Shown here: piece after piece, positions 1-64,000 of the stretch | Numbering within the stretch: position 1 is the first letter of the stretch | How the letters are laid out: every line of letters starts with the position of its first letter | Sequence record: NC_070998.1 | Direction: 5' to 3' (one strand) | DNA length: 64,000 bases | Notes under the pieces: generated by a model | Told to the model about the DNA's origin: nothing | The model's database searches: none | Seen by the model: the letters and a program-made list of their open reading frames with translations, nothing else | Position numbers and translations under genes: made by a program

Positions 1-903
1 TTACGGCATGTAGTTTGGGTTAGAAATACCGCGTTTATCTTCAGCCATCATCTCGGTAAGACCGCCATCACGCAGTGCTTGCAGAGTAGCAGTAGGCTGT
101 TTGAAGCCAGCAGGAGCCGCACGACCACTTGGGTTGTACATCGGCATACGCTTCATTACACTACGCGCAATCTCTTTAGCAGCATAGGTGTCAAACTCGA
201 TCAGGCCAGTGAACTCAGTGTTGATTTCACGGACTTTACCTGCCGGAGAATCTACATCATAACTGAACTCATACTGAGGACCTTCCTTAGGCATTTGCGC
301 AAGGACAATCGCGGCATGACGTACATCTTGCCAGTTACGGGTAGGCTCGAAGTAAACAGAACTTGCAGAGATTTCATCAAGCAGAAGTTCACCACCATAA
401 TTCAAAGTGATAATCTTCGGATGATGGATAACTGGATCATTAAGCAGGTAACTGATCCAAGCATCAAACAGTTTGGAGAACGGTTCACCTTCAGGATCAA
501 GTGCATTATGACTGATAGTACCAAATTGACGGCTGGAACCAACTGGGAAGGAGAGTGTAGCGCCACCAGCCCAAGTGATATCATGGTAGTCAACAGAAGT
601 ACGAACGGTCAGACCTGACCAGTTACGGCTTCGAGTTTCCATGTAAGCGCGCAGCAAACCGTGGAGTTCTTTACCACCAGGCATTGCGGAGAATGCAGAT
701 GGGGTAGAGAGCATCACACAGTAAGGACGTTGCGATACATAAGGTTGTTCCTGGACATAACGGAAGTTGTTCGGAGCAAATCCGTACTGACCGCCGTTAG
801 CAGCATTGATCACCGGAGTATTACCGATATCAAACGCTCGCTGGAAATCGCTGTTGCCAGGAAGCAACATCTTATTATCCCGATGTGGGCTATTAGTAGA
901 CAT
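1..903 (-). CDS. Tail tube protein (phiKZ gp30-like)
   Basis: 300 aa directly downstream of the sheath gene; GGQYGFAP...QPYV N-terminus resembles phiKZ-type tube proteins. Confidence 0.8.
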   Translation of the reverse strand: MSTNSPHRDNKMLLPGNSDFQRAFDIGNTPVINAANGGQYGFAPNNFRYVQEQPYVSQRPYCVMLSTPSAFSAMPGGKELHGLLRAYMETRSRNWSGLTVRTSVDYHDITWAGGATLSFPVGSSRQFGTISHNALDPEGEPFSKLFDAWISYLLNDPVIHHPKIITLNYGGELLLDEISASSVYFEPTRNWQDVRHAAIVLAQMPKEGPQYEFSYDVDSPAGKVREINTEFTGLIEFDTYAAKEIARSVMKRMPMYNPSGRAAPAGFKQPTATLQALRDGGLTEMMAEDKRGISNPNYMP

Positions 904-913
904 TGACTATTCC

Positions 914-3112
914 TTATTGAGCGGTCAGACTTGTCTCGTTATAGGCTTCCAGTACGGAGTTCATCATATAAACACCTTTGGAGAACCACAGACGAGTAGT
1001 CGTGTACATGACAGATTTACCGTTAGGTTCATCTTCCCGGAAACCTGGTTCAACTTCCCAGTTAACGATGACAGAACCAAACTTCTCACGGATATCTTTC
1101 TCAGCTGTATCTTTAACAAAGGCAATATAACCTTGTTGACGATACTGAGTGTCACCAGAGATCTTGATCCAAGTGTCCTGAAGTACCTTCTCCACACAGA
1201 CACATTTCCAAACGTTGGAAAGGTCTTTCAGTACAGAGTCGGTGTTATCATAAACAGTCGGCAGAGCCGGTCGGCAATACTGAGAAGTATTCAAAGGAGT
1301 TACCGAGATAGCACCTTTGGTGAGGTTGTTAGCAGCCGGATCATCATCTTCAAACTGAACCAGTGGATCGTGAGCAACGCGCAGGGTGCGGTTACCTTCG
1401 TGATCAGGCATTCGATCACCGTAGATCTTGCCATCGTTACCACCACCTGCATAAGCAAATGCGTACATGGTATCGATGTTCAGAGAGAAGCGACCAAAAG
1501 TCGGTTCATCGATGATGCGACAATCCCACATGTTAATCGCTGCGCGACAAGCATGAGATTGGAAAGTCTCAGATTCCGGATACATGACAATCTTAGAGTT
1601 CAACGATTCCATAGTGGAATAGAGTTGCTCTTGAGATTTCTTCTTCAGATATTCAGTTGCACACAGTACAACAATGATATCTTTACGAACACCCAGGAAA
1701 TCGATCAGTGCATCTTTAACCGCTTCATTATAACCAACGTCCCACATAAAGGAAGTACGGTTACGAATGACGTCTTTGACATCCAAAGAACGACGGTAAG
1801 AAACAAAGTAAGCTTCCAGCAGAGATTGGTTCATGTACCAATATTGCTTATGACTTACAATAGCCGGAGAGCTGGTATTGGGAACCCAAACACCATCAAC
1901 TTCAGTAGTCCAGTCGGCGGGAGCGTCCGGGTACTTACCAGTTTTATCAGCATAGGGGTTAATACCACCGTTAGCTTGCAAGTAACTGTTCAGACCGACA
2001 CGAGTACCTTTGAGCTTGGAAGGAACATCTACCAGACCACCGAAGACGATGTGGTGATAATTCTTACCATAATGGTTAACCAAACTCAGCGGGTTCATGA
2101 TCGCTCCTTGGGGAAGGACATCGGTCTTGATCACCGGGGGAGTTTGTTTACCATCACCATATTCAGCTGCATACAGTTTAGTACAAACATCGTTCAGATA
2201 GTTGGTATAAACATGAGCAGATTCAAACGGTGCCGCTTTATCTTCCACTGGACGGTTTACTTGACGACCGGTGAAACGATCCAGACCACCTTGTACAGAA
2301 TAACGAACGTTATTAGCGCCAACGCTATTGAACAGGGTAATAACGGAATCGGGAGAACCGATAGTAGTAGTTGCTGGTACACGGATTCCACTAGAAAGTA
2401 GCTCACCGATGTTCATGGTGAACGGATATGCACCGTAGTTGATTACAAAACGCGCGATCTCATTCCAGTCGGTACCAAAAGAGTGACCAATGGCTGCATA
2501 CATTGCGTTGTAGCTATCGCCAATGCCTGAGAGTAACTCAAACAGCGGATAGAACGTCCCCGCGGTATCAGCAGGAACTGCTTTACCAGCAGGAGCGATA
2601 ACTTCGAAACTCTTAACCTCTCCTACAGCGGTAGCTTGATCGACAAACATGGTTGCCGGAGAAACAAAGATACCAGGAACAGTAGGAGTGTCTTCATCTA
2701 CCTTTGGATTACCTGCAATGTCAAGCACATAGTCATCACGGGAATCACGTTCGTAGTTAGGAACAGGAACACCTTCGAAGAGAACAACCCCGAGAATAGT
2801 ACGCGCTACTTCGACGTTATTAGTGAGACGCTTAAAGCTGAAAGAAGCTTGCGCTGCAGACCCAAGCTTTTGAATAGCGACCGCGATCGGGTTATAAAAC
2901 GGACCATACGGATCCATTACATCACCGAACTTCTCTTTGAAGTCAGCGACCGCGACTGTATCGCGTTTAGTCGGGCCCCGAGGGGTGACCATAGCGAAGT
3001 CAGGAAAGTGAGCAGGAGAGGCGAAAACGGGGATTGGATTAGTAAGATTTTCTTTGCTAACAATACCTTCGTTTACCACTTTTCCCGGAATCACTTTATT
3101 AAAAGTAGTCAT
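914..3112 (-). CDS. Contractile tail sheath protein (phiKZ gp29-like)
   Basis: 732 aa, highly expressed codon bias, sheath-tube pair divergent from the gp28/27/26-terminase block as in phiKZ. Confidence 0.82.
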   Translation of the reverse strand: MTTFNKVIPGKVVNEGIVSKENLTNPIPVFASPAHFPDFAMVTPRGPTKRDTVAVADFKEKFGDVMDPYGPFYNPIAVAIQKLGSAAQASFSFKRLTNNVEVARTILGVVLFEGVPVPNYERDSRDDYVLDIAGNPKVDEDTPTVPGIFVSPATMFVDQATAVGEVKSFEVIAPAGKAVPADTAGTFYPLFELLSGIGDSYNAMYAAIGHSFGTDWNEIARFVINYGAYPFTMNIGELLSSGIRVPATTTIGSPDSVITLFNSVGANNVRYSVQGGLDRFTGRQVNRPVEDKAAPFESAHVYTNYLNDVCTKLYAAEYGDGKQTPPVIKTDVLPQGAIMNPLSLVNHYGKNYHHIVFGGLVDVPSKLKGTRVGLNSYLQANGGINPYADKTGKYPDAPADWTTEVDGVWVPNTSSPAIVSHKQYWYMNQSLLEAYFVSYRRSLDVKDVIRNRTSFMWDVGYNEAVKDALIDFLGVRKDIIVVLCATEYLKKKSQEQLYSTMESLNSKIVMYPESETFQSHACRAAINMWDCRIIDEPTFGRFSLNIDTMYAFAYAGGGNDGKIYGDRMPDHEGNRTLRVAHDPLVQFEDDDPAANNLTKGAISVTPLNTSQYCRPALPTVYDNTDSVLKDLSNVWKCVCVEKVLQDTWIKISGDTQYRQQGYIAFVKDTAEKDIREKFGSVIVNWEVEPGFREDEPNGKSVMYTTTRLWFSKGVYMMNSVLEAYNETSLTAQ

Positions 3113-3226
3113 ACTCGACTCCGAAATTATGTTGGATTTTTTTGATCAAAAAAATCAATCGTATGACCTTACGGCCACTAGATGGTTTAACGTTAATACG
3201 CATAACATTATTTTGGGACTAGACCT

Positions 3227-4102
3227 ATGATTATAAATGGTTACGACACCACAGTCGGTAGTCGTTTTAAAGTAAAAGACAAAGCAACTGAAACCATTCG
3301 AATGCTCCAAAGTAGCGATAAATTGGAGTTGGTGGATCAACGTGGGGTTTACGCAATCTCTCACAAGAATGATTACAATCTTCCTCCTTTTATCTTCCCT
3401 ATTTCCACGCAAAACTACATGCGTGAAAAAGTAACTATTTTTGATCAACGTCCGTACATTAATAAGGAAGGTAGAAACGTTAATCTTCCCGAATATAATG
3501 TCATGTTGTTAGCTGCCTGTTTGCAACAAGATCTGCAAAACAATCAAACCACTTTGATCAAATCAGTTCGTCCATTTACTATCAAAGCATTCGCTAATGC
3601 AATGGGTCGTAAACTGGAACGCATGGTAATGCTGGACGTGAATCAATCTATGGTGGTTCGCGTCATCCTAGCTTATTATTATGTTTGTCTTCTGGAAAAT
3701 AGTCGAGATGACTTTGCATTCGTAGCCCAGAACAGCATTCATGGTGCGCTGCGTTTTCCTATTCCTTTTATCCAAGAGACAATCAAAGATTTGGGTTTTG
3801 TTAACACTCTTCCAGAACTACTGAAGGCACTGACCACTCATCCTGCTTTGCAATCTCTTTCTCGTTTGGATCTTCCAGGTCTGGTACAAGCTGGCACCAC
3901 CATCTTCTTTTCTACCTCTGGGTTTAAACAACTCATGGGTGCTGCACTAGAGATGCCTGCATTGTTCACTGCTCTGTGCTGGGGTGCTGCTACTCAACGT
4001 ATTTACCAAAACACTATGATTGGTGAAGAGTTGAACGTAAAGCAAGACAAACGTGTAGAGACCTTCATCAGTACTGTTGGATATTATTTTAAATCAGCCT
4101 AA
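3227..4102 (+). CDS. Conserved virion protein (phiKZ gp28-like)
   Basis: 291 aa, GGGA SD, syntenic position. Confidence 0.6.
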   Translation: MIINGYDTTVGSRFKVKDKATETIRMLQSSDKLELVDQRGVYAISHKNDYNLPPFIFPISTQNYMREKVTIFDQRPYINKEGRNVNLPEYNVMLLAACLQQDLQNNQTTLIKSVRPFTIKAFANAMGRKLERMVMLDVNQSMVVRVILAYYYVCLLENSRDDFAFVAQNSIHGALRFPIPFIQETIKDLGFVNTLPELLKALTTHPALQSLSRLDLPGLVQAGTTIFFSTSGFKQLMGAALEMPALFTALCWGAATQRIYQNTMIGEELNVKQDKRVETFISTVGYYFKSA

Positions 4103-4118
4103 TCAACTGGGGTAATCC

Positions 4119-6935
4119 ATGACAGCTTATGTTGCTTCGCACACCCAGGAGAATAATCCACTTGTCGATTATGCATTTAACACGATGTGGGGTAATCCAG
4201 AATTGGATTCTCAATATCAACTTAAGCTTGCTCGGGTTTCTCCAGCGCTTGGTTATGTGAATAACTTCTTCTATATGGGGAAGTCGTTTACACTACCAAG
4301 TGAAGGTGTGTTTTATCATGTCTTTTCAATGGGTGGTTTAGACCTCGACTACTGGAATATGGGTAGTCGAGGCAATCACTGGTATCCGTTTAATACTTGG
4401 GTGAAAGCTTCCACTATTTCTCATGATCGTGGTGTTGGGTTGGATGTTTATAATAGCAAAGGTAGAATCTTTCCAAGAACTCATACCTATATTTTAAACA
4501 CCTTCGAGGGGAACACTTTTGTAGCATTCCCTATTAATGGTAATTATCCAATTCCTGTTAGTAGTAACATGTATATTCGTTGTTACACGACAGATATTAA
4601 CACTGCGATTATTCCAAGTGATCAACAAGTTAAATGGCGATTTGGTTATTCTGGGGTAGAGTTTGTAACTGGTTCTGATTTAACCAATTTGAAGAATCAT
4701 TACAATGCTTATTTAGCTTATGGTATTGGGAAAGTCACTTTCTTTGTAAATGGTGTTATTACTGATATTAGTAAGTATGTTGGTCGTATTGGTGATCTGT
4801 TAGAAGTTTACTACGATCCAACTATCAAAATGGAAGTAAAGTACCAGTACGGTAGTTTGAATGACTATTACTCTGAGAAAGATAGTAAACGAAAACTATT
4901 AATTTTCCCAGGGTTTACTGACAAACCTCGTAAATACCAGTACTTTGATGATTGTGAGTTCTTCGTAGTTAATCGGTTAACTGGGCTAGGTCTGTATTAT
5001 CATCGTAATAGTCAAGATGCTATTCGTCAGTTAACTCATCAGGATTATGGATTAACTTCTGACTACGTAAGTTTCTTGATTAGTGAACTTATTGGGTTGA
5101 GTAAAGGTAAAGCAACTGAGAATGATTTCGATGTTGTAGTTCGTTACAGAGATACTAAGTGGCAATTTAATCTAGGTCCCAATACTAGTCGTATTAATGA
5201 TCTTTACTTACTGGAAGATCCAGCAGTAATTCTTCAGGCGATGATTGGACCTCATGCTACTGTAAAAGAGTGGACTCCAAGTGAATTGGAGAAAGCTCCT
5301 TGTAACTATGTGCTCAACTCTATTGCACCAAAGATCACCACTGAACGTGTAAGAGACGCTTTAGGTTACAATGGTTGTTCTACAGCTCTGTCTGATTCAC
5401 CTCTGTATATGCCGTTCATTACTCCTGGTGATCCAGCCTTTGAAGATATCTTCCCAACACCACCTTATACTTCTGGGTTAGGATATCGTATTCCTGCTAG
5501 TTATGTTGAATCATCTACGGCTTATGAGTATAACAAAGATGGATTATATATCCGTAAGAGTTCTATTCGTAATAGTGAATGGTTTAAACCAGGCCAGGAT
5601 ACTCACTACGTGGAGTTTGTAGTAGGTCAGGCCAGTACATGGTTAGACTATGAAATTAGCAGGGTAGATGTCCAAGCTAGACCTGGTTATGGATTCCGGG
5701 TATTTAAAGCAGGCTGGATTATTGATGATAATCCAGAGCCCACACCAGATACTAGTTTGTTTGCTAATGAAGTAGCAATTACTTCTGACGGTAATGACAT
5801 CTATCCTAGTCCCACAGAGTTAAGCATTGGTGGTGATTTAACATTAGCTAATCCAGTTGGACCTGTGACCACAGGTAGACCAGATGGCAAGTGGGTCGAC
5901 ATTACTGACAGTAATGAATACCAAGTTATCGATGGTGTTATTAAATGGAAGTTCGATACCAACAACCACGTTGGATTAGTTATCTTTGATACCATTCATT
6001 TGTATAACGAATTTGATCTAACACATGTTGATAATTCCGTTTACTTTGGTATTACGCACCAGTGGGAAATTGGTGGTGTTCTAGCTACTATGGAACCTGG
6101 TCAACTTGATGTCTGGTGTAATGGACATCCATTGATTGAGAACGTGGACTATAAGGTAGAATATCCTTATGTATACATAATCTCTAAAATGTGGTTAGAT
6201 CAATCTGGTACAAACAAGTTTGCTTATCGTGGACGAGGACTCAGTGCTGGTGGTTTGATCCCATCTAGTGAACTGGGTTTTGTAATGGATGGAGTGATTG
6301 GGCACAACGGTCGTTATAATCTTCGCATAGATCGTCCCACAAAGACTATTATTAACGGTAGACTTTGGATCACCTCTGCAATTGATCAAGCTGAAGATAT
6401 TCATCACGGAACTAATGTAGCTGTATTGAACGGATTCCCCTATGAGGTAAAACACATCTACTGTGATAATAAGTATGTTGAACAGTGTGATTTACATTGG
6501 GGATTTAAAGAATCCAGAGAGCTTGATAAGAAGGTTAGTGACTACTTGACAGAACACGTTAAGTACAAACCTAAAGCTCCTGTTAATTATCCGTATCTTC
6601 AGGAAGACCGTTATAGACTCTTTAGTCCATTCTTAAGTCAAATTGTAAATGAACTGATCTTAGGTTTCTTACCGACTCCTACGCCTAGCGATACGCCGAT
6701 TAAATATCCAGACAGTGTAATTGATAATTTAACTCGTCCTTATCAATGGTTGTTGAAGTTTGATCCGATTAAACTTAACATGGATTTGAGATTCTTCTCT
6801 GTTCATCCTTACAGTAATCTTACTCGTCCAACTGTTACTCCTAATCAATTAACAATTATCTCTCGAGTTAACGATTTGTATCTCGATGGTAAGTTGAAGA
6901 TTGAAGGTTTCTTTGAGGTATCGTCTAATGTTTGA
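4119..6935 (+). CDS. Large virion/baseplate protein (phiKZ gp27-like)
   Basis: 938 aa, GGGGT SD, syntenic position. Confidence 0.6.
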   Translation: MTAYVASHTQENNPLVDYAFNTMWGNPELDSQYQLKLARVSPALGYVNNFFYMGKSFTLPSEGVFYHVFSMGGLDLDYWNMGSRGNHWYPFNTWVKASTISHDRGVGLDVYNSKGRIFPRTHTYILNTFEGNTFVAFPINGNYPIPVSSNMYIRCYTTDINTAIIPSDQQVKWRFGYSGVEFVTGSDLTNLKNHYNAYLAYGIGKVTFFVNGVITDISKYVGRIGDLLEVYYDPTIKMEVKYQYGSLNDYYSEKDSKRKLLIFPGFTDKPRKYQYFDDCEFFVVNRLTGLGLYYHRNSQDAIRQLTHQDYGLTSDYVSFLISELIGLSKGKATENDFDVVVRYRDTKWQFNLGPNTSRINDLYLLEDPAVILQAMIGPHATVKEWTPSELEKAPCNYVLNSIAPKITTERVRDALGYNGCSTALSDSPLYMPFITPGDPAFEDIFPTPPYTSGLGYRIPASYVESSTAYEYNKDGLYIRKSSIRNSEWFKPGQDTHYVEFVVGQASTWLDYEISRVDVQARPGYGFRVFKAGWIIDDNPEPTPDTSLFANEVAITSDGNDIYPSPTELSIGGDLTLANPVGPVTTGRPDGKWVDITDSNEYQVIDGVIKWKFDTNNHVGLVIFDTIHLYNEFDLTHVDNSVYFGITHQWEIGGVLATMEPGQLDVWCNGHPLIENVDYKVEYPYVYIISKMWLDQSGTNKFAYRGRGLSAGGLIPSSELGFVMDGVIGHNGRYNLRIDRPTKTIINGRLWITSAIDQAEDIHHGTNVAVLNGFPYEVKHIYCDNKYVEQCDLHWGFKESRELDKKVSDYLTEHVKYKPKAPVNYPYLQEDRYRLFSPFLSQIVNELILGFLPTPTPSDTPIKYPDSVIDNLTRPYQWLLKFDPIKLNMDLRFFSVHPYSNLTRPTVTPNQLTIISRVNDLYLDGKLKIEGFFEVSSNV

Positions 6936-8667
6936 TGGACAACCAACGATTCCAGATACAAATGGAGTGTTCCCAGGGAACACTCCTAGTCGTCCTAATG
7001 GAGACGAACTAAAACGTGTTTGGTATATTGAACAGATTTATGATCCTGATGTTCACCCTGTTGAGGATATGACTAAGTACGTTGTTCCTTACGAAGGTGA
7101 GATCGTAATTGATCGTCCTGCTCACAAGTTTTACGAAGTTTCTCATGTAGATCGTTACGGAACTTGGAAAAGTACCTTTGTACCTTGGTATCCAATTCCA
7201 GAAACTAGCGAGAATGATTACTCTTTGTTCCCTAAGCACGAATACGGATTCCTACAGGGTGAATTAGCACTCTGTATCGATTACAGTGTTCGTCCTCCGG
7301 TTGCTAGGGTAGATGCTAACGCCACTGCTCCTGATGCTGCTTATGCGTTGCTGTACGAAGGTTCGGTGATTGGCGAAGCTGGCAAGATTATCTCTGCCAG
7401 ATATTCGGGTTCTGATCTGGTCGATAACCATATCTCTGTTTCTCCTGTTGTTATTGACAACTTGGAGAATAAGACCATCATGGGTGCTGATAGTTTCTCA
7501 GTTCAACTGAATGAAGCCGCGATGCCTAATGGTAAACGCTGTACTTTGGTTTATTACGATGTAGCAGGTAGACCCATTCCACCTACCTATTCAGTAGCAG
7601 TACAACACAGCGCATATCTGAAAGATCATCAACTGGGTCAACGTTACGTTAAATCCATTGAGTTGGTTTCCCCTTGGTTTACTAACTCTACACTTCCTAG
7701 TACCTTGTTTATTCCTATTAACTTGGCATTAAAAGCTGTAGAGTTTAGAGCGAAAGTTCATTATTCTGATGGTAGTTACGAAGAACATCCAGTAAACAGT
7801 TTTAATGGTGAATCTGGATTTACTTTGTCAGGGTTGGAACAATATAAACCAACTACCCCAGGTCAATCCACTAATGCGCTGGTATTGTCTTATGCTTACA
7901 AAAATAATGAGCAAGCTTATATCGCGCAGCCGGGTTCTCCCAAGCATACGTCAAACCGTTATACGATTGTTGCAACGACTGCTCAGGGCAGTTATAGTCC
8001 TCGTATTTACAGTTACCCTTATTGGGATCCTGCTGCTGGGTGGAAGCTTCGTCATTGGCTTACTGATCTGGATCGGCGGTATTGTCGAGATGTTACACAA
8101 CTGGTCACTCTGAATGAAGCAAGCCCCGCATTTGACGGTCGTAAATACGGTGAAGAACAAAACCTTATTTTCAACCTGAATATGCGGGATGTTTCTGCCA
8201 GTTATGAACCTTGGTCATTTGTCCAACATACTACTATCACATTGTACTCTGATGGAACAGTAGAGGGTCGTAAGTGGGATGTTCGACACTCATACGGGAA
8301 ACCTGCTTTCAATGCCTTGTCTGTTGAGTACATTGAACAAGTAGGTGGGAGCCAAATTGCTAAATTTGCTGGGATGGCTTCTTTGGAAGATTTCCTTAAC
8401 AAAGCGTATTATGGGTTTGACCCTATCTATGATCCGAGAACTGAAAGTAAAGCTTTAGTTCCCACTCATTTTGATTTGGTGAAGAACAATAATACCGCTA
8501 GAACCGGTATACCAATTGGGGAGTTTAACAACATTCCTGTAGGTGACTTGTCATTTAGTAATGGTGAAGGTGTCTATCTTCGTTGGACTCGTCGTGAAGC
8601 TTCAGGTAACGAACTACAGTTAGGTGTATCCGCTGGTGTCTGTAAGAAAGTAGTTGTTTACTCTTAA
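6928..8667 (+). CDS. Virion/baseplate protein (phiKZ gp26-like)
   Basis: In-frame ATG at 6928 after GAGGT SD, 8-nt overlap with upstream gene (track start at 6901 is less likely); synteny. Confidence 0.6.
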   Translation: MFDGQPTIPDTNGVFPGNTPSRPNGDELKRVWYIEQIYDPDVHPVEDMTKYVVPYEGEIVIDRPAHKFYEVSHVDRYGTWKSTFVPWYPIPETSENDYSLFPKHEYGFLQGELALCIDYSVRPPVARVDANATAPDAAYALLYEGSVIGEAGKIISARYSGSDLVDNHISVSPVVIDNLENKTIMGADSFSVQLNEAAMPNGKRCTLVYYDVAGRPIPPTYSVAVQHSAYLKDHQLGQRYVKSIELVSPWFTNSTLPSTLFIPINLALKAVEFRAKVHYSDGSYEEHPVNSFNGESGFTLSGLEQYKPTTPGQSTNALVLSYAYKNNEQAYIAQPGSPKHTSNRYTIVATTAQGSYSPRIYSYPYWDPAAGWKLRHWLTDLDRRYCRDVTQLVTLNEASPAFDGRKYGEEQNLIFNLNMRDVSASYEPWSFVQHTTITLYSDGTVEGRKWDVRHSYGKPAFNALSVEYIEQVGGSQIAKFAGMASLEDFLNKAYYGFDPIYDPRTESKALVPTHFDLVKNNNTARTGIPIGEFNNIPVGDLSFSNGEGVYLRWTRREASGNELQLGVSAGVCKKVVVYS

Positions 8668-8677
8668 TTCATAATAA

Positions 8678-8709
8678 GCTAACTCTAGACCTCGAGGTCT
8701 AGAGTTAGC
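8678..8709. terminator. Perfect 32-bp palindrome, probable terminator
   Basis: GCTAACTCTAGACCTCGAGGTCTAGAGTTAGC just after the stop codon. Confidence 0.65.
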
Positions 8710-8739
8710 AATATGTTTGTTACTTTTAAGATCCACATA

Positions 8740-8757
8740 TTTTCAAACCTATATTAC
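8740..8757 (+). promoter_or_regulatory. Early phage RNAP promoter
   Basis: TTTTCAAACCTATATTAC; TATATTAC is the phiKZ early motif and recurs at many operon starts here. Confidence 0.8.
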
Positions 8758-8818
8758 TATAGTGTATAGATAAGAAAGTTATTTTAACTTCTTTCACCTT
8801 TAAGTATAGATAAGGAAT

Positions 8819-9778
8819 ATGATTATGTCTAAGCAAATCAAAATTGAAGTACCGGCCAATGTTTCTGGTATGGATGTTTGGAAAGCATTTCAAGCTAAAG
8901 GTAAACCAGTTCTTGAAATCAGTGAAGATGAGTGGGTCGGTGCAAGTGGCGCTACGGAGTACTTTGACCACTGGGATACTCTTTCCACTCAAGGTCATAA
9001 AGTGGCACTGGGGATTGATCATCATGGTCGGCACGTCATTATGATCAGGAATGAAGGATTTATCTTCCAGCGTTATTCTGACAGCAGCCAAACCTGGGTT
9101 CTGAATGGTGCTAATGAATTCCGCAATAAAGTCAGTCACGCTGAAGTGGGACTTGACGGCTGGAAATATATCTGCGAACGGTTCAAAGTTCAACCTGTTG
9201 TTGAATCTGAACCCGCCATTGTAGATCAAGGTGAGGAGAAAGAAATGGCTCCTAAAGATAAAGTGATCAATATCACTGTTACCAATGAACAAGCACAATC
9301 CGAACCCACCCAAATTAAGGAAGAAACCAAAATGAACACCACCACTCAAACTACTTCTGCACTGAACCTGAACTCCGACATGAACAACGCAGCGCCTGCT
9401 GTATCCACCAACACTGACAACCTAGGTATCGACACTACCACAGGAATCCTGGTAGCTGCTGGTGCTGCACTGGGCACCTGTCTGGGTATTCAATACACTG
9501 AAAACCGCTTCGATCTGACCTCCAATGTAATCACCGGCGCTGCTGTTACTCTGGCTGCAGCAGCATCCTTCGGTGCAGCTAAAGCTGGTCTGAATGAGAA
9601 ACTCGGTACCTACACCGGCATAGCTTCTCATGCGGCTCTGGGTGCTCTGGTGGGTGGTGTAACAGCCCAAGGTATGAAGTTTGGCGCCGACAAGTACCTC
9701 CCAACTCTGGAGCTTCAAGATGACACTACTGAACAAGCTCTGATCGAAGTGACGGAACTTCCTGTACTGGAAGCTTAA
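8819..9778 (+). CDS. Early membrane protein of unknown function
   Basis: 319 aa, several Gly/Ala-rich hydrophobic C-terminal segments, own promoter and terminator. Confidence 0.75.
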   Translation: MIMSKQIKIEVPANVSGMDVWKAFQAKGKPVLEISEDEWVGASGATEYFDHWDTLSTQGHKVALGIDHHGRHVIMIRNEGFIFQRYSDSSQTWVLNGANEFRNKVSHAEVGLDGWKYICERFKVQPVVESEPAIVDQGEEKEMAPKDKVINITVTNEQAQSEPTQIKEETKMNTTTQTTSALNLNSDMNNAAPAVSTNTDNLGIDTTTGILVAAGAALGTCLGIQYTENRFDLTSNVITGAAVTLAAAASFGAAKAGLNEKLGTYTGIASHAALGALVGGVTAQGMKFGADKYLPTLELQDDTTEQALIEVTELPVLEA

Positions 9779-9785
9779 TTAAATC

Positions 9786-9811
9786 GGACCTATAGTTTTC
9801 ACCATAGGTCC
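9786..9811. terminator. Hairpin terminator
   Basis: GGACCTAT...ATAGGTCC followed by an AT/T tract. Confidence 0.6.
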
Positions 9812-9845
9812 ATTAATTTATATTTTTTAATTCTAGAGGTGTAAA

Positions 9846-10322
9846 ATGACTAAACGTTTCCATACCGTTCTTATCACTTCAGCCAATACCGCAACTATTA
9901 CTGATATCAGAACAAACGGTAAATTAAACATCACCTTTACCGGTAAAGTATTAAAAACCTGTGATGACTTTTTAGATTTCATCAATGAACTTCAAGAATG
10001 TCTTTGGGAAAAGAAAACATTGATCCTTGAGCTTTTTGGTGAATCACATATCTATTTCGACTGGATGATTGTGTTGGATGGGTCTGTGAGTTTGCGCGAT
10101 TGCGAACTTCACAATACCGATCTGGAAAACGTAAAACTCTCTAATGTAAACGTCAGGCTATGGAAAAACGCTATCATTAAATACAGTGAAATGGAGAACC
10201 AGGTTCTTCAGCATGAAGGTGGTGACCTGATGGTTAGATTCTGTTCTAGTGAGAGTACTAAACTTTCTTCTCTATTCTCAGATGACACTTTGATCATGTT
10301 TGACCAAGTACATACACGTTAA
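9846..10322 (+). CDS. Hypothetical protein, paralog of 33227..33691
   Basis: 158 aa, GAGGT SD, shares LILELFG motif and size with 33227..33691. Confidence 0.7.
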   Translation: MTKRFHTVLITSANTATITDIRTNGKLNITFTGKVLKTCDDFLDFINELQECLWEKKTLILELFGESHIYFDWMIVLDGSVSLRDCELHNTDLENVKLSNVNVRLWKNAIIKYSEMENQVLQHEGGDLMVRFCSSESTKLSSLFSDDTLIMFDQVHTR

Positions 10323-10329
10323 CCTAGTT

Positions 10330-10359
10330 AACCTCTACTCCCAATTGGGAGTAGAGGTT
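10330..10359. terminator. Hairpin terminator (CTAC/GTAG family)
   Basis: AACCTCTACTCCC-AATT-GGGAGTAGAGGTT plus T tract. Confidence 0.8.
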
Positions 10360-10458
10360 TTTTAATACTTTATTTATTTTTCTTTAAAACTTTATTACAG
10401 ATGCTATGGAAACCAAGACAGTCTGGTGAAGTATTATATTCTAAACTAGGATTTACCA

Positions 10459-13400
10459 ATGAATCAAGATAAACTTAATACGGCCAAGTCGATACTTAAT
10501 CACTTAGGGATTAAAGCTGAATCTCTTCCCAACTTTGTAACAGATTGTTATTCTAAACAAATACCTTGTGTTGATTTAGATGAACGTGTACTAGCTCATT
10601 ATGAAGATGAATCTTTAAGCACCCTTAAAACAGTCAGATTTCTAAAAGACTTCTCAAGGTTTGGTGCAGGTATACATTTAGAGACAACTAACCAAACGTT
10701 TCTAAGGACAGCTGAGTTATTTAGGCAGATGGGAATTAAGAACTATTTCTTTATGCTTCAGCTTAATAACCCATTACTCAAAGATGTTGATCCATGGGCT
10801 GATGATTTAACCGATGAACAGAAGTTCATGGTATTGGAAGAGGCAAGATGTAATATATGGTACTGCCTTAGAGAACTAATTAAAATTGATGGTAGAAGGT
10901 TTCAGGGTAACCGTGCTGTTATTAGCTTTATATGGTCCTGTTTGAACCATATTCCGACACTAATATTGATGCCACGCCAATCTGGGAAAGCCATGCATAG
11001 CGCTGCCAACATAAAGGTACCTGGGGGGTGGTCGTGCATAAAAGATATCAAAGTGGGGGATGTAGTCACTTCTAAAGACGGTTCACTATCTAATGTTACA
11101 GGCGTTTTTCCTCAAGGAACGACTGATATTTATCGTGTTCATTTTGTTGATGGTAGGGCTGCTGATTGTTGCGGTGAACACCTTTGGACAGTTTGGGACG
11201 CTGGTAAGGGACGGCGTGGTAAATGGAGGGTGATGGACACTCTTTCGATAATGGAAAGAATTCCTGAATTGAAACGTGCTAGAAACCATTTATCGGTCCC
11301 TCTTATTGATCCTGATAAAACCACCCCTCCTAGCAATTTACCTTTACATCCTTATTTGTTAGGTGTCTTGCTTGGTGACGGGTCATTGGGACAAGGTAGT
11401 GTTTCTATTACTAAACCAGATCCTGAACTACAAAAAAGAGTTTCAAAAATTTTACCTAAAGGTTACGTTATTTCTCAGCACTCAGAGATTAAACGTTTCG
11501 GTATTGTAAAGGGGGAGGATTTTGATTCTAGCAAACACACTTCTATACAGGACTTGTTGCGAGAACTCAAATTACATGGTACTAGCACGTTCACTAAGTT
11601 TATCCCCGAGTGTTATAAATTAGCTTCTCACGGTCAGCGTCTTCGGTTACTACAAGGATTGATGGACACAGACGGGACTGCTGAGAAGGGGGGAAATACT
11701 TATTATTCCACTAGTAATGAACAACTAGCTAATGACGTTTTATACTTAGCTAGAAGCTTAGGTAATATTGCTAGGATTAAGAAGGAACAAAAATATTACA
11801 CACATAAAGGGGAGCGTAAACCAGGTCAACCTAGTTATAGAGTTCTGATTCGTAGTAGGGAACCATGGAACCTATTCCAAGATCCTAAGCGTAAAGCTCG
11901 TGTACAAAACTGCACAAGGGGTTTGGTGTTTAACAGTAAGTTAGCTATCTACTCTGTTGAGAAGCTTCCTGAGCAAGCTAAGACCATTTGTATTGAGATT
12001 GATCACCCTGATCAGTTGTACATCGTAGATGACTTCGTAGTAACTCACAACACTGTTGGTATGCAGGTAATGGCTTTCATATTACAGTATATCATCGGGC
12101 GTGGTTATCGTACAGGACTTATCACTCTTGCAGCTTCTAACCGGATGCAGTTCATTAATGCACTTAAGAAGATTCGAGCTGGACTTCCTGAGTACATGAT
12201 TAACATGAACTACAAGGACAAGGATGCTGGTAACATTCTTTCTTATCAGGCATACGGACAGGATAAAGAAAACACCTTTGAAGTAAAAGTACCTAGTGGT
12301 GGTGAAGATGGTGCCGAAAACGTATCTCGTGGTAACACGTTTGAAACACTGTTATTTGACGAACCAGCTTGGACTAAGTACATTGAAAACATAATGAACG
12401 GTGCTGGTCCTAGTACATTGACTGCTCAGAAGAATGCTCGGGAAAAGGGTATTCCTTACTTTACAGCAGAAGCTACTACTCCTAATAGTGTACTTAAGGA
12501 CGAAGGTAAGTACATGCATGACAAGATGGTTTCTAGTACTGAATGGAGAGAGATCTTCTTTGACAGTTACAGTGAGACACATTTAGTCGAAAGAGTAATG
12601 AAAGCTTCACCTGTGAAAACCACTTATCCTAGATTTGCTATGCAGTTTAACCATTTACAATTAGGTTTTGGTCACGATTGGGTTAAACGGACAATGGATA
12701 AGTTAGGTTTGAGCTGGGCTAAGGCCAAGATAGACCTTTTGCTTTTCTGGAGTGAAGACTCTAAGAATAAACTCTTTGATGACAAAACTCGGGAGAAACT
12801 TAACGATAGTAAAGTTGAACCGATTTGGAATGAGGAGATAAATGATACTGGTTTGTTTGTAGATTGGTTTGTCACTAAGGAGAGATTAGACGAGTTAGTA
12901 AATGATCCAACTGAGTTTATCTTGATGGGTGTCGATACATCTGATGCTATTAACAAGGATGCTTGTACATTAGTATTAAGACGCATGAAGACTGGTGAGA
13001 ACATTGGGGTAGGGCGTTATCCATTAGCATTCTTGGATGACGTTACAACTGTTCTGCGCGAGATGATCTTGAGGATTGAAAACTCTTTATTGATTATTGA
13101 ACGTAACCGTGCTGCGCACATGATCGAGCAACTGTTACTGACATTACCAAGTTACGGAATAGATCCATTTAAGCGTATATTCAACGATATTTATCAAGAT
13201 CCGATTAAATATAAAAATGAATATCGTGATGTTCAAGAGGTAATGTTCAAGTTTAGAACTAAAGAGTTTTATTTGAAACATAAAGCCAGATTTGGGTTCT
13301 TAACTAATGCTGAAACTCGTAGACAGATGTATGGGTTTATTTTGGAAGCTGTGAGCAATACTGGTAGTGGGATTAGATACGGACATTTGGTGGATGAACT

Positions 13401-13827
13401 AATTGGTTTGGAAACTGATATGGATGGTCGTATTGACCACGGTAAGAAAGGTCATGACGACTTGGTAATTGCTTGGCTGTTAAGTTATTGGGCCATTCGT
13501 ATGTTGAAGAATAGTTCACTGTACGGCATTCCTCCTGGTCAAGCTTTAACTCAGATCTCTACTTTAACTGGTAGTCAAGACGGCGAGAACTATACCAAAG
13601 ATCAACTAGAATTGTTTATGTTGATTAAGGAACGCATTGAACAGTTGAGTAAAGAACTGGAAGATAGTGATTCTGATATGGTTGGTAAGCGCATTGAGTT
13701 AGAGATACGTAAATTGGGAGAATTCATTCCTAAGAGTCTCAAACGCGTATTGACTATTGACGAAATCATTAGCAATGCTTCTGCCGAACGTAGTAAACGT
13801 GCCATCAACAGACGTTTTAATAGATAA
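10459..13827 (+). CDS. terL: Terminase large subunit (phiKZ gp25-like) with intein
   Basis: Walker A PRQSGK|TVG split by an intein; LFDE Walker B; RNase H-like MGVDTSDA and DDLV motifs; 768 aa after splicing. Confidence 0.92.
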   Translation: MNQDKLNTAKSILNHLGIKAESLPNFVTDCYSKQIPCVDLDERVLAHYEDESLSTLKTVRFLKDFSRFGAGIHLETTNQTFLRTAELFRQMGIKNYFFMLQLNNPLLKDVDPWADDLTDEQKFMVLEEARCNIWYCLRELIKIDGRRFQGNRAVISFIWSCLNHIPTLILMPRQSGKAMHSAANIKVPGGWSCIKDIKVGDVVTSKDGSLSNVTGVFPQGTTDIYRVHFVDGRAADCCGEHLWTVWDAGKGRRGKWRVMDTLSIMERIPELKRARNHLSVPLIDPDKTTPPSNLPLHPYLLGVLLGDGSLGQGSVSITKPDPELQKRVSKILPKGYVISQHSEIKRFGIVKGEDFDSSKHTSIQDLLRELKLHGTSTFTKFIPECYKLASHGQRLRLLQGLMDTDGTAEKGGNTYYSTSNEQLANDVLYLARSLGNIARIKKEQKYYTHKGERKPGQPSYRVLIRSREPWNLFQDPKRKARVQNCTRGLVFNSKLAIYSVEKLPEQAKTICIEIDHPDQLYIVDDFVVTHNTVGMQVMAFILQYIIGRGYRTGLITLAASNRMQFINALKKIRAGLPEYMINMNYKDKDAGNILSYQAYGQDKENTFEVKVPSGGEDGAENVSRGNTFETLLFDEPAWTKYIENIMNGAGPSTLTAQKNAREKGIPYFTAEATTPNSVLKDEGKYMHDKMVSSTEWREIFFDSYSETHLVERVMKASPVKTTYPRFAMQFNHLQLGFGHDWVKRTMDKLGLSWAKAKIDLLLFWSEDSKNKLFDDKTREKLNDSKVEPIWNEEINDTGLFVDWFVTKERLDELVNDPTEFILMGVDTSDAINKDACTLVLRRMKTGENIGVGRYPLAFLDDVTTVLREMILRIENSLLIIERNRAAHMIEQLLLTLPSYGIDPFKRIFNDIYQDPIKYKNEYRDVQEVMFKFRTKEFYLKHKARFGFLTNAETRRQMYGFILEAVSNTGSGIRYGHLVDELIGLETDMDGRIDHGKKGHDDLVIAWLLSYWAIRMLKNSSLYGIPPGQALTQISTLTGSQDGENYTKDQLELFMLIKERIEQLSKELEDSDSDMVGKRIELEIRKLGEFIPKSLKRVLTIDEIISNASAERSKRAINRRFNR
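10990..12051 (+). mobile_element. Class 3 intein (354 aa) with LAGLIDADG endonuclease
   Basis: Starts with Ala; block B EHLW, block F TICIEID, block G VTHN, +1 Thr; LGVLLGDG and LQGLMDTDG motifs. Confidence 0.9.
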
Positions 13828-13836
13828 GGGGCTAAT

Positions 13837-14100
13837 ATGATTTATGGATTAATAACAGTTGTTTGGTTACTGTTTTGTTATGTTACAGACCTTAATGATT
13901 TATACATTATACCGGCGTGTTTCTTTATCGGAAGAGAGGTCGCTCAAGCTGAACAAAGGGTGATCTCACAATACTACGGTAATAAGAGGGTAAATGCTCC
14001 TTGGTATTGTGGTCTTGAGGAAAGAGCTTGGACTAAGAAGGGAATACTGGATTTAGTTATTCCTTGGTTGGTAACTTTGTGTTATAGTTTTATCATTTAA
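13837..14100 (+). CDS. Small membrane protein resembling those near enterobacterial prophage tail-fibre genes
   Basis: 87 aa, hydrophobic, REVAQAE...GNKRVNAPW motif (recalled family), GGGG SD. Confidence 0.6.
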   Translation: MIYGLITVVWLLFCYVTDLNDLYIIPACFFIGREVAQAEQRVISQYYGNKRVNAPWYCGLEERAWTKKGILDLVIPWLVTLCYSFII

Positions 14101-14108
14101 ATAATTTA

Positions 14109-14141
14109 AACTCTACTTACTCCTAAGGAGTAAGTAGAGTT
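14109..14141. terminator. Hairpin terminator
   Basis: AACTCTACTTACTCC-TAA-GGAGTAAGTAGAGTT. Confidence 0.8.
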
Positions 14142-14153
14142 ACTTTTGTTATA

Positions 14154-14180
14154 TTCTATAATTTCTTAAACCTATATTAT
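14154..14180 (+). promoter_or_regulatory. Early promoter of free-standing HNH gene
   Basis: TTCTATAATTTCTTAAACCTATATTAT. Confidence 0.7.
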
Positions 14181-14208
14181 TGTAGAGAAGTATTAAGGAG
14201 TTATAGTT

Positions 14209-15255
14209 ATGATAAATGTTTATTTCTCAGAATTACCTAAAACTTTAACTGAAATATTAGGGTTAAAGTACGATGGTACTATGTCTTATGAAGAACGCGT
14301 TCAGAAAAGATATGATTACATTAAAGAACAGTACGAACTAGATAACAAATATGAAGGATGGGATTACTTAGAGAATGTTAAATACGGTTTAAAGTTTGAT
14401 CATTTAATTACTTTTGAATATATGATATCTACTAAAGGTAGGATTTTAACTTTATTTATGCAAGAAGGAAGATATAAAGTACTTAGAGGAGATATTAGTA
14501 GGACTGGGTACAGTAACCAAACTATAACTATGGATAAATCTGGTTATAAGTGTTCGCGGCACCGATCCTTGTCTTCAACATTCATCCCTAAACCAAGTCA
14601 TTATAAACAAGGAATAAATCGTTTAGTAGTTAATCATAAAGATTTAATTAAGTTAAATAACCACTTTACTAATTTAGAATGGTGTACTAATCAGGAGAAT
14701 TTACGTCATCAAGTTATTGAGCATGGCAAGGTTAACGTTTATTTTAATCAAATATTTGAAGGTACGGTAGAAATAGATTGTAAATACAAAGGTGTTAAGT
14801 TTAAAGTATTTGGGGCGGAGGGGTTAGAAGAAATAGGACTTTACCGTGGATGTATTAATGAAATTTTCTCTGGTAGAAAGGAGCTTTCATTTGGTTGTAG
14901 TTGGAAGATAATAACTCAGGAAGAGGCTGATAAACTTCCAGATATTCCAGAATTCATTAAAGATAAGTTTATAAACAACATACCCTATACGGATATAAGA
15001 GTTAAACCTTTGAAAGGTACTGTTGTTAGGGACTGTGAATATAAAGGTTTAGAATTCGTAACTTATGGTAAACAAGAACTAGTGTCTTTAGGGTTTAATC
15101 AAGGTAATGTTTCAGTTTCTATCACAACCGGAAAGGTTACCCAGAGTTGTTTATGGGAATATATTTCCAGAGATGAGGCAGAATTATTACAAAGAGGATT
15201 AACTAAAGATCAACAGAAAGTTATTGTTACCAAGAGAGGACCTAATAAGAAGTAA
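14209..15255 (+). mobile_element. Free-standing HNH endonuclease with two C-terminal NUMOD1-like repeats
   Basis: VNHKDLIKLNNHFTNLEW; two ~62-aa GTV..DC.YKG...W..IS repeats; close paralog of 50898..51941. Confidence 0.88.
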
Positions 15256-15257
15256 AT

Positions 15258-15285
15258 CCAACACCTTCCTAATGGAAGGTGTTGG
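15258..15285. terminator. Hairpin terminator
   Basis: CCAACACCTTCC-TAAT-GGAAGGTGTTGG. Confidence 0.75.
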
Positions 15286-15350
15286 TATAAATAACCTCAT
15301 TTTCTTTTTATTGATTTTATGACCCTTTAATTTAACTAAGGAAATGAATT

Positions 15351-17819
15351 ATGCATAACACTGGGAACCCCTTGGGCTCAAAAGACATCCTTGATCTCTA
15401 TGACAACAGTGAGAACATCGATTACTTTGTTAATTCGCAAGAAGACGAACACCCAGATCGGTTTGGTGTTAAACGACTTACTTTGGCCGGATTGATCAAA
15501 CGCTCCATGGCGCTGCGAAATGAAATCAATGATTTCTCCGGTGCACTACCATTTACACCTGCATGGTCTGATGTTCCAATGAACGTCAGCACTGGCGTCG
15601 GGGGTGAAGGAGGCGCACTTAACCTTCAAGCTAGTGCGCTTGGTAACCGAACTGAATATCTTAAAGAAAGTGTTGATGGGCTTTTTTCTCGTTCAATTGA
15701 TCTTTCTGCGGCTAAATATGGGATCAAGGGACTTGCTACAGACATTAATGGTGTGAAGCAAGCCATTAGTGACGCCGAGGAATACGGTCTCTCAATCACC
15801 GCCCCTAAGAACCTGGTGATTAAGTTAGTAGGCACTGACGTTCTTACCTTCAGCTCAAGTTGTGACTTCAATCATTGCAAAATTGATTTGTCTGGGTTCT
15901 CAGGTAGAATCGTCTTTACAGATGGTGGTGTCTGGACAACTTATGATCAAACCCACCCTGTTGTCTCCAAACTGAATGCAGTGGCGACACTAGATGGAAC
16001 AGTTATTAATGCTTGGGACGGGGTTCCAGAAGTTGAGAACAGTTTCGTTAAATTTAACACCAATCAAAATTTCTACAGCTATCGACAAGCTGTTGTTAAA
16101 CGGAATGAACTTAACTGTCATACTCGATTTGGACAGCTTGACAGTTCATTCCTTTATCCGTTACCTGGATCTGCTATAACTTCGGTAGAAGTTAAGAAGT
16201 TCCCTGAGACTTATACAGTTGTCAAGAACATCAACTTCCACTTAGGTTCCAATGACACCATTAGTGATCTCGTCACTATCTCTGGTAGCTTATTGATTTT
16301 TGAGAACGTTATTTTTAACCAAAATAACTTTAAAAATATACTCAAAAATCAAACCTGGCTGTCAGTGGTTAAATCCGCATATGTTCAGGTAAGGAACGTT
16401 CGTTTTGTTTGGGTTTCGATCTCTGGCGCTACTAGCGGATATACGTACAACATTGGGATGTACGACTCCTACCACCTTAGGTTTGATAACGTTAAAGGCA
16501 GTGGTGATGGATGGGGTGCTACTGGTAGTAACCTTTGTCGCATTATCAAGTTTAACGAATGTCATTTATCTCGGATTGACTTCCACCAGCCTTTTAGTGA
16601 GTTAATGCAGATCAGCAACTCCAAGCTGGGAAGTTGGGGCATTTTGGTCACTGCAATTGGTAACTTGCTGATTGAAAATACCGAGTTTACTATTTCTGAT
16701 AACATCAACATCAATAACCATGGCTATATTCGGAGTCGTGACGATACCGGTGGTTTCTGTGATGGTGACTTGAAAATTCGCAACTGTTTCTTTACTGACA
16801 ACACTTCTACCGCGATGCAAGACCTGATCAAACATCAATATTCGAATAATCCTAAGCCTGCTGATTCACCAATCACCTATCGATACTGGCGGACAATTGA
16901 AATTATTGGCATTGGATGTAATAAGCGTCTTAATCTGGCTCCTAACATTGTTCCCAACGTTGGTATTTGTTACCCGATTAAGATTACAATTAGGAATGGG
17001 GTACGTGGCGACTTTGAATTTAATTCGCGTGACTTCAAAGATTATATCCCAACTGTCACTAAGCTCTATCCAAGTAATACTCCAATCAGTAACTACCCGA
17101 ACGTCTCTATCTCCATCGATGATTTGAACTTGAGATACATCTCCGTGGTTGAAGCGGCGAGTAGCAGTAAGTTTAACTTCCATGTTAACTTATCGAAAAT
17201 CTACAACACGGACCGGAACACTGGGTGTTTAGTGGAAACTACCGTTGAAGGTGTTTTGAATATCACGGACTCCATCATAGGTGGACTGGACTTCTATTCT
17301 GGTGGATTCACCAATAAATATCTTTGGGTTTCCATGATGGGTGGTGCGTTGAAACACGATGGTAGTCTAAACCAAGAACCATTGAATGGTTTCAATTCTT
17401 TTGTTTCGGTAAATCTCATTAATGTGCTTATTTCTACAATCTCTGAAGCAATGTTAGGTATTATAGCCAAAGCGAAAGTCTCAAGCTGCAACTATATTGT
17501 TGCTGATGCGGCTCAGCAAGGGTTATTAATTGGTAACTTCAACACTAATAATGGCTGGACAGGGCCAGTTGAATTACCCATCCCTGCATCGTTTAACAGA
17601 ATGAACATGTTGACATTGATCACTGGTTTTGACAGTGATAATAGTCGTAAATCCCACACGTTCATGCTAGCCAGGGCAAATTGTTCAATAACGATTGAAT
17701 ATCTTCCTGGAAGTCATCTAACTGTGACAACTGGTGCAGGTAACTCAAAAATCACGGTATCGAGTACTGAGTACACTACTCCAGCATCTGTTCCAAGATC
17801 TCTTTACGTTTATAGTTAA
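15351..17819 (+). CDS. Tailspike / putative polysaccharide depolymerase
   Basis: 822 aa; NTGNPLGS..DLYDN...DRFG N-terminus typical of enterobacterial prophage tailspikes; beta-helix-like N/I/S/G-rich body; TATG late-type motif upstream. Confidence 0.75.
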   Translation: MHNTGNPLGSKDILDLYDNSENIDYFVNSQEDEHPDRFGVKRLTLAGLIKRSMALRNEINDFSGALPFTPAWSDVPMNVSTGVGGEGGALNLQASALGNRTEYLKESVDGLFSRSIDLSAAKYGIKGLATDINGVKQAISDAEEYGLSITAPKNLVIKLVGTDVLTFSSSCDFNHCKIDLSGFSGRIVFTDGGVWTTYDQTHPVVSKLNAVATLDGTVINAWDGVPEVENSFVKFNTNQNFYSYRQAVVKRNELNCHTRFGQLDSSFLYPLPGSAITSVEVKKFPETYTVVKNINFHLGSNDTISDLVTISGSLLIFENVIFNQNNFKNILKNQTWLSVVKSAYVQVRNVRFVWVSISGATSGYTYNIGMYDSYHLRFDNVKGSGDGWGATGSNLCRIIKFNECHLSRIDFHQPFSELMQISNSKLGSWGILVTAIGNLLIENTEFTISDNININNHGYIRSRDDTGGFCDGDLKIRNCFFTDNTSTAMQDLIKHQYSNNPKPADSPITYRYWRTIEIIGIGCNKRLNLAPNIVPNVGICYPIKITIRNGVRGDFEFNSRDFKDYIPTVTKLYPSNTPISNYPNVSISIDDLNLRYISVVEAASSSKFNFHVNLSKIYNTDRNTGCLVETTVEGVLNITDSIIGGLDFYSGGFTNKYLWVSMMGGALKHDGSLNQEPLNGFNSFVSVNLINVLISTISEAMLGIIAKAKVSSCNYIVADAAQQGLLIGNFNTNNGWTGPVELPIPASFNRMNMLTLITGFDSDNSRKSHTFMLARANCSITIEYLPGSHLTVTTGAGNSKITVSSTEYTTPASVPRSLYVYS

Positions 17820-17822
17820 CAA

Positions 17823-17854
17823 AACCTCTACTCCCCATTTGGGGAGTAGAGGTT
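17823..17854. terminator. Bidirectional terminator between convergent genes
   Basis: AACCTCTACTCCCC-ATTT-GGGGAGTAGAGGTT. Confidence 0.82.
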
Positions 17855-17861
17855 ACTTTAC

Positions 17862-18494
17862 TTACGCCGCTACTTTAAAATTGTTAACAATTTTAAGCAA
17901 GTTTTCCAAACTAGTTTCATCTGGACGAAGGATTTGAACGTTAACACCAAACTGATCTACCAAGTAATCAAGAGAACGTAGGTATTTGTCGCGATATGTT
18001 TCAAATACATCCTTATCTTTGAACATCAAATCCTTGGCATTGACCTCGCGTTTTTCCTCGACCGCTTTATTAAGTCGTTCCAAGAATTCTTCATGATTAA
18101 TATCAATAAAAATAACGAGGGACGGAAGAATATCAAATCCGTAACTTGACAAGAGCTTCTTGTTGAATTGAAAGATCTCGCTTGGAGTCACGTGGTCGTC
18201 TGATTGATAGACCATAGAGGTGATGAAATTGCGATCACTGATGACATCACGACCGTGTTTCAAATAAGGTCCAATGACCTTTTGGAATGCTTCCACCCGA
18301 CTCACCCCAAAACCTTGGATCTCTTCATCCTTGGTCATGGTGTTACTAACGAGTTTGGCTTTAAAAGCTTGACTCTCCGGACTTTCATTGAAAGGTTCTG
18401 CTGTAACCCGGGCCTTAATGGCAGCTCCGAGCTTTTTACAAACGGTCGATTTTCCGCCAAAGTCCATTGCTTCGACGACAATATACAATCCCAC
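17862..18494 (-). CDS. tmk: Thymidylate kinase
   Basis: VVEAMDFGGKST P-loop, EP motif, SDRNFITSMVYQ. Confidence 0.88.
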   Translation of the reverse strand: MGLYIVVEAMDFGGKSTVCKKLGAAIKARVTAEPFNESPESQAFKAKLVSNTMTKDEEIQGFGVSRVEAFQKVIGPYLKHGRDVISDRNFITSMVYQSDDHVTPSEIFQFNKKLLSSYGFDILPSLVIFIDINHEEFLERLNKAVEEKREVNAKDLMFKDKDVFETYRDKYLRSLDYLVDQFGVNVQILRPDETSLENLLKIVNNFKVAA

Positions 18495-18505
18495 ACTCTA
18501 CTCCT

Positions 18506-19981
18506 TTATTTATAATAGTCACGCACTAATGTTCTAATTACAATGTACAACATCAACCCATTACGTAGACAAGCCACGCTGTACTGAGTCTTGATTCCGG
18601 TCATTGCTGTGATTAACTTATCACCATTCTTTCTAAGCTTGTGAACCAATTCATTAATTGACTTATTACTAGTGTATCCGCCGCGTAGTTTATATACAAC
18701 GTTGCTCAAGTCATTATAACGTATAGAGTTAGAGCTCAGGTACTCAAAAAGGTGAGTAATAACATCATCTACAAACTCTCTGTATTTCTCACCCTTTGGA
18801 TGATTGTACTGGGTAGGAAACTCTTTAACTACTAAAGCCAATTTATCTTCAAATTGTTTCTGTGCTTTAGAGTCATCAATTGCTTTGGCGGCAAAACCCA
18901 GCAGTTCTTGCTTGTAGAAAGAGTGTCCATCAGTGATAATGTTATTGATGTAAGTACGAAAGGCATTTACATTCTTTTGAATATCTTTCAGGTCGATCTG
19001 ACCATCGCTAATAACAAAGCCTGATTCTGTTTCCACCAGGTTAACACTATCTTTAACCTCATAAAGCACTTTGGTAAAATCGTTAACAACACCCTTTAAA
19101 CGGGATTCCATGTCATTTACCATGTAGACAATTTTCTTATCATTGTCCATTTTGGTGAATGTGTCATAGTGGATACCTGTTTTAGGATCAATAATGAATT
19201 CAGCACGTGCTTTAAACAGAGCATTCCAACTACCGTAACGTTTGATGTCAAACTTCATCGACAGTTTGTTATAAGCAGTTTGAGCAACACTAGGTTTTAC
19301 CAAATAAGCAAAATAGTGGTTCATGATAGATGTTAAAATACGATAGTGGAATAACACCACCAAATTAACTAAAGCGTCATCTTTCATATTTTTCGGTAAA
19401 TTGGATTTGTGTACCTTATGCATCAAATAAACAATGGATAAGTTAAATGCATCTGAAGATACTTTAAAGTCCTTATTGACCCACTTACACTTTATTAACT
19501 CATCACGAAGCTTTACTTCATCAACGTCAATAATATCTGTAAAGAAAGCTACGCGATCAGCAGTTTTAAAAACGATTCGATGTGTACCAAGATATGGTGT
19601 CCCGAAGAACTCTGCGTGATCGTTATCTTTAGTTGCAAAACCATAAACAAAACGTCTAAGAGTGGAAACCCATTTGGGAGTAATTTCCAGGTCTTCTACT
19701 AACCCTTCAAAAACACCATAAACTGAATGATCAGTGTTGTAGTTGTAGTTTGGGACTAAAGCTTCTAACCCAGCAATACATTCGGCAATATCCTCAAAGC
19801 TTTCTAAACCACCATATTCGGTTATAGACCGAACAGGGGCAAACATAGAGCTAAGATACTCTTCGCTTCCAGAAAGCTTACTAAGGACTTCCTGTAGCTC
19901 TAAAAAGCTATTATCGTAATCTGCTTCTTCTAAAGGTTCAGGATTAAATCTAGCTTGAACCTGATGGCTAAATTGATTCAT
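18506..19981 (-). CDS. Conserved phiKZ-like phage protein, probably virion-associated
   Basis: 491 aa, GGAG SD; YNKLSMKFDIKRYGSW and YMVND motifs resemble a core family; function not assignable. Confidence 0.55.
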   Translation of the reverse strand: MNQFSHQVQARFNPEPLEEADYDNSFLELQEVLSKLSGSEEYLSSMFAPVRSITEYGGLESFEDIAECIAGLEALVPNYNYNTDHSVYGVFEGLVEDLEITPKWVSTLRRFVYGFATKDNDHAEFFGTPYLGTHRIVFKTADRVAFFTDIIDVDEVKLRDELIKCKWVNKDFKVSSDAFNLSIVYLMHKVHKSNLPKNMKDDALVNLVVLFHYRILTSIMNHYFAYLVKPSVAQTAYNKLSMKFDIKRYGSWNALFKARAEFIIDPKTGIHYDTFTKMDNDKKIVYMVNDMESRLKGVVNDFTKVLYEVKDSVNLVETESGFVISDGQIDLKDIQKNVNAFRTYINNIITDGHSFYKQELLGFAAKAIDDSKAQKQFEDKLALVVKEFPTQYNHPKGEKYREFVDDVITHLFEYLSSNSIRYNDLSNVVYKLRGGYTSNKSINELVHKLRKNGDKLITAMTGIKTQYSVACLRNGLMLYIVIRTLVRDYYK

Positions 19982-19995
19982 TTAATCCTTCTCCA

Positions 19996-20847
19996 TTAAC
20001 GCTTTCTTGGGACCATCATTTTCAGCGAATCACTAACACCTTTTGGATCAGCGTAAGCAAGGTGTTTCTTTAATTCTTCGTTGAAGAACTCTTTAAACTC
20101 TCTAGCAGAATCTGCGTAACGTTCTACATCATCGCGCACATCGTCCACAGATACACCATAACGACTCACAGCCTCTTGCATACCTCTACGACACGTCTTA
20201 TAAATGTAAGCCTTTGTAGCTAGTTCTACGAGTTCGTAGAACTTATCGTACATCTTAGGTGGGATTACTGAGAAGTGTTCGTCGTAAGCTAAAATTACTT
20301 TAGCGATCATATTAAACATCGCTGCGCCAGCATCTCTTATTAAGAAAGAGTTATTACCAGTCATGGTGAAACTAGTAAATGAACGCTGTACGTTACTGTC
20401 GTCCAAACCAGTCATTAGTCTATTTAGTGCATTACCCACCTGACCACCAGTTCCGCAAGCACCATTCCCACTTGTCATGTTATAACCAGATGCAATAGCG
20501 CGATTAAGATTACCCGGATACACTTCAATAACTGAAATAATCTTTCTACCGCCCGTAAGAAAATCTGGTACATTTACATGTATATGTCCGCCCTGCATGT
20601 TCGTTATTCTAGCGCTGCTTAAATCAATGATCTCACTCGAACCTCCTATCACGTTAAGCAACGGTGCAACCATCTTGAGAATTACTTTCTCACGGATACC
20701 TTGCTCAATACTGTATTCAGTGTTAACAGGAGACCATACAGAACCAAATCCGGCGTTTGGGTTATCGAACGCTAACTTTAACAAATATTCAGGAATATCA
20801 TTAACTCCTGATATTAAATTTTGAATAGAAAAGTCCACTGGTGACAT
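19996..20847 (-). CDS. Conserved phiKZ-like phage protein, probably virion-associated
   Basis: 283 aa, AAGGA SD, minus-strand TATG upstream. Confidence 0.55.
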   Translation of the reverse strand: MSPVDFSIQNLISGVNDIPEYLLKLAFDNPNAGFGSVWSPVNTEYSIEQGIREKVILKMVAPLLNVIGGSSEIIDLSSARITNMQGGHIHVNVPDFLTGGRKIISVIEVYPGNLNRAIASGYNMTSGNGACGTGGQVGNALNRLMTGLDDSNVQRSFTSFTMTGNNSFLIRDAGAAMFNMIAKVILAYDEHFSVIPPKMYDKFYELVELATKAYIYKTCRRGMQEAVSRYGVSVDDVRDDVERYADSAREFKEFFNEELKKHLAYADPKGVSDSLKMMVPRKR

Positions 20848-20920
20848 TGTGTTTATCCTTATAATTAGGTTACTTTAGGAAGTTACAAAAGATCAAAAAT
20901 CAATAATGAATAAACATAAA

Positions 20921-20950
20921 CCCTACCCTCCCAATTAAGGGAGGGTAGGG
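20921..20950. terminator. Hairpin terminator just 3' of the minus-strand structured RNA
   Basis: CCCTACCCTCCC-AATTAA-GGGAGGGTAGGG. Confidence 0.82.
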
Positions 20951-20970
20951 TAACTTATGTTAAAGTTAAA

Positions 20971-21587
20971 TGCTCATCCCACAAGACTATCCGTGACCCA
21001 CCTTGGGATCCTCAGATCCCTATGAATTACAGATAGTCTTGCAGGTCGTGCACTCACTGCACCACTTCCACCCGACGAAAGGTGGCATACAGTTTGCTCA
21101 GTTAGCTCTAGTCGTCTAGCAGAGAGGCCCTGCTCTAGGGCACTAACTTACGCGCTGCTTATAACGCATCAGATGGCCTAACCGGCAAACGATGCGGGAA
21201 CTCACTGTTAGGGCGTTCCTTAATTGAGCAAGTCAGGAATAGATGATCCCGAGTTACTCTAGACGTCTTTGTTTCATGTCGCAGTCTTACTTCGACTATA
21301 ACTTTCAGACTTATTTGTCGCTTAAACGACACTACGCTTCGTCTGAAAGGCAATACCTCTTTGTTTCACGTCCTGAGGTTTTCTATTTGGGACGATCCCG
21401 CCACGTAGGGATTTGGATGTCTCTTAGCTGTTTGAATGCACCGTTAGGATAAAGGAGATATGCTGACCGAGCATTATAACAACGGGAAACAATTAAGAGA
21501 CTACTAGGACGATCACTACTTTTGAATTACCAAACAGTGATCGAATAGGTGAACCATCAATCCCACATTCACCTAACCGGGATGGTT
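20971..21587 (-). ncRNA. Candidate large ornate non-coding RNA (~620 nt), class unknown
   Basis: GC-richer than flanks, no credible ORF, more than 10 helices; G-U pairs complete helices only on the minus strand; lies in tRNA island upstream of a terminator. Confidence 0.7.
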
Positions 21588-21968
21588 AAAGTAAAAAATT
21601 GATGATTCAAGAGGGGTGTTATCCATGAGAGAAAATACTTTCTATTAAGCTTTGAGTTTCAACAAGATGTGATAGAGCATGAAGCAACAGAAGAGTTTAT
21701 TCAAACATGGATAACAATGTGGTCCGGCGACTGGAACTCGAATCCAGAAGACTTACGTCGCCACATTTTAAGTATGGTCCCTTTACCGATTTGGGCACCG
21801 CCGGAATATATAGATCGGATCTTTCTCTTTGTTGTCATGAACACCAATAGGTCTCATATTGTTTATTTACCTTAGTCACTTCAATTCGAGTCAAAGTGTA
21901 ATTTTTCGGATAAATGTTAGATTGACAAGTTTCTTGAGAAAGATCTAAATTGAGGAAACTTTGATTAC

Positions 21969-22229
21969 CTACAATTCGATATCAAAAGATATAGGATTTT
22001 CTTTGGTGAGCTTTGCAAGGAGTTCGGTGTATCCACCAATCAACTCCCCATCAAGAAAAATCTGGGGGACGGTAGAAATCTCCTTTCCGCACAACTTACT
22101 TAATCCGTCTTTACCGATACCGGTTGTAACGATATCGATGTATTCAAAATCAATTTCTTTTTGTTCTAAGAGATCCTTAGCCTTTACACAATAAGGGCAA
22201 TTTTCTCTGCCATAAACTTGTGCTTTCAT
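21969..22229 (-). CDS. grx: Glutaredoxin
   Basis: 86 aa, CPYC, TVPQIF and GGY motifs. Confidence 0.93.
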   Translation of the reverse strand: MKAQVYGRENCPYCVKAKDLLEQKEIDFEYIDIVTTGIGKDGLSKLCGKEISTVPQIFLDGELIGGYTELLAKLTKENPISFDIEL

Positions 22230-22323
22230 TTACTACCTTAAATATGGTAATAACCAGCTAGATTAAATAAGTGAGATAATGGGTAAAATTTTCTATTATA
22301 CTTATTTAACCAAGAGATTTAAA

Positions 22324-22400
22324 TGGTGGGCCTGGTGCGATTTGAACGCACTACCTAAGCCTTATGAGGACTCAGCTCTGACCAAGTGAGCTACAGGCCC
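22324..22400 (-). tRNA. tRNA-CAT, probably Ile2 (lysidine) rather than Met
   Basis: Full cloverleaf, loop CTCATAA, encoded CCA; C4-G69 and C5-G68 match TilS/Ile determinants. Confidence 0.85.
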
Positions 22401-22420
22401 TTGATTTACAAAACTTTTAT

Positions 22421-22924
22421 CTATAGCTTGAGCGTGTATCCCATATTCCGACAAACTTTTCTGTACTCTTCAAGATTAAATACTCCATTACAATCCGTGT
22501 ATTTAATCAAAGTGTTCATAGGTAATCCGGTGATTTCACAAGCTATTCTACATGTGGGATAACGTTTACCGTTAACATTCCATCCGGTCTTTTTGCGTAG
22601 CTTTTTTAGAGCGGCGCGATGTTTTTCTTCTGAGTCCCACCAGTTATCTTTACTTGTCCCTTTCATAAGGTGTTCTGGATTACAACGCCTTCTATTATGA
22701 CATGTATGTCTAACCACTTCTTCTTTTGTTATTTCACCATTGAAGACTTTATATACAAACCTATGAACAGACTCATTCTTACCAAGAAACCCATTTGGAT
22801 GAAATTGACCATAACCACCGCTAAGAGATCTGGTCCATTCCCAACATTTGTTTTCTTGATTAATAAAAATATGTGGTTTGATTTTATCTTCAAAAATAGT
22901 AAACAGTTCTTGATTAATCGTCAT
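22421..22924 (-). mobile_element. HNH endonuclease within the tRNA cluster
   Basis: CWEW, GYG, VHR and HTCHNRRRCNPEHL motifs; ATG at 22924 after TGGTG SD (track start at 22942 is TTG). Confidence 0.85.
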
Positions 22925-22944
22925 TTTATCACCATTAATCAAAT

Positions 22945-22977
22945 AGGTCGGAGCTCTAACCGCTGAGCTAAAGACCC
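22945..22977 (-). pseudogene. 5' half of a tRNA (positions 1-33), truncated at the anticodon
   Basis: GGGTCTT TA GCTC AGCGGTTA GAGC T CCGAC CT then runs into the HNH leader; no matching 3' half seen. Confidence 0.8.
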
Positions 22978-22984
22978 TGTAAAA

Positions 22985-23061
22985 TGGTGAGCTCGGTGCG
23001 ACTTGAACGCACGACAGGAAGCTTAGAAGGCTTCTATTCTATCCAACTGAATTACGAGCTC
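22985..23061 (-). tRNA. tRNA-Arg(TCT)
   Basis: Cloverleaf, stem GAAGC/GCTTC, loop CTTCTAA, encoded CCA. Confidence 0.93.
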
Positions 23062-23070
23062 TGAATAGGT

Positions 23071-23252
23071 GGGTAGGAACAAATCCTACCCGACATGTAT
23101 TACTTCGTTCTATCCCCAAGGTGCGCAAATGTCCGACCCGGTTTAGGGTTGAAATTATCAAGTGGTAGATTCGGAAGTAATAATGTTCTTTGAAATAGGG
23201 CGAGATGTTAGACCGGACTTTATACCGGTATCTCCTGGTGGTAAGTTCACCA
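23071..23252. ncRNA. Second candidate structured RNA (~180 nt)
   Basis: Four adjacent helices (GGGTAGGA/TCCTACCC, ATTACTTC/GAAGTAAT, GAGAT-ACCGG/CCGGT-ATCTC, TGGTG/CACCA); strand unresolved. Confidence 0.45.
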
Positions 23253-23328
23253 AGCAACTTATTTTCAGTCTACTAACATCTCTAAGTCGAGTAACTAGAT
23301 TAACTATTTACTTCTACTATACTTCAAC

Positions 23329-23336
23329 ATAATATA
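23329..23336 (-). promoter_or_regulatory. Early-type promoter pointing into the tRNA/ncRNA island
   Basis: Minus-strand TATATTAT just inside the terminator at 23361..23391. Confidence 0.5.
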
Positions 23337-23360
23337 AACATTATGCTTATTAAATAAAAA

Positions 23361-23391
23361 TACTCCTAGTTAGTTGGAGTAACTAGGAGTA
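23361..23391. terminator. Hairpin terminator
   Basis: TACTCCTAGTTA-GTTGGAG-TAACTAGGAGTA flanked by A tracts. Confidence 0.75.
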
Positions 23392-23987
23392 AAACAAAAA
23401 CGCATGGAAGCATTTTTGAACGGCTCGTTACTTTTTAATTAACTCTTTATAAAAACTAATTAAAAAGTAAGTGTTGATTTAACACCTACAAAAATAAACC
23501 CTACAGGAAAAAGAACAAAACAATGAAAAGAAAACCAACGCACGAAGAACCCCGAGTTCTTCCTTAAGAACACTTTGTTAAATATCCTTAAGGAAGAGAA
23601 GATGTAGGGATCATCTTCTCTGGAATAACAAGCACCTAAACGTACATGAAAGCAAGGGAATACTTTCCTAATAGTAACTCTTTTAGAATTAACATTAGGA
23701 AAGCCACAGATATCTAGGAGGAGGAAAATATCTGTGACTTTTTATTACGGAGGCTTTTCAAATGCAAGAAGCTAACTGTTAGCGGCAGTCTGACTTCTTT
23801 AAGTTCACTTAATAAAAATAAACTTAAAGAAATAAGGTAACAAATAATATTAGATGCTACCTTAAACCAAAGCGGTATAAAAACAATCAAGGATCCGATC
23901 ATGAAAAACACTACTGGTAACTACCGAACGTTTTTCTTTCACATATAATAAATAACTTGTTGTAAATAAATAAAAATATTTAAGTCC

Positions 23988-24011
23988 CATAATTTTTCAG
24001 ATAGATATTAT
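23988..24011 (+). promoter_or_regulatory. Variant early promoter
   Basis: CATAATTTTTCAGATAGATATTAT; same variant at 30791 and 58277. Confidence 0.6.
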
Positions 24012-24067
24012 TTTAATGATAAACTAGTGAGGTTTAATTTTAACCTTAAGTGTAGAGAGGGTAGTTT

Positions 24068-24481
24068 ATGAGACTATTTGGTTGTGAAGAAAAGGTAAGT
24101 GGAAGAGATCGACAAGTTTTCGTGTTTAAGGATTTTGTTATTAAACTTCCTAGAACTGAAAGCTGGTTGTCATTTGTGAGAGGACTATGTTCCAACCTTA
24201 AGGAAATTGAAACTGTTACCAATTACGATGGGTTGTTTCCAGATCAGATCATGGAGATAAAGTGGTCGGGATTTTTCGGGATCGTACTTGTAGTTAAACG
24301 CTACCAGGAAGTTAGGGATGTGTCTGAACATAGATGCAGGTTCTTTAACAGACTGGAACGAATTTACGGTGCTGATACATCTGATTGGAAATTCATCTGG
24401 GATGAAGATAACAAAGTCTTTAATTACGGCTGGGACAAATACGGACGGCTCGTAAAATTAGATATTGGGGTTTATTACTGA
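24068..24481 (+). CDS. Minimal protein-kinase-like protein A1
   Basis: GRDRQV loop, VIK, alphaC Glu, DNKVFN catalytic loop, VKLDIG; ends 3 aa later. Confidence 0.65.
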   Translation: MRLFGCEEKVSGRDRQVFVFKDFVIKLPRTESWLSFVRGLCSNLKEIETVTNYDGLFPDQIMEIKWSGFFGIVLVVKRYQEVRDVSEHRCRFFNRLERIYGADTSDWKFIWDEDNKVFNYGWDKYGRLVKLDIGVYY

Positions 24482-24882
24482 TGAAGCTCTTTACACTCCC
24501 AATAAATCCTGGGACTACAAGAAATATTTTAATCTTTAAACATTTTGTAATAAAACTTCCAAGAACGTGTAGTTGGGATCTTTGGAAACCCAATCTTAGT
24601 GATTTTAAAGCTAGTCTTGCAGTAAATAGATTGGAGCGCAAGAACATCAAACAAAATCAGGATGTTCCCGGAATCCCTAAGTTATATTTTTCAGACCCCT
24701 TTGGTTTTATCATCATTATGAAACGTTATCGAAAGTTTGACTCGGTAGCTCAGTACGTAAAACTTTATGATGAACTCATTAAAACATCGAGGTTGGAAAA
24801 AGAGTTCTGGGAAGATGATGCCTGTATCAGTAATTTTGGTTTAGACGAAAACAATCAAATTGTAAAAATTGACTTAGGTTAG
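24481..24882 (+). CDS. Minimal protein-kinase-like protein B1
   Basis: GTTRNI, VIK, NRLE, DACISN, terminal VKIDLG; TGATG coupling to A1. Confidence 0.65.
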   Translation: MKLFTLPINPGTTRNILIFKHFVIKLPRTCSWDLWKPNLSDFKASLAVNRLERKNIKQNQDVPGIPKLYFSDPFGFIIIMKRYRKFDSVAQYVKLYDELIKTSRLEKEFWEDDACISNFGLDENNQIVKIDLG

Positions 24883-24891
24883 GAGTGGTAT

Positions 24892-25506
24892 ATGAACTTT
24901 GATCAAATTAAGAAACGTGTTCAGCTTAATTTGCGTAATGCGTTTTCTGTAACTCATGTTAAACAGGAGTTGGTTAATCAAAAACTCATTAAAGACATGA
25001 GAGTACTGTGTGAATTTCGGGTCGAGTGCATTAGTTTTGTACTTAACAACGAGGAGAAACACTTTATCTTTTATATCGATAAACTCGATGGTCTTTATTT
25101 CACTAGGAGTAAAGAAGGGATGTTGGACGAACTTACTTCTAGAATACGTTATTACGATTTTACCTTTGAACTCACCGATGATCCTGAGTACCGTAATGAC
25201 ATCACCGGTAAACTTCTGGAAAGTATTATCGGTCGTGAAGCTCGTCAGCAGATGCACAACACTTTCAACTTCTGGAAGGAAGAAGCACAAGCCCGAGGCA
25301 ATAACTTCTTTTACACACTAGGTTACAAAGTAACTGGGTACAATAAACGCACCATGTCGTTTACAGCTGACTTTGAACTTAACGTTCGAAAAGAGGATGA
25401 AGACGAATTTATCAGTTATCGTGGTCAGTTTGTCGATGGTTCTGCTGTTAACATTAAAACAGACTGGAATGGTGTTTATGTGACACTTTCCGATATCTTC
25501 TATTAA
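24892..25506 (+). CDS. Hypothetical early protein
   Basis: 204 aa, AGGAG SD, terminator at 25523..25540. Confidence 0.75.
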   Translation: MNFDQIKKRVQLNLRNAFSVTHVKQELVNQKLIKDMRVLCEFRVECISFVLNNEEKHFIFYIDKLDGLYFTRSKEGMLDELTSRIRYYDFTFELTDDPEYRNDITGKLLESIIGREARQQMHNTFNFWKEEAQARGNNFFYTLGYKVTGYNKRTMSFTADFELNVRKEDEDEFISYRGQFVDGSAVNIKTDWNGVYVTLSDIFY

Positions 25507-25575
25507 TTATGTGATAGACATCCAGGGAGGTAACTCCCTGTTATTTTTACACGTTAATAGTCGGGGATTGGTCTA

Positions 25576-26259
25576 ATGGGAACGATAGGTTTGAAAATTA
25601 AAATGTTGTTTGTTTATGTTATTTTGAAGATTATGTCCAAAAACATAGAAGTAATCAACGAGAAAGTTAAAGAGTTGGTTATCTGGGCTAATGGTAAAAA
25701 TAACGACAATGTTCTTTTGGGCGGGATTGGAAGTGTGGAAGTTCGCTTGGTGAAAGAGGGTAGAGGATGGTGGATTCATATTAAAGGTCTAGGTGTACCT
25801 TTGATCAAGGATCGACTCACCAACGGTTTCTATGCTTTCAATAAGAAGACCGTGGGACGTCTGGAGGCTCTTTTCATTACCTGGGCTGGGGTAGACTTCA
25901 AACACGACATCGATCACATCTGTGACTATATCAAGGGATTTGACTACATGTGTCAAGTTCCTGAGTTTGGCATCTTTGATCGTATTCGTGAAACCAAGAA
26001 AGAAGTTCACTTTACCCCTCACGAAGACTTTGGCAATTACATTGATGTGAGAGGTAATGTTGCTCGTAAGGTCTATGGACAATATTCCCTGGAATTGTGT
26101 TTTAAGATCAATTCAAAGTTTTGCCGAGGGTTTGTGGGTGAGTTAGTTATTGATGAAATCAAACCTATCGATATTACTACCGTATTCACTCAGAAGGAAT
26201 TTAACAAGTCCCTGGGTTGGTTGGTATCGGATTACGTTCAAAACGTCGTAAAGTGTTAA
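25576..26259 (+). CDS. Hypothetical early protein (start may be 25633)
   Basis: Long ORF followed by hairpin at 26269..26292. Confidence 0.7.
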   Translation: MGTIGLKIKMLFVYVILKIMSKNIEVINEKVKELVIWANGKNNDNVLLGGIGSVEVRLVKEGRGWWIHIKGLGVPLIKDRLTNGFYAFNKKTVGRLEALFITWAGVDFKHDIDHICDYIKGFDYMCQVPEFGIFDRIRETKKEVHFTPHEDFGNYIDVRGNVARKVYGQYSLELCFKINSKFCRGFVGELVIDEIKPIDITTVFTQKEFNKSLGWLVSDYVQNVVKC

Positions 26260-26327
26260 ATAGACATGCTGAGAAGGAGAGATCCTTCTCAGTGTTATTA
26301 TTTTTGCTGTCCAATGGAGTGTAGGAA

Positions 26328-26990
26328 ATGAAAACAGTATTTGATCGCGCTGATAAAGCAGTATTGAATATGGCACGGATCGTCAACCTCTTTGCTTGTG
26401 ATAAAGAGATTCTGGAAGCCATAGAAATTGAGTTGATAGGTTCTCGTGGTAAGAAAATCAATATTCTTACCTGCGGTAATGTAAAACTGCAAGCAGTGAT
26501 AGAAGACATGAATGTTTATCTGGGTTTTGGAGATGTTAGGTTCAAAGAAGAGTGTCTCCCTACCCTTCCTGGATGTTCTTTTAAAATCAACTTGTTGGTC
26601 AAGAACCACGACGAGATTTCTAATGATCTTCGTAAACGGTTTATCATTACCTATGAAAGTCGTTACAGAACCGCACTGCAACGCTTTATGAACAATTTGA
26701 AAGCTGGTTCCATGCAAAGGTCAGGATTCTGGTCAAAGCTGTTTAAACGGGGTCGGGTAAGCTTTAAGTCTGCTAACCCGGTTATCAATGAAATGTTCAC
26801 TTTGAAAGAAGTGGTCCCGTTTAACGGATACGATTTAACATTGAAGTTTGATATCCTGGGCGAGATTAAGGGAATAGGAACTTACTACAACAATTACAAC
26901 CCTGATATTTACATGTCAGTTTCTAAAGATACTCCTGAGAAACTCACTGATGGTGTTATCGGTAACATCATGAGCAAATACATCCTGTAA
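26328..26990 (+). CDS. Hypothetical early protein
   Basis: 220 aa, GGAG/AGGA SD. Confidence 0.72.
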   Translation: MKTVFDRADKAVLNMARIVNLFACDKEILEAIEIELIGSRGKKINILTCGNVKLQAVIEDMNVYLGFGDVRFKEECLPTLPGCSFKINLLVKNHDEISNDLRKRFIITYESRYRTALQRFMNNLKAGSMQRSGFWSKLFKRGRVSFKSANPVINEMFTLKEVVPFNGYDLTLKFDILGEIKGIGTYYNNYNPDIYMSVSKDTPEKLTDGVIGNIMSKYIL

Positions 26991-27009
26991 TCTAGGAAGG
27001 AAAATAACT

Positions 27010-27768
27010 ATGAAAACTTTTAATCCATGTGAGAGAATGTCCTCACTCCATTCCGCCATGGATGTCAACTATGCACTTATTCAAGATTTCCGTGAACTGG
27101 GGTATTCTCAGTTCTTTCTTCCACTGTTGGAGTATAACAACTATGCTCGTAAACATCTGAAAGAAACTATTGCTAGTTTAAATGTTAGAGGAGAGTTTGA
27201 ACTTAAAATTGGAGTAGTCTGTAAGAACCAGATTAGTTTGGTTCGTAATAAACAACACAAATACTCTCTTCATGTTTCTGATGTTTACACTCAGGATAAA
27301 GAGATTATTTCTTTGTCTGGTATTCGTGATCTGTTTAACGAAGCTCAGGTCAGTATGATCATGACTAGACTGAATGCTTGTAAGTATCCGGAAGATCTCT
27401 ATTACAAACACTTTGAGATTATTCGTTCTAACATTGCTAAGTCTTTGACAGTGGGAAAGGTTAGCTTTGTTGATAAGCTTCTCAAACGTCCTAAGGAGAT
27501 TTCCTTTGACACCGGCGGATACACAGAAGGAAAATGGGTAGAAGCTCCGTATACAGCTTACTATGGGCTTTGGGGAAATGTTGAGGTTGAAGGACGGTGT
27601 AACTATTACGTTGGTATGATTAATCTTAGTTTGTTCCCTGAGATCCATACACCGGTTCACATCAAGCATTTTAAAGTTCTGTTCAATAAAGATCTTAAAA
27701 GTCTAGGGACTTACTTGGCTAAAGATATTGCGAGTCAGGTGTGTCAAGCGCTAGGTCCTAAATTCTAG
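27010..27768 (+). CDS. Hypothetical early protein
   Basis: 252 aa, AAGGA SD; weak similarity to 26328..26990 (F..KL.KR...SF). Confidence 0.72.
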   Translation: MKTFNPCERMSSLHSAMDVNYALIQDFRELGYSQFFLPLLEYNNYARKHLKETIASLNVRGEFELKIGVVCKNQISLVRNKQHKYSLHVSDVYTQDKEIISLSGIRDLFNEAQVSMIMTRLNACKYPEDLYYKHFEIIRSNIAKSLTVGKVSFVDKLLKRPKEISFDTGGYTEGKWVEAPYTAYYGLWGNVEVEGRCNYYVGMINLSLFPEIHTPVHIKHFKVLFNKDLKSLGTYLAKDIASQVCQALGPKF

Positions 27769-27829
27769 ATGTTTCATTTATTACAGGGTTGATTTTTAAT
27801 TAAACTAAATTTAGATAAGGAAAAATACC

Positions 27830-28414
27830 ATGTTTAAAAATGTTAATGAAATTGTTCAATATAAAGAACAGATTAAACAAGTCATTCACGACATAACCTC
27901 ACCGAAAGCTGAAAGTAAAGAGGTCGATATAAATATTAAAGAGATACAAGAAGTATTAAGAATTTCTTTTATCGACCTTAGAGGAGATCATAAGGTAGTG
28001 AAATTTGATTTGATTAAAAATATTTTTGATTCTGGGGAACAACAACTGGCGTCTATTAAAAACATTAGCACATTTACTGAATTAGATTTCTTTGCTAATG
28101 GTGAGGTGATGAAAGAAAGCGTTGACGCTTGTTACGAACTATTCTTTATTACATTTGTTACTCGTTTAGTGAGCAACTCGGTTTATGTTGTACATGACGT
28201 TTTCAAAGGAAATTTACTTCTTGATTTCTTAAAATCAGGACAGCTTAAAGGGTTAGATATAAAGAACACGACTAGAACAGTAAAGTACACAGTCTTTGAT
28301 AAACATGAAAATGTCGTTTGGGAAACTTCAATGAGTAATAGAACAGGATGTAAGCATTTCAAGTTAATTGGGGATCTGAATTGGTTAATAAATAGGAATT
28401 GGTATTTTCAGTAA
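27830..28414 (+). CDS. Hypothetical protein
   Basis: 194 aa, TAAGGA SD, very AT-rich. Confidence 0.7.
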   Translation: MFKNVNEIVQYKEQIKQVIHDITSPKAESKEVDINIKEIQEVLRISFIDLRGDHKVVKFDLIKNIFDSGEQQLASIKNISTFTELDFFANGEVMKESVDACYELFFITFVTRLVSNSVYVVHDVFKGNLLLDFLKSGQLKGLDIKNTTRTVKYTVFDKHENVVWETSMSNRTGCKHFKLIGDLNWLINRNWYFQ

Positions 28415-28571
28415 TGGGTAAGGCGATTTATTTGTCTTACCCATTTATTTTAACATTACATTTTTATGTAAAAAGTATATTATATGTAATTGGTTTACTT
28501 TTCTTGATTTTTGAACGTCATTTAACTTGGTTTCTTCACTCCTTTTTAAATCGGATTTATTTTCGATTTAA

Positions 28572-28660
28572 GGGGGGTTTGGGGGGTCCAGGTCAAAGTG
28601 GGGTCCAAAGGTCAAGTGCGGGTCCAATTACCTAGTTCGGGTGAGTGGGCGGCTGGAAGC
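28572..28660. repeat. G-rich tract with about 2.5 tandem GGGTCCA(AA)GGTCAA(A)GTG units
   Basis: G6-TTT-G6 then G4 and G3 runs inside an AT-rich intergenic gap. Confidence 0.75.
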
Positions 28661-28863
28661 CTATTATACTTAATTAGTAAAATGAGTATGATGGTAAGAT
28701 AAGAATGAACGTAGTGAATGCCTTATCCATCAATACGAATGAACTGTAACTAGGTAAGAAGAAAAGTAATACATTTTAAAGATACTACAAACAACTTACT
28801 CTGGGTGAATAACCTGGGGTAAGGGAATATGTTTGTTCATTTAAATAAACTATTAAAGAGGAT

Positions 28864-29208
28864 ATGAGAGTGAATATTGAAAAAGAAGTTGAACTGTTAA
28901 TAAAGACTTTTAAAAATATATATTTTAATATTGATAAAGAATCATTAGTAATTTCCATAAAACCTATCAACATTAAACAACTTGGGCATATCTCAGTTAG
29001 TAAAGAAAATGAACAACAACTTGTAGAACTATTAGATAATCAAGTTAATTTAAGATGGGGTTATGGTTTCTGCCAAGAGTCTCCCATTATTGAGATTTAT
29101 TTAGGTGATGGGAAAAGGGGTTGTTGTTTTGATAGTATACAGACATTATCTCCAACCACTGAAGGGCTAGTAGAACTAATAGTGGAGTTATTTGAAGATC
29201 TAACTTAG
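28864..29208 (+). CDS. Hypothetical protein
   Basis: 114 aa, GAGGA SD. Confidence 0.62.
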   Translation: MRVNIEKEVELLIKTFKNIYFNIDKESLVISIKPINIKQLGHISVSKENEQQLVELLDNQVNLRWGYGFCQESPIIEIYLGDGKRGCCFDSIQTLSPTTEGLVELIVELFEDLT

Positions 29209-29390
29209 AGAACAGTTTATGCTAAGTTCATCAGGATTGATAATACTTACTAGTTTATTGATAAAGGCTGTAACTAGTAAACTAGAGTTTACACCTGGAA
29301 CGTTACAAGATTCAGATTTCTACGCTTTAATTAAATCAATTGGTGAAAATCTAGTTTATTAAACTTTTACATTAAATCTAGGAGAAGAAA

Positions 29391-29897
29391 ATGAAACTAA
29401 CAATGCGTGAAGTTAATCTCATGATTAACAATAACATCTATCTCTTTGGGAAATTCCTGGATAAGGAGATAGATCGAGTAGAGATCAAGTTACCGGATAA
29501 CGAAGAAGTGGGAGTTGATCGCACTATTGTTTTCCAACATGGCACTGAAGAGAATGGGGTGATACAGTTTATTACTGGTGATAAGGATCCGATCACAAAG
29601 AAGATCAAGATTAAAGTACGGGAAGAGGAACTCCACGTAAAACTTGCATCTAAACTGGAGCTGGCAGAGGCATTAATTCAGCGAGAACTGGGGGACATTA
29701 TGCTGGAATCCAGTTTCAATGAAATGGTGGATGATCCGGAAGTGAATAAGCAGGTGTGTCCATTTATTTCCAATAAGAGAATTGATGAGTACGTTCTCAC
29801 ATCCACACAGGAACTGGATGGTAGATTGTCAATAATTTTGTTGAGTCTTTATATTCAAGGTTCGTACTGGATTGATCGACCCATGGAAGTAAAATAA
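29391..29897 (+). CDS. Hypothetical early protein
   Basis: 168 aa, TCTAGGAGAAGAAA leader, terminator at 29913..29944. Confidence 0.72.
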   Translation: MKLTMREVNLMINNNIYLFGKFLDKEIDRVEIKLPDNEEVGVDRTIVFQHGTEENGVIQFITGDKDPITKKIKIKVREEELHVKLASKLELAEALIQRELGDIMLESSFNEMVDDPEVNKQVCPFISNKRIDEYVLTSTQELDGRLSIILLSLYIQGSYWIDRPMEVK

Positions 29898-29981
29898 ATA
29901 ATAACTAACGATAACTTACTCTGGGCCTTAACCCAGAGTAAGTTCTGTTTTTCATATTACTAATAAGTCTAGGAGAAGAAA

Positions 29982-30341
29982 ATGAAATTACGTATGGATG
30001 TATTGAAAAGTAACATTGGTTCTAAAAGTGTAGAACTTGTTAAGTTTATTCGTAAAGAGATTGAAGAGGTCAGTTTTGCTATAACTGTTGATATGGATTA
30101 CCGGATGGTAATGAAACCAGCTTACGGATCACTTTACTCCACTTCCGTAATTGATACAGTTACCAAAGAAGTAAAGGATGAGGTAAACCATAGACAACGT
30201 TTCTTTGGTCATCTGGAAAGATTACACGGTAACGATATACCTTGTTGGAATTTTGTTTGGGATGAAGACAACAAGGTATTTAACTATGGCTGGGATAAAT
30301 ACGGTAGATTAGTAAAAATAGATTTAGGGATTTTTCACTAA
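29982..30341 (+). CDS. Chimeric kinase-like protein A2 (C-terminal half only)
   Basis: C-terminal WDEDNKVFNYGWDKYGRLVK matches A1; unrelated N-terminus lacks Gly loop and VIK. Confidence 0.62.
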   Translation: MKLRMDVLKSNIGSKSVELVKFIRKEIEEVSFAITVDMDYRMVMKPAYGSLYSTSVIDTVTKEVKDEVNHRQRFFGHLERLHGNDIPCWNFVWDEDNKVFNYGWDKYGRLVKIDLGIFH

Positions 30342-30706
30342 TGTTTATTAATCGTAAAGGATGTACTAGAACGGTTTTGGTTTTTAATGACTTTGTGATT
30401 AAAATTCCAACCTTAAACTCTTGGGAGCTTTTTCTTCATGGTCTGCTGGCAAATATTACTGAAGAAAGGTTTAGTAGGGAGTTAGATAATCGATTAGGTC
30501 TAGTCCCCATGTATTATGGTAGTAAGCTGGGGATTTATGTTGTTAGTAAAAGAGCCAGAGAAGTAAAGCACCGTGGGTTGTTCTGGGTAGAATTGGGAAG
30601 ATTAGCGGCCTTATCAGATCTTCATCCTGACTTTTGGTATCACGATGCAAAACCCGAAAACTTTGGATATATTAATAATCAACTTGTAAAAATTGACCTA
30701 GGTTAG
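30341..30706 (+). CDS. Minimal protein-kinase-like protein B2
   Basis: GCTRTV, VIK, NITEE, HDAKPENFG, terminal VKIDLG; 121 aa; TAATG coupling. Confidence 0.72.
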   Translation: MFINRKGCTRTVLVFNDFVIKIPTLNSWELFLHGLLANITEERFSRELDNRLGLVPMYYGSKLGIYVVSKRAREVKHRGLFWVELGRLAALSDLHPDFWYHDAKPENFGYINNQLVKIDLG

Positions 30707-30715
30707 GAGTAGCAT

Positions 30716-30757
30716 ATGAACTTTGATCAAATTAAGAAACGCGGACTAAATACATAA
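30716..30757 (+). pseudogene. Truncated copy of the 5' end of 24892..25506
   Basis: MNFDQIKKR-GLNT*; ATGAACTTTGATCAAATTAAGAAACG identical to the sequence at 24892. Confidence 0.8.
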
Positions 30758-30774
30758 GACAATTTAATTTAGGT

Positions 30775-30800
30775 TCTATAATTTTTCACATAGATATTAT
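30775..30800 (+). promoter_or_regulatory. Variant early promoter
   Basis: TTCTATAATTTTTCACATAGATATTAT. Confidence 0.6.
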
Positions 30801-30843
30801 TTCTATGTAATGTTACAATATGTATTTCAAAGGAGTGTAGAAA

Positions 30844-31329
30844 ATGTCTGTTATTGAAAGTGTAAGTGAACTGAAGACTTTGACCAAAGCGTGTTTGAAG
30901 ACTGTAATGTTTCATAACGTCTTTATTCACTCCGGTGATTATCAATTCCGTAAGTTGAAAGGAAATCTTCTCATGGAATTGAAAGTGGAACTTCTTGATG
31001 GTAAACGGATGCTCAACATCTACATTCATGGAAGTTCTGGTAACACTAAACAACTTCTTTCACTTTCTCTTGGTGATTGCAAGTCCTGGTACAATAAGGA
31101 TTTCATCAGGGTTATTGAGCGAGCTTTGGTAAAACAGATGTTTGTTCGTCTAGGTGAAACCAAACAGATGGTATTTGATGATCTCGATTACTATTATGTT
31201 TACACTAAGAAATTGGATAAAGTTATCTGTAACGAAGTAGAACAAGCTATGAGTAATTTCCATTCTGGGGTGAGAGTTGTTAAAGCTCCATTTAGGAAGT
31301 TGCTAGAAACCCCTGTAGAACTCGTTTAA
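30844..31329 (+). CDS. Hypothetical early protein
   Basis: 161 aa, AAGGAG SD. Confidence 0.72.
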   Translation: MSVIESVSELKTLTKACLKTVMFHNVFIHSGDYQFRKLKGNLLMELKVELLDGKRMLNIYIHGSSGNTKQLLSLSLGDCKSWYNKDFIRVIERALVKQMFVRLGETKQMVFDDLDYYYVYTKKLDKVICNEVEQAMSNFHSGVRVVKAPFRKLLETPVELV

Positions 31330-31364
31330 ATAATAATTTTCTATTAAAGTCTAGGAGAAAGTAA

Positions 31365-32108
31365 ATGAAAATTTCTATTAAGCAATGTATGCAAGCAACT
31401 CCGGCGATCATTGATCAAGTTTTTGTACATATCAACATGTACTTGAAACGTGCAGTTCATAACAACCATCTTGTTCCATTTAAAGTTTATGGATTCGATT
31501 GTAAGCTGATTTTTATCAACGATGTGGACCAAGGTATCAAGATTGGTTTGAATATTGGAAATATCTCACACATTGATTTTATTATCAAGAAAGAAGACGT
31601 CGAGATTGGTGTGGTAAATATCGAGCATGTAAAAGAATATGTCAATGAACAAATGTTCAAAATTATCACTCGTCTGTTTTATCAATTGTTCACTTACGAC
31701 GAAATTAACAATTTGGTTAAAGAGTATGGAGAATGTGACTATGGTGACATTTCTCACCTGTTTAATAAACATTACCCCTCAATAGAAGTTCAGAAACGTA
31801 CTAATGGGTATCGTTACTATACCTGGGTGGGGATTCCTAAAGCTGATGAAGCAACATTACGTTTTGAAAACATTGTTCAAAATTCCATGTTTATGCCATT
31901 GAGCGATATTGGTGAAGTTTCTATCTTTGATAAGGAATTTACAACTTTCGAAATGTCAAATGAGATTTCTAATCGTCCCATTGAAATTCCTGCCGAACAA
32001 GTTTACTATGCTTGTAAGGTAATTGACAACTTTTGCTATGATTTGACCTTCCTTTGCATGAAGGGAGAATATAAACCAGAGTGGTTAAATACCATGGTTT
32101 CAATCTAA
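31365..32108 (+). CDS. Hypothetical early protein
   Basis: 247 aa, TCTAGGAG leader. Confidence 0.72.
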   Translation: MKISIKQCMQATPAIIDQVFVHINMYLKRAVHNNHLVPFKVYGFDCKLIFINDVDQGIKIGLNIGNISHIDFIIKKEDVEIGVVNIEHVKEYVNEQMFKIITRLFYQLFTYDEINNLVKEYGECDYGDISHLFNKHYPSIEVQKRTNGYRYYTWVGIPKADEATLRFENIVQNSMFMPLSDIGEVSIFDKEFTTFEMSNEISNRPIEIPAEQVYYACKVIDNFCYDLTFLCMKGEYKPEWLNTMVSI

Positions 32109-32133
32109 TAGCAAATAAAATGGGATAAAACGA

Positions 32134-32502
32134 ATGCAACAAGTAGATAGTAAGTTTGAAAAGAAAATGGTAGTTTTTCTTAACAGTTTGATTAATCAGA
32201 CTAAGAAAAACAAGATTGAACTTAACAGTAAAGCCGAATTCAATATAGATGGCAAAACTGTTGTGTTCACCGCCCTACCTGAATTTCGTAAATATGGAAG
32301 TTTCCAAGTTTGTAACTGGAATAGTCCTGTTTATAATAGTAACAAAGAAAGTGTAATAGCTTCTTTCAAACTGAAATTGAACGGAAACATGTTTGGTAAG
32401 TTTAGCGTTCATGTAAAACATGTGATAGGGGATGTTCCCGAGCACGAACTTATCAAACTCTCTCGTGAAATGAAACAGAACCTGATGGCCAGTTTAAACT
32501 AG
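32134..32502 (+). CDS. Hypothetical early protein
   Basis: 122 aa, GGGA SD. Confidence 0.68.
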   Translation: MQQVDSKFEKKMVVFLNSLINQTKKNKIELNSKAEFNIDGKTVVFTALPEFRKYGSFQVCNWNSPVYNSNKESVIASFKLKLNGNMFGKFSVHVKHVIGDVPEHELIKLSREMKQNLMASLN

Positions 32503-32513
32503 TCTAGGAGATA

Positions 32514-33149
32514 GTGCAAATGGAAATGACTGTTAGCGTAACCGAGTTCACTGATAACACCACTTTATTTTGGCAAGGTGTTGAAACCGCTCGTAAGAAC
32601 TTCAAACAAACCCAGGTAGTGGGGTTTAGTAATATCATTGAACTGAATGAAACTATTAAAGTGGAGTTCTGGAATCAGTGTAATGAAGAAGGCGATCTTA
32701 ATGTAAGCTGTTTGGTTCCTGGCTTGGGTTCTTCCGGTACTCTGGGGTTTAGCTACTCCGAGGTACAAGAAGATGAGATTCCTGAAGAAGCGTATGGTAA
32801 TCACCTGTTGATCTTTATTAACAGCCTAGTTAAACATCTTGGTCACAAAGCTTATCAACAGTGGTGCGAAGAAACCGACTTTATAAGTTACATTGATCAG
32901 CTCAATACTGATAGGATGACTGAACTTCTTCCCAAAGGGTTTGGTCTGATTCTGGAACCAGAAGTGCGTGGGTATGATCTTCAAGTGGTTGATAGTGAAG
33001 GTCAGTTGCTATACCGCGCATCTGGAGAAAACGTTCTTGACTTTGAAGAGAACACTTCCTGGGATAAGCTTAAGCTGGAGATTAAACTTGCTTGGATGAC
33101 TGTTTATGTAAATGGTCTTGCTTTCAAAGATCAGAAAGTTATTATTTAA
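32514..33149 (+). CDS. Hypothetical early protein
   Basis: 211 aa, TCTAGGAG leader, hairpin at 33158..33187. Confidence 0.72.
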   Translation: MQMEMTVSVTEFTDNTTLFWQGVETARKNFKQTQVVGFSNIIELNETIKVEFWNQCNEEGDLNVSCLVPGLGSSGTLGFSYSEVQEDEIPEEAYGNHLLIFINSLVKHLGHKAYQQWCEETDFISYIDQLNTDRMTELLPKGFGLILEPEVRGYDLQVVDSEGQLLYRASGENVLDFEENTSWDKLKLEIKLAWMTVYVNGLAFKDQKVII

Positions 33150-33226
33150 ACCTATCTAGAGTAATCCAGGATTTCCTGGATTACTCTTTTAAGTCTAGTT
33201 GAATAAGTACGATAGGAATAATTATA

Positions 33227-33691
33227 ATGATGAAAGAAGGTAGGATAAGTTATGTAATAGATGGAAATAAAGTTGTATTTCATGATAATCAACTAAATGG
33301 TAGTTTAGTATTGTATTTCAAACCTTTGAATCCTAAGCAAGGGTCAGATTTGATGTATGGTACTTTAAACGATATCTTGTTGTCGTTGAAGAGAAAAGAA
33401 CTTATCTTGGAGTTATTCGGAATCACCAGAATAGATGTTCAAAAAGACATCATACTTAGAGGTAAGATTTTTCTTAAATCTAGTTTCTTATTTGATCCTG
33501 AATTGAACAATTCTAAACTATACTTTGTTTCTATTAAAAGTCGCTGTGTAATTAACGAATCAGAGATTTCTCACTTTGGTGATACAAGACATGGATTGAT
33601 TAGATTTGATCACTGTAACATCTCCAAAGAAGATTTTGTAAGACTTCCAGCAGGAAGAGAAATTACTGTTATAAACAACCAGATCCATTAA
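33227..33691 (+). CDS. Hypothetical protein, paralog of 9846..10322
   Basis: 154 aa, LILELFG motif. Confidence 0.7.
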   Translation: MMKEGRISYVIDGNKVVFHDNQLNGSLVLYFKPLNPKQGSDLMYGTLNDILLSLKRKELILELFGITRIDVQKDIILRGKIFLKSSFLFDPELNNSKLYFVSIKSRCVINESEISHFGDTRHGLIRFDHCNISKEDFVRLPAGREITVINNQIH

Positions 33692-33708
33692 TCTAGAAAG
33701 AGGTCATT

Positions 33709-35241
33709 ATGAACGCTAAATTCATTATTGAACAAATCGTTATGTCAATGTCGTTTTTGAAAGCTGATCAATTTACCGAGCATAAGTTTATTAAACAGGA
33801 AGATGAACACGGGATGTATACGTGTTTGAAAACTGTCATTAATCATCCTGAAACTGGTCACTTGCAAAATAAAGTTGGTGTTGCTACAATTTTAGAGGAT
33901 ATCAAAGAAAAATTAGGAACTATATTTTTCAATTGGAGTTATCTCCTGGATGTTCTCTCCGAGATTAACAAATTAGAAAATATAGAAGAATACAAGGACG
34001 TGTTAGAGAATTTTCATTATCATTTATTAGAAAGGGCATTGACCCGCAAGGTAGATCTTTTTCTAGGTGAGGTGAACCAAGACGATCTGGCGGATCGTCG
34101 CGCTATACTTGTGCGAGCTTTTCAGGGTCATTACTTAAACCTCCATTTATTTAATGAAACCATAGAACGTGCTTTTGATCTTAATCTTGGTAAACAAATG
34201 GAGTTACTTGTCGATGTATTCAATATTCCCCAAGAGATGGTTGAAGCTATCCTAGAAAAAGAAGATTCTTACGACCGTCGAGTTTTTACTATCAGTTCAC
34301 TCCGAGATTTCTTATTTGATAAAGAACCTTCTCCATCCAAACCAAAGGGTGATGCCGTTTCGGATGACACTCAAGCGGTTCAAGAAATTCTAAATAAACC
34401 AATTAAGGACAAAGATATGAAACAAGAACAATTTTACACCAAACTGTATTTCTACACTGACGCAAAACACATTATCTTCTCAGATGGTAAAGCTCAGGAC
34501 ATTGCTGAATGTTTCTCGAAACTATCTCCAGCTGATCAAGCTTCTGTTTGCTACGAGTTTGGTATTTTGGCTTCAGACATTCAGTATGTTCCGGGGATTG
34601 CCAATGTACTTGCAACTATGTTCATGAATATGGATATGCAAAATCTTAAGCGCAAACTTTCAGATCTGGTTTCTTGTGGATTTATTGAAGAACTACACGA
34701 TCGTCTCGACGGTTGTAAAACCTGGGAAGATGCCAATAAACTTCACAAATATGTAATGGTGACTTTCAATGGAATGAAAATTCCAGATCTGAAGGATATC
34801 ATTGTTAAATACATGTCTTTGGATAATCACGATCAGTTTGATCACAATGGGACACAGCTAGCTGGTTTCTTTGCTGGTGTAATTTATGCTGATGCGATGA
34901 CCATGGTTAAACGTCATGAAGAACAACTACACATGCCTAATGTGGTATCTCCGACTGATTTTGGGGTGATTAGTGACGATGTTGGTGAACTTTACATCCC
35001 TGATATTTATGACCGCAATTTTGGTGCCGGGCTGCTAAAGAGTAAACAAGAAACCCAGCGCTCTAAATCAGAACAAGCATCAGACATTACTATGGACGAT
35101 GTTCTCGACATAGTGTTTGGACGACGTTCCTTCAGCGATAAAGAAAATGAACCCAAGCAACCAGTAAAAGAACAACAGAAAAACATTTTAGAAGACAATC
35201 GCAAAGTGCAGCGCCCTCGCATCATCATTATCAAACGTTAA
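33709..35241 (+). CDS. Hypothetical protein (510 aa), possible internal start at 34417
   Basis: GAGGT SD, terminator at 35248..35279. Confidence 0.75.
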   Translation: MNAKFIIEQIVMSMSFLKADQFTEHKFIKQEDEHGMYTCLKTVINHPETGHLQNKVGVATILEDIKEKLGTIFFNWSYLLDVLSEINKLENIEEYKDVLENFHYHLLERALTRKVDLFLGEVNQDDLADRRAILVRAFQGHYLNLHLFNETIERAFDLNLGKQMELLVDVFNIPQEMVEAILEKEDSYDRRVFTISSLRDFLFDKEPSPSKPKGDAVSDDTQAVQEILNKPIKDKDMKQEQFYTKLYFYTDAKHIIFSDGKAQDIAECFSKLSPADQASVCYEFGILASDIQYVPGIANVLATMFMNMDMQNLKRKLSDLVSCGFIEELHDRLDGCKTWEDANKLHKYVMVTFNGMKIPDLKDIIVKYMSLDNHDQFDHNGTQLAGFFAGVIYADAMTMVKRHEEQLHMPNVVSPTDFGVISDDVGELYIPDIYDRNFGAGLLKSKQETQRSKSEQASDITMDDVLDIVFGRRSFSDKENEPKQPVKEQQKNILEDNRKVQRPRIIIIKR

Positions 35242-35304
35242 CATTTATACCCTCTACACCTTTGCAGGTGTAGAGGGTAGCTTAGCCTATTAAAATTTTG
35301 TCTA

Positions 35305-35331
35305 TTCTATAATTTTTCAAACCTATATTAT
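35305..35331 (+). promoter_or_regulatory. Early promoter
   Basis: TTCTATAATTTTTCAAACCTATATTAT. Confidence 0.75.
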
Positions 35332-35427
35332 TATTGTGTACCAGTAGGAAGAGTTTTAATTTTGACTAAGGAGTTTATCATGTAACTATAATCAAATCAC
35401 CTATCTAATTAGCACAGGGTCACTAGG

Positions 35428-35799
35428 ATGAACAAATCAGATTTAATAAAGAAAATATTCCTAGGAGAACTCTTTGAAGAAAAACCTAAGAGTTACCCCA
35501 AAGTTTATTTTATCAAAGGTATGTTGCGAGATGATAACTTAAGGTTCTTTTCCACGTTCAGATATCGGGTTAATAAACAAGATGTTATTATTGTCTCTAT
35601 CAAGATTGCTCTTGATAATCCAGAGAACAATGTATGTGTTTCATTGATCCATATTAAACCAATGAAAAAGTTCACTAAATCGATATTTCGCAAATCCTAT
35701 CGAGTACTTTACAAAGGGATGGATGAGATCATTTCATCGTCATCTATTCTCCTTGCAGAGAAACTAGACAAGCTTGAGGAAAGCTTTAATGTCAAATAG
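35428..35799 (+). CDS. Hypothetical basic protein
   Basis: 123 aa ORF downstream of an early promoter. Confidence 0.62.
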   Translation: MNKSDLIKKIFLGELFEEKPKSYPKVYFIKGMLRDDNLRFFSTFRYRVNKQDVIIVSIKIALDNPENNVCVSLIHIKPMKKFTKSIFRKSYRVLYKGMDEIISSSSILLAEKLDKLEESFNVK

Positions 35800-36181
35800 T
35801 GTAGAAAAGTTAATCGTTATGATCAAGCGGGATGTGGGCGAGTTCCTTGATATGATCAAGAGTAAACCGTTTCCTTCTGAAATCAAAACTGAAGAAGCTA
35901 AAATGTTCAGTTTCAGTACCACTTGTACCGGAACTGAATTTAAGATCTCTGTTACAGCCTTAAAGACAGAATTCGCAGGTAAGTTTCTGATATACATAAA
36001 TACTGCGTTTATGTCAGAGCCTAAAACAAAAGAATCAATTATTATCCACGGAGTTCCTCTTCACGGTACTTACGAGTCAACTCATGCTCTTGAGAATATC
36101 GAAGAAGAAGATCAACTGGATAGTGAAATCTATCGACTGATTGAAGAATCTCTTGAACAACATATCAGTCATGCTTTGTAA
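35789..36181 (+). CDS. Hypothetical protein
   Basis: In-frame ATG at 35789 after GAGGA SD (track start 35774). Confidence 0.65.
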   Translation: MSNSVEKLIVMIKRDVGEFLDMIKSKPFPSEIKTEEAKMFSFSTTCTGTEFKISVTALKTEFAGKFLIYINTAFMSEPKTKESIIIHGVPLHGTYESTHALENIEEEDQLDSEIYRLIEESLEQHISHAL

Positions 36182-36304
36182 CGCTCTGTATTGCGTTTAA
36201 ATCAATTTCTTTATTAAATACGTACGATTCAATACTTTAGAGAAAAGAATCGTTTACAAGAGCTCTCAGCTCGTTTTAATCAATATGTTATCTAGGAGAA
36301 GAAA

Positions 36305-37255
36305 ATGGATCGTTGCTTCAATATCTATGGTGCTGGTGGTGCTGGTATTAACATTCTGAACCAACTACTCAAAGAGTCCAAGTCCCAGCAGTTTATCAAA
36401 CAAGTGGTTGGTCTAGATACTTCTGACGCCAACCCGGCTATCGATGGACTGTTTGAAATCGAACGCCTGGGTGATACTCGTGGCTCTGGTTCTGATAAGA
36501 GTGCCAACATCTCCCGTTATCCGGACTTCGTAAAACAAGTTCTGGCTAAACACCAACCTAACAGTATTAACATCGTGGTGTTCTCAGCCGCTGGTGGTTC
36601 AGGTTCTGGTATTGGGCCTTTCCTGGTACGCGCCATGTTGGAACGTGATATCCCAGTTCTGTCGGTAGTTATTGGTGATACAACTTCTATTAAAGAGTTT
36701 GATAACACCATCTCCACCCTGCGTTCTCTGAATGCTCAGACTAAACTTGGTTGCCCGGTGTTGTTCGCTTATCGTGAAAACCAACTTGGCCGAACCCAAG
36801 GTGAAGTTAACCGTAACGTGCTGGAAGTAATTAACAATGCCATCATGATGTTCAATCTACAAAACGAACGTATTGATTACGCTGATGTTAAGAACTTTTT
36901 CTTCTTTACCAATGTGGTTAAAGCAGATCCGATTCTTACTCAAGTATCGTTCTGTAACGATGAGAATGTGAAAGACTACAAGCGCACCCCAGTTGCTTGT
37001 ATCTCTCTGTTCAATGACATTGATCAAATCAAAGCTCCGTTCGATAATCTCCTGTATCGCAAAGCCGGTTTGTTCGGACCTGAAACAGAAGGTCTGATTA
37101 ACGCAGCTCACGCTCTGCTTGATCACGGTTCTACTCTTAATGAGTTGGAAGTAATGATGAAGCAACAAGAGACCAAACAGGCTGAACTCTCTGGTAAATA
37201 CAAAGTACAAAAAGATCTGAGCCAAGGTTCTGATGACCACGGTATGTTCTGTTAA
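36305..37255 (+). CDS. phuZ: Phage tubulin PhuZ
   Basis: GAGGAGINI, GSGSDK and SAAGGSGSGIG tubulin signature; 316 aa. Confidence 0.93.
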   Translation: MDRCFNIYGAGGAGINILNQLLKESKSQQFIKQVVGLDTSDANPAIDGLFEIERLGDTRGSGSDKSANISRYPDFVKQVLAKHQPNSINIVVFSAAGGSGSGIGPFLVRAMLERDIPVLSVVIGDTTSIKEFDNTISTLRSLNAQTKLGCPVLFAYRENQLGRTQGEVNRNVLEVINNAIMMFNLQNERIDYADVKNFFFFTNVVKADPILTQVSFCNDENVKDYKRTPVACISLFNDIDQIKAPFDNLLYRKAGLFGPETEGLINAAHALLDHGSTLNELEVMMKQQETKQAELSGKYKVQKDLSQGSDDHGMFC

Positions 37256-37299
37256 TATAAATGGAGTAGAGGAGGGGATTAACCCTCCTCTAACTTATT

Positions 37300-37578
37300 A
37301 TGCAAATTCTTTTTAATCTGTCTAGTATAGGCAACAACTTAACTGTATTGTCGGAAGCTAAAGAGAGTTTGGCATATTCCATTTTACAAGACGCGTGTCT
37401 TGACCATGGTATCCCTCTCCCACCTTCGTCGTATAGTAGAAGTCTCTCCCATGAACACAGTTATCTTTTTGAATTGGTGAAGGGATATGTGGATGAGAAA
37501 CTACTCACTGTACCCACCCCGAGTTACGCGACCTTAACCAACCTAGGTCATCTTCACTTTCAACTCGATATTACTTAA
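37300..37578 (+). CDS. Hypothetical protein
   Basis: 92 aa, first gene of a tightly packed cluster. Confidence 0.55.
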   Translation: MQILFNLSSIGNNLTVLSEAKESLAYSILQDACLDHGIPLPPSSYSRSLSHEHSYLFELVKGYVDEKLLTVPTPSYATLTNLGHLHFQLDIT

Positions 37579-37590
37579 CAAGGCCTGGTT

Positions 37591-38070
37591 ATGTTTCATA
37601 TCGATTACAATTTACTAAAATCACAAGTTGCTCTTACCTGTGTAATGTCAGGCGGACAAGCGACAGAAACTCTGGACTACAATAATGCTATCTATTACAG
37701 TAAACTCGCTCTAGATTGTATTGTTCATGTTCTCAATGATAAAGTAAATAAACCTGAAGAATCATTTTACCTGTATTGCGAAGAGTACCACAAGAACGAT
37801 TGTCAATTCACCTTCCTTGGAGAAATTGTTATTGGAATGGTGTTAGATATCAAAAGACAGTTCTACACCTCAGGTTTTGATCCACGGTTGAAGTATAAAC
37901 TACTTGAACGTAAATTTAATAATATTCCTTGTTATCGCATCTGCATGGATTTAGAAGAGACGTTCCTCTTCTTTACTCCTAAGGAAGATAAGGAAGATGT
38001 TTCTCAAGCTGTATCTGATGATCCATCTCAGGAGATGTTAAATGAGCTCTTTGGGATTTACAGTCATTAA
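37591..38070 (+). CDS. Hypothetical protein
   Basis: 159 aa, packed operon. Confidence 0.65.
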   Translation: MFHIDYNLLKSQVALTCVMSGGQATETLDYNNAIYYSKLALDCIVHVLNDKVNKPEESFYLYCEEYHKNDCQFTFLGEIVIGMVLDIKRQFYTSGFDPRLKYKLLERKFNNIPCYRICMDLEETFLFFTPKEDKEDVSQAVSDDPSQEMLNELFGIYSH

Positions 38071-38488
38071 CTTCACCAACTTCTTTCCGTTTATAGAGCA
38101 AGCTCTTGATGAGAAAGGAATGTACTCATCAAGAATGATAGTTAGAAAAGATTATCCATTCCTTGTTCCTGCGTTTCAAACATATCTAATTAGAAAGTGT
38201 GGTGTATTCTCTTTAGTTGGTTATGTAGAAGAACCGGTATTAACATCCTGGTTTGATTTTGAAACGTTAATAGAAGAGTTTGATGATTTACTACTACAGT
38301 TTAGAGAGTACCTCATATCTAATTTAGGGCTAGATCTACAAGCCAGGTATACTCTGGTTCGTTATCTGGATAATTTCAACTTTATCATTGCACAAGGAGA
38401 ACAGGATGATCCGGTACTCGACCACCAACATTCATCCCTTGTGGATGATTGTGAACAAGTGGTCACTGAATGCGACCCGTTTCTTTGA
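38042..38488 (+). CDS. Hypothetical protein
   Basis: 148 aa, AGGAG SD, overlaps upstream gene. Confidence 0.6.
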   Translation: MSSLGFTVINFTNFFPFIEQALDEKGMYSSRMIVRKDYPFLVPAFQTYLIRKCGVFSLVGYVEEPVLTSWFDFETLIEEFDDLLLQFREYLISNLGLDLQARYTLVRYLDNFNFIIAQGEQDDPVLDHQHSSLVDDCEQVVTECDPFL

Positions 38489-38699
38489 AATAGCGCAAGA
38501 GTATGTTCAAAATCGCAATCCTGAAGTTTTATCTATCAGGTTACAAATGCTGGAACCTACTCAAGGATTTATGTTAAATCAAGAAGTAAGACAACAGCTT
38601 GATTTACTTATCCAAACATTAGAATCTATTGAAGAATGGCAGAAGTGCTATTTCGAAAACCAACAGTTTATTGTTATAGAAGGGCAATTAAATGTCTGA
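38406..38699 (+). CDS. Hypothetical protein
   Basis: ATG at 38406 after AAGGAG SD (track start 38388). Confidence 0.58.
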   Translation: MIRYSTTNIHPLWMIVNKWSLNATRFFEIAQEYVQNRNPEVLSIRLQMLEPTQGFMLNQEVRQQLDLLIQTLESIEEWQKCYFENQQFIVIEGQLNV

Positions 38700-38994
38700 A
38701 CCTAAAATCTTTACCCAACTGATTACGTTCCCAGGTATTCCGATTGAGACTGTAACAAATGCAGTTGGTCTCCTTATGAATGTTCATGGCGTAGAGCATC
38801 AACTGACAGTTAACCCAGAAGGGTTTTCTAGTGATGCACTAGTAACTGGCGACGAGGTAGCTGATATTCGGGCCACTAATCAATATCTGGAACTTAACGG
38901 TTTGCTTGGTGGACTTTCTCGCGATCATGAGTTGGTAACTTGCGATACTAAGTCAGATGGCAAATGTCTACATCTGACCTTCACTTGTAAGTAA
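38692..38994 (+). CDS. Hypothetical protein
   Basis: 100 aa, overlap coupling. Confidence 0.65.
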   Translation: MSEPKIFTQLITFPGIPIETVTNAVGLLMNVHGVEHQLTVNPEGFSSDALVTGDEVADIRATNQYLELNGLLGGLSRDHELVTCDTKSDGKCLHLTFTCK

Positions 38995-39003
38995 GGACAC
39001 TAC

Positions 39004-39636
39004 ATGTTTGTCTACCTTAATGCGTTTAATTACGATGAACTCATTGGGGGAATCGTGGAGCGTTTAGGAATTCAAGACGAACCTTTGACCTATGAGATTT
39101 TGTTAAAGGCGTTCAAGAGTGTTTCAGAACGTTTAAAACGAAGGAAAGAGCTTCTTTCCTCCGCCAATGAAGATCCAGATAACGTAGTTGAAAAACTGGC
39201 TGATCGTTATTTAGAACTAGTTAGGATTTCTCCCCACTTTAACGATGAAACTAATCCGATCAGTTTTCTAGTAGAACTAATAGTGGGTTCAAAACCTCAA
39301 AGTGTTTGGGAAGGTTATGAAATCTACCGGATTCTTTCCGAGGTTCACCAAGAAGTTGGTAATGATAAAGATGGTTATTGCTTGGACATTGACCCGGACG
39401 AGGCTCTAGCTATCGCTGAAACTATTCTGGAACACATTGAAAGTAATAAACTGATTGGGGAAAATCCTTTAGATTCTTTCCTAGAAGAACACATCAAAAA
39501 TCAATTGATTGGCGATGAACCAGGTTCTTTACAGTTAGAAGTAATAGATTCCCCAGGTAAAGTAGTGAACTATGGAAATGCTTTGATAACATTACCCCTA
39601 TTACTTGCCAAGGTTGAACACTATGAAGTTATCTGA
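39004..39636 (+). CDS. Hypothetical protein
   Basis: 210 aa acidic, TAAGGA SD. Confidence 0.68.
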   Translation: MFVYLNAFNYDELIGGIVERLGIQDEPLTYEILLKAFKSVSERLKRRKELLSSANEDPDNVVEKLADRYLELVRISPHFNDETNPISFLVELIVGSKPQSVWEGYEIYRILSEVHQEVGNDKDGYCLDIDPDEALAIAETILEHIESNKLIGENPLDSFLEEHIKNQLIGDEPGSLQLEVIDSPGKVVNYGNALITLPLLLAKVEHYEVI

Positions 39637-40045
39637 AATCCAAAAAGGCGACCTAGTTAATTACGATATGATCACCCCAGGTATTTTTGGGGACCAGTAT
39701 CGAGGTGTTTTGGTAGCAGGCGTGGTTGATTATACAGTAGCTTCCAGTATTGATCCAGAGCTTAATGTAAAACACCAAGCTTTCTATCCAATGTTTAAAA
39801 ACACCGTGGATAACGTTAATGATCCATCTCGTTACGATTATCTGCTTATTAGACCAGACCCCACCCAATCTAATCTCTTGGTTATCGGTTATCCCTGGAT
39901 TAATCCAAGTTCCCTAGAAGTAACCAAAGGTCGCTCTGCCCTTATTACCATTACCACTTGGGAACAGCGCTTTGAAAGCCCTTTAAAAGACTTTCTAGCT
40001 AATCTAGGTGTTCCTTACACCATTGATGTTCGCGATAAGTCCTAA
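39623..40045 (+). CDS. Conserved phiKZ-like protein preceding DNA polymerase
   Basis: ATG at 39623; NDP..YDY and GYPWI motifs; terminator at 40061..40094. Confidence 0.62.
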   Translation: MKLSEIQKGDLVNYDMITPGIFGDQYRGVLVAGVVDYTVASSIDPELNVKHQAFYPMFKNTVDNVNDPSRYDYLLIRPDPTQSNLLVIGYPWINPSSLEVTKGRSALITITTWEQRFESPLKDFLANLGVPYTIDVRDKS

Positions 40046-40201
40046 CACCCTTAACTGATTCTAGCCCAACCTCCTTAATTGGGGGTTGGGTTAGTCTTTA
40101 CATTTGTTATTTTATCTTTTCACCACGATCGCAATTTAGTAGCCAACTAAACATTTAATCTCCCATCATTTGTTTTTCATATTTCTGTTGAGGGAACAGT
40201 T

Positions 40202-42268
40202 ATGTCAGAATCCAATCCGTTTCTCTCAGAAACGTACGAATCAGATCGTAATATAATTAAACACTCTATTGATCAGTATTCGGAATTGATTAGTAGAGTA
40301 CAAGGTGAAGATAAAGAAGTTGTAAAGGCTAATTTACTAACCTATTTCAAAGCCAACAAAGAACAATATAAGTCTAAACGGGCTAAAGTTATTATTAAGA
40401 ATAAAGTTGGCGATAGAGAAGTAAAGATTATCCCATTCTCGTCTGTATTAAAGCATGTGCAAGATAAAAACTATCACTTCTCACCAAGTATGATAGCTTA
40501 CACCAATTCCGATGAAGAAGAATGTGTAAACTCAATCGGCACTCGGCTGTTTATTGCTAACCGTAAGTACTACAAGAACTTGCGTCAAGACGCCAAAGCT
40601 GTTAACGATAAAGATCTTTATGGTAAATACCATGAACTTCAAAATGCTTTTAAGATATTCAACAACGCTCAATCTGGTGCTATGTCTTCTGGCGGGACTT
40701 GTCTCACCAATCAGACAGCACACACTTCACTTACATCAACAACGAGATGTCTGACCTCTACAGCTAACCTTACCAACGAACAGTTCATCGCCGGTAATCG
40801 TTTCTACCATAACCCTGATGCTACCTTGCAGTCTATGATAGCTAGAATCCAAGTTACAGATTTCAAGTTACTTGAACAAGTGATGGAGGGCTATAAACTT
40901 CACTATCCTTCATCTGAAGATTTAATGAAACGTGTTAAATACTGCTCTAGTAGATATTGGGATTCTGAACCGCAGATGAAACTGATAGAGTCATTTGTAG
41001 ATAAAATGAACCCTATTGAAAAGGCATCTATACTTTATACTCTAGACTTGTTTTCTTTGTTTAATCATAATAGAGAGTTTATCAAAACCTTCTTTGATAA
41101 ATGGTGTCATATACCAGAAGTTGATGAGACAAAACTACTCAAACCCGATAATGGCGATAGATATGTTCTCTGTGTCTCTAAGTTACCAAGAGAACATAGT
41201 AAAGAGCAACTACAAGGACTCAATCATTATCACGTTCAAGTAGAAAAAGAATATGCTGATTTTATCAAAGTGTTCTTTAAATCTCCTATTCCTCCAACAG
41301 GATTATTCAATGTAATTAACGCTGTAAGGGACTGTGTACTCACTAGTGACACGGACTCGAGCATCATGAGCCTAGATGAGATGATTGATGCTTACGCTAG
41401 TGACGAAGCAAGCAAAATAAAACTCAACGGTGTTATTACATATTTTGTTAGAATGATCTCGTTAGACCAACATAGACAACTTTCGTCCAATATGAACGTG
41501 GCTAAGAAGAATCTTACACTTCTCGAGATGAAAAACGAATTCTACTTCTCTAGTTATGTTACAACTGATATGTCTAAACATTACTATGCTTATCAGGACA
41601 TGGTAGAAGGAGTGGTTAACGAAGAAGTCGATATTGAGGTCAAGGGCGTCCAACTTAAGTCTTCTAAGATAGCAGCTGTTATTAAAGAAAAGGCCCAGGA
41701 ATTGATGATAGCTACCTTGGACGCGATTAAGACAGGGGAATCTTTAGATGCTGCCGAGGTCCTACACGGTATTGGGGAACTGGAAAGAGGTATCGTTAGC
41801 GACATTCAAAATGGTGATTATAAATGGCTTAGTCGCGAAAGTATCAAACCCGCTGCCGCGTATTCTAACCCAGATTCTGAAAAATACTTTTATCACTCTC
41901 TTTGGGAAGAAGTATTCTCAGAGAAATATGGTCCTGCACCTGAACTTCCTTACACTGGAATCAAGATGTCTGTTGATCTTACTTCTAAATCAAAGCTTAA
42001 TGCTTATTTGGAAAAGATCGAAGACATTTCTATTCGTGAGAAGTTTAAGGTATTCCTAGAAAGTAAAGGTAAAGATAAGTTGACTAACCTTTATCTTCCT
42101 ATGGAACGCGCCCAGAACTTGAAAGATATTCCGCTAGAACTCAAACAAGCCATTGACTACAGAACCTTGTTAAAACAAAACCTCAAGAGTGTTTACACTG
42201 TACTCCATTCTACAGGTTTGTACATGATGAATGACAGTATTACCCGTTTAGTATCAGACGAACATTGA
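40202..42268 (+). CDS. Family B DNA polymerase catalytic part (phiKZ gp50-like)
   Basis: KIFNNAQSG region B, SDTDS region C, KHYY and VKGV motifs; no exonuclease domain, consistent with the split polymerase. Confidence 0.9.
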   Translation: MSESNPFLSETYESDRNIIKHSIDQYSELISRVQGEDKEVVKANLLTYFKANKEQYKSKRAKVIIKNKVGDREVKIIPFSSVLKHVQDKNYHFSPSMIAYTNSDEEECVNSIGTRLFIANRKYYKNLRQDAKAVNDKDLYGKYHELQNAFKIFNNAQSGAMSSGGTCLTNQTAHTSLTSTTRCLTSTANLTNEQFIAGNRFYHNPDATLQSMIARIQVTDFKLLEQVMEGYKLHYPSSEDLMKRVKYCSSRYWDSEPQMKLIESFVDKMNPIEKASILYTLDLFSLFNHNREFIKTFFDKWCHIPEVDETKLLKPDNGDRYVLCVSKLPREHSKEQLQGLNHYHVQVEKEYADFIKVFFKSPIPPTGLFNVINAVRDCVLTSDTDSSIMSLDEMIDAYASDEASKIKLNGVITYFVRMISLDQHRQLSSNMNVAKKNLTLLEMKNEFYFSSYVTTDMSKHYYAYQDMVEGVVNEEVDIEVKGVQLKSSKIAAVIKEKAQELMIATLDAIKTGESLDAAEVLHGIGELERGIVSDIQNGDYKWLSRESIKPAAAYSNPDSEKYFYHSLWEEVFSEKYGPAPELPYTGIKMSVDLTSKSKLNAYLEKIEDISIREKFKVFLESKGKDKLTNLYLPMERAQNLKDIPLELKQAIDYRTLLKQNLKSVYTVLHSTGLYMMNDSITRLVSDEH

Positions 42269-42325
42269 TCTTTACTCCTCTACTCCTTAATTGGGGTAGA
42301 GGAGGTTATTTTATCCCTCCTATTT

Positions 42326-42345
42326 ATTTTTCAAACCTATATTAC
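42326..42345 (+). promoter_or_regulatory. Early promoter of HNH gene
   Basis: TTTTTCAAACCTATATTAC downstream of terminator 42275..42304. Confidence 0.78.
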
Positions 42346-42374
42346 TATAGTGTATAAATAAAAAGAGGTTTGAA

Positions 42375-43406
42375 ATGAAAATTGATGAACGACTACTTGC
42401 TTATAAACCAATATCTGTTACTCTTAACTTTGATTGGGAAAAGACTACATTTGATCAAAGAGCTCAAATGAGGTGGGATTATATTCAGGAACAGAAAAAG
42501 AAAGATCCCAACTATGTTGGATATGATTTTCCTGAATGGTTTAGGAGTTCTCATGGCTCAAATGCCGACCGTAGTGGAAAATATTTCGTAGATAAAAATA
42601 AGTTAGTTAACACCATTGGTCAAATAGTAAAATTACAAGGTAAAGACGTTATTATTAGTTTTGGAAGTAAGAGAGATGATGGATATCTAGCGGTCAGGTT
42701 ATCGTGCAATGGCGGTCGCGGTAAAGCCAAAGTTCACCGAATAGTAGCATGTACTTTCATACCTATCCCTTTCAGACTAAGGGGGTGCAGCAAGAAAATA
42801 GTAGTTAATCATAAGAATGATATTAGGCATTGTAATTTTATCTCTAATCTCGAATGGTGTACTAACCAAGAGAATATCACAAAGGCATACGAAACAGGAG
42901 TAAGTAAGGTCACACCGTTTAAATGTGTCGTCGGTGAAATTAATGGAATAGAAGGAAATGTTTATTATTTCTCTAGGATTTCTGAGCTCAACGAGTTGAA
43001 ATTTAGCAACTGGAAAATATATAACTCAGTAAATACAGGAAGTATGTATTGTCACGCTAGGTGGTATCAAATAAGTAAAGAGGAGTTATCAGGTAAGAAG
43101 TTAGGGATACCGGAAGAAGATCTATTAAAAATAAGGGATACAAAAAACGGAAATTTTAAATCAAGATGTGCTGTCGGGACGATTGTTTCGGATGGGCCAT
43201 GCAAGGGAGAGATATTTTATATATTTGGTTCAGCAGAGTTACGTAAATACGGATTTGATGACAGTAGAGTCTCATCTGTAATATTAAATAAAAGAAAAAC
43301 ACATAGGGGTTGTACTTGGTATAGAATAAGTAGAAAAGAAAGTTTAGGTAAACCCATTGGTTTAACAGAAGCTCAAAAAGAACACATCTTTGGTAAGAAA
43401 GAATAA
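42375..43406 (+). mobile_element. Free-standing HNH endonuclease, same family as 14209/50898/56419
   Basis: QRAQMRWDYI N-terminal motif, VHRIVACTFI, VNHKNDIRHCNFISNLEW, two C-terminal repeats. Confidence 0.85.
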
Positions 43407-43424
43407 TCAATGTTATGTAACTTA

Positions 43425-43455
43425 ACCTCTACCTTCCAGATGGGAAGGTAGAGGT
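43425..43455. terminator. Bidirectional terminator
   Basis: ACCTCTACCTTCC-AGATG-GGAAGGTAGAGGT between convergent genes. Confidence 0.78.
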
Positions 43456-43462
43456 ATAATTA

Positions 43463-44542
43463 TCATCTTTCTTTTAAATCTAAATGAACATTGTAGAACT
43501 TGTTTCTCCAGTATGGATCTTTTATCTGATTAAGAATAAAAACAGGATTTAGTTTATAGAAAGTTCTTAATTGAGCTTCTATAATAGGATCCTGATATCC
43601 CATGTAATCCATATAAGAGAGATATGGTTTCACCCAATATAAAGCAGCTAAGGTATAAATCCAGCCTAACTGAATAAACATCTGGGATTTACCGCAGTTA
43701 ATGAAAGGACCTGAGTTAGAATAAAGAGTAGGATGGTATTCCATATACTCAGTAAAACTTCTCAGTCGATCAGACATCAATTTCTTTTTCTTCCACGTTA
43801 CATACCTACCTAAGTCCATGGAGTAGTCTGTAAACGCGAATGGTGGATCTTGAATAACTATTTTGTCACCAGCCGTATAATTTAACATTACTGTTTCATT
43901 ATGTACTGGATAATAATCCATCAGTACTAAATAGATGAAGTGCTGGGGTGTTAAACCTACATTAACATTACTGGCAACTCTATCAGTTAAGTAATAGTAA
44001 TAACTTAGCACTAGTCGATGGAGATCCACTTGTATAGCGGTGTAGAAATCTTCTTGACCCTTTCTAATCTCGCTGTCTAATAACTTAGACAAATCCCAGT
44101 ATTGAACATTACTAGTGGAGAATATGGTCGAAAGTATTGGTTGCTCAGATATTTTTTCACGAGAGAGATCATCTATTGTCAACCCGTACTCGTTATCAAA
44201 CGGAACGACAAAAAGAGTATGATGATTGCTTTCAGGAAATACTGTATCGAGGTGATCTTTACCTTTGTTATATAACGAGGTAAGGTTAACCAAGCTTGCG
44301 TATTGTCTACCTTTTAATTCCACCAAATTAAAAAGAGACTCTGATCCTGATACAATGTCAACCGAAAAGTGTTGAAGCAGTTGTACTAATGGATGTTGAC
44401 TAGGAACAACTCGATTACCTAGTTGGAAATACTTCCTATAGTTTTCTCTGTTTCTAGCTATAATACGTTGTAGGTTACCAAGACCTCCGTACTGTGGTAC
44501 CGAGTATTGTAACCCATTGCTCTTTAGTTTGAAATGAGACAT
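43463..44542 (-). CDS. Conserved core protein divergent from chimallin (phiKZ gp52-like)
   Basis: ~359 aa, VPSQHPLVQLL motif, syntenic position; ATG at 44542. Confidence 0.6.
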   Translation of the reverse strand: MSHFKLKSNGLQYSVPQYGGLGNLQRIIARNRENYRKYFQLGNRVVPSQHPLVQLLQHFSVDIVSGSESLFNLVELKGRQYASLVNLTSLYNKGKDHLDTVFPESNHHTLFVVPFDNEYGLTIDDLSREKISEQPILSTIFSTSNVQYWDLSKLLDSEIRKGQEDFYTAIQVDLHRLVLSYYYYLTDRVASNVNVGLTPQHFIYLVLMDYYPVHNETVMLNYTAGDKIVIQDPPFAFTDYSMDLGRYVTWKKKKLMSDRLRSFTEYMEYHPTLYSNSGPFINCGKSQMFIQLGWIYTLAALYWVKPYLSYMDYMGYQDPIIEAQLRTFYKLNPVFILNQIKDPYWRNKFYNVHLDLKER

Positions 44543-44694
44543 ATGGTAACTCAACTTAAAAAGATAAGTAATGTAGTATTATATGTACAAACATCTAGGT
44601 TCATCCTAGGTGTTAAAGCGGTAGCTGTACGTCGTATGGAAAATTCTGTCATACGATCAACGTAGGAATGACTAATTTGTGACAATTTTTATAG

Positions 44695-44732
44695 TTCTAT
44701 AATTTTTCAAACCTATATTACCTAAGTGATAA
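44695..44732 (+). promoter_or_regulatory. Early promoter of chimallin operon
   Basis: TTCTATAATTTTTCAAACCTATATTAC; 29 nt identical to 52816..52844. Confidence 0.8.
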
Positions 44733-44808
44733 GTAAGAGAAGTATTTTCAATTACTTTATTAACCCGCCACTAGTGATTTAAATAACTTTTAGCTAAAGG
44801 AAATTATC

Positions 44809-46710
44809 ATGCAAGTTAACAACAACGAAAACAACGCTATGAACACTACCCTGGGTCTGGGTACTTCTTCTAACGGTTCTGGTTCTCCTCTGGCTGCGCT
44901 GTTTGGTAGCACCAACCTGATCACCTCCTCCCACTCCGCAACCGAAGTTGCTGATGTGATCAAGTACCTGCAAGAGAAAGTTAAAGAGCTGCTGGCCAAC
45001 ACCGCCCCTGAAATCCAGAAAGCAACTCTGCCGCGTTTCATAGAACGGCCGACCTCTGACATCACCCCGCATCTGCCCGCCATCGCAATGTACACCGTAC
45101 TGGGTACTAGCTGCTACGTTATGCCGATCCTGTTCTACAAAGCGGGTTTCACCGATGCCACCGATACCATCCAAATGGGTAACGAAGCTCCGCGTGGTTA
45201 TGCTAAAACTCCGACTTCCTTCATGACCAATGATGTAATGAAGAAGGTTAAGGAAAGCTTCAAATTGATCGACGGTAAAACCATGACCAACGTAGTGATT
45301 ACCGCACCGATGGTAATGAACCTGGAGCGTTATATCAAAGCTGGTATTACCGGCGAAGATATGGCCGCTAAAGTTGGTCACAAACTGCTCAAAGAGTGGC
45401 AGACCGGTATTACCAACATGGCTGCTCTGGAAACTCAGAAAGCTGGTGGTCAACTGCCCAACCCGTTTGCCGGTGGTAAACTGTTTGGTCAGCATGAAGC
45501 TGCTCTGGCTCGTGTTGAGTCTGTTCATCAACTGGTTGTTGATGGTCTGCCTGTTCCGTATAACCTGGCTGTTAAGCTGGCAACTGCCAACAAGAACAAC
45601 ATGACCAACTACGGTAACAACACCGCCAAGACCATCCTGACAACTTACCTGAACGTCCAACTGGAAACCATGTCTCCTGGTCAGTTCAACGATGTTCGTG
45701 CTCGTAACCCCGGTCGTCCTTGCGGTCCGATCGTTCCGGTTGTTGTAGCTGGCATGTCCAACCCTGGTGAAACCCTGCATCACAACAACTCCCTGATGAC
45801 CCAACTGCTCGGTCTGTTCGCAAGTCTGGCAGCTAACGCACCGGTGTTCTTCTCCGAAGCGTTCCGTGGTCAACAGGTTGGTAACCGTGGTAACCTGGGC
45901 GTGTTCAACAACTACATGGCTTCTATTCTGGGTCCTGTGTACGGTGCTGATCACAACCTCACCAACAAGAACATCACCAACATCGCAGTAACCAATGACT
46001 GGATCCAGCGTTATGTTGCTCCCCAAGCAGTATACGCAATCGATCTGATCGGTTATGTAGATGAAACCAGTAACAACGACTTCTGGTTCGGTATCACTTC
46101 TGGTGACAAGTCCTCTACCTACGTTCGTTCCATGATCTCCCTGTGTGATCTGCTGACCGGCGGTAAGTTCTCTGCTCTGGCTAAAGAGAACACTGAGAAA
46201 GGTGCAAACCGTGACAAGTCCAAAGAGTGGGCGTTTGGTGATGCTATCATGCATCGTACCAACATCATCCGTCCTTACGGTATCGCCAAGAAAGGTAATG
46301 CTTGGTTTGATCTGGGTGAAGTCGATGGTATGTTCCTGCGTCAGCCCGAGTACTACGGTACCAATGAAGTAGCAATTAATGAGTACAACGCCCTGCTGCA
46401 AGGTAGCATGGGTAACATTGATACTCGTATCCGTCAGTACAACATCCTGAACCGTCTGCAGGCGATGTTCAACAACGATGTGATCGTTGAAGGTTGGAGC
46501 CTGCGTTATGTATTTAACCAATCCTTCTTCAACACCCTGGCTCAAGCAATGTCTGCTGCTGGTACTCTGTCCGTATCCGGTAACAACGCTGCCGCTAACT
46601 GGACCATGCACGTTCAGAACGAAATCCTGAACATGACCATGGGTGCTAGCCTGTCTAACGCTCCGGTCACTCAGAACGTAATGAACAACGTGATGTACAC
46701 CCAGTTCTAA
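44809..46710 (+). CDS. chmA: Chimallin, phage nucleus shell protein
   Basis: 633 aa, strongest codon bias in the window, early promoter, directly upstream of nvRNAP beta-prime as in Chimalliviridae. Confidence 0.85.
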   Translation: MQVNNNENNAMNTTLGLGTSSNGSGSPLAALFGSTNLITSSHSATEVADVIKYLQEKVKELLANTAPEIQKATLPRFIERPTSDITPHLPAIAMYTVLGTSCYVMPILFYKAGFTDATDTIQMGNEAPRGYAKTPTSFMTNDVMKKVKESFKLIDGKTMTNVVITAPMVMNLERYIKAGITGEDMAAKVGHKLLKEWQTGITNMAALETQKAGGQLPNPFAGGKLFGQHEAALARVESVHQLVVDGLPVPYNLAVKLATANKNNMTNYGNNTAKTILTTYLNVQLETMSPGQFNDVRARNPGRPCGPIVPVVVAGMSNPGETLHHNNSLMTQLLGLFASLAANAPVFFSEAFRGQQVGNRGNLGVFNNYMASILGPVYGADHNLTNKNITNIAVTNDWIQRYVAPQAVYAIDLIGYVDETSNNDFWFGITSGDKSSTYVRSMISLCDLLTGGKFSALAKENTEKGANRDKSKEWAFGDAIMHRTNIIRPYGIAKKGNAWFDLGEVDGMFLRQPEYYGTNEVAINEYNALLQGSMGNIDTRIRQYNILNRLQAMFNNDVIVEGWSLRYVFNQSFFNTLAQAMSAAGTLSVSGNNAAANWTMHVQNEILNMTMGASLSNAPVTQNVMNNVMYTQF

Positions 46711-46796
46711 TAGAGCTGATAAACGTTAAGATGTAACTACTAGAGAGGAGGGTAATTCCTCCTCTCTAGTTTATTACCTGGAGGTAATTTTTTCGT

Positions 46797-48191
46797 ATGT
46801 CAACTTTAGCGAATGTACTTGAGCAGTATCAAATACAACATCTTCTTCCAACCACTCTATTTGATAAAATTATTGAAGAGTCAGGTTATACACCAGAAGG
46901 TGATGACGAAAGCTTTTACCAGCCTCTTTATCCAGACATTGAAGATTTTAATTATCGGCATGATACTACTACAGTTCATCCGATCTATCTGAATGATTTC
47001 GATTTTAATATAGAAGAAGATCGAGAAAAGATTACTGCTCTACTACGTACCGAATATGAAGGAAACAATTTCGATACAGTCGCGAGCTGCACTTGTAAGA
47101 AACATCGGACTAATGCGTACCTTGGTACAAGTTTCGTTTGTGACAGTTGTGGAGATCCTGTCACTAAACCACTTGGCGAGAAAATCGAAACCAAAGTCTG
47201 GCTTCGCACTCCTGCTAATGTGTCAGGTTTTATTAATCCTACTATTGCGGAAGTGTTCTTTCGTAAACTTAACACCAAAACTCCTAAGGTAAATTTGATG
47301 GAGTATTGGATTAACAAAGAGTTTAGAAATGAAAAGCGTTTTAGAGACCCAAGTCATAGTGCGTTTAAAATAGCTTGTAAACTAGAAGCTTTCCGTTTGT
47401 CGCTCAATATCGAATTTGGATATAACGAGTTCGTTGACAATATGGATTTGATTATCAGATCAGCTATTGAACACGACACTAATGGTGTTCTGGATCTTAC
47501 TGAAAAGAACCGTGAACATTATGCGATGTTCTGGGAAAAATTCAAATCAAGAGCTGTAGCTCAACATCTCCCTTTGCCTAACAAGGTAACCTCTATTGTC
47601 GAGTCTGACCAACGAGATAAATATGTTAATAAGGAGAAGAGTGATCTTGAAAAGATCTTTTACACCATTGCTGATATGTATCCAGCTTATGACTATCGTT
47701 CTACTGAGAACGCAGAGATCATGGGGAAGATCTTTACTAAACTCAAAAACATGATGTTGGATGTAACTGAATCTATCCTCTTCAAGAAGAAAGGGATGAT
47801 TCGATATCACGCTGGTGCTGGTAAGCTACCAATGACTGGTCGTTCTATTATCACAGGTGAATCTGGTGTTTGTCGCTCAGACACTATCATCGTTCCCTGG
47901 TTGTACGGAATAACTTGTTTGGATAAACACCTAACTAACTGGCTGTATCGGAAAGGTTATACCCCGCTGAAAGTAAAGGAGATTATACGTTCTGCTGCTA
48001 ACTTTAAACATCCTGTTGTAGAGGAGTTCTTTAACTGGGTAGAAAGTAATCGATACGCCATTGCAACGTGCGGTCGAAATCCTTCTATTCAGTATTTGTC
48101 AGCACGTGGTTTCTTTGTACAGTTTAACCGCGATGTAGAAGATAAATCCATCCGGATTCCGATCACTACAGTTAAGGAATTTAATGCCGAT
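46797..48191 (+). CDS. nvRNAP beta-prime N-terminal subunit (phiKZ gp55-like), exon 1
   Basis: CTC/CDSC zinc finger, RNPS motif; ends FNAD at GAT, a U-ending 5' splice site. Confidence 0.9.
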
Positions 48192-48665
48192 CGAAATGTA
48201 TTTAGCATACATGTGGGAAAATAACTTAAACTATTTTCTCCAGTTAAATACACTCAGTCCCCCTAGGGTGAAAGTCCTAGTGAGGTACCTTTTGAATTGC
48301 TGGAAAGTCCACAAAAGTTACTTACCTAAGCTTAATTAGAAATGATTAAGTTAGTGGTGTCGAAAGACAGAAACAACAAGTAACCTGTCCTACGCTAAGA
48401 AATAATGCTAAGGGATACTAACAAGGGATAATCAGCCTCCGAGGATCTAAGTATATTCGTGATGAATAGATAGGATTCAGGTTCAACGACTGTCCCGTGG
48501 CTGGGAGTAGGGAAATCAGATTTCCTGAAGTATTAGGCACCTAACCGTGTAAAGACGTAGGTGATGGTATAGTCTGCTCCTCTAGTAATGTAGAGGCGGG
48601 TGTCTTAGCGCACCGGTGTTATTATGATAGCCAAAATGGCGAACGGTAATAACACGGACATAAGG
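48192..48665 (+). mobile_element. Group I intron 1 (474 nt, no ORF)
   Basis: P AATTGCTGGAAA, Q ATAATCAGC, R GTTCAACGACTG, S GTATAGTC; P3 GGTACCT/AGGCACC; terminal G at 48665. Confidence 0.88.
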
Positions 48666-48674
48666 TTCGACGGT
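48666..48674 (+). CDS. nvRNAP beta-prime exon 2 (9-nt micro-exon, Phe-Asp-Gly)
   Basis: TTCGACGGT is preceded by G and ends in T; joining exons restores NADFDGD. Confidence 0.85.
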
Positions 48675-49826
48675 AAACTTTTGCTGTCATTAAACCCTTT
48701 CAATTGCTGGAAACCCCTTAGAGCTTAATCAACTAAAGCGGAATTGGAAACAATAAACGTAAATGTTTGAAAATGATTAAGATTGGGCAATCAGCAGCGA
48801 AGCTTCTAAATACATTTGAGATGAATGGATACGAAGAACGTTCAACGACTACGTTCCCAGAAGCCTGGGATGATGAGGGCGCTTTAAAGCGAAGATATAG
48901 TCTCTACCGGTATGAAAGTATCGGATGGAAATCCCTGACCGGAATTCCACGTGATCTAGCGAATCACGAAGAGTCCTAAAAAGACGGAGAACAATAATGT
49001 TGTTAATACCTGAATCCGATGGGTTCTTTGTTACTGAAACTGGTCGAGTATACGACAAAGACGGCAAAGAACGAAATTACTACACCAACGGAGACGGGTA
49101 TATTACCGCCTCGATCTCTATTGGTGGTAAGTGGCAAACATTTGGGGTACAGCGGTTGGTCATGTTAGCCTATGAACCGATTGATAATCCAGATGACTAC
49201 ACGGTCAATCATATTGACCTTGATAAAACCAATAACAACAAACCAAATTTAGAATGGCTGACAACAAAGTGGAACAATATCCATTCTGCTATTTTTAACA
49301 GTAAAGGTAAACGCCCTGTTGTCAGATGTTTGAATGGTGATGAAGAAATGTTCATCAAAGATGTGATGACGCTTCCCACAATTCTTGGTGTCGATATCCA
49401 GCAAATATGGTTTGCAATTAAGAACTCAACCCAGATAAATGGATGGTCCATTTCACCGATCCCTTATGACGATAAAGAAATTATCCGATTATTGAACAGT
49501 TCCATTGGAACTGTTGATGGACCAGTGAGACCAGTTAGATGTTTAGACATCGAAACTGGAATTTGGAAAAATTACAAGAGTATGAAAGAAATGGCTAATG
49601 AATTTGGTGTTGGTATAACACACATCAGACATCGCTTAGCTACCTTTGAACGTCCTCGTATATTTCTCCAACGTTACATTATTCTGGATGATGGAGTTTC
49701 AGATGAGTTCATCACCCCAGAACTAATCGCCATGTTAAAGATGACTTGGACGAAGAAAAGAAAGCGTTGGTCAGAACGCTGTAATTAGGACTCGATAAAA
49801 ACCACTTATGTGGAACAATGTGATAG
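48675..49826 (+). mobile_element. Group I intron 2 (1152 nt) carrying an HNH gene
   Basis: P1 GACGGT/GCTGTC with U-G; P AATTGCTGGAAA, Q AATCAGCAG, R GTTCAACGACTA, S AAGATATAGTC; terminal G at 49826. Confidence 0.9.
48997..49788 (+). CDS. Intron-encoded HNH homing endonuclease
   Basis: GDGY, VQRLV and VNHIDLDKTNNNKPNLEW motifs; GGAG SD; lies 3' of the catalytic core. Confidence 0.88.
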   Translation: MLLIPESDGFFVTETGRVYDKDGKERNYYTNGDGYITASISIGGKWQTFGVQRLVMLAYEPIDNPDDYTVNHIDLDKTNNNKPNLEWLTTKWNNIHSAIFNSKGKRPVVRCLNGDEEMFIKDVMTLPTILGVDIQQIWFAIKNSTQINGWSISPIPYDDKEIIRLLNSSIGTVDGPVRPVRCLDIETGIWKNYKSMKEMANEFGVGITHIRHRLATFERPRIFLQRYIILDDGVSDEFITPELIAMLKMTWTKKRKRWSERCN

Positions 49827-50012
49827 GATAACATGTATCTATTCTTTATCCCCGATATGGTGGGTAAAGTAAATGCGTATAGTAACTGGGGGCACCATCA
49901 AATGGTCGATCCAAACAAGCCGTTTAAAACAAGTAGATTTGTTGCAGCGACACGAACTAATCTCTTAAACATAAATAGCGTACTTCTTAATACACCGATT
50001 GAGGAGGACTAA
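49827..50012 (+). CDS. nvRNAP beta-prime exon 3
   Basis: DNMYLFFIPD...EED*, 61 aa; spliced protein is 529 aa. Confidence 0.85.
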   Translation, partial: DNMYLFFIPDMVGKVNAYSNWGHHQMVDPNKPFKTSRFVAATRTNLLNINSVLLNTPIEED

Positions 50013-50013
50013 T

Positions 50014-50664
50014 TTGAACGTAACATCAGCTTTCAATAGAGGTTGTGGTGGAAGCTTGAGTAGTGAAGCTGCCCAAGTCTACGATAGCTTCATGGGAAAT
50101 ATGTTGCAGAAATACGAAAACTTAACTGGATGGTTGAGCGAAACTGTAGATTCTGTAAAGAAAGCTCATAGCAACTTCATGTCTTCTAAAATGTGGGAGT
50201 TCTCTAACCGTATTGGTAGAACAGGACACTACGTAGGAAGATTCGAAATCGGTTATCTGTCAGAAGTTCATTTCCAACAACAAGCCACTGGGTTTATGCG
50301 TAATTACATTATGGCTAATCCTAACATGATGGCGTTGTATGAAACTGAACAAGTTTCTGGATATGGTGGAGATTTCTCTGACTTGTGTTCTGGTATTGGT
50401 CATGGTAACTATTACTATGATAAAGCGATGGACGGATTAGTTACTCAAAATGAGAGTGATCAATACTTCTATCGTACTTACCACAATTCAATGGACGAAG
50501 GTACACATCTGAGTCCTAGAGAACGTTTCGATATTCAACGTACCTGGCGTGCAACCGACCACCATATTAAGAACTTGTTTGACTCGTCTAACATTGCGGG
50601 TGGAAACATTCTTACTTTGGAAGAAGTTGAAGAACGTCGTAAAGCAGAAGAAGACAAAGAGTAA
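50014..50664 (+). CDS. Conserved Chimalliviridae core protein (probably phiKZ gp59-like)
   Basis: TTG at 50014 after GAGGAG; FMRNYIMANP, GY and YDKAMDG motifs; synteny. Confidence 0.6.
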   Translation: MNVTSAFNRGCGGSLSSEAAQVYDSFMGNMLQKYENLTGWLSETVDSVKKAHSNFMSSKMWEFSNRIGRTGHYVGRFEIGYLSEVHFQQQATGFMRNYIMANPNMMALYETEQVSGYGGDFSDLCSGIGHGNYYYDKAMDGLVTQNESDQYFYRTYHNSMDEGTHLSPRERFDIQRTWRATDHHIKNLFDSSNIAGGNILTLEEVEERRKAEEDKE

Positions 50665-50737
50665 TTAAACTGAACTACCTGAGGAGTTATCCTTGGGTAG
50701 TTCTTTTAACTGCTTTAAAAATTAAGGAAATAGACAA

Positions 50738-50860
50738 ATGAAGCAAGTTCACGAAGATGATATTTGTGTTGTAACACGATCTGAAGTTGATGTTAATCGT
50801 TACTATGGAAGTGGACGTCGTAGTAAACTACCTCTGCCGATGCTTAGCGTAAAGGTTTAA
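50738..50860 (+). pseudogene. Truncated 5' copy (40 aa) of the Tad1-like gene at 51975
   Basis: MKQVHEDDICVVTRSEVDVNRYYG versus MKEVHKDNICVVTRSEVDVNRYYG; same AAGGAAATAGACAA leader. Confidence 0.88.
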
Positions 50861-50897
50861 AATCAGTTATTTAGTTAACAATATTAGAGAGTTAAAT

Positions 50898-51941
50898 ATG
50901 ATAAATGTTTATTTCTCAGAATTACCTAAAACTTTAACTGAAATATTGGGGTTAAAGTACGATGAAACAATGTCTTATGAAGAACGAGTTCAGAAAAGAT
51001 ATGATTATATTAAACAGCAGTATGAACTAGATAACAAATATGAGGGATGGGATTACCTTGAACATATCAAAGGTAGAGCATTATTTAATCATTTCATTAC
51101 CTTTGATTATTTAATTTCTACCAAAGGTAGAATTTTAACTTTATTTGTACGAAAAAATAAATATAAAGTTTTAACTGGTGATGTGGGAACTGAAGGTTAC
51201 AAAAGACAGGCTTTACACTTAAATAACGTGGTTTATAAATTCACTAATCATCGTGCCGTCGGATCCACTTTCGTTCCTAAACAGAACCACTACAAAGAAA
51301 GTTTAAATATTTTAGAAGTAAACCATAAAGACTCGATTAAGTTAAATAACAATTTCTTTAATTTGGAATGGTGTACCGGGAAAGAAAATGTACAACATAA
51401 TCACATCGAGCGATCAGATAAAAACATTTATTTTAATCAAAACTTCGAAGCGACGGTAGAAATAGATTGTAAATACAAAGGTGTTAAGTTCAAAGTTTTT
51501 GGTGCGGAAGGTCTTAATGAAATTGGGCTGGTTGCCAATCGGGTCCGTAAAGTTCTAATTGGTTCAACGACAGTTTCCTTCGGTTGTAGTTGGAAAATAA
51601 TAACTCAAGAAGAAGCTGAACAACTTCCTGATATTCCAGAGTTTATTAAGAATAAATTTCTTAATGATAGAAACTATATGAATCATCGTATTAAACCTTT
51701 AAAAGGTACTGTTGTTAAAGATTGTAAATATCAGGGACTGGAATTTGTCATTTACGGTAAACAGGAATTGCGAGGTTTTGGATTTAGCCAAGGCGGGATC
51801 TCAAAAATAACGTCAACCGGGATTTCACACCAAGGATGTCTTTTTGAATATATTTCCAGAGATGAAGCTGAGTTATTACCCAGAGGGTTAACTAAAGAAC
51901 AGCAAAAAGTTATTGTAATTAAACGTGACGCTACTGAATGA
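50898..51941 (+). mobile_element. Free-standing HNH endonuclease, close paralog of 14209..15255
   Basis: First ~50 nt identical to 14209; VNHKDSIKLNNNFFNLEW; two C-terminal repeats. Confidence 0.88.
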
Positions 51942-51974
51942 ATATGTTTCATATTCTATAAAGGAAATAGACAA

Positions 51975-52301
51975 ATGAAAGAAGTACATAAAGACAATAT
52001 TTGTGTTGTAACACGTTCAGAAGTTGATGTCAATCGTTATTATGGTCGTGGTCGCAATAATAATCTTCCATTTTGCATGCTTAGGTATCAGGACTCAAGT
52101 GATCCCAATAAAGAAAATGGTTTCACTTTGGAAGGTGTAATCGCTTCTGCTATTGATCGTTTGGAACACTTTAATACTGGACAGTTTAAATGTGATCACA
52201 ATGATCGTGCTTTGGAACATCTTCGTGGTGCATTGAAAGAACTCAATGACCGAGTAGAAGATCGTAAAGCGCGAGATGTTTACAACACCGACAAAGCTTA
52301 G
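51975..52301 (+). CDS. tad1: Tad1-like nucleotide-signal sponge (anti-Thoeris/anti-CBASS)
   Basis: DRL..F..G.F.C..N..AL.H...AL..LN.RVEDR..R.V..T.K matches the recalled Tad1 C-terminal core. Confidence 0.75.
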   Translation: MKEVHKDNICVVTRSEVDVNRYYGRGRNNNLPFCMLRYQDSSDPNKENGFTLEGVIASAIDRLEHFNTGQFKCDHNDRALEHLRGALKELNDRVEDRKARDVYNTDKA

Positions 52302-52309
52302 GAGTTAAC

Positions 52310-52798
52310 ATGGGTGCTGGATATGCTTCTTTCCAGATGGATTTAAAAAGCGCTGTAGCGATTAATGCAGCAATTGAAAAAGAAGAGATTAAGTGTGCTG
52401 ATGACTTTCACGAGAAGTTAGCAACTAAGATTAATATTGTAGCTAATGATCTTCACGCAACACTGATGTATGACAAACGAGATCCCGACATTAGTCCAGG
52501 GATTAATCGTAAATCATATAAAGCTAAGGTAATCAATGTAGAGAAGCTAGGTGTACCAGGTAAGCAATTCTACGCCCTAGTCCTTACCCTTGAGTCGGAC
52601 GAGATCCAGAAACGTTTTAAAGAGCTCCTAGAGCTTGGGTTTGAGCATTCCTTCCCAGAGCTTAAACTCCATTGTAGTTTGTACTATGGAGATGGGACTG
52701 AACTGTGTTATAAGTTCATGAAACGCTTATTCGATGAAGGTAAACTCCCAGAATACATTACACTTTGTAATGAGAACTGGAATACTTGTAAAGACTAA
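52310..52798 (+). CDS. acb1: Acb1-like 2H phosphodiesterase (T4 gp57B-like)
   Basis: LHATLMY and LHCSLYY (two HxT/S motifs), ALVLTLES, LELGFEHSF; 162 aa. Confidence 0.72.
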   Translation: MGAGYASFQMDLKSAVAINAAIEKEEIKCADDFHEKLATKINIVANDLHATLMYDKRDPDISPGINRKSYKAKVINVEKLGVPGKQFYALVLTLESDEIQKRFKELLELGFEHSFPELKLHCSLYYGDGTELCYKFMKRLFDEGKLPEYITLCNENWNTCKD

Positions 52799-52815
52799 CC
52801 TTTAAGATCCATAGA

Positions 52816-52844
52816 TTTTCAAACCTATATTACCTAAGTGATAA
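52816..52844 (+). promoter_or_regulatory. Early promoter identical to the chimallin promoter
   Basis: TTTTCAAACCTATATTACCTAAGTGATAA. Confidence 0.8.
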
Positions 52845-52892
52845 ATAGAATATGTATTTTTAACTCTACAGGTATAGATAAGGAATATTCTC

Positions 52893-53036
52893 ATGACTTC
52901 TGCTCAATTAGTCGGTATTGCTTTCTTCGCCCCTATGATGGTAGTTACCTTTTCTGTCTTGGGGTTCTACTACTATAACCAGTGGAAAGAAAATAAAGCT
53001 AAGAAAGGCCCGATGGCTCGTTTTAATAAGCGTTAA
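52893..53036 (+). CDS. 47-aa single-pass membrane protein (not in ORF track)
   Basis: MTSAQLVGIAFFAPMMVVTFSVLGFYYYNQWKENKAKKGPMARFNKR; TAAGGA SD; own promoter and terminator (53043..53076). Confidence 0.78.
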   Translation: MTSAQLVGIAFFAPMMVVTFSVLGFYYYNQWKENKAKKGPMARFNKR

Positions 53037-53118
53037 TTGAAGTGTTGCTACTCTCCCAATTGGGAGAGTAGCAATATTAAGAATGATAAATTTTTTGTTT
53101 AAATTTAAGGAGTAATGT

Positions 53119-53532
53119 ATGCCAAAGGGTGTAGTTGCTACCATGGATACTTTAGGTTTTGTTAAAGAACCTACTGTAAAGATTGACCGACTCATTGCTT
53201 ACTGGTTTGCAAACCGCATTGATCAATCTATTATCCTCACTGGTATTTATAGTTATCAATATGTTGTTGCAAGACATCAGAACGATTTCCAAATTGATAA
53301 TTTTATTAAAGATATGGAAGAAAGTTTACGTTCCTATCTTTTAGAGTGTTTCACAGGTGTCGAAGTGGTGGTAAGATCACCAGATTACGAGCCGGTTAAA
53401 AAGATGTTTACTTTAGCAGTTTCAGGACAAGTAGAAGAAGACGGTAAGCTGTATGATTTAGCAACGTCAGTTTCTGTTAATGGTAAGACATTCGAATTAA
53501 TTCAAAGAGGAAGGAAAGAATATGCAAGGTAA
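53119..53532 (+). CDS. Conserved core hypothetical protein
   Basis: 137 aa, AAGGAG SD, TMDTLGFV..P..KID motif. Confidence 0.68.
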   Translation: MPKGVVATMDTLGFVKEPTVKIDRLIAYWFANRIDQSIILTGIYSYQYVVARHQNDFQIDNFIKDMEESLRSYLLECFTGVEVVVRSPDYEPVKKMFTLAVSGQVEEDGKLYDLATSVSVNGKTFELIQRGRKEYAR

Positions 53533-54334
53533 AGAGGTTGCAGGTTTTGAAGGGGTTGATAAATTCGCTCACGGTGATTTGTTCGAATTCCTAAGTAAGT
53601 CCTTTGCTTATACAGAAGTGGCTGGACAACGTGTTATTCAGACCCCGGACGGTTTATTTGTAGAACACGTGTTGATGGAAGAAGAGTACTTCGTAGAGAA
53701 CTGGCTGACCCAATTCGCTATTGGACACGCCGGTGATAAGAACTACTTCGATATGGAGACTTGGAACCAACTTACCGATAACTTTACCAAAGGTGTAATT
53801 GTTATCAATGAGCAACGTCATCCAGTTCTGATCATTCGCAAGTTCACCGAAATGGTGCTTCCTGAAGACCTAATGGAGAAACTAGCTTTTTGCAGTAACT
53901 ATGCTTCTAAGGCCAAATTTGTTACTGACGAAGCCGAAAAGACCGCTCTGATCAAACAGTTTGCTGAACAAGTCAATGCCATCACTAACTATGCTGGAGT
54001 AGACGAAGATTCTCTAACTAGTTTGATTCCTCCCGCTTTCTACGATAAACACAATGTACATCCTCTCACAATGAAGCAATTGATTTACATTCGTGATACG
54101 TATAAAGTGGCTGGACAATCTATCGATCCTGATGGTGATATCTTTAAACGTCTTGAAACCATTATTACTAGGTTTAATAAAGGTGAAAAGATCAACGAGT
54201 CTGATAAGAAGTTTGTACTGGAAATTACCCAAAATGAATTTCTTTTTGACTACGAAGACCATTCGGTAGAAGAACCAATTTCAATCGAAAAAACACCGTC
54301 AGAACCTGAAGAATTTAATCCACTTGCGGATTAA
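53522..54334 (+). CDS. Conserved core hypothetical protein
   Basis: 270 aa, overlap coupling. Confidence 0.68.
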   Translation: MQGKEVAGFEGVDKFAHGDLFEFLSKSFAYTEVAGQRVIQTPDGLFVEHVLMEEEYFVENWLTQFAIGHAGDKNYFDMETWNQLTDNFTKGVIVINEQRHPVLIIRKFTEMVLPEDLMEKLAFCSNYASKAKFVTDEAEKTALIKQFAEQVNAITNYAGVDEDSLTSLIPPAFYDKHNVHPLTMKQLIYIRDTYKVAGQSIDPDGDIFKRLETIITRFNKGEKINESDKKFVLEITQNEFLFDYEDHSVEEPISIEKTPSEPEEFNPLAD

Positions 54335-54366
54335 ACTAATGAGGGTGTTTACGTCTAGGAACAGAC

Positions 54367-55500
54367 ATGGAAAAAAGATTTAATGCATTATGGTGTTCTG
54401 ATCAACATACGTTGCACCCTCATACCTCCACACAACACATTTTGGATAACATGAGTCGTTTCTATTACAAAGATAACAACTTAAGTGATATCGATCTAAG
54501 TGTTTGGGGTGGGGACTTCTTCCATGACTTAGCGCCAGCTAACGACAGTAACTTGTTGTTAGTGCACCGCTGGGTTAAAAAGTATTTACATAGTTGCCAT
54601 GAACGTAAAGTCCATGTAAGAATATTAGAAGGAACATCTTCCCACGATTGGGGACAACCAGAGACTTTAGAAGTACTAAAACCAAAAGGATCTCCTTATA
54701 TCAAATACATCAATACGTTGAGCATTGAGTTTATTCCAGAACTTGATATCAATGTAATGTATGTTCCTGATAACTTTGGTAAAACCTCCACCGAAGATAT
54801 TTATGATCAAGCAGTTGAACTATTAGCTAATCATAACTTGACCCAAGTGGATTTTATCTTCTTACATGGTGGGTTTGTATTTCAACTTCCTCCAGTTGCC
54901 AATAAGCACGGTACATTGTACGATGAATTGAAATGGAGTAAGTTAGCTAAACACGCTATCTTCTCAGGTCATATTCATAAACCTGGACAGAAATACAATA
55001 TCTATTGTTCCGGTTCTTTTGATCGTATAGCACATGGTGAAATGCATCCAAAGGGTGCTTACAGATTCTCGTTCAATAAAGAACACTTCAGCGCCTCGTT
55101 CTACGAGAATATCTATGCCCAGATATATGACACGATCCAGATAACACCGGAAACTAATGTTAAACAACTTACCAAGATCATTGATAGCTATTTAAGGAAA
55201 TCACCGCCACCTAAAACACGTATTAAAGTTAAAGGTGGTTTGTCAGCAGTAACGGTAGCTTTAATAAATGAGTACAAAGATCAATATCCGATGTACCATT
55301 TTGAAACTGATAATGTCAAGGAAGAGAATATTGATATAGATGCTACTCTGTATTCTCCAGAAGACTATAAAGCCATCACGTTGACTAAAGATAATCTTAA
55401 AAGTAATTTGTTTAATTTCATGGAACCAACTATCGGTCAGAACGATGACATAGATAAAGCGTACCTTGAACAGTTATTAGACGAGGTAATGAATGGTTAA
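54367..55500 (+). CDS. SbcD/Mre11-like metallophosphoesterase nuclease
   Basis: SDQH, GGDFF, GTSSHD, HG and GHIH motifs. Confidence 0.87.
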   Translation: MEKRFNALWCSDQHTLHPHTSTQHILDNMSRFYYKDNNLSDIDLSVWGGDFFHDLAPANDSNLLLVHRWVKKYLHSCHERKVHVRILEGTSSHDWGQPETLEVLKPKGSPYIKYINTLSIEFIPELDINVMYVPDNFGKTSTEDIYDQAVELLANHNLTQVDFIFLHGGFVFQLPPVANKHGTLYDELKWSKLAKHAIFSGHIHKPGQKYNIYCSGSFDRIAHGEMHPKGAYRFSFNKEHFSASFYENIYAQIYDTIQITPETNVKQLTKIIDSYLRKSPPPKTRIKVKGGLSAVTVALINEYKDQYPMYHFETDNVKEENIDIDATLYSPEDYKAITLTKDNLKSNLFNFMEPTIGQNDDIDKAYLEQLLDEVMNG

Positions 55501-56305
55501 CCGCACACTAGGTACTGTACCGATAAGTGTCGGTACTGCAATGGCCATAGAAGCTCTCCAGAGCGCTCCTATGCACAGATACCAAACACTCCTCGTCAAT
55601 CTACGTACTGTGGTGAGAAACGCAAGAGAGGCGTTTGAGGAGCTTCCTAGCGAAACTGAACTTTTTAATGCAGCTAAAGATGATGTGGTGGGGATTGCGA
55701 ATTATATTGCTGAACTTAAGTTGAAAACACTACTTGACATTAAGTTCTATTATCCTAGTTATCAAGCCCTACCAAGACTCTTTCCATTAGCTAAATTAAA
55801 AGAACAGGATCCCAGTAAGCTAGTTAATCCAAAAGAAGAGAACAGAAAGAAAAAGATCATTCTTGATAATGGTGCACTAAAACGTCTTATTAAAGAGTTT
55901 GATAAGTTTGTTTCCCAAGTGGATTCATCTATTCCTCAGTTCTCAGGAGATGGGTTAATCATTACTCACCACCCTGTTGATCTAGTAACAACAGAAAGTT
56001 ACCACAGATTGCATCTATTAGAGTCACACACTGGATCGATAAAAGGTTACGTTCAGTTTTACACTAAACTAACTGGAGGGAAAGAGTTAACTAATATCCC
56101 ATTAAACAAACTGACCATTCAGATCTTTGGTGATAATGCTGTTAACTTCATGTCCCAATCAATCTCAGTGAAAAACGAAATCAAAGCTCTGGCTAAATCG
56201 GTACCATGGAGTACTGCATCCACGCCAAGCTTTATCGCTAGTACAATTAGACGGATGCCGAGCTCTGCGCCAGAACGCGACATTCTACTCAAAATGATTA
56301 AGTAA
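55493..56305 (+). CDS. Conserved core protein (phiKZ gp66-like)
   Basis: 270 aa, PISVGT, NLRT..RN and LLESHTG motifs; synteny. Confidence 0.62.
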   Translation: MVNRTLGTVPISVGTAMAIEALQSAPMHRYQTLLVNLRTVVRNAREAFEELPSETELFNAAKDDVVGIANYIAELKLKTLLDIKFYYPSYQALPRLFPLAKLKEQDPSKLVNPKEENRKKKIILDNGALKRLIKEFDKFVSQVDSSIPQFSGDGLIITHHPVDLVTTESYHRLHLLESHTGSIKGYVQFYTKLTGGKELTNIPLNKLTIQIFGDNAVNFMSQSISVKNEIKALAKSVPWSTASTPSFIASTIRRMPSSAPERDILLKMIK

Positions 56306-56318
56306 AAGGAATATCAAT

Positions 56319-56354
56319 ATGTCTCAACAACAAGCTTTCCAACGTCGTCCATAA
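56319..56354 (+). pseudogene. Truncated 5' copy (11 aa) of the ChmC-like gene at 57454
   Basis: MSQQQAFQRRP* with AAGGA SD versus MSQQQTFQRRPQLL. Confidence 0.85.
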
Positions 56355-56418
56355 TTTTAGCGCTCTAAAAAATTTAGAACATATATCATCATTTAGAAAT
56401 GTTGTAATGGAGTTCTAA

Positions 56419-57435
56419 ATGTGTGAAATAAAATTAATATCAGATATTCTTAATCTATCCTTAGCTAAGGAAGATCATGAAGAAACTGTACAAAAACGTT
56501 GGGATTATATTCAAGAGCAATTAGAGAAAGATCCTAATTGGGTGGGTTATGACCACGCCGAATACCATCACGGTAGGGTTGATCTCTTTATAAACTTTAA
56601 TGGATGTGTAATTTCAACCAATGGAGAAGTGTTTAACAACACCGGGGTATTGAATAAAGTTTACACTAATAATTGTAAGTATAAATTTACAACTTTAAAA
56701 AATAAAGAAAAATCAAGTAGCTACTTTATACATAGATTGTTGGCCTCAACATTTTTACCTAGAAAAAATGATCTGGTTTCTAAACCTTTCCATAGATTGC
56801 AAGTGAACCATAAGGACGGAGTTAAAGCCAATAATATTTTATTTAATCTTGAATGGTGCACTAGTAAAGAGAATATTATTCACGCGTTCGATAAAGGTTT
56901 GTGCAAAGGTATTTCTGGGTCGGAAAACTCAAGAACTATACCTCTTTTGGCAACAGTGGTAATGATCGGACCTTTCAAAGGAAAGCAGTTTGTTTTAGTT
57001 GGTAAGCAAGAGTTTATAAATCATGGGTTTCACCAAGGTGGTGCGCATAGATGTTATAACAAAGATCTAGAAACTTCTAATGGATGCACTTGGGTTGGTA
57101 TCGATCCTGATAAGATATCGGACTACCCAAGAACACCGCCAGAAGGATACTTGGATTATTACCGCGAGAACTATCTCCTTTCCATGCCAACTTCTATACC
57201 AATAGTAGGAACCATAGAAAGAGGTCCACATGCTGGATACACTTTCTGCTTAATAGGTAGAAAGGAAATAAAAGCTGCCGGTTTTATCGACTCTCATGTA
57301 AGAGAAGCTGGACATAAAAACGGTATGCATAAAGGTTGTCGATGGAAGGTTATATCTAAAGAAGAAGTTGGCCATTACCAAAGAACCTTACCAAAAGAAA
57401 TTTTTAACACTATTCCAAAATACAACGAAAAGTAA
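56419..57435 (+). mobile_element. Free-standing HNH endonuclease, same family
   Basis: VQKRWDYI, IHRLLASTF, VNHKDGVKANNILFNLEW, two C-terminal repeats. Confidence 0.88.
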
Positions 57436-57453
57436 TTTATTAAGGAAAAAAAT

Positions 57454-58191
57454 ATGTCACAACAACAAACATTTCAAAGACGTCCTCAACTACTTGCCAA
57501 TGACTATCGTTACCCGGCTCCAATGTCCCGTGAACCTGTAGAGGGTGCTAAGTACCCTGCGCGTTGGACTTGGGAACAAGGTCTGGATGGTAAGATCTAT
57601 TTTAAAGTTAACGACGGGGTATTCGGTAAAGACGACCGTAACGCCAAAATGAAAGAAGTCGAAATGTCTGCCATGGATCGACTGTCCCTGTTCGAACTAA
57701 TGAAAGATGCTTGTGATAACGCCAACTTCACCAAAACCCAGTACCACGTCAAGAAAGTTACTTTCGGTGCTGGCGGTCGTTTGAACGAACATCCGTCTAC
57801 TCTTGGCATCTTTACTGTCATGCGTAGCCAAGAAGGACGAATCTCGGTAGGTTATACCAAAGGTTCCTACAAAGTTATGTTTGAATTCAAATCACCATTT
57901 GATTCAATGATTATGGTATCTAAAGACGGTGAACCTTGTGAAGACCCAGGTTTGATGAGTCGTGTATATTGCAAGGCGTTTATCAATTTCTACGGCCCAT
58001 ACCTTAACGAGCTAGAGATTGCCGGTTATAAGCCGCGCGAGAGCAAGAACGCTGGTGGTAATAACAACGCTGGTGGTAACAGTGGTTGGAACGGCAATGG
58101 TGGTAATAACTGGAATGGTAACGGTGGCGGTAACAATAGTTCACAACGTAAACCAGATCCCACTTCTTTTGATGATGACTTGGACTTTTAA
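57454..58191 (+). CDS. ChmC-like nucleus-associated nucleic-acid-binding protein (phiKZ gp67 position)
   Basis: 245 aa with G/N-rich disordered tail and acidic FDDDLDF end, directly upstream of the gp68-like gene. Confidence 0.68.
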   Translation: MSQQQTFQRRPQLLANDYRYPAPMSREPVEGAKYPARWTWEQGLDGKIYFKVNDGVFGKDDRNAKMKEVEMSAMDRLSLFELMKDACDNANFTKTQYHVKKVTFGAGGRLNEHPSTLGIFTVMRSQEGRISVGYTKGSYKVMFEFKSPFDSMIMVSKDGEPCEDPGLMSRVYCKAFINFYGPYLNELEIAGYKPRESKNAGGNNNAGGNSGWNGNGGNNWNGNGGGNNSSQRKPDPTSFDDDLDF

Positions 58192-58259
58192 GAGTAACTT
58201 TTAAAACATTTAAAGAGAGAAGGCTTTAAGCCTTCTCTCTATTATATCTATTTTTACCG

Positions 58260-58286
58260 TCCTATATTTTTTCAGATAGATATTAT
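58260..58286 (+). promoter_or_regulatory. Variant early promoter
   Basis: CCTATATTTTTTCAGATAGATATTAT after terminator 58214..58240. Confidence 0.6.
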
Positions 58287-58317
58287 TTAAGTGTTATTCT
58301 AGGGGAGTGTTTAAAAA

Positions 58318-59919
58318 ATGCGATATAGCACCGTACTTTCTGGGAAACGACGGATTGATTCTGTTATCGTTTCTCACAATAATGAACAGATTGAATTTAA
58401 GGGAACACAAACGGTTTGCGGTGGCGATGCTGATCAAGAGTTGTTCGAATTCATGAACATCTTCTTTGAAGGTTGTCGTGAGAGTACTATGGATCAATTG
58501 TGGAATTTGTTTAAAGAAGGTAAACGAATTCTCCAACCTGGTTATTTCGAAGAAGCTGAAACTCCAGAACTATCGGAACTTCGTGAACGTAGTTTGGATT
58601 ATCAGTTCCTAATCGATAAACTTGGCCCTATTGTCAAGCGTATGTACGAGTTGGTTACACCCAATGAAATTGCTTACGCAGCTCAAGTAACAGGTCGTAC
58701 GGTAGCTCCTAAAGACCTGATGCGTATGGCAGCTATGGGGGACTATCCAGAAGAGACTACAATTGATAATGACAAGTATGCTGAGTTAGTTAAACTTGCT
58801 TTCACAGCTCAACTTTGCTTCCCTCTTATCAACCAGTTGTTAGACCAGATCAACGAAGTAACTGGTAAAGATTATCAGTACGCTGTAGTGGGTAGTATGA
58901 TTTCTCAGATCCCTAGTATCGTAGAGATACCTGGTTGGAAGATCATGGATACCTATATCCGTGCAAGTTGTGCTCGTAAAGATAGTAAGCGGGAAAATAC
59001 CGACGTGGTATCTGAAGAACGATATGTTGACTATATCGTATTCGAGGGACTGTTTAGTAAACTCTCTTTGTCATTTATCCCGAGTCAACTCAAAGACAAA
59101 AACTTGTCCAAAGAGTTAAACTCATTAGTAGAAGGAAAAATCCGTAAAGAACAATCTACAAAGTTTACAAGGTTCTCCGAAAGTAAACCAGGTAGCGATG
59201 ATCAATCCATTCCAGAAAGTTATCGTATCGCTCAAACAGTAAATGGTTCTGATGAAGAAGCTATGGCAGAGTTCTTCTCATTTGGTATGTTTGATGAAGA
59301 AGATAAACCTCGTCATAAAGATATCTTTAAATACCAAGCAAAAGCTCTTGGAATTAAGGCCGAAAAGACCGTGGAGAAGTTGTTTCATAATCTTCCAACT
59401 GTTTGGGATTTTCGTTTTACCAACATTCAGAATCAATTACTCCAGTTAGCGTTTATTGATGATATTAACTATTATCTTTATCCTGCTATGGATTATCGGC
59501 AGCTAACCGCTGCAATGTGTTTGGCGCAAGTTAAACTATTTGAACAAGGTTATGAACATCTTGCCCAACTAGTCCGTGCTATGCGTTCTAATGCTGTCCC
59601 TATTACTTACATGGGAGATGAATTCAAACTCTCTACCAAAGAGCGAGAGGATCTAATCGATCTGTGTTATATCTATGTGGGTCAATCCACTGCTAGTACA
59701 GATAACATGTTAGTGATGTCGGTACAATCCTTCCTAGATGAGTTAGCGGCCTCTGGGTGGGAATCTAATATCGAACCAGGATTATTGGGTAACCAGAAGT
59801 TCCTTGATGCAATGTCACCCGGTGATATGTATCCCATTGATCTAGTACCAGAAATTAAACGTGAGTTACTTGCGTTGATTACCCAAACCCATAGTGTAGA
59901 AAAAGAAAACGAGGAATAA
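58318..59919 (+). CDS. nvRNAP sigma-like subunit (phiKZ gp68-like)
   Basis: 533 aa; size and position between ChmC-like and PicA-like genes. Confidence 0.68.
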   Translation: MRYSTVLSGKRRIDSVIVSHNNEQIEFKGTQTVCGGDADQELFEFMNIFFEGCRESTMDQLWNLFKEGKRILQPGYFEEAETPELSELRERSLDYQFLIDKLGPIVKRMYELVTPNEIAYAAQVTGRTVAPKDLMRMAAMGDYPEETTIDNDKYAELVKLAFTAQLCFPLINQLLDQINEVTGKDYQYAVVGSMISQIPSIVEIPGWKIMDTYIRASCARKDSKRENTDVVSEERYVDYIVFEGLFSKLSLSFIPSQLKDKNLSKELNSLVEGKIRKEQSTKFTRFSESKPGSDDQSIPESYRIAQTVNGSDEEAMAEFFSFGMFDEEDKPRHKDIFKYQAKALGIKAEKTVEKLFHNLPTVWDFRFTNIQNQLLQLAFIDDINYYLYPAMDYRQLTAAMCLAQVKLFEQGYEHLAQLVRAMRSNAVPITYMGDEFKLSTKEREDLIDLCYIYVGQSTASTDNMLVMSVQSFLDELAASGWESNIEPGLLGNQKFLDAMSPGDMYPIDLVPEIKRELLALITQTHSVEKENEE

Positions 59920-59924
59920 ATAAA

Positions 59925-61463
59925 ATGCAACTAGTTAACGCTCAAGTCGGTCTGACCAACCTGTACCCTGATCAAGTAATCCGTAATCCAGCAGTGAACA
60001 TGGATAACCAGGTCATCGATACCTTGGTTTCTGAGAATCTGCAAGGTGGTGTAAATGAACGTTCCCTGTTAACGGCTGCTGCTCTTTCAGGTGGACTTAA
60101 TGCTCAAGCTACTGGATTTGCTACTATCCAGAATGGTTGGAATGATAGCAAGGGTCTGATGAAACTGGATTTTATTGTTCAAGAATCTCCAGTGGCTGTT
60201 CAGTACATGCATGTGATTGGTTATATTCATAATAACAACTCACAAGGTCTTGACCTGAATGCTATATTTGTTCCGCAGTTCAGTTGGAAAAGTGAAGAAA
60301 GGATGGTGGGCTCTGGTTTGTTAGACACCCCAACAACCATTAAGCGCACCATCGGTCAACGCACCGATTACCTGATGAATGATGGTTCGGCTTCTGATCA
60401 AATGGTCACCATGCGTCCTGGTGACGTAGTGGAGTATGCGCTTAACAATGCAACTCAGCAATCCATTATCGATCAGATGGAAGCAGAAGGTCTGGAAGGA
60501 ATGACACCTGTTGGTACAGTAGCTGGTTCTAATATCTCACGTGTGGGTGCAATTGCATCCAAACGGGGCAACCTGAACCCAGCTGGTTATGCCGCAGACA
60601 TCCTGGGTGCCGGTCTATCTGTTCAGCGTGGGCAGAGAGTATACCAGGGCGGTACCGAAATGGATGGTGTTATCCAAGGTCATGGGGAAGGTTTGTTCGG
60701 AGAACTAGCGAACTCAGCTCACCAAGTAGGTGGTACTGAACCGGCTATCATGCGTGACAACTTCTTTGCTGAAATGTCATCAATGCTTGGTAATGTTCGG
60801 ATGGCTGGTTTTACCGGGTATACCATTAATGATCTACTGATGGTATTCGATAACCTGAACGAAGTACTTGACCTTACCTTGTTCGATGCCGAACAATACC
60901 GTGTGGATGATCTTTCTCTGAGTTGTGAAAGTATGGGTACTTCCCAGCTCGCCGAATTTGTTAGTCATGAAATCATGATGAACGTTATGGATCTGCTGAT
61001 CAAGTACGGTCTGACCACAATCTCTTTCCGTGGATCTAACTGTGATAACTTTGGCGGCGATGGTGGATTGAGTAACATTGTTATTCTTCCGTATAACGTA
61101 ACATCATTGACTGATAATGATTTTGACATGGGGTCTAAAGCAGAAGCTTTTGTAACCGCACTGACTAATCAGATCTTCACCAAACTCAATGGCATCAGTA
61201 TTAACCAACTCACCCCGATCCGTTTTGATGTCCACGCAGAGCTCTTTGGTACCACTACCATTAATATGTGTGTAGTGACCGAAGATAACATCTCAACCGG
61301 ATTCTCCATGAATGACGCTGGATCAGTCTCTGGGATGCAATCTCGCACCTTCCCGACCTTTGCTATTAACAACGCTTCCTCTATTCTGGGTAATGATTCT
61401 ACCGCTATCCAGATGGGTGCTAACTTCTATAGTAACATTAACGAATACTTCACCGGCTACTAA
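59925..61463 (+). CDS. PicA/Imp1-like phage-nucleus import factor (phiKZ gp69-like)
   Basis: 512 aa; I.NGW and TMRPGDV motifs; synteny. Confidence 0.65.
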   Translation: MQLVNAQVGLTNLYPDQVIRNPAVNMDNQVIDTLVSENLQGGVNERSLLTAAALSGGLNAQATGFATIQNGWNDSKGLMKLDFIVQESPVAVQYMHVIGYIHNNNSQGLDLNAIFVPQFSWKSEERMVGSGLLDTPTTIKRTIGQRTDYLMNDGSASDQMVTMRPGDVVEYALNNATQQSIIDQMEAEGLEGMTPVGTVAGSNISRVGAIASKRGNLNPAGYAADILGAGLSVQRGQRVYQGGTEMDGVIQGHGEGLFGELANSAHQVGGTEPAIMRDNFFAEMSSMLGNVRMAGFTGYTINDLLMVFDNLNEVLDLTLFDAEQYRVDDLSLSCESMGTSQLAEFVSHEIMMNVMDLLIKYGLTTISFRGSNCDNFGGDGGLSNIVILPYNVTSLTDNDFDMGSKAEAFVTALTNQIFTKLNGISINQLTPIRFDVHAELFGTTTINMCVVTEDNISTGFSMNDAGSVSGMQSRTFPTFAINNASSILGNDSTAIQMGANFYSNINEYFTGY

Positions 61464-61484
61464 TTTTAGATGTAAGGATTTACA

Positions 61485-63008
61485 ATGAACCAACTTAACA
61501 GTATTTACCAATCCATGCTCAAATCCTGGGGTGTAAGTTTCACTCCCGATCACGAACTGATCCTGAATATGGCTGGTCAAGAAGTTCCAGTTAAAGTAGA
61601 AGATAAGCAAGTCTATCTTCCCACTAACGATAACCTTAATGGTGTTACCATTGGTAAGGTATTCTTCCACCCTGCTTGTGAATCGGTAATGTCTAAGGAG
61701 ACTGAGATCTTCAAAGTTATCCGTAAACTTACCTGCGCTCGCATCTATCAAGTGTTCCAACCTATTGCACAAGTGTTGTTTGCTGTGGCTGGTAAGAAGA
61801 CTGGTAAAACTACTTCTGGTAAGATGCTGGAGAAACTGGAACCTTTTAAGAACGCTTCTAAAGAAGTTAAAGAAGACGTTCTTACTCTGATCAAAGGAAT
61901 TGGAATCACTCTGGAAGGCACAGGTATTGATAATCGTCTTATCAACTGGAATCTGATCAAAGGTGGTAAAGATGATCAAGATCGTCACGTTTACTATACT
62001 GCCATCCCAGATTACCCGTATTACCTGGAACTGTGCCGCATAGTAGCTCAAAACGATCATGTCAAACAAACAGGTCGTTTGAACTTCAACAACAACAACG
62101 TAAGTAAAGCTGCTATGGAGTTGGTGATTTATCTATTCGAGATGGTTTTCCCATCATGCCTGGATAACACTATAGCGAGTTACTCCGTGGTATCTCCTGA
62201 CGCCGCACGTTTAACTGCTTACCTGCACTCTTACGGCTTGGTAGTAAGTGAGCTCAATTCCCTGATCAGCAAGTTCCGTAAGGATTTCGATACCATTGGT
62301 ATTTATGGCATTGAACTAGACTGGCTGACTGAACTGGATTCATTGGGTGAATACAAAGGTCTTATTCCTCCCCTGGATTACAACAACTACAACGTAACCA
62401 CTTCTGGTGACAATGTAGGAAGTCGTGCTCCTAGTAAAGCTGTCACTACCTTTAACCTATTTGGTAATAACGCGACCCAACAAAACCAGCAACAACAAAC
62501 CAATACAGCTGTAAAGCAACCTAATGCTCCAGCGGCTCGTCCTGGTGAGCATTACATGGGATGTGACTACACCGAGTCCAATGGTGTATTTGAGTTTAAG
62601 TTCCAAATGCCTGGTGGTTTGATTCGTTCTGTATCAGTAACCGAAGATAACCGCATTATCAATGAGATTGTAATTAATCCTGCGATGAGTGCGATGAACG
62701 GTCTGGGGAATACTCCTCTCGGAGGTATGAATGATCCACGTTTGCTTATGGCTCTTGCTCAAATGCAAAACAATGGTATTCCTCCCCTGATGGGTATGGG
62801 GATGAATAATGGTGGTGGGTTTGTTCGTGACCCATATACTGGTCAAATGGTTCCTACCGGTGGTAATAACGGCTATAACAACAATGGTTATAACTCAGCA
62901 CCACTTGGTACCAATGACGCGTGGGGGAATAACAGCAATCAATATCAACCTATGGACGCTTATACAGCCACTGGCGCAGGTGGTACTGTAGGTGTAAATA
63001 ACTTCTAA
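61485..63008 (+). CDS. Conserved core protein (phiKZ gp70-like)
   Basis: 507 aa, VFFHPACE motif, Q/N/G/M-rich low-complexity tail; terminator at 63025..63054. Confidence 0.62.
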   Translation: MNQLNSIYQSMLKSWGVSFTPDHELILNMAGQEVPVKVEDKQVYLPTNDNLNGVTIGKVFFHPACESVMSKETEIFKVIRKLTCARIYQVFQPIAQVLFAVAGKKTGKTTSGKMLEKLEPFKNASKEVKEDVLTLIKGIGITLEGTGIDNRLINWNLIKGGKDDQDRHVYYTAIPDYPYYLELCRIVAQNDHVKQTGRLNFNNNNVSKAAMELVIYLFEMVFPSCLDNTIASYSVVSPDAARLTAYLHSYGLVVSELNSLISKFRKDFDTIGIYGIELDWLTELDSLGEYKGLIPPLDYNNYNVTTSGDNVGSRAPSKAVTTFNLFGNNATQQNQQQQTNTAVKQPNAPAARPGEHYMGCDYTESNGVFEFKFQMPGGLIRSVSVTEDNRIINEIVINPAMSAMNGLGNTPLGGMNDPRLLMALAQMQNNGIPPLMGMGMNNGGGFVRDPYTGQMVPTGGNNGYNNNGYNSAPLGTNDAWGNNSNQYQPMDAYTATGAGGTVGVNNF

Positions 63009-63069
63009 ACAACAATAAGGTAGACCTGTAAGTCAGCTAATGCTGACTTACAGGCTATTTTACCAATAT

Positions 63070-63408
63070 TTAATTTTCTCTTCTCACTCTAGTTACTTGG
63101 ATAACAGAGTTAATGTTTTCTCTAGTAACAGTCCAAATCCCTTTTAAGTGGGAGAAATCTTGATTAGGATTCTCTATTCCATTTAAATAAGAAATAGTCC
63201 AGATCATATCTTCAGGAATAAGACTATTCATTCCCCCCATACTCCTAAGTAGTTTATGAAAATTGTTGCGATAAGCGAACCGTAAACTATCATCTACAAA
63301 AGGAGAGAATGAAGCTCTAGCTAAAAGGATTTCTTTACAACTTCGAATAATAGTTTTGTATTCTTCAGTGTAGAAAAAAGAATTACCAGAGTTCATAGAA
63401 ATTGGCAT
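63070..63408 (-). CDS. Small conserved hypothetical protein
   Basis: 112 aa, AAGGA SD, convergent on the terminator. Confidence 0.6.
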   Translation of the reverse strand: MPISMNSGNSFFYTEEYKTIIRSCKEILLARASFSPFVDDSLRFAYRNNFHKLLRSMGGMNSLIPEDMIWTISYLNGIENPNQDFSHLKGIWTVTRENINSVIQVTRVRREN

Positions 63409-63498
63409 GACAAAAGTTTCCTTTTATTAATTTTTTACAAGCCCTATAATATTTCAGACCGATATTATTAGAATGTAATTCTAGGGAGATATTTAAAA

Positions 63499-64000
63499 AT
63501 GAAAGACAAGAAACCTAAAAACCAACTTACCCATAGAACAAATGGTCTAGCGGTCGGGCTGAACGCATGTAAAGTCTCTTCATCACCTGCTAGATTATAC
63601 ATGCTTTCGAAAAATCTCGGCAAAGCGGCGGTAGTCTGGCATCCGACAAATAGGAAGTTTAGCGCTGGCGATGAAGTCGAGTATGGGAAGACTGCTCGAA
63701 AAGTAGAAGCAGAGTCTGATGTGGAAGTTGAGGCTATTTTCTTTCCACGTAATATCCTTAACACCACCGAGCCTAATCTTTGGGGTAAAGTAAACGTTAT
63801 AGTTCGTAATCTAGAAACAGGAATCTATGACGTGATTGAACTGGAAAAGTTCAATACTCAAAACATGGATTTGGGATTCGAGTACAAATACGATGATGAT
63901 CTACTTCGTAGTATCAAACCTGGTAGTCAATATCGTAAAGGGACTGTGTTTGGACAATCAGCTCGTATTTCTGAGAGTAATGAATGGTGTCCAGGTATTG
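63499..64000 (+). CDS. nvRNAP beta C-terminal subunit (phiKZ gp71-73-like), partial
   Basis: ATG at 63499 after GGGAG, open to window end; SSPARLYMLSKNLGKA aligns with the beta D.NR..M..NMQRQA region; promoter-like CCGATATTAT at 63459. Confidence 0.75.
   Translation, partial: MKDKKPKNQLTHRTNGLAVGLNACKVSSSPARLYMLSKNLGKAAVVWHPTNRKFSAGDEVEYGKTARKVEAESDVEVEAIFFPRNILNTTEPNLWGKVNVIVRNLETGIYDVIELEKFNTQNMDLGFEYKYDDDLLRSIKPGSQYRKGTVFGQSARISESNEWCPGI

Follow-up and report, generated by a model that had tools for sequence, protein, structure and literature searches.

A predicted ~750-nt structured RNA in the tRNA operon of Aeromonas phage PS1 shares its 3′ domain with related chimalliviruses

Locus organization, extent and coding potential

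The 64,000-nucleotide stretch of DNA analyzed here (the window; NC_070998.1) comes from Aeromonas phage PS1 (Ferozepurvirus), whose genus belongs to Chimalliviridae, the nucleus-forming phages. It contains a tRNA operon in the order tRNA-Arg, HNH, tRNA-Met, thioredoxin, tRNA-Leu, predicted noncoding RNA (ncRNA) and terminator (Table 1), with late virion genes downstream on the same strand and HNH endonuclease genes clustered at the locus. An initial annotation had proposed that this nucleus-forming phage carries a large, ornate minus-strand ncRNA in its tRNA island, followed by a terminator. Our analysis agrees on both counts: the region contains few open reading frames (ORFs), it folds much more stably than shuffled sequences do (z = −5.7), the phage is a chimallivirus, and a 13-bp hairpin follows at 20951-20920. 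A scan for sigma-70 promoters was uninformative (8 sites against 10.1 expected); chimalliviruses of the PS1 kind use their own RNA polymerases.

The RNA had been placed at 20971-21587, with a length of ~620 nt. The 3′ part of that assignment stands, whereas the 5′ start shifts ~130 nt further 5′ to 21719, where conserved structured sequence begins immediately after tRNA-Leu, for a predicted length of ~750 nt. G+C content is 0.43-0.48 in the predicted ncRNA versus 0.35-0.38 in its flanks, and the region is conserved in AVP1, pAEv1810, ACP1 and metagenome contigs.

Could the region instead encode one or more small proteins? Its longest ORFs span 64 and 69 amino acids, and neither is conserved. 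The best case is a minus-strand ORF at 21159-21353 (64 aa, TTG start), which is open in six of seven PS1-clade sequences; its first 40 codons fall in an invariant core, however, and openness there is uninformative for that reason. Indels shift the frame over its last third, and the ACP1 copy has a stop. Plus-strand ORFs fare no better, being interrupted in AVP1, pAEv1810 and ACP1, and substitutions across the region track base-pairing rather than codon periodicity. We therefore consider a coding function exceedingly improbable. Because the opposite strand folds with the same z of −5.7, folding energy cannot choose the strand of the RNA. G-U pairs do discriminate, and in the direction first proposed: the consensus helices are 97.8% paired on the minus reading versus 88.4% on the plus reading.

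Table 1. Features of the predicted RNA and its immediate flanks, in minus-strand order (positions in the window).
Feature	Position	Strand	Remarks
tRNA-Leu(UAA)	21720..21804	-	ARAGORN; Rfam tRNA 46.7 bits; directly 5′ of predicted ncRNA
Whole predicted ncRNA, ~750 nt	20971..21719	-	from base after tRNA-Leu CCA end to end of terminal helix
5′ domain closed by UUAUCCAUG/CAUGGAUAA	21617..21717	-	inner hairpins; RNAalifold
Predicted helix GAAUCAUCAA (21608-21599)/UUGAUGGUUC (21560-21551)	21551..21608	-	replaces TAGGTGAA/TTCACCTA and AACCATC/GATGGTT
Hairpin CGAUCACUGUUU/AAGUAGUGAUCG	21510..21543	-	0 of 12 pairs broken; one-sided G-U changes in 3
Ultra-conserved core, ~240 nt	21280..21519	-	230/239 positions (96%) identical, PS1 vs AVP1
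Predicted helix GUCUCUUAAUUGUUU/AAACAGCUAAGAGAC in core	21501-21419	-	pairs invariant
A-rich motif GACGUGAAACAAAGAGGU, copy 1	21355..21372	-	18 nt
Predicted helix CUUUCAGAC/GUCUGAAAG in core	21349-21302	-	pairs invariant
A-rich motif GACAUGAAACAAAGACGU, copy 2	21263..21280	-	18 nt
Variable hairpin GAGUAA.UCGGGAU/UUCCUGA.UUGCUC	21226..21259	-	4 compensatory, 2 one-sided pairs, PS1 clade
3′ domain	20971..21224	-	homologous to unannotated element at equivalent locus in >20 related chimalliviruses
Module 1 hairpin GGAAC-GCCCUAACAGUGA-GUUCC	21197..21219	-	loop conserved across clades, stem covaries
Pseudoknot strand 1, ACAGU, in module 1 loop	21204..21208	-	pairs with 21093-21089
Pseudoknot strand 2, ACUGU, 5′ flank of module 2	21089..21093	-	alternative local pairing with 21061-21064
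Covariance model R1 match (module 2 + terminal helix)	20971..21098	-	91.9 bits, E = 1.9e-21
Module 2 hairpin CCACC-UUUCGUCG-GGUGG	21068..21085	-	5/5 pairs compensatory
Long terminal helix CUGCAAGACUAUC/GAUAGUCUUGUGG, variable tip	20979..21044	-	closes 3′ domain
Intrinsic terminator hairpin, 13 bp, 9 G-C, then UUUAUGUUU	20920..20951	-	3′ of predicted ncRNA

Comparison with known RNA classes

A scan of 20600-23400 against 4227 Rfam 15 families, with lax filters and E ≤ 10, returned matches in the flanks and none within 20971-21719, so that the novelty envisaged by the initial annotation, which had suggested this check, stands. ARAGORN and Rfam found the flanking tRNAs only (n = 3), with no tRNA or tmRNA inside the region; the group I intron model (RF00028) matched the window at 48610-48924 and not at 20971-21719, and the Rfam scan gave no group II intron signal there either.

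Two interpretations had been put forward: that the RNA is a divergent ROOL or GOLLD, or that it represents a new class. The first would account for a shared genomic habit: as had been stated, ROOL and GOLLD adjoin phage tRNA genes, and they occur in prophages and are possibly co-transcribed with tRNAs (PMC5737381). The PS1 RNA resembles them in size (several hundred nucleotides), in its many helices and a pseudoknot, and in lying beside tRNA genes of a phage. A preprint describes ROOL and GOLLD as forming RNA-only multimeric cages (bioRxiv 10.1101/2024.12.08.627333). Against membership, neither the ROOL model (consensus ~580 nt, with multistem junctions and pseudoknots) nor the GOLLD covariance model matched the region at the gathering score or, with lax filters, at E ≤ 10, and scans of the whole window and of 16 related loci at the gathering score likewise returned neither class. 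The conserved motifs (a GCCYUAACNGUGA loop, CAAACNGU and GAAGUUGU) are not known as features of either class. ROOL and GOLLD are found mainly in Firmicutes and environmental prophages, unlike the PS1 RNA, whose hosts are Gammaproteobacteria-infecting Chimalliviridae. A divergent ROOL or GOLLD is thus highly unlikely, and our verdict is that the PS1 RNA probably represents a new class of large phage RNA that is neither; the class was not found in the searchable literature.

Stable RNAs are also known from the phage T4 tRNA cluster, where species 1 and 2 (RNAs C and D, ~120-140 nt) are non-tRNA transcripts that lie inside the tRNA operon and are freed by the tRNA-processing machinery. By description the PS1 RNA is similar, as a predicted stable non-tRNA RNA in a phage tRNA operon, but it differs in its ~750-nt length, its long-range pairings and a family-wide pseudoknot.

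The Ferozepurvirus-specific 5′ and central part

The 5′ and central part (21225-21719) is detectable in Ferozepurvirus phages only, and its helices were evaluated in seven distinct PS1-clade sequences that effectively represent two lineages. Overall support in the PS1 clade amounts to 16 compensatory and 27 one-sided pairs. Within the 5′ domain, the inner helix 21702-21696/21637-21631 holds compensatory pairs, and C-G to U-G changes are tolerated on the minus strand only.

Comparison revised part of the structure first drawn for this region. The overlapping pairings TAGGTGAA/TTCACCTA and AACCATC/GATGGTT are each broken in six of the seven sequences; the helix GAAUCAUCAA/UUGAUGGUUC takes their place, with 10/10 pairs kept in all seven, including 2 compensatory and 2 one-sided changes. 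Lost with them is the pseudoknot or switch that had been suggested at TAGGTGAA/AACCATC, and a covarying pseudoknot was found instead at 21208-21204/21093-21089, in the 3′ domain. The proposed helices CGATCACT/AGTGATCG, GTCTCTTA/TAAGAGAC and CTTTCAGAC/GTCTGAAAG are kept, and being near invariant they yield no covariation evidence. At CGCATC/GATGCG a hairpin is retained, but in the AVP1 clade it is built from a different sequence. The AVP1 clade also carries a 47-nt insertion in the loop of hairpin CGAUCACUGUUU/AAGUAGUGAUCG.

The center of the RNA is a ~240-nt core that is 96% identical between PS1 and AVP1, as against 65-74% identity at the third codon positions of genes on either side. On this comparison the core is evidently under very strong sequence constraint; homing endonucleases abound at the locus, however, and recent recombination could account for part of the conservation. 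Because pairs in the core do not vary and hence cannot covary, its fold remains a prediction, the exception being an inner hairpin at 21330-21317 with 2 compensatory pairs. The 18-nt A-rich motif has two copies in the 64-kb window, and both lie within the RNA.

A covarying 3′ domain shared across clades

Homology of the 3′ domain to elements in related phages was established from motifs, structure and a covariance model; blastn and nhmmer searches with the PS1 RNA against the relatives gave no match. The collection of homologs called for at the outset reached more than 20 related chimalliviruses. In alignment A8, compensatory changes occur at 17 of 24 pairs and 95.6% of cells pair versus 71% in shuffled controls, and none of 500 shuffles reached the observed values. 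Since A8 was fitted to the model structure, its pairing is somewhat inflated by fitting; slid controls and non-seed matches nonetheless support the signal as real. Covariance model R1, built from 17 sequences, has a sole credible match in the window, at 20971-21098, with a score that is expected given that PS1 is among the seeds. Matches outside the seed set scored 81.1 bits in L195, 56.8 in L005, 47.5 in L194, 41.7 in L193 and 21.2 in D6.

A 5-bp pseudoknot links the two modules, joining the loop of module 1 to the segment just 5′ of the module 2 hairpin. All five positions pair in 21/21 sequences, and the central pair is A-U in seven, U-A in seven and C-G in seven; L193 and L194 have AUCAU/AUGAU at this place, with two more pairs changed in a compensatory manner. 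The alternative local helix, 21089-21093/21061-21064, is 100% pairable as well, its varying position being U-G, A-U or G-U. A two-state switch is therefore possible, in which pseudoknot strand 2 would alternatively extend the module 2 hairpin.

Module 2 corresponds to the pairing CCACC/GGTGG noted at first sight, which is kept with compensatory changes and strong covariation across clades, 100% of cells pairing among 18 distinct sequences. Of the 13-bp terminal helix proposed initially, 11 pairs stand, with compensatory changes that covary across clades, whereas GGGATC/GATCCC inside it falls in the variable tip and does not hold. As modeled here, this helix (helix 3) has compensatory changes at 11/15 pairs across clades and at 3 within the PS1 clade. 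The pairing GTGCA/TGCAC holds within the PS1 clade and is only partly conserved across clades. Together, these comparisons indicate that the 3′ domain is a member of a previously undescribed, computationally defined RNA family in a sub-clade of Chimalliviridae.

Distribution of the family and a hammerhead in relatives

Members of the family lie between a tRNA/glutaredoxin cluster and a DUF7484 virion gene, with their own terminator 3′; nearly all relatives carry a CCCUACC..GGUAGGG-UUUAUG terminator module 3′ of the RNA. A syntenic gene-free gap of ~1 kb is present in OBP, N1M2, Yubaba, Kc263, AH04, CF8, ZPAH34, AerS_266, AhC3_1 and D6, as well as in IMG/VR and Logan contigs. At least 50 Logan and ENA contigs carry DUF7484 homologs. 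Four more distant chimalliviruses, RisingSun, phiKT1019, FishSpeaker and EL, lack the 3′ domain element. Pattern searches added little. The exact 27-nt core pattern had 0 matches in IMG/VR; a loose two-part pattern gave mostly chance matches among those listed there, L112 being the only real one; and a module 2 pattern, biased by its demand for a UUU loop, recovered only close relatives of AVP1 and L006 from IMG/VR and metagenomes. Three further hits to that pattern (L129, L136 and L153) were rejected as chance matches in coding DNA. A more general IMG/VR pattern yielded 14 new loci, 0 of them confirmed by R1.

In most relatives, a different RNA of 650-750 nt terminates in a canonical hammerhead, and the 3′ domain follows immediately 3′ of the cleavage site. 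This arrangement suggests that the 3′ domain stands on its own as an RNA module. The hammerhead core is present in 12 relatives, invariant except for N7 (C, U or A), and in three contigs by core pattern; the topology is type I, with an open stem I and closed stems II and III. Stems I and II covary among the 12 relatives, as counted by anchor-based scripts, and so does a pseudoknot that joins loop II to the sequence 5′ of stem I. RNAalifold on a MAFFT alignment of the region did not recover the hammerhead fold, and all of these hammerheads fall below the Rfam gathering score (best 16.3 bits, Hammerhead_3). Hammerheads, often stabilized by a pseudoknot between stems I and II, are known to process long phage and prophage transcripts (Perreault et al. 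2011, PMC3088659). Those of the relatives are similar in having a full core and a covarying pseudoknot, but sit exactly at the border of the domain shared with PS1, and the predicted ribozyme separates two large ncRNAs, not mRNAs.

The modules thus occur in a series of forms. Both are present in OBP, N1M2, Kc263 and AH04; the upstream RNA and hammerhead occur without the downstream module in Survivor, pEt-SU and SXP01; the downstream module stands alone, 3′ of a tRNA, in CF8, ZPAH34 and D6; and the PS1 form is fused and has no ribozyme. The PS1 clade lacks the hammerhead core, and in PS1 itself neither CUGANGA ... GAAA ... UH in 20900-21720 on either strand nor an Rfam hammerhead at E ≤ 10 was found. 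Sequence comparisons neither showed nor excluded homology between the PS1 5′ and central part and the upstream RNA of the relatives.

Absence of a hammerhead that most relatives possess, at a locus with clustered HNH endonuclease genes, raises the question of whether the PS1 region is a functionless, decaying relic of a hammerhead-bearing RNA, a mobile intron or degraded tRNA genes. When 12 hammerhead segments were locally aligned to the PS1 RNA and compared with 200 dinucleotide shuffles, one of the 12 comparisons, 21287-21264 against loop II of the Yubaba hammerhead, gave a weak resemblance (z = 3.5, reached by 2/200 shuffles; all others <2), which is not significant after multiple testing. 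A relic would also not be expected to display a purifying pattern, with a 96%-identical core and compensatory changes in its variable hairpins, or a 3′ domain that is intact by R1 score and pseudoknot, and neither introns of group I or II nor tRNA or tmRNA gave a signal inside the region. We consider decay very unlikely.

A cis-acting role, as leader, attenuator or riboswitch for read-through into the virion genes or as a 3′ trailer stabilizing the operon transcript, would fit an RNA that lies directly upstream of same-strand late virion genes and ends at a terminator, and the two mutually exclusive pairings of 21089-21093 resemble switch logic. Yet pAEv1810 (an opposite-strand HNH), D6 (a CDS), L005 and L007 have genes inserted between the RNA terminator and DUF7484, leaving no fixed adjacency to a downstream gene, and the terminator stem overlaps no conserved helix, from which 20-40 unconserved nucleotides separate it, so that the locus lacks the layout of a riboswitch or attenuator. 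Moreover, the predicted hammerhead of the relatives would sever the domain from the preceding RNA, and 750 nt with a 96%-identical core far exceeds what a stabilizer needs. A role in cis is accordingly improbable.

Discussion

The best explanation of 20971-21719 is, in our assessment, a minus-strand gene for a highly structured ncRNA of ~750 nt (probability about 0.85). Such an RNA would be transcribed as the last element of the PS1 tRNA operon, its 5′ end released through 3′ processing of tRNA-Leu and its 3′ end set by the terminator. Because PS1 has no ribozyme, the 5′/central part and the 3′ domain would either stay joined or be cut by host RNases. The most likely role is that of a stable trans-acting RNA made together with the phage tRNAs, which may serve as a scaffold, as the RNA part of a ribonucleoprotein or as a decoy; in this it would be comparable to GOLLD and ROOL.

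To our knowledge, RNA classes longer than 500 nt are very few outside rRNA, group II introns, GOLLD, ROOL, OLE and HEARO, all of which have prompted questions of what RNA alone can do. The RNA described here has good covariation support, fills a ~1-kb unannotated gap in more than 12 deposited genomes and brings with it a set of hammerheads missed by current Rfam models. The phages that carry it include cultured and tractable ones, among them PS1 (host A. hydrophila ATCC 7966), OBP (host P. fluorescens), N1M2 and Yubaba. The RNA biology of this nucleus-forming family is being actively investigated, and the natural series of module forms offers ready comparisons for the contribution of each module.

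A broader and more tentative reading, which we regard as possible rather than probable, extends to the whole OBP/PS1 sub-clade. Its tRNA operon may carry an unrecognized giant-RNA system, composed of an upstream RNA of 650-750 nt, which would mature itself through its pseudoknotted hammerhead, and a downstream RNA of 250-300 nt, whose covarying pseudoknot may toggle with the local helix. PS1 would represent a ribozyme-free form, the downstream RNA being fused to the ultra-conserved 240-nt core of its own lineage, possibly a new catalytic or protein-binding RNA. Such a system might be dedicated to the unusual cell biology of phages that form a nucleus, serving RNA or tRNA traffic, for instance, or providing decoys against host defenses that target RNA.

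Locus and identity of the PS1 RNA

The region 20900-21720 is without annotation in the records of phages PS1, PS2, AVP1, pAEv1810 and ACP1. Its identity is 100% to PS1 and PS2, whose coordinates coincide with those of the window, and 75-76% to AVP1, pAEv1810 and ACP1 (all Ferozepurvirus, a genus of the nucleus-forming jumbo phages, Chimalliviridae). The longest ORF in the predicted PS1 RNA spans 69 aa; the three longest are not conserved in relatives, where those on the plus strand are interrupted and a 64-aa minus-strand ORF is frame-shifted in its last third, with a stop in ACP1. G+C content is 0.43-0.48 versus 0.35-0.38 in the surroundings, and the fold has z = -5.7 against dinucleotide shuffles. 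Because the opposite strand folds equally well, strand was judged on other evidence: in an alignment of seven distinct sequences of the PS1 clade (PS1, AVP1, pAEv1810, ACP1 and close relatives), pairing in the consensus helices reaches 97.8% on minus versus 88.4% in the plus-strand reading, bearing out the G-U pairs that had been taken to favour minus. The terminator expected after the RNA is also present (Table). The initial annotation correctly foresaw a large RNA, but its ~620 nt proved too short: conserved structured sequence runs up to tRNA-Leu, giving ~750 nt, and a 5′ domain of 100 nt is closed by helix UUAUCCAUG/CAUGGAUAA, in which C-G pairs change to U-G.

Near the PS1 RNA, cmscan of the window against Rfam 15 returned only three tRNAs, with a group I intron elsewhere; lax filters (E<=10, 20600-23400) revealed no ROOL, GOLLD, ribozyme, intron, RNase P, tmRNA or riboswitch, and 16 related loci yielded nothing but tRNAs at gathering score. 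The early guess of a divergent ROOL or GOLLD member thus found no match, while its alternative, a new giant RNA class of nucleus-forming phages, agrees with the absence from Rfam 15. A literature search, with most subscription journals outside its reach, found no paper discussing such an RNA in these phages. Our confidence in a real structured RNA gene, belonging to a family that neither Rfam 15 nor the searchable literature contains, is about 0.85. It is a new class among the large ornate phage RNAs encoded beside tRNAs.

Upstream of tRNA-Arg there are terminator-like hairpins (23489-23361); from tRNA-Arg down to 20951 no comparably strong one occurs, making co-transcription of the PS1 RNA with the upstream tRNAs plausible. 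The sequence of the downstream terminator, CCCUACC...GGUAGGG followed by UUUAUG, is kept across genera (20920-20951; homologous sites in loci L002-L007 and L161-L173) and may serve as terminator and phage late promoter in one.

Free-standing HNH endonuclease genes are gained and lost at this locus: AVP1 lacks the one between tRNA-Arg and tRNA-Met, and pAEv1810 carries a different one directly after the RNA's terminator (L003:3858-4910). Elsewhere in the window, a group I intron (RF00028, 79.6 bits; 48610-48924, plus) precedes an ORF with a weak HNH_3 match (48997-49788, plus); together they look like an intron with its own homing endonuclease. The flanking ORFs (46797-48224, 49999-50664) had no Pfam match.

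Table. Features of the PS1 locus (window coordinates) and of related loci (L-numbers)
Feature	Coordinates	Strand	Remarks
tRNA-Arg	23061-22985	minus	first of gene series upstream of PS1 RNA
HNH gene	22421-22924	minus	free-standing endonuclease, between tRNA-Arg and tRNA-Met
tRNA-Met	22400-22324	minus	after HNH gene
Thioredoxin gene		minus	between tRNA-Met and tRNA-Leu(UAA)
tRNA-Leu(UAA)	21804-21720	minus	last of series before PS1 RNA
PS1 RNA (predicted)	20971-21719	minus	3′ domain, 20971-21224
Module 1	21197-21219	minus	hairpin, loop GCCYUAACNGUGA, covarying stem; PS1 RNA and relatives' gaps
Module 2	21068-21085 (hairpin)	minus	CAAACNGU, covarying hairpin, GAAGUKGU; PS1 RNA and relatives' gaps
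Small hairpin			PS1 RNA and relatives' gaps
Long terminal helix			PS1 RNA and relatives' gaps
Terminator hairpin	20951-20920		13 bp, G+C-rich; downstream of PS1 RNA
PS1_0014			DUF7484 virion gene, downstream of terminator
Upstream RNA of relatives	L161:3956-4680, L163:3895-4601, L164:3901-4598, L166:3856-4639, L168:4230-4913, L171:4238-4916, L162:~3810-4907, L170:3832-4590, L005:4430-5048		unannotated
AhC3_1 tRNA-like gene	L165:4242-4324		Rfam tRNA, 55.6 bits
AerS_266 tRNA-like gene	L173:4388-4465		Rfam tRNA, 29.6 bits
D6 tRNA-like gene	L167:2599-2672		Rfam tRNA, 30.3 bits

Helices within the PS1 clade

We checked the helices first proposed for this RNA on the seven-sequence alignment. CGATCACT/AGTGATCG, GTCTCTTA/TAAGAGAC and CTTTCAGAC/GTCTGAAAG are intact, though nearly invariant; CCACC/GGTGG is intact with compensatory changes, as are 11 of the 13 pairs of the terminal helix, and GTGCA/TGCAC is kept within the clade. 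At the position of CGCATC/GATGCG the AVP1 clade has a hairpin of different sequence, and GGGATC/GATCCC turns out to be a variable tip. The overlapping TAGGTGAA/TTCACCTA and AACCATC/GATGGTT, suggested as a pseudoknot or switch, are each broken in six of seven sequences; GAAUCAUCAA (21608-21599) instead pairs with UUGAUGGUUC (21560-21551), in a helix where two changes are compensatory and two one-sided. In total, the clade consensus holds 16 compensatory pairs, 27 one-sided and 151 never varying.

A covarying 3′ domain shared with related chimalliviruses

The downstream-encoded DUF7484 protein is conserved across Chimalliviridae. A common gene order (tRNAs, glutaredoxin/thioredoxin, more tRNA(s), a gene-free gap of 0.55-1.35 kb, DUF7484) occurs in OBP, SXP01, N1M2, Yubaba, Kc263, AH04, Survivor, pEt-SU, D6, CF8, ZPAH34, AerS_266 and AhC3_1, four IMG/VR contigs and three Logan contigs, and is absent from the distant chimalliviruses RisingSun, phiKT1019, FishSpeaker and EL. 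Although sequence searches gave no link from the PS1 RNA to these gaps, shared modules connect them (Table). Small 'hypothetical protein' CDSs in or overlapping the conserved RNA region of deposited genomes (L163:3874-4386, N1M2_252; L166:4527-4718; L002:3796-3912; L167:4187-4309) are probably mis-annotations. Upstream of the 3′ domain, AhC3_1, AerS_266 and D6 carry unannotated or weak tRNA-like genes. Two Logan contigs have a more diverged 3′ domain (L193:1850-2260, L194:3495-3900).

R1, a covariance model of module 2 and the terminal helix, was seeded with a 17-sequence alignment from module 2 to the end, whose RNAalifold structure has compensatory changes in 16 of 24 pairs. It scores 91.9 bits on the window, as expected for a seed sequence, and outside the seed matches L195 (81.1 bits), L005 (56.8), L194 (47.5), L193 (41.7) and D6 (21.2; E = 0.005), with no match in SXP01, Survivor, pEt-SU or distant chimalliviruses. 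In the R1 alignment of 18 distinct sequences, whose fitting to the structure favours pairing, 95.6% of cells pair, versus 71.2% when shuffled and 36-45% with partners slid 1-3 columns; the covariation score is 0.716 versus 0.233. Covariation, which the initial annotation had named as a check, is present in the 3′ domain: 17 of 24 pairs changed on both sides, and none of 500 shuffles reached any of the observed measures. The size of the margin, together with the slid controls and the matches outside the seed, makes it unlikely that this signal is an artefact of the structure-fitted alignment.

ACNGU in the module 1 loop (21208-21204 in PS1) is complementary to ACN'GU directly ahead of module 2 (21093-21089), and all five positions of this pseudoknot pair in all 21 distinct sequences. 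The central pair takes three states, each in seven sequences: A-U (PS1 clade), U-A (L005/AH04/AhC3_1/CF8 group) and C-G (OBP, N1M2, Yubaba, Kc263, D6, ZPAH34 and AerS_266); the later-fetched L193 and L194 have AUCAU/AUGAU, with compensatory changes at pairs 2 and 4 too. ACN'GU has an alternative partner in UKGU, downstream of the module 2 hairpin; this four-pair helix is always pairable (U-G, A-U or G-U), with only three pairs in L193 and L194, and is mutually exclusive with the pseudoknot. The pseudoknot is the better supported pairing; judged from sequence, a switch between the two is possible.

A hammerhead-terminated RNA in relatives

In Survivor, pEt-SU, SXP01, N1M2, Yubaba, OBP, Kc263, AH04 and IMG/VR contigs L005-L007/L112, the gap starts with a conserved 650-750 nt RNA ending in a hammerhead with open stem I (type I topology); Logan contigs L193-L195 have the hammerhead core pattern and a gap of similar size. 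Stem I (3 bp) occurs in four versions (ACC/GGU, CAG/CUG, UAU/AUA, CAU/AUG), the core includes CUGANGA (N = C, U or A) and stem II is GUCC/GGAC or GUCU/AGAC; GAAAC and a long stem III are also present, and the cleavage site has GUC. A covarying pseudoknot of 4-7 bp, in six sequence versions, joins the 5′ flank of stem I to loop II, a known feature shared with natural hammerheads, which are common in prophage transcripts (PMC3088659). Rfam scores this hammerhead at just 16.3 bits (Hammerhead_3), and the upstream RNA matches no Rfam family at gathering score.

A terminator immediately follows the cleavage site in Survivor, pEt-SU and SXP01; in the other hammerhead-bearing relatives module 1 starts 4-10 nt past it. 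In CF8, ZPAH34, AerS_266, AhC3_1 and D6 the upstream RNA is missing and the 3′ domain comes after a tRNA or tRNA-like gene. This occurrence beside either hammerheads or tRNAs suggests that the 3′ domain is a self-contained module; its 5′ end would come from ribozyme cleavage in some phages and from tRNA processing elsewhere.

The PS1-specific part and mode of action

Throughout 20900-21720 the PS1 clade lacks a hammerhead core, and the 500 nt from tRNA-Leu to module 1 have no detectable counterpart outside the clade. A suspected hammerhead loop II relic at 21287-21264 was rejected, its resemblance not being significant. The core (21519-21280) shares 96% identity between PS1 and AVP1, compared with 84-90% for the flanking genes as a whole and 65-74% at their third codon positions. 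Hairpins around the core vary by compensatory substitution or insertion, and the AVP1 clade has a 47-nt insertion in one hairpin loop. A nearly invariant core amid compensating hairpins is commonly seen in functional RNAs that make dense tertiary or protein contacts; at a locus rich in endonuclease genes, recent recombination may also account for part of the core's conservation. An 18-nt A-rich motif, GACRUGAAACAAAGASGU, occurs twice inside the RNA, 92 nt apart (21355-21372 and 21263-21280, minus), with no further copy in the 64-kb window, and may be a protein-binding or tertiary-contact motif.

Several relatives have genes inserted between the RNA and the downstream gene, the terminator is separate from the RNA's helices, and in other phages the homologous domain is released by a ribozyme; these arrangements make it fairly likely that the PS1 RNA acts as a stable trans-acting RNA and not as a cis element. 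By analogy with GOLLD and ROOL, its role may be that of a scaffold, RNP or decoy.

Follow-up and report, generated by a model that had tools for sequence, protein, structure and literature searches.

Can a protein that keeps the ATP- and metal-binding residues of a protein kinase, and ends directly after them, still work as a kinase? The question is raised by two gene pairs of the Aeromonas jumbo phage PS1, the source of the 64,000-nucleotide stretch of NC_070998.1 that was analysed here (the window). This window carries three intact copies (A1, B1 and B2) and one scrambled copy (A2) of a single protein family, all four labelled as hypothetical proteins in GenBank. The two loci are composed as follows.

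23978..24018, + strand: promoter-like motif, copy 1; core ATAATTTTTCAGATAGATATTATT at 23989-24012, which ends 56 nt before the A1 start
24068-24481, + strand: A1 (PS1_0017), A-type mini kinase-like protein of 137 aa
24481-24882, + strand: B1 (PS1_0018), B1-type paralogue of 133 aa
24850..24917, + strand: junction repeat, copy 1; the B1 3' end, RBS and first 26 nt of gene 24892, 93% identical to 30674-30741
29913..29944, + strand: terminator-like hairpin; stem of 13 bp, then a T-run, with the A2 start 38 nt further on
29982-30341, + strand: A2 (PS1_0028), chimeric or degenerate protein of 119 aa, not listed in the original prediction
30341-30706, + strand: B2 (PS1_0029), B2-type mini kinase-like protein of 121 aa
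30674..30757, + strand: junction repeat, copy 2, with a 13-codon remnant of the 5' end of gene 24892
30767..30807, + strand: promoter-like motif, copy 2; begins the next transcription unit (gene 30844)

Kinase motifs and gene organisation in PS1

The original prediction had described ORFs of 137, 133 and 121 aa that contain a series of kinase-like motifs and terminate almost at once after the last of them. All three ORFs are present and every motif is confirmed in them. The G-x-x-R-x-V/I loop is GRDRQV in A1, GTTRNI in B1 and GCTRTV in B2; the β3 Lys lies in FVIK[LI]P and the αC Glu can also be read from each sequence; the D-x4-N catalytic loop is DNKVFN in A1, DACISN in B1 and DAKPEN in B2 (within HDAKPEN); and VK[LI]D[IL]G is followed by only three residues in A1 and by none in B1 and B2, in agreement with the predicted chain end within 0-3 residues. 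The motif residues of A1 are G12-x-x-R15-x-V17, K26 and E46, with VKLDIG before the last three residues, and those of B2 are G7-x-T-R10-x-V12, K21 and E41, with VKIDLG as the C-terminus. B1 retains the Gly loop, the Lys and Glu and the catalytic Asp and Asn, has Cys in place of the catalytic-loop Lys, and likewise ends in VKIDLG. These motifs are not due to chance, since the same residues are invariant or nearly so in 148 members of the family and the dN/dS of A1 is 0.05-0.09 against its orthologues in AVP1 and ACP1.

Translational coupling of the genes, also part of the original prediction, is upheld for both pairs by one-base overlaps of stop and start codons (TGATG at 24479-24483 for A1-B1 and TAATG at 30339-30343 for A2-B2) and by the lack of a well-spaced Shine-Dalgarno sequence for B1 or B2, such sequences being present at neighbouring genes.

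A1 and B1 come first after an intergenic region of 1 kb, in which the known tRNA-Arg was the sole match of Rfam and tRNA scans, and after a 24-nt motif that recurs in the window. A motif scan of the window gave four matches against 0.00 expected, and there are five copies in all (at 23989, 30778, about 35309, 58264 and 63446). Each of the first four precedes the start of a listed + strand ORF, that at 58264 coming after a hairpin; the fifth is in a gap, and no + strand ORF is listed between it and the end of the window. We infer a promoter function for this motif, a putative phage promoter. A sigma-70 scan gave fewer matches than shuffled sequences (17 versus 29) and placed none for A1, a deficit that is consistent with a phage-specific promoter rather than a host promoter. 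Because motif copy 2 starts the next unit, the A2-B2 pair belongs to the end of the A1 unit and, lying past the terminator-like hairpin at the far end of this unit, B2 is not promoter-proximal. The idea that the genes are first in a promoter-proximal early operon is thus right as to the position of A1 and B1 and wrong for B2, and its term ‘early’ is not borne out by any result.

The scrambled copy, A2, has an A-type C-terminal segment of 50 residues (αE, catalytic loop and VKIDLG plus three residues), preceded by 69 residues without Gly loop, Lys or Glu, so that the ATP-binding half is missing. Its HMM match (E 1e-14) covers the C-terminal half only, where the gene is 70% identical in nucleotide sequence to the 3' half of A1 and dN/dS between the two C-termini is 0.16, whilst its RBS and first 34 aa are similar to those of gene 29391, which precedes it. 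On sequence grounds, A2 is clearly a recombination product, and probably a non-catalytic one; on the same grounds the segment 30674-30757, with its 13-codon remnant of gene 24892 (30716-30757, MNFDQIKKRGLNT*), is what a past segmental duplication or recombination has left behind.

Predicted fold

AlphaFold monomer models combined with Foldseek searches predict a kinase-like fold for A1 and B2. In template-free AF2 models (pLDDT 90.3 for B2 and 84.3 for A1) the elements follow each other in canonical order, with the Gly loop between strands 2-4 and 10-14, K21 on strand 18-23 and E41 on helix 28-47 (B2 numbering), and the models end at strand 114-117 with nothing beyond. Against the PDB, only kinase-like folds gave strong Foldseek matches (probability 0.97-1.0, TM(query) 0.5-0.62), among them Rio2, PRPK, CK2, TTK, BRaf, APH(2''), WbdD, POMK, MTR kinase and Ark1. 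The E-values were modest (3e-3 to 8e-2), and the sole non-kinase fold was gyrase, at a probability of 0.1-0.2. The top matches of A1 were Rio2, WbdD, PRPK and Ark1, of which Ark1 (172 aa) had the best TM relative to target size, and POMK, MTR kinase and APH were also matched. In BFVD, a ‘protein kinase domain-containing protein’ of Ralstonia phage RP12 (209 aa) was found with an E-value of 3e-8, a TM of 0.82 and 23% identity, together with giant-virus and Bacillus-phage kinases; the BFVD model of B1 agrees with the B2 model at a TM of 0.91. As modelled, the fold of the PS1 proteins corresponds to the first two-thirds of a protein kinase and ends just past the metal-binding Asp.

Links to kinases are much harder to draw by sequence comparison. 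Pfam gave no match for the four PS1 proteins, the curated kinase models PF00069, PF07714, PF01163, PF06293 and similar included, and on 148 family members it gave stray sub-threshold matches alone (PIP49_C in three and ABC1 in two). A Pfam search for fused domains in ten longer members found one N-terminal DUF5522 and nothing else, and NCBIfam and PADLOC scans of the PS1 proteins found nothing relevant. A profile from one family alignment (A3), compared with the PDB, placed D102, K104, N107 and D119 onto the SDLKPAN...DFG of TTK with an E-value of 0.085, which is not significant alone; a PDB sequence search with a deeper alignment (A5) gave no match. A PDB match to Cmr1, obtained with a four-sequence profile, was rejected as spurious. 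Aligned by hhalign to the PKA kinase domain, in a sequence that agrees with 1atp, the family fell into the right register (D166, K168, N171 and D184), with an E-value of 0.098 and a probability below 2%, again not significant alone. The same program produced no alignment of the family with gp205, an annotated ‘protein kinase’ of phage 121Q, and a homologue search from a tailed AH04 protein retrieved close relatives only and no Pfam-annotated longer kinases.

Conservation and distribution of the family

A1, B1 and B2 match PHROG 4301, annotated as ‘unknown function’ (E-values of 5e-18, 1e-13 and 3e-28), whilst A2 has no PHROG match; in literature searches, no account of the family came to light. 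An exhaustive profile search at E<=1e-3 puts its size at 1,196 or more clusters at 50% identity (566 at E<=1e-10), and the best 150 of these at least 1,196 clusters are mostly 108-135 aa long with a match that extends to the C-terminus. The originally proposed family of very small kinase-like proteins, in which the Lys/Glu pair and the catalytic loop are kept and the chain stops at the DFG-type Asp, is, as its alignments and models show, both genuine and large.

In an alignment of 148 diverse members taken from the 1,196 clusters (B2 numbering), K21, E41 and D119 are invariant, and G7, R10, V12, P23, G34, N38, G64, G109 and V116 are conserved in at least 93%. The Gly-rich loop of subdomain I is present in a variant form, G-x-[TS]-R-x-V, with a single Gly as against GxGxxG (G7 in 147 of 148, as are T/S9 and R10), and the spacing from K21 to E41 is 20 residues, compared with 19 in PKA. 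In the catalytic loop, which has no HRD His or Arg, position 102 is Asp or Glu in all 148 members, position 104 is Lys in 83% and position 107 is Asn or Ser in 99%. This loop occurs in two covarying forms, DxKxxN (76 members) and ExKxxS (39 members), and such covariation is expected of a shared active site. B1-type proteins lack the catalytic-loop Lys, and two of them have Gln in place of the Asn. The Asp of subdomain VII, D119, follows 12 residues past N107 in a D-Y-G motif (Tyr in 89%; D-L/I-G in PS1), and the tail beyond it is 2-3 residues in 106 of the 148 (72%) and 2-5 residues in PS1. Subdomains VIII-XI, with the activation segment/APE, the αF Asp, αG-αI and the invariant Arg, are missing, the chain having already ended. 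Conservation of the catalytic residues in homologues, on which the kinase interpretation depended, is thus evident, and residue patterns and models together make the predicted fold and catalytic core of PHROG 4301 well supported.

A and B1 types are adjacent, and often overlapping, in several genera of Aeromonas jumbo phages and in two metagenomic phages, the latter having A-B1-B2 triplets; B1-type orthologues are found in ZPAH34, AerS_266, LAh10, AhC3_1, L033 and L036. Four relatives (AVP1, pAEv1810, ACP1 and CF8) have A without B, the closest relatives of PS1 keeping A alone, and most of roughly 100 other phages have a single copy. A universal A/B pair is ruled out by these sister phages, and the persistence of A alone in four relatives means that an A/B association is not obligatory. 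The suggestion of A/B heterodimers therefore keeps the support of the adjacent, often overlapping genes in several genera, but is weakened by the phages with A alone or with one copy.

The family gene occurs in accessory regions of many unrelated lytic phages, and family members are found in phages of E. coli K-12 (JS10, Skure, Sharanji and the 121Q group). At one locus it is beside an Acb2/Tad1-like gene and a polyvalent protein, in JS10-like T4-type phages it abuts rnlB, the gene for RNA ligase 2, and in PS1 it adjoins tRNA genes. In 121Q-like jumbo coliphages the family member gp215 and the annotated kinase gp205 are 3 kb apart. All-against-all ORF clustering of 19 loci found no conserved partner gene able to supply a C-lobe, and the genes downstream of the cassette have no BLAST similarity among PS1, ZPAH34, LAh10, CF8, L033 and L036. 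Small ORFs past the family gene in 121Q and phiG17 are unrelated. A ‘virion structural protein’ label in Shewanella phage SXP01 belongs to neighbouring genes and not to the family gene.

Relation to known kinases

RIO2, Bud32/PRPK and ArkI (170-290 aa), which are the best Foldseek matches, have in common with the family the N-lobe topology, the Lys-Glu pair, the D-x4-N loop and the metal-binding Asp, and like it have no activation loop or subdomain VIII. However, they keep at least two helices past the metal-binding Asp, whereas the PS1 proteins stop 0-3 residues past the Gly of D-x-G. The family has no significant sequence similarity to them and lacks the RIO wHTH, the flexible loop and the KEOPS partners. 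ArkI, an ePK without subdomains VIII and X, phosphorylates tRNA, which shows that the substrate of a core of this kind need not be a protein; it retains subdomains IX and XI as well as a basic helix that binds tRNA (α7 YKR), and its reported crystal structure has guanosine in a pocket matching the ePK ATP site (PMC9095486). The IX/XI helices and the tRNA-binding basic helix are absent from the PS1 proteins.

T7K and JSS1_004, two kinases of phages, are known to have many host proteins as substrates and to disarm defence systems, and the motif of the T7 kinase family is DPV in place of DFG (PMC13645617), compared with D-[YLI]-G here. These proteins (T7 gp0.7/JSS1_004, PHROG 2828) resemble the family in being kinase-fold proteins of lytic phages, but the PS1 proteins do not match PHROG 2828 at E<=1, and the T7K kinase domain is about twice the family length, continues past the metal-binding motif and is accompanied by a C-terminal shut-off/DNA-binding domain that the 120-aa family does not have. 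A T7K homologue has reportedly been found in G17-like jumbophages, and gp205 of 121Q, annotated as ‘protein kinase’, may correspond to it.

The closest structural relatives outside the family are the RP12 protein and similar uncharacterised phage proteins of 160-270 aa in BFVD. They extend 40-90 residues past the DFG equivalent and probably represent a longer, ancestral form of the 120-aa family. HopBF1-type bacterial effectors (about 200 aa) are described in the literature as a ‘minimal protein kinase fold’ that has kept its activity; they are some 80 residues longer than the family proteins and have a C-lobe. E. coli DgkA (121 aa) is the smallest known kinase according to the literature (PMC4703834) and is of the same size as the PS1 proteins, but its fold is unrelated, and its active sites are shared within an integral-membrane trimer. 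Its relevance is limited to the comparison of size and to the precedent that oligomers can build active sites.

Possible functions

The balance of the evidence tips slightly towards A1, B1 and B2 being stand-alone members of a kinase-like family limited to Hanks subdomains I-VII, which bind Mg-ATP, transfer its γ-phosphate and modify host macromolecules. Whilst the family, its conservation, the predicted fold and the arrangement of the genes are results of the analysis, we infer each of ATP binding, catalysis, timing, substrate and association. A family protein would consist of a five-stranded N-lobe with the Gly-rich loop and the β3 Lys/αC Glu pair, one αE-like helix, the D/E-x-K-x-x-N/S loop, two short strands and the Mg-binding Asp of D-Y/L-G, at which the chain ends. 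Mg-ATP would be bound canonically and its γ-phosphate transferred from an active site that, without the activation segment, the P+1 loop and αF-αI, would be permanently open. The choice of substrate would then have to come from the protein surface, from association with itself or a paralogue, or from the substrate itself. The likeliest role would be the modification of host macromolecules soon after infection, with proteins as the foremost candidates, as for the promiscuous T7 kinase, and RNA as the next, as for archaeal ArkI. In the Aeromonas jumbo phages, where A and B1, and sometimes B2, seem to be inherited as a tight and often coupled cassette, the proteins may act together.

A bolder form of this proposal is that a chain of ~120 residues is a fully competent kinase without any post-DFG part, and that A, B1 and B2 form a hetero-oligomer with a composite substrate site which, within minutes of infection, would phosphorylate proteins or tRNAs that serve in host defence or translation. 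This bolder form is possible but doubtful. Against kinase activity in either form, all known active kinase-fold enzymes keep post-DFG helices, and αF anchors both hydrophobic spines, so that a fold without αF may fail to position substrates. The sub-threshold sequence links to kinases, the modest Foldseek E-values in the PDB, the Gly loop with its single Gly, the missing HRD His/Arg and the altered catalytic loop of the B1 subfamily also count against it.

The absence of the whole substrate-binding and spine-anchoring part would also suit a nucleotide-binding pseudoenzyme, whose kinase-type N-lobe and metal site serve to hold ATP or a signalling nucleotide, or to attach to a host protein, and which acts as an inhibitor, sponge or allosteric switch with no phosphate transfer. 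Small phage sponges for nucleotide signals are common, and one family gene does have an Acb2/Tad1-like neighbour; the degraded catalytic loop of the B1 subfamily and the guanosine in the ArkI pocket fit such a role as well. Nevertheless, mere binding needs neither the catalytic-base Asp/Glu found in every one of the 148 members nor its covariation with the Mg-binding Asn/Ser, and the widely kept Lys104 is the equivalent of a residue that contacts the γ-phosphate in Ser/Thr kinases, which makes a pseudoenzyme unlikely. A similarly low probability is given to an active kinase whose substrate is not a protein but RNA (at a tRNA 2'-OH or 5' end, for example), a nucleotide, a sugar or a lipid head group. 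ArkI, WbdD, POMK, MTR kinase and APH, all matched by A1, would be its models; peptide-binding elements are absent, the family is basic (median pI 9.07, with a pI above 8 in 115 of 148), and rnlB is adjacent in JS10-like phages as are tRNA genes nearby in PS1. Yet D-x-K-P-E-N is the form that the loop takes in Ser/Thr protein kinases, a link to rnlB is seen in one phage group only, the parts of ArkI that follow its metal-binding Asp (subdomains IX and XI and the basic helix) have no counterpart here, and conserved RNA-repair neighbours were not found in the 19 loci.

Less probable again is a split kinase, in which the ~120-aa protein is an N-terminal half that receives C-lobe helices in trans from a phage protein, a paralogue (A with B1/B2) or a host protein. 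Kinase-pseudokinase pairs are a known theme, and the recurrence of A/B1(/B2) cassettes with overlapping stop and start codons could be read in this way, but the paralogues end at the same point and so none can supply the post-DFG helices. Nor does any neighbour recur across the 19 loci or any similarity link the downstream genes of different phages, and most phages have a single copy. The origin of A2 and the gene remnant past B2 might suggest that all these ORFs are what is left of a decaying kinase gene that was formerly complete, or artefacts of ORF calling, as might the length of the PHROG 4301 profile (225 positions) and the 20-40 aa tails of a few members. For A1, B1 and B2 this is effectively refuted, and retains only a trace of probability, given a common end point in more than 1,000 diverged clusters in differing genomic settings, strong purifying selection and confident, compact models.

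Implications

In kinase structural biology the αF helix and the C-lobe are held to be an indispensable scaffold. The PHROG 4301 family, which on its conserved residues and predicted structure shortens a known fold radically and in a new way, retains all the residues that bind ATP and metal yet drops this scaffold, and so offers a direct test of whether the scaffold is necessary. Genetics and phosphoproteomics are straightforward with the members in E. coli K-12 phages. The subject is timely, T7-type kinases having recently been shown to be broad counter-defence weapons, and to the few phage kinase families on record this one adds more than 1,000 unannotated clusters. Even if inactive, its members would represent nucleotide-binding modules of an unusual class derived from kinases. 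If active, proteins of the PS1 type would be the smallest kinase-fold enzymes known; as competent kinases they would show αF and the remaining C-lobe to be dispensable for catalysis, and the family would define a minimal catalytic unit that may be useful for enzyme design.

Four kinase-like genes in Aeromonas phage PS1

The window corresponds to the first 64 kb of MN032614.2, the 237-kb genome of Aeromonas phage PS1 (genus Ferozepurvirus), to which it is 100% identical at the same coordinates. Relatives of PS1 are jumbo phages with genes for chimallin and multisubunit RNA polymerases (PMC10321303). A scan of every ORF in the window found exactly four that match the family HMM, all annotated as hypothetical in GenBank:

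A1, 24068-24481, + strand, ORF of 137 aa
B1, 24481-24882, + strand, ORF of 133 aa
A2, 29982-30341, + strand, 119 aa, directly before B2
B2, 30341-30706, + strand, ORF of 121 aa

The positions and lengths of A1, B1 and B2 agree with the original prediction, from which A2 was absent, and all the motifs listed there were found. The loop motifs, read from the sequence, are GRDRQV (A1), GTTRNI (B1) and GCTRTV (B2); the FVIK[LI]P lysine motif and the alphaC glutamate are present in all three; the catalytic loops are DNKVFN, DACISN and DAKPEN, respectively; and the chain ends 3 (A1), 0 (B1) or 0 (B2) residues after VK[LI]D[IL]G. Translational coupling had also been proposed for A1 and B1. Both pairs overlap by one base (TGATG in A1/B1, TAATG in A2/B2), and the well-spaced GGAG found before neighbouring genes is missing at B1 and B2, an arrangement that fits termination-reinitiation coupling.

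A large and unannotated family

PHROG 4301 (‘unknown function’) matched A1 (E 5e-18), B1 (1e-13) and B2 (3e-28) and did not match A2; Pfam, NCBIfam and PADLOC scans of the PS1 proteins gave nothing. When 1.84 billion cluster representatives were searched exhaustively with the profile, 1,196 proteins scored E<=1e-3, of which 566 reached E<=1e-10; in the best 150 of the 1,196, nearly all 108-135 aa long, the match extends to the final residues. None of the 316 proteins retrieved by word-index profile search has a Pfam domain or a name beyond ‘hypothetical’. By tblastn, 103 GenBank records of very different kinds of phage carry the gene, including 121Q-like jumbo coliphages, T4-like JS10, N4-like phiG17, Erwinia Y3 and phages of Shewanella, Salmonella and Klebsiella. 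Two members already bear kinase labels from their annotators: gp186 of Erwinia phage AH04 is called ‘serine/threonine kinase’, and the pEa_SNUABM_5 protein ‘STE family protein kinase catalytic domain containing protein’. Literature searches found no paper on the family. The proteins are basic (median pI 9.07). A 134-aa member lies in the Methylococcus sp. EFPC2 chromosome (locus L023, 6001-6405) amid fatty-acid synthesis, TilS-like and efflux genes, with no obvious prophage genes within 6 kb.

Predicted fold

AlphaFold2 models were built without templates for B2 (pLDDT 90.3, pTM 0.79, only 10 aligned sequences as input) and A1 (pLDDT 84.3, 122 sequences). The modelled N-lobe runs strand, Gly loop, strand, the strand carrying K21 (B2 numbering throughout), a long helix carrying E41, and two strands; after these come two helices, the first of ~14 residues and the second short, then the catalytic loop and a pair of short strands, followed by D119 and the chain end. 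The predicted succession of elements matches that in kinases. Foldseek against the PDB gave kinase-like folds with probabilities of 0.97-1.0 and TM(query) of 0.5-0.62, among them Rio2, human PRPK, CK2, TTK, BRaf, APH(2''), Lpg2603, WbdD, POMK, MTR kinase and the 172-aa RNA kinase Ark1; the sole other fold listed was gyrase, at probability 0.1-0.2. A 120-residue query that spans half of each target is expected to give modest E-values, and these were 3e-3 to 8e-2. Among predicted viral structures, the PS1 B1 model comes first, superposing on the B2 model with TM 0.91, followed by a 209-aa ‘protein kinase domain-containing protein’ of Ralstonia phage RP12 (E 3e-8, TM 0.82) and, lower down, by phage proteins of 140-270 aa that are uncharacterised and by kinases of giant viruses and Bacillus phages. 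The kinase-like fold originally predicted is a solid assignment at the level of models.

The link to kinases drawn from sequence comparison is weaker than the structural one. The sDaKpeNFG...VkiDYG segment of the family profile aligns on SDLKPANF...LIDFG of TTK (E 0.085), and on residues 161-186 of PKA, in a verified PKA sequence, D102, K104, N107 and D119 fall on D166, K168, N171 and D184; neither alignment is significant alone.

Spacing of key residues in the family and in PKA (PKA values from established numbering)
Lys to Glu: family 20, PKA 19
Asp to Asn: family 5, PKA 5
Asn to Asp: family 12, PKA 13
Glu to catalytic Asp: family 61, PKA 75

The last of these spacings indicates that the alphaD/alphaE region is shortened in the family. 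Hanks subdomains I-VII are present, with nothing of VIII-XI.

Conservation of a putative active site

The putative catalytic residues are conserved in homologues. Among 148 diverse members K21, E41 and D119 are invariant, and conservation is 93% or higher at G7, R10, V12, P23, G34, N38, G64, G109 and V116. An acid occupies position 102 in all 148 (D in 102, E in 46), K104 is kept in 83%, and position 107 is N in 106 and S in 40. Positions 102 and 107 covary sharply, as predicted for a single co-adapted active site: DxKxxN occurs in 76/148 and ExKxxS in 39/148, with only a handful of mixed forms. The ExKxxS form predominates among metagenomic members. Past D119, 82 members have a tail of 3 residues and 24 a tail of 2 (median protein length 124 aa), so the stop after the motif is a selected property rather than an accident of PS1. 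Between A1 and its AVP1 and ACP1 orthologues dN/dS is 0.05-0.09; synonymous sites are nearly saturated. Gene debris is a very improbable reading, and is excluded for A1, B1 and B2.

Possible activities

In protein kinases, precisely the residues conserved here hold Mg-ATP and orient the acceptor hydroxyl. Since they are rightly placed in confident models, phosphotransfer is the most likely activity, a prediction we hold at somewhat better than even. A nucleotide-binding pseudoenzyme is an unlikely alternative given the invariant acid at 102 and its covariation with 107. Lacking an activation segment, P+1 loop and alphaF-alphaI, a phosphotransferase of this kind would leave its active site open and carry no peptide groove of its own. 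It could be a promiscuous protein kinase, for which T7 kinase is a precedent (PMC13645617), or it could act on a large non-protein substrate, as ArkI does on tRNA (PMC9095486); we regard a non-protein substrate, too, as rather improbable. The enzyme might otherwise be completed through oligomerisation. That a C-lobe is supplied in trans is less probable still, as no conserved partner was found.

The family gene is surrounded by small hypothetical genes in accessory regions, one locus having a DNA methyltransferase gene among its neighbours. On an SU10-like metagenomic contig (L024) it lies between a gene (1-3359) for a 4,381-aa polyvalent protein with ParB, LPD1, 2-5 RNA ligase and Acb1-like matches and a 99-aa gene (6038-6337) with a weak Acb2/Tad1 hairpin match, which looks like a counter-defence neighbourhood. 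In JS10 (L003, 3986-4354 and 4356-5363) and NC-G, rnlB (RNA ligase 2) begins 2 nt after the end of the family gene, which hints at a possible RNA-related role in the JS10 lineage. In 121Q (L002) the annotated ‘protein kinase’ gp205 (224 aa, 183-857; no Pfam match) lies 3 kb upstream of the member gp215 (4001-4372), and jumbo coliphages may thus carry two unrelated kinase-like proteins.

Transcription and recombination at the PS1 locus

The window contains four copies of a 24-nt motif, ATAATTTTTCASATAGATATTATT, where none is expected, and a fifth, weaker copy; all are intergenic:

23989-24012, upstream of the + strand ORF at 24068 (A1)
30778-30801, upstream of the + strand ORF at 30844
about 35309-35332, upstream of the + strand ORF at 35428
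58264-58287, right after a hairpin and upstream of the + strand ORF at 58318
63446-63469, with no listed + strand ORF from there to the window end

It is probably a phage-specific promoter; a sigma-70 promoter scan gave fewer sites than shuffles did. The genes had been placed in a promoter-proximal early operon. A1 starts 56 nt past the first copy, preceded by a strand switch and 1 kb without genes, which makes A1-B1 promoter-proximal by position; that its expression is ‘early’ is presumed. A2-B2, by contrast, lie between a strong terminator-like hairpin (29913-29944) and the next motif copy, at the tail of the A1 unit.

The second pair is scarred by recombination. A 68-nt junction (24850-24917), comprising the last 33 nt of B1, the RBS and the first 26 nt of gene 24892, is repeated after B2 at 30674-30741 with 93% identity, and the start of gene 24892 survives there as a 13-codon remnant, MNFDQIKKRGLNT* (within 30674-30757). 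The repeat points to a segmental duplication or recombination by which an ancestral A-B1-B2 array was split. A2 is a chimera: its similarity to A1 is confined to the final 50 codons (70% nt identity), and the RBS and some 34 N-terminal residues look like those of gene 29391 just upstream (stretch 29373-29416). Without the Gly loop, Lys and Glu, canonical ATP binding is impossible for A2; a dN/dS of 0.16 against A1 shows that its C-terminal kinase-like part is still under purifying selection.

An HNH endonuclease gene (22421-22942, minus strand) lies between tRNA-Met and tRNA-Arg in PS1 (within 22324-23061). In AVP1 about 10 nt, and no gene, separate these tRNAs, and the PS1 gene looks like a homing-endonuclease insertion. 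The adjoining 1 kb (23062-24067) has no convincing ORF, Rfam and tRNA scans of the region found nothing beyond tRNA-Arg, and it contains three minus-strand terminator-like hairpins (23361-23391, 23395-23418 and 23467-23489).

Pairing of A and B genes

The subfamilies have distinct signatures: GRDRxV ... NLKE ... DNKVFNYGWDKYG.LVK.DLG plus 3 residues for A; IPKLYFxDPFGFI.IMKRY, with the catalytic-loop Lys replaced by C, T or H, for B1; and HRGLFWV.L ... DxKPEN for B2. In the family tree A1 and B1 fall inside a six-leaf clade (support 0.99), and B2 is placed elsewhere, beside sequences of other phages.

Arrangement of family genes in related phages and contigs
Metagenomic contigs L033 and L036/L037: A-B1-B2 contiguous
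ZPAH34 and AerS_266 (Chaoshanvirus): A-B1, 4-nt overlap
LAh10 (Ludhianavirus): one ORF between A and B1, annotated Ser/Thr phosphatase gene before them
AhC3_1: B1-type gene 2.7 kb upstream of A
AVP1, pAEv1810 and ACP1 (the closest PS1 relatives) and CF8: A only

Beyond this clade almost all phages found by tblastn have a single copy. No conserved neighbour gene was found beside the family gene across the 19 loci compared, and the genes downstream of the cassette have no BLAST similarity between these phages. The A-B1 linkage is therefore conserved well beyond its surroundings, which suggests a joint function, and to this extent the idea of the pair as a unit holds; but the linkage is dispensable, A standing alone in AVP1, pAEv1810, ACP1 and CF8. 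The LAh10 phosphatase gene (L038, 2249-2857) is directly upstream of the A-type gene, and in AerS_266 and CF8 (L041, 824-1306; L043, 5846-6382) genes for CYTH-like phosphatases are found at a distance of 2-3 kb; these may reflect kinase/phosphatase pairing or mere shared synteny.

A putative, radically truncated kinase

The family very probably descends from the protein-kinase-like superfamily and would work like it; its activity and biological role are entirely inferred. It lacks the defining features of subdomains VIII-XI and fails every curated kinase sequence model, and is thus a radically truncated variant outside any named kinase family. Membership of the T7K family (PHROG 2828, with a DPV motif) was rejected, as was that of RIO/Bud32/ArkI, which keep the post-DFG helices. 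The benchmark for the smallest kinase is the unrelated DgkA, at 121 aa (PMC4703834). If active, the proteins described here would rival DgkA and be by far the smallest kinase-fold enzymes, in a large, unannotated and strikingly truncated family that is accessible to experiment in phages of E. coli K-12.

Follow-up and report, generated by a model that had tools for sequence, protein, structure and literature searches.

The catalytic motif of an RNA polymerase subunit of Aeromonas phage PS1 is encoded in three pieces, the middle exon measuring only nine nucleotides. We consider it very probable that the NADFDGD-coding DNA of the PS1 ortholog of phiKZ gp55 was invaded by two mobile group I introns, both self-splicing and independent of each other, whose insertion points are 9 bp apart. 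The three aspartates of NADFDGD hold the catalytic magnesium in all multisubunit RNA polymerases.

The window, i.e., the whole stretch of DNA analysed (64,000 nt of NC_070998.1), originates from Aeromonas phage PS1, which is phiKZ-like and forms a nucleus. The interrupted gene (46797-50012, plus strand) is, as judged from homology and gene order, orthologous to phiKZ gp55 and encodes the β′ N-terminal subunit of the phage's non-virion RNA polymerase (nvRNAP); the preliminary description of the locus was right in assigning it to an RNA polymerase. Residues 30-465 of the exon 1 product match PDB entry 7ogp_A (PHIKZ055/PHIKZ056.1; E-value 9e-31), with the alignment stopping at NAD, and the nuclear shell gene chimallin is located directly upstream, an arrangement as in phiKZ. 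Pfam searches with the products of exons 1 and 3 returned no match, a PDB sequence search with the exon 3 product alone gave chance matches only, and BLASTP of this product against phiKZ gp56.1 produced no alignment, so that the assignment of the C-terminal piece comes solely through the closer, uninterrupted protein of AH04, to whose C-terminal 61 residues it is 64% identical (E-value 9e-33). The preliminary description had named an intact motif encoded elsewhere as evidence that would speak against it; a genome-wide check placed the gp55-like gene in one place of the PS1 genome, and no further DFDGD was found in any frame of the 64-kb window. Homologs of gp55 are present in 289 phage records. 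No frame of the window encodes the motif contiguously; only when both introns are removed in silico does the gp55-type subunit acquire an unbroken NADFDGD, within a 529-codon open reading frame (ORF). The joined exons read ...KEFNADFDGDNMY..., in agreement with the uninterrupted homologs, the flanks joined at the exon junctions read SIRIPITTVKEFNADFDGDNMYLFF, and the predicted subunit peptide spanning the joined motif would be EFNADFDGDNMYLFFIPDMVGK.

All features are located on the plus strand. Exon 1 (46797-48191), assigned by the 7ogp_A match and its single copy, comprises 465 codons and ends with ...KEFNAD (TTT AAT GCC GAT). It is followed by group I intron 1 (48192-48665; 474 nt, no ORF), which separates the codons for the first Asp and Phe (NAD/FDGD), by the micro-exon TTCGACGGT (48666-48674), whose nine nucleotides encode Phe-Asp-Gly including the second catalytic Asp, and by group I intron 2 (48675-49826; 1152 nt), which lies between the codons for Gly and the third Asp (FDG/D) and carries an HNH endonuclease ORF. 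Exon 3 (49827-50012) starts with GAT AAC ATG and encodes the third Asp and 60 further codons before the stop (DNMYLFFIPDM...IEED). The catalytic Asp codons are therefore distributed one per exon (GAT 48189-48191, GAC 48669-48671 and GAT 49827-49829). Each intron is preceded by U, the terminal G being nucleotide 48665 in intron 1 and 49826 in intron 2, and precise excision restores the host frame, the joined flanks giving NADFDGD. The two tandem cores, the junctions, the nine-nucleotide exon and the three-exon distribution of the Asp codons all lie where the preliminary description had placed them.

Alleles of relatives, both single-intron (AVP1, ZPAH34 and CF8 for site 1, pAEv1810 and D3 for site 2) and intron-less, fix the junctions, which thus do not depend on the reading frame alone. 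In AVP1, which has intron 1 only, TTCGATGGTGATAAC is contiguous, and in pAEv1810, with an intron at site 2 only, GCTGACTTTGACGGT is contiguous. The nine nucleotides of the micro-exon are joined to exon 3 in AVP1 and ZPAH34, and to exon 1 in pAEv1810 and D3. Out of 24 IMG/VR loci extending as far as the motif, 19 have it entirely uninterrupted, as does AH04. The mature junctions of PS1 would be GAT/TTCGACGGT/GAT, splicing itself being deduced from the sequence.

A search with the Rfam model RF00028 revealed two adjacent group I cores in the 64 kb and none besides. The core of intron 1 (48240-48595) scored 42.4 bits, with E-values of 5.9e-9 locally and 1.9e-7 for the whole window, and that of intron 2 (48610-48924) 79.6 bits (E-value 1.4e-18); as the gathering score of the model is 50 bits, the former falls below and the latter above it. 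Orthologous introns from 14 related loci all match RF00028. Intron 1 stays under the gathering threshold (42-50 bits) in PS1, ACP1, AVP1 and L016, and its orthologs in CF8 (62.1 bits) and ZPAH34 (59.6 bits) are above it; the low score is mostly due to the P1-P2 region in the alignment to the model. In a seven-sequence alignment, 22 pairs of intron 1 show compensatory changes, and P7 and other core helices are kept. Minimum-free-energy folding recovers the P1 helices of both introns, which show conservation or covariation. In intron 1 the guide GUC (48257-48259) pairs with exon GAU, and the helix is extended by UGUAUUUA (48197-48204) pairing with UAAAUACA (48245-48252); the extension covaries, while the exon-guide pairing of 3 bp is invariant and therefore cannot be confirmed by covariation. 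Inspection by eye for P10 of this intron, with ACACUCA upstream of the guide against UUCGAC, gave only 1-2 pairs. RNAalifold also paired GUCC of the guide with a GGAC close to the 3′ terminus of the intron, which was dismissed as an artefact of omitting the 5′ strand of P1.

The P1 of intron 2 is formed by GACGGU of the micro-exon (48669-48674) and the guide GCUGUC (48683-48688), with 6 bp including the splice-site U.G and two additional intron-intron pairs. It is present in the minimum-free-energy fold (z = -3.8, a value for the whole 105-nt stretch folded) and kept in 11 introns at site 2, which bears out the earlier claim that six of the nine micro-exon bases are used by this helix. For P10, ACUUUU against GAUAAC gave by eye only 1-2 pairs. 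The HNH endonuclease gene (48997-49788, 263 aa) is situated downstream of the core and enclosed by a stem of GAGUCC (48971-48976) and GGACUC (49788-49793). The ortholog at the identical site in phage D3 is ORF-less and scores 88.4 bits; both observations make the ORF of intron 2 peripheral and dispensable for the core. Its product matches Pfam HNH_3 with an E-value of 5.8e-5 and 23.1 bits, slightly below the cut-off of 24.8, and is likewise called an HNH endonuclease in GenBank. Compared with the 320-aa version on the metagenome contig, the PS1 ORF is C-terminally shortened by a 175-nt frame-shifting deletion, which in the alignment with the L016 copy falls between ATGTTAAA repeats. Without the C-terminal ~58 residues of the longer version, the PS1 endonuclease may be inactive.

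The distribution of the introns among relatives is patchy. Intron 1 occurs alone in AVP1, ZPAH34 and CF8; its site is empty in pAEv1810 and D3, which have the site-2 intron only, and both introns surround an identical micro-exon in ACP1 and metagenome contig OEQO01000735. Such patchiness is seen among genomes whose flanking DNA is ~95% identical, and the introns come and go among Ferozepurvirus genomes; all intron-less alleles seen belong to more remote genera, with proteins 63-69% identical to PS1 exon 1. The metagenome scan yielded one matching contig; two exact-pattern scans of IMG/VR gave no match, one with a pattern running from the 3′ terminus of intron 1 into the exon and the other with the 5′ terminus of intron 2. 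Intron 2 of PS1 is 96.8% identical to that of the metagenome contig, compared with 82.5% for the exons. Endonuclease genes are intact in L016, absent in ACP1, and in PS1 lost from intron 1 and truncated in intron 2. Intron 2 shows recent horizontal transfer, and such transfer and decaying ORFs are both typical of selfish elements.

Across the phage family, the catalytic motif harbours five insertion sites within 21 nt, each of them following a third-position U (AAU/GCU/GAU/UUC GAC GGU/GAU/, slashes marking the sites). In single-intron relatives, the codon at an intron-free site 1 ends with C and that at an intron-free site 2 with T or A; in the uninterrupted alleles whose DNA was inspected, both codons end with C. 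Tandem occupancy was also found in AerS_266, with a 15-nt micro-exon, and in VB_ZK_P1, with a 12-nt one, where the second intervening sequence had no group I match at E <= 0.01. This comparison makes the NADFDGD-coding sequence a family-wide hotspot of intron insertion, and five sites in 21 nt suggest intense endonuclease targeting of a single sequence.

As the sequence and its comparison with relatives show, the pre-mRNA consists of exon 1, intron 1, the 9-nt micro-exon, intron 2 and exon 3, in this order, and the U at each 5′ splice site pairs with a G in the guide sequence of its own intron. According to our preferred reading, both ribozymes would follow the standard guanosine-initiated two-step pathway of splicing, neither depending on the other and in free order, an active polymerase subunit requiring both events. 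Endonuclease-bearing introns would have homed to the best-conserved part of a gene that is essential, with subsequent decay of the endonucleases through loss of the intron 1 ORF and shortening of the intron 2 ORF in PS1; independent homing of two introns would explain the tandem layout. It counts against the homing account that the other flank of the target allele would be merely 9 bp of exon, and against the reading as a whole that intron 1 of PS1 reaches 42.4 bits versus 50, with a 3-bp invariant guide pairing and no convincing P10. In a long-read study of phiKZ, splicing of the predicted introns was not seen in any read under the conditions used (PMC10914365), and splicing in this phage family is in consequence less well documented than assumed. 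In contrast to these read data, the solved polymerase chain of phiKZ is named as a gp55/gp56.1 fusion.

We consider it hardly conceivable that the locus represents a nested twintron or a single composite intron, with TTCGACGGT being intron sequence. On paper, the Rfam alignment of intron 2 does begin at 48610, within intron 1, but this overlap comes from P1/P2 positions of the model landing on the P9 hairpin of intron 1. A product lacking the nine nucleotides would miss Phe-Asp-Gly of a universally conserved motif; moreover, they are plain exon in the single-intron and intron-less alleles, are preceded by a terminal G, and end with the U that forms the U.G pair. The twintron was rejected on finding nine exon nucleotides between two introns, each of which occurs alone at its own site in relatives. 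Loss of self-splicing by one ribozyme, likeliest intron 1, which would then need a phage or host protein or the neighbouring ribozyme, with inefficient expression or pseudogenisation under way, seems improbable to us. Such a loss would fit the sub-threshold scores of intron 1 in PS1, ACP1, AVP1 and L016, its missing ORF, the 3-bp exon-guide pairing and the lack of P10; against it, the core helices including P7 are kept, with the 22 compensatory pairs, the orthologs in CF8 and ZPAH34 exceed the threshold, and the low score arises mainly in the P1-P2 region of the model. Furthermore, PS1, PS2 and ACP1 have been isolated as viable phages and possess one gp55-like gene each. A locus on its way to a pseudogene was rejected.

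The preliminary description had gone further, proposing that the splicing order is constrained and that skipping of the micro-exon gives a catalytically dead subunit, a possible checkpoint for middle/late transcription. Since the gene encodes an nvRNAP subunit, an effect on middle/late transcription is an apt consequence to consider; an exon of 9 nt can, by simple arithmetic, indeed be skipped in frame, and given the role of the Asp residues in Mg binding, the loss of FDG would kill catalysis. The peptide expected from the skipped product is EFNADDNMYLFFIPDMVGK (NAD-DNMY). In the predicted local fold all nine micro-exon bases are paired, GACGGU as part of the intron 2 P1 and UUC with the 3′ terminus of intron 1, and the two ribozymes could thus interfere sterically. 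We nevertheless regard a regulatory role of the tandem layout, be it as checkpoint or as timer, as very improbable. Both P1 helices are self-contained, so that the sequence imposes no order, the guide GCUGUC of intron 2 is unable to pair with the end of exon 1, and, with no convincing P10 in either intron, P10 supports no claim on the order or on the choice of the 3′ splice site; the constrained order is therefore unsupported. Support is equally lacking for the checkpoint, as AVP1, pAEv1810, ZPAH34 and D3 carry one intron each, single-intron relatives have flanks ~95% identical, and many relatives have none, which indicates that the phage lineage does not need the pair. Lone introns in relatives, endonuclease genes that have decayed to different degrees, and an intron 2 that is recently transferred and, between diverged genomes, far better conserved than the exons speak for selfish mobile elements rather than for a regulatory device.

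Related arrangements are known. As the preliminary description had pointed out, group I introns target RNAP genes of phiKZ-like phages, and those in phiKZ gp55/gp56 and PhiPA3 gp210 have been reported (PMC11512511, PMC10914365, PMC11620839). In phiKZ, the nvRNAP β′ N-terminal gene (gp55/gp56/gp56.1) is predicted to be split by a group I intron that encodes an HNH endonuclease (PMC10914365, PMC11512511). This orthologous gene likewise adjoins chimallin, and its HNH-bearing intron (75.6 bits) is inserted in the same motif, but it is a single intron at N/ADFDGD that leaves all three Asp codons in one exon, whereas PS1 has two, at D/F and G/D, with a 9-nt exon between them. The intron of PhiPA3 gp210, the virion RNAP β subunit gene (Birkholz et al. 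2024, PMC11620839), is similarly an HNH-bearing group I intron beside conserved catalytic Asp residues in a jumbo-phage RNAP gene, and its endonuclease can act in the competition of co-infecting phages (PMC11620839). It differs in belonging to the virion polymerase and its β subunit, in being single, and in having a function that was tested by experiment.

The Twort precedent invoked earlier also holds: three group I introns with exon skipping in orf142 and two introns in nrdE (Landthaler and Shub, via PMC3073962 and PMC12908238) provide an example of several group I introns per phage gene and of skipped exons. Over ~120 nt, the Twort nrdE intron and the core of PS1 intron 2 share 81% identity; the Twort introns resemble one another, whereas the two of PS1 come from different lineages. 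In placozoan mitochondrial cox1, a 1-nt exon lies between organellar group I introns (PMC5436844), and here too a second group I intron beside the first leaves a tiny exon that contributes to a functionally essential codon. The placozoan exon belongs to a mitochondrial gene and is shared by an entire phylum as a fixed state; the PS1 arrangement is found in a phage, is polymorphic in near-identical genomes and has natural single-intron intermediates for both sites. In the literature searched, we found no report of a phage micro-exon or of tandem introns in RNAP genes.

The understanding of group I intron function is unchanged by the PS1 case. Its relatives with intron 1 alone, the site-2 intron alone or both, and with endonucleases intact, truncated or lost, represent a natural series that bears on the invasion of a second intron beside a first with only 9 bp of exon between them, on possible interference of neighbouring ribozymes, and on the minimal length of an exon that serves both as 3′ exon and as P1 substrate of the next ribozyme. 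The hotspot is also relevant to the recent finding that intron endonucleases of jumbo phages are weapons in co-infection. It is conceivable, if unlikely, that the 21 nt encoding NADFDGD are a battleground of nucleus-forming phages, where tandem occupancy is selected rather than accidental and the splicing of the two ribozymes is interdependent and times the middle/late switch. A two-intron phage would then be immune to two homing endonuclease families and could attack co-infecting relatives at two adjacent sites, extending the interference described for PhiPA3 gp210, and interdependent splicing around a fully paired 9-nt exon would set the timing of the transcription switch through the yields of active versus skipped, dead subunit.

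The introns also affect annotation. In GenBank, exon 1 is a hypothetical protein that extends to 48224, i.e., 33 nt inside intron 1, and of exon 3 only 49833-50012 is annotated, again as a hypothetical protein. An essential polymerase subunit is thereby filed as two or three ‘hypothetical proteins’ in PS1, PS2, ACP1, AVP1 and others, and with this split annotation core-gene and phylogeny pipelines see a truncated protein without the catalytic loop. One spurious ORF sits within a ribozyme core.

The window is identical (100%, with coinciding coordinates) to bases 1-64000 of Aeromonas phage PS1 (MN032614 / NC_070998, genus Ferozepurvirus). The gene starting at 46797 is preceded by the nuclear shell (chimallin) gene, an arrangement paralleled in phiKZ by gp54 followed by gp55. 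Its first exon (46797-48191; 465 residues) aligns at E 9e-31 with chain A in the structure of the phiKZ non-virion RNA polymerase (7ogp_A, named PHIKZ055 / PHIKZ056.1), and the alignment stops precisely at N-A-D; no Pfam model matched the gene. Because of this match and the chimallin-adjacent position, we assign the gene by homology to the N-terminal beta-prime subunit of the non-virion polymerase, which in phiKZ transcribes the middle and late genes. In the PS1 genome the gp55-like gene is single-copy (tblastn).

The catalytic Mg-binding loop of this subunit, NADFDGD, is divided among three coding pieces. Exon 1 meets intron 1 at 48191/48192 (...GAA TTT AAT GCC GAT / CGAAAT...), the 9-nt micro-exon has its borders at 48665/48666 and 48674/48675 (...ACATAAGG / TTCGACGGT / AAACTTTTGCTGTC...), and intron 2 gives way to exon 3 (49827-50012) at 49826/49827 (...AATGTGATAG / GAT AAC ATG TAT...). 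Joined by script, the pieces make up 1590 nt, i.e., 529 codons and a stop, giving SIRIPITTVKEFNADFDGDNMYLFFIPDMVGKV. The three Asp codons do lie in three separate exons, as the preliminary description had proposed, and the check for an intact motif elsewhere revealed no further DFDGD in any frame of the 64-kb window. Exon 3 shares 64% identity with the C-terminal end of the Erwinia phage AH04 protein (E 9e-33). In both introns the last exon base differs from the last intron base, and the opening bases of the intron and of the exon after it are likewise different, so the splice boundaries have no room to slide.

The two group I cores reported in tandem were recovered by Rfam (gathering score 50 bits) as the only such matches in 64 kb: that of intron 2 (48675-49826) at 48610-48924 with 79.6 bits, and that of intron 1 (48192-48665) at 48240-48595 with 42.4 bits, which is below the gathering score (E 1.9e-7 over the whole window). 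The intron 1 orthologs of CF8 and ZPAH34 exceed the threshold, and 22 of the 113 predicted pairs of the core show compensatory changes (alignment of seven sequences). P1 of intron 1 draws on just three exon bases, GAU, which face a conserved GUC (48257-48259); beyond this pairing come an internal loop and an extension helix. The helix varies in sequence yet remains paired in PS1/ACP1, AVP1/metagenome/ZPAH34, CF8 and PDCC-1. For intron 2, the earlier count of six of the nine micro-exon bases in P1 was correct: GACGGU (48669-48674) pairs with GCUGUC (48683-48688), the splice-site U.G included, with two extra intron pairs leading into a tetraloop. The hairpin forms when 48596-48700 is folded to minimum free energy (z = -3.8 for the whole stretch), and a guide complementary to GACGGU (GCUGUC, GCCGUC, GCCGUG or GCCGCC) was found in all 11 site-2 introns collected. 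The intron 2 core ends at about 48924; the HNH ORF lies beyond it, within the stem GAGUCC/GGACUC, and the D3 ortholog carries no ORF at the corresponding place. No convincing P10 pairing was found for either intron.

The predicted junctions are fixed by natural controls, namely single-intron and intron-less alleles. AVP1 has only intron 1, whose P1 loop holds an HNH/NUMOD1 ORF, and TTCGATGGTGATAACATG is unbroken; pAEv1810 has only a site-2 intron, and GCTGACTTTGACGGT is unbroken. ACP1 carries two ORF-less introns and the same micro-exon as PS1, and PS2 is 99.7% identical to PS1 across 97% of the 46000-51000 query. Among more distant phages, ZPAH34 and CF8 possess intron 1 only and D3 intron 2 only; the motif is without intron in AH04 and in 19 of 24 IMG/VR loci reaching it. 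The codons preceding occupied sites, GAT for site 1 and GGT for site 2, have U in third position, matching the P1 requirement. Single-intron relatives lacking intron 1 have a site-1 codon ending in C, those lacking the site-2 intron have GGT (AVP1) or GGA (ZPAH34) there, and the uninterrupted IMG/VR alleles read at the DNA level have GAC and GGC at sites 1 and 2.

The motif is an insertion hotspot across the phage family: five insertion sites fall within its 21 nt, each after a third-position U (junctions read per phage): site 0, after N or G (phiKZ, AerS_266); site 0.5, after A (EL, vB_PQ1, VB_ZK_P1); site 1, after the first D (PS1 group, ZPAH34, CF8, PDCC-1 and locus L024); site 2, after G (PS1 group, D3, AerS_266, VB_ZK_P1, FishSpeaker, locus L026, VP4B, Aphrodite1); and site 3, after the third D (Pseudomonas phage PA7, L041). 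Aeromonas phage AerS_266 (L020, ~2692-3390) has a 15-nt micro-exon, GCAGACTTTGACGGT, between two Rfam-supported group I introns. Raoultella phage VB_ZK_P1 (L018, ~830-1465) likewise has a tandem allele of the same gene. The micro-exon here measures 12 nt (GATTTTGACGGT), and the Rfam group I model failed to recognise the second intervening sequence. One place covers at least 80% of the 130-aa query across the motif in 50 of 107 matching phage records, a count that takes in some short-intron records with two pieces joined. In Pseudomonas phage vB_PQ1 (L022, 1379-1600) the 3' intron end and exon start (...GQV/DFDGDSMYAIFLIDLESK) occur twice, near-identical and ~130 nt apart, the result of a tandem duplication at the 3' splice site or of faulty assembly.

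The PS1 layout is best explained by two independent selfish introns in tandem within the polymerase gene, both of which would have to be removed for an active subunit. A constrained splicing order, with micro-exon skipping as a checkpoint for middle/late transcription, had also been suggested; nothing computed supports it. Both P1 helices are self-contained, the intron 2 guide cannot pair with the exon 1 end, and relatives carrying each intron alone speak against dependence between them. Exon skipping as such has a precedent in Twort (cited in PMC3073962). The two ribozymes may possibly interfere with each other, because all nine micro-exon bases are paired in the local fold.

The metagenome contig OEQO01000735 has the PS1 micro-exon between introns 1 and 2, with both endonuclease genes present. 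Its identity to PS1 is 96.8% in intron 2 and 92.4% in the intron 1 core, and 82.5%, 83.0% and 82.6% in exon 1, exon 3 and the downstream gene. In exon 3 the initial ~100 nt are nearly identical, after which identity drops to the genome-wide level (~82%); in exon 1 divergence reaches up to the splice site. The near-identical stretch suggests one-sided co-conversion during intron 2 homing. The PS1 intron 2 endonuclease gene has lost 175 nt between two direct ATGTTAAA repeats (49730-49790 against the contig), a deletion that puts it out of frame and costs it the final DNA-binding-like repeat seen in the 320-aa version. The ORF has been lost from intron 1 of PS1 and from both introns of ACP1. The site-2 intron of ACP1 and pAEv1810 belongs to a different lineage from that of PS1 and D3, which implies that the pair arose on more than one occasion or that one of its members was replaced. 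All these features belong to the life cycle already known for homing introns. Downstream, at 50898-51941, there is a free-standing gene for an HNH endonuclease (Pfam HNH_3, E 6.8e-5). The gene after it is complete at 51975-52301, and 40 codons from that gene's 5' end recur in diverged form (72% identical) ahead of the endonuclease gene, at 50738-50860. ACP1, AVP1 and pAEv1810 are without this insertion (50738-52301), which resembles the outcome of intron-less homing in which part of the target was duplicated.

Ever since the genome paper, phiKZ gp55 and other polymerase genes have been predicted to carry single introns (cited in PMC10914365, PMC11512511); no spliced reads were seen under the conditions of PMC10914365. 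Functional work exists on the gp210 intron of PhiPA3 (PMC11620839). Mitochondria already provide examples of micro-exons between group I introns (PMC5436844); the literature searched contained no description of a phage polymerase gene with tandem introns or a micro-exon. The gene pieces are filed in GenBank as hypothetical proteins (PS1, ACP1, AVP1 and pAEv1810 records), and three PS1 CDS calls need correction: gp214 (46797-48224) extends 33 nt into intron 1, gp213 (48821-48979) falls within the ribozyme core of intron 2 and is probably a spurious call, and gp211 (49833-50012) is exon 3 minus its first two codons. Elsewhere in the window, a cluster of three tRNA genes is located on the minus strand at 21723-23061 (Rfam tRNA, 46.7-62.9 bits).

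Follow-up and report, generated by a model that had tools for sequence, protein, structure and literature searches.

The window analyzed here is a stretch of 64,000 nt (sequence record NC_070998.1) from the Aeromonas jumbo phage PS1 (MN032614.2), a Ferozepurvirus with a genome of 237 kb. The region is 100% identical to the phage record, and window coordinates equal record coordinates. Three open reading frames at 50738-50860, 50898-51941, and 51975-52301 are annotated in GenBank only as hypothetical proteins PS1_0054 to PS1_0056. They represent a gene remnant, an HNH endonuclease gene, and an intact gene of the Tad1 family. The locus is composed of the following features:

50672-50703, + strand: intrinsic-terminator-like hairpin (14-bp stem and T run), 3' of an upstream 221-aa gene
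50721-50847, + strand: upstream repeat copy, native leader with ribosome-binding site (RBS) and codons 1-36, A-type allele
50738-50860, + strand: remnant ORF PS1_0054, 40 codons (36 native and four junction codons, then TAA)
50848-52084, + strand: putative inserted cassette of 1237 bp (filler, HNH gene, spacer, foreign RBS and 36 codons)
50848-50897, + strand: filler with the ribosome-binding region of the HNH gene, 50 nt, of which only the last ~20 nt are like other cassettes of the HNH clade
50898-51941, + strand: gene of an HNH (HNH_3 / I-HmuI-like) endonuclease, 347 aa
51942-51957, + strand: spacer from the HNH stop codon to the imported leader, 16 nt
51958-52084, + strand: downstream repeat copy, imported leader with RBS and codons 1-36, including a B-type patch (GRGRNNNLPFCM)
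51975-52301, + strand: hybrid Tad1-family gene, intact, 108 aa (imported codons 1-36 and native codons 37-108)
52310-52798, + strand: Acb1-like (anti-CBASS) gene, neighbor and context (Pfam PF23474, E = 6e-14)

The hairpin lies outside the repeat and, according to the alignment, is common to the HNH-less relatives. Both boundaries of the cassette fall at a common octamer, ATGCTTAG, and the cassette is missing from the phages PS2, ACP1, pAEv1810, and AVP1. A scan for sigma-70 promoters returned 9 matches against 11.4 expected from shuffled sequence, i.e., not above chance, and therefore we do not claim a promoter.

A direct repeat flanks the HNH gene

The repeat search delimits a direct repeat of 127 nt (50721-50847 and 51958-52084), ungapped, identical at 100/127 positions (79%), and with a spacing of 1237 nt. 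A preliminary description, made from the sequence alone, had recognized an ungapped duplicate of 124 nt (50724-50847 and 51961-52084); it falls within this repeat, which is far above chance. Local alignment of the two HNH flanks yields a score of 119, compared to a mean of 19.4 and a maximum of 25 in 200 shuffles, and tblastx between both flanks gives E = 2e-19. There is one repeat family at the locus, and its 127-nt pair is the longest among the short-range direct repeats of the window.

Each copy consists of a leader of 17 nt, including the Shine-Dalgarno sequence (AAGGAAATAGACAA), and of codons 1-36. Identity declines along the repeat, from 16/17 in the leader over 50/60 in the next stretch to 34/50 in the last 50 nt. 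Between the copies, 13 of the 36 codons differ synonymously and nine with a change of the amino acid, which confirms the earlier reading of a leader and some 36 codons with both kinds of changes. Equally, the upstream copy does end in a stop, a TAA four codons past the homology, and the downstream copy is intact, encoding the whole protein of 108 aa.

Elsewhere in the window, at 29373-29416 and 29964-30007, a leader and first codons are repeated over 44 nt at a distance of 591 nt and with 77% identity. No HNH gene is associated, and this repeat probably marks two tandem paralogous small genes.

The upstream copy matches the HNH-less PS2 allele

The HNH gene shows a presence/absence polymorphism: It occurs in PS1, and not in PS2, ACP1, pAEv1810, and AVP1, and the flanks are otherwise collinear. 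These four phages are 92-96% identical to PS1 across the region and possess a single intact 108-aa gene, which directly follows the terminator of the upstream gene. HNH-less alleles were also found in four metagenome contigs. Neither the four phages nor the four contigs carry the duplication, so it does not precede the element in any HNH-less relative at hand.

Of the two copies in PS1, it is the upstream one that fits the HNH-less allele of PS2, with 126/127 identities up to ...ATGCTTAG. The downstream copy, counted in alignment columns, agrees with PS2 at 100/127 positions inside the repeat and at 215/217 after it. Hence, at the very octamer where the upstream copy loses its likeness to PS2, the downstream copy gains it. 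A single insertion of 1237 bp at 50848-52084 would explain both discontinuities completely. Since the upstream copy is native and the downstream copy is foreign only in its duplicated part, the element landed inside the gene. The comparison with PS2 thus bears out the insertion into a gene that had been claimed, and without the RBS and 5' end that the insert supplies, the gene would not be whole.

It had further been proposed that the gene is restored at the DNA level, as an alternative to an intron or intein. This holds as well: The cassette contains no intron signal and its ORFs are separate, so that neither splicing nor an intein is involved. More precisely, an Rfam E-value scan of 47800-52500 detected no group I intron in 50848-51974; intron matches occur only at 48240-48924.

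The latter are two tandem matches to the group I intron family (Rfam RF00028), one at 48240-48595 with 42.4 bits, which is below the gathering score, and one at 48610-48924 with 79.6 bits. They lie directly 3' of a 475-aa ORF similar to an RNA polymerase beta subunit (46797-48224, PHROG 2987) and are followed by an HNH gene at 48997-49788. Both are absent in pAEv1810; the first one is common to ACP1 and AVP1, and the HNH of AVP1 at this place is a different one.

Source of the imported gene start

Codons 24-36 of the imported gene start form the B-type patch (GRGRNNNLPFCM), which is 38/41 identical to the HNH-less pAEv1810 allele and is native in the four HNH-less metagenome contigs (L026-L029, about 82% identical to PS1). 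Codons 1-23 are unlike every sampled allele, mostly at synonymous sites. Because the patch is native in HNH-less relatives, the imported end is an ordinary orthologous allele of an unsampled donor lineage and not a product of recoding by the element. Along this line, the 13 synonymous and nine replacement changes argue that the downstream end evolved as a working coding sequence elsewhere, and not as a decaying duplicate. The preliminary description had the element supply its own RBS and a recoded 5' end. Its RBS and 5' end are retained here, and the term "recoded" is to be replaced by a diverged natural allele from a donor lineage; overall, its inference is largely supported.

The search for the donor comprised scans of IMG/VR, in which neither the 108-aa protein nor the HNH returned a match, and degenerate DNA patterns. 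The patterns for the imported N-terminus gave no match in metagenome or viral contigs, and the one for the B-type patch matched in HNH-less contigs only.

The Tad1-like protein

A search of the 108-aa protein against Pfam-A gave no match. An AlphaFold2 (AF2) model of the hybrid, built on 50 homologues, reached a pLDDT of 94.3 and a pTM of 0.81, and comprises the Tad1 fold, an N-terminal sheet with a C-terminal helical hairpin. Foldseek against the PDB retrieved Tad1 chains only among the top 20 (probability 1.00, TM 0.72-0.82 over the whole length), the first match after the Tad1 chains having E = 0.05. With phmmer, the Tad1 chains 8KBH and 7UAV were matched with E = 3.7e-5, in residues 45-106 only, i.e., in the C-terminal hairpin. 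The label "Tad1-like" given before is therefore correct, and the rebuilt hybrid protein is confidently predicted to fold as Tad1, N-terminal sheet included. For the predicted role of a Tad1, sequestration of gcADPR or cyclic oligonucleotides and inhibition of Thoeris, the one piece of supporting context is the Acb1 homologue next door.

The 36 duplicated codons encode strands 1-3 and the loop into strand 4. The divergent patch coincides with a naturally hypervariable loop of the Tad1-like protein, and its divergence need therefore not reflect the target of the nuclease.

The HNH endonuclease and its relatives

The 347-aa ORF was assigned to the HNH endonucleases by three matches, to Pfam HNH_3 (22.9 bits, just under the curated cut-off of 24.8, E = 6.8e-5), to PHROG 59 (E = 3.9e-15), and to I-HmuI (1U3E, E = 0.0017), the latter aligned across VNHKD...NLEW...EN. 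The HNH catalytic motif is intact, its columns are invariant in 11 relatives, and the protein is of full length against 38 relatives.

A repeat inside the HNH gene (51448-51475 and 51703-51730, 255 nt or 85 aa apart) lies in the C-terminal part and points to two copies of a presumed C-terminal DNA-binding module. Among the relatives, variants of 491-494 aa (P0003, P0011) possess an extra N-terminal segment of ~145 aa, which repeats the N-terminal domain of the family itself.

The closest HNH relatives, with 51-68% identity, are spread over many different loci, and the nearest one in a search of 5.8 billion proteins (68% identical) resides at another locus. Most of the close relatives are intergenic, have a promoter-like block of their own, and lack a stub, i.e., an upstream remnant of the target gene. 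The intergenic copies of the clade are preceded by a conserved block of ~60 nt containing CTATAAT. The cassettes at the Tad1-like gene and at a GroEL gene (see below) are without this block, which suggests that they rely on the expression signals of their target genes.

The architecture recurs at other genes

For each HNH relative, we compared the upstream with the downstream flank and obtained three further clear cases. In all four, stub, nuclease, and intact gene follow each other in this order on the same strand, and it is the local native allele that the stub represents.

The first case is found on two metagenome contigs (L009/L010), which differ at 5/2613 positions. Here, a 47-codon stub and the HNH gene precede an intact GroEL (Cpn60) gene of 517 aa. 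The repeat extends over the leader and 30 codons, which differ by ten synonymous and six replacement changes. Compared to the HNH-less alleles of PS1, ACP1, and pAEv1810, the stub is identical at 41-42/42 leader positions and at 76-86/90 codon positions (84-86/90 for PS1/ACP1), the intact copy at 27/43 and 64-74/91 (64-66/91 for PS1/ACP1), respectively.

The second case is an RNase H gene in PS2 (L011). Its stub of 42 codons agrees with the HNH-less pAEv1810 allele at 37/37 positions of the leader and 84/93 of the codons, while the intact gene behind the PS2 HNH has a different leader and agrees at 43/93 codon positions. ACP1 has a mosaic allele at this locus. In PS2 (147316-154800), the 42-codon stub stands before an HNH of 494 aa; in PS1 (L016, 146570-151726), the same HNH (503 aa) and RNase H follow a different upstream region without a stub. 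From this difference, we conclude that stubs can be lost.

The third case lies within the window itself:

56313-56350, + strand: stub, native leader and 11 codons, TAA at once; matches HNH-less pAEv1810/ACP1
56419-57435, + strand: HNH endonuclease, 338 aa, about 30% identical to the first HNH
57448-58191, + strand: intact gene, diverged leader and 245-aa gene (start at 57454), PHROG 3284

The first 11 codons of the 245-aa gene duplicate the remnant with four synonymous changes and one replacement. Its product contains a Gly/Asn-rich region and an acidic ...DDDLDF tail, and in our own reading looks like a single-stranded-DNA-binding protein.

Flanking duplications were not detected at the HNH genes at 14209, 42405, and 48997 in the window, at PS2_0010, on the contigs L007, L012, and L022/L023, and at the RNase H locus of PS1. 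No common motif is visible in a comparison of the four junctions. As far as can be judged from the loci compared, the same architecture at four genes is a pattern rather than an accident.

Proposed course of events

We favor, with a probability of roughly 0.7, the reading that a free-standing HNH homing cassette entered the Tad1-like gene in the PS1 lineage and imported an RBS and 36 codons, such that a hybrid gene was rebuilt at the DNA level. At the level of sequence, the comparison of alleles shows the import of a cassette including a gene start, the displacement of the native start, and the rebuilding of a hybrid gene; the steps of cleavage, immunity, and homing are derived from established homing biology.

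The cassette would have entered in the course of double-strand-break repair, with ...ATGCTTAG^G, behind codon 36, or an adjacent position as its point of entry. The imported stretch would comprise, in this order, a short filler, the HNH gene, the 16-nt spacer, and the RBS and first 36 codons of the donor lineage. These codons would join in frame to the resident codons 37-108, giving a hybrid without RNA or protein splicing, and the displaced native RBS and 36 codons would stay upstream as a 40-codon stub. The nuclease may cut the A-type allele (PS2, ACP1, and the parent of the stub) within the very divergent 40 nt 5' of the junction, with repair from a cassette-bearing donor. The B-type patch in the imported end would then render the resident copy immune. 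The stub would provide the left and the gene body the right homology arm to a naive allele, so that the whole unit could home like an intron. Transcription of the cassette would probably start from the target gene's own signals, the promoter-like block of the intergenic relatives being absent.

The same cassette at the same site was not seen in two clearly different backgrounds, and the other cassettes common to PS1 and PS2 may have been inherited from an ancestor of both. At each new gene, the structure may first have formed as a one-sided repair accident from an intergenic donor. Because most close HNH relatives are intergenic and stubless, the stub architecture could also be an occasional by-product.

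Alternative explanations

This last thought can be taken further. The PS1 structure might be a one-off repair scar, a dead-end by-product that does not itself home, of a nuclease gene whose normal place is intergenic, just upstream of its target. In such an event, the right end alone would have found homology in the donor, and copying would have extended backwards across the donor's gene start and HNH gene before the left end was joined illegitimately at the break. Several observations fit: The closest HNH relatives are intergenic, have the conserved CTATAAT-containing block upstream, and leave no stub, the origin of the 50-nt filler at the left junction is not recognizable, the PS1 RNase H cassette is stubless, and searches for the same cassette in a second background gave nothing. 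We nevertheless consider this origin unlikely, given that four genes, and two HNH clades with no more than 30% identity, show the same polarity and obey the rule that the stub is native. Moreover, once formed, the insert has perfect homology arms on either side, so nothing prevents it from homing; a scar and a mobile unit differ in origin, not in present behavior.

The reverse direction of change, i.e., an ancestral duplication whose repeats recombined in the HNH-less relatives, with loss of the element, appears very improbable. PS2 is of the stub type through codon 36 (126/127), which would require a crossover within the last 8 shared bases, and separate losses would be needed in several lineages at each of the four loci. 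The stub, too, is without decay. It is true that direct repeats around an insert permit such a pop-out, and that mosaic alleles, stub-like at the 5' end and cassette-like thereafter, exist in pAEv1810 (Tad1-like gene) and ACP1 (RNase H). However, a more distant HNH-less clade has the B-type patch as its native sequence, which gives the mosaics a simpler origin.

We attach hardly any weight to a tandem duplication in place, e.g., by replication slippage around an intergenic HNH gene, with subsequent divergence. Formally, the structure does equal a direct repeat around an insert, but in the comparison with PS2 all 27 differences are in the downstream copy, against a single base in the upstream one, and the gene body that adjoins the repeat agrees at 215/217 positions. 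One-sided divergence with an excess of synonymous changes cannot follow from a recent duplication, and divergence in place is therefore excluded. Just as implausible is an assembly artefact that joined two allelic variants of a mixed phage stock: A-type and B-type ends both occur in nature, but the junctions lead from unique sequence into and out of a full-length HNH ORF, and PS1, PS2, and two metagenome samples, assembled independently, show the same layout.

Relation to known systems

For a homing cassette that enters a gene and brings a replacement gene start, the closest precedent is given by the mORFs of fungal mitochondria, of which it is the mirror image; the idea is thus not without a true precedent. 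mORFs carry a foreign C-terminal gene segment, and the native one is left as a remnant that matches close relatives (PMC3630166). Examples are atp6 of Allomyces macrogynus and atp6, atp9, cox2, and nad3 of Glomus (PMC3630166 and the Allomyces work cited there). In both systems, an endonuclease ORF is accompanied by a diverged version of one end of its target gene, the imported end is in use, the native end is retained alongside and matches close relatives, and a hybrid gene arises without splicing. Unlike mORFs, which replace the 3' end, the PS1 cassette replaces the 5' end and so must also bring an RBS, and its stub lies upstream with an RBS of its own. While mORFs are often fused in frame and encode LAGLIDADG or GIY-YIG nucleases, the PS1 ORFs are separate, the nuclease is of the HNH type, and the genome is that of a phage.

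The free-standing endonucleases SegF, SegG, and MobE of T4-like phages, known for "intronless homing", sit between genes (PMC2988022). As in these, the PS1 nuclease gene lies outside an intron or intein and is present or absent between close relatives, and divergence in the neighboring target gene is consistent with co-conversion. In contrast to them, the PS1 insert follows codon 36 of the native frame, a 127-nt repeat flanks it, and an imported start serves to rebuild the gene. HNH relatives of the same clade at other loci do fit the intergenic layout of Seg and Mob genes. The review of free-standing homing endonucleases does not mention a duplication of the target (PMC2988022). It does describe genes split by mobE (nrdA of Aeromonas phage Aeh1) and by mobA (T4 topoisomerase), where both halves are needed and nothing is duplicated (PMC2988022). 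With these, the PS1 locus shares an HNH gene within a phage coding region and a gene that is functional without splicing. There, two polypeptides assemble, whereas in PS1 the downstream ORF is complete alone and the upstream piece is redundant.

Homing of group I introns and inteins likewise involves insertion inside a gene, homology to the empty allele on either side, and restored function. In PS1, by contrast, restoration takes place at the DNA level, with no match to an intron model and no in-frame intein. Finally, segmental amplification driven by SegB produces identical tandem copies of anti-defense loci and raises gene dosage (PMC13096335). Common to both is a phage homing endonuclease with duplicated DNA at an anti-defense locus; unlike the SegB products, the PS1 copies are 21% diverged and one is truncated, and the pattern is found at GroEL and RNase H as well. 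In the open-access literature, we found no description from phages of homing endonucleases duplicating a fragment of their target.

Implications

On the usual view, homing endonucleases invade coding sequence solely where an intron or intein protects them, and are intergenic otherwise. The PS1 locus and its three look-alikes would constitute a third route in phages, on which a replacement gene start is brought along. If general, this would explain some of the short orphan ORFs beside HNH genes in phage annotations, e.g., PS1_0054, and recombination boundaries inside genes would become marked. The signature of stub, nuclease, and intact gene could then serve to find nuclease targets and insertion points computationally, and selfish nucleases would be seen creating hybrid alleles of anti-defense and core genes. 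PS1 and PS2 share a laboratory host, Aeromonas hydrophila ATCC 7966, on which both were isolated, and differ by the insert, which makes the model directly testable.

More tentatively, and with some doubt on our side, the replacement of gene starts (RBS and first 10-40 codons) could be an evolved and widespread mode of homing in large phages, with the stub as the next left homology arm. If this were true, nuclease genes would invade reading frames without splicing machinery, and their cassettes would shuttle N-terminal modules between alleles as a side effect. In PS1, a third of an anti-defense sponge protein would have been swapped, hypervariable loop included, which could alter the immune signals it can neutralize. 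The interest of the finding is raised by the recurrence of the layout; it is limited by the mitochondrial precedent and by homing being deduced from sequence.

The tail-spike cluster

The closest HNH relatives occupy a conserved slot in a tail-spike cluster on four metagenome contigs (L008, L019, L020, L021). The cluster begins with a Tail_spike_N gene of 130 aa and a gene of 133 aa; then come the HNH gene and a variable tail spike. We did not count these loci as recurrence, because the conserved 133-aa gene intervenes and the arrangement is common to many contigs. Behind the HNH, the tail spikes measure at least 723-982 aa; the called product extends beyond the locus in two of the four. The 130-aa Tail_spike_N protein has about 50% amino-acid identity to the N-terminus of the downstream spike, a likeness that may go back to old paralogy or to an ancient event of the same kind.
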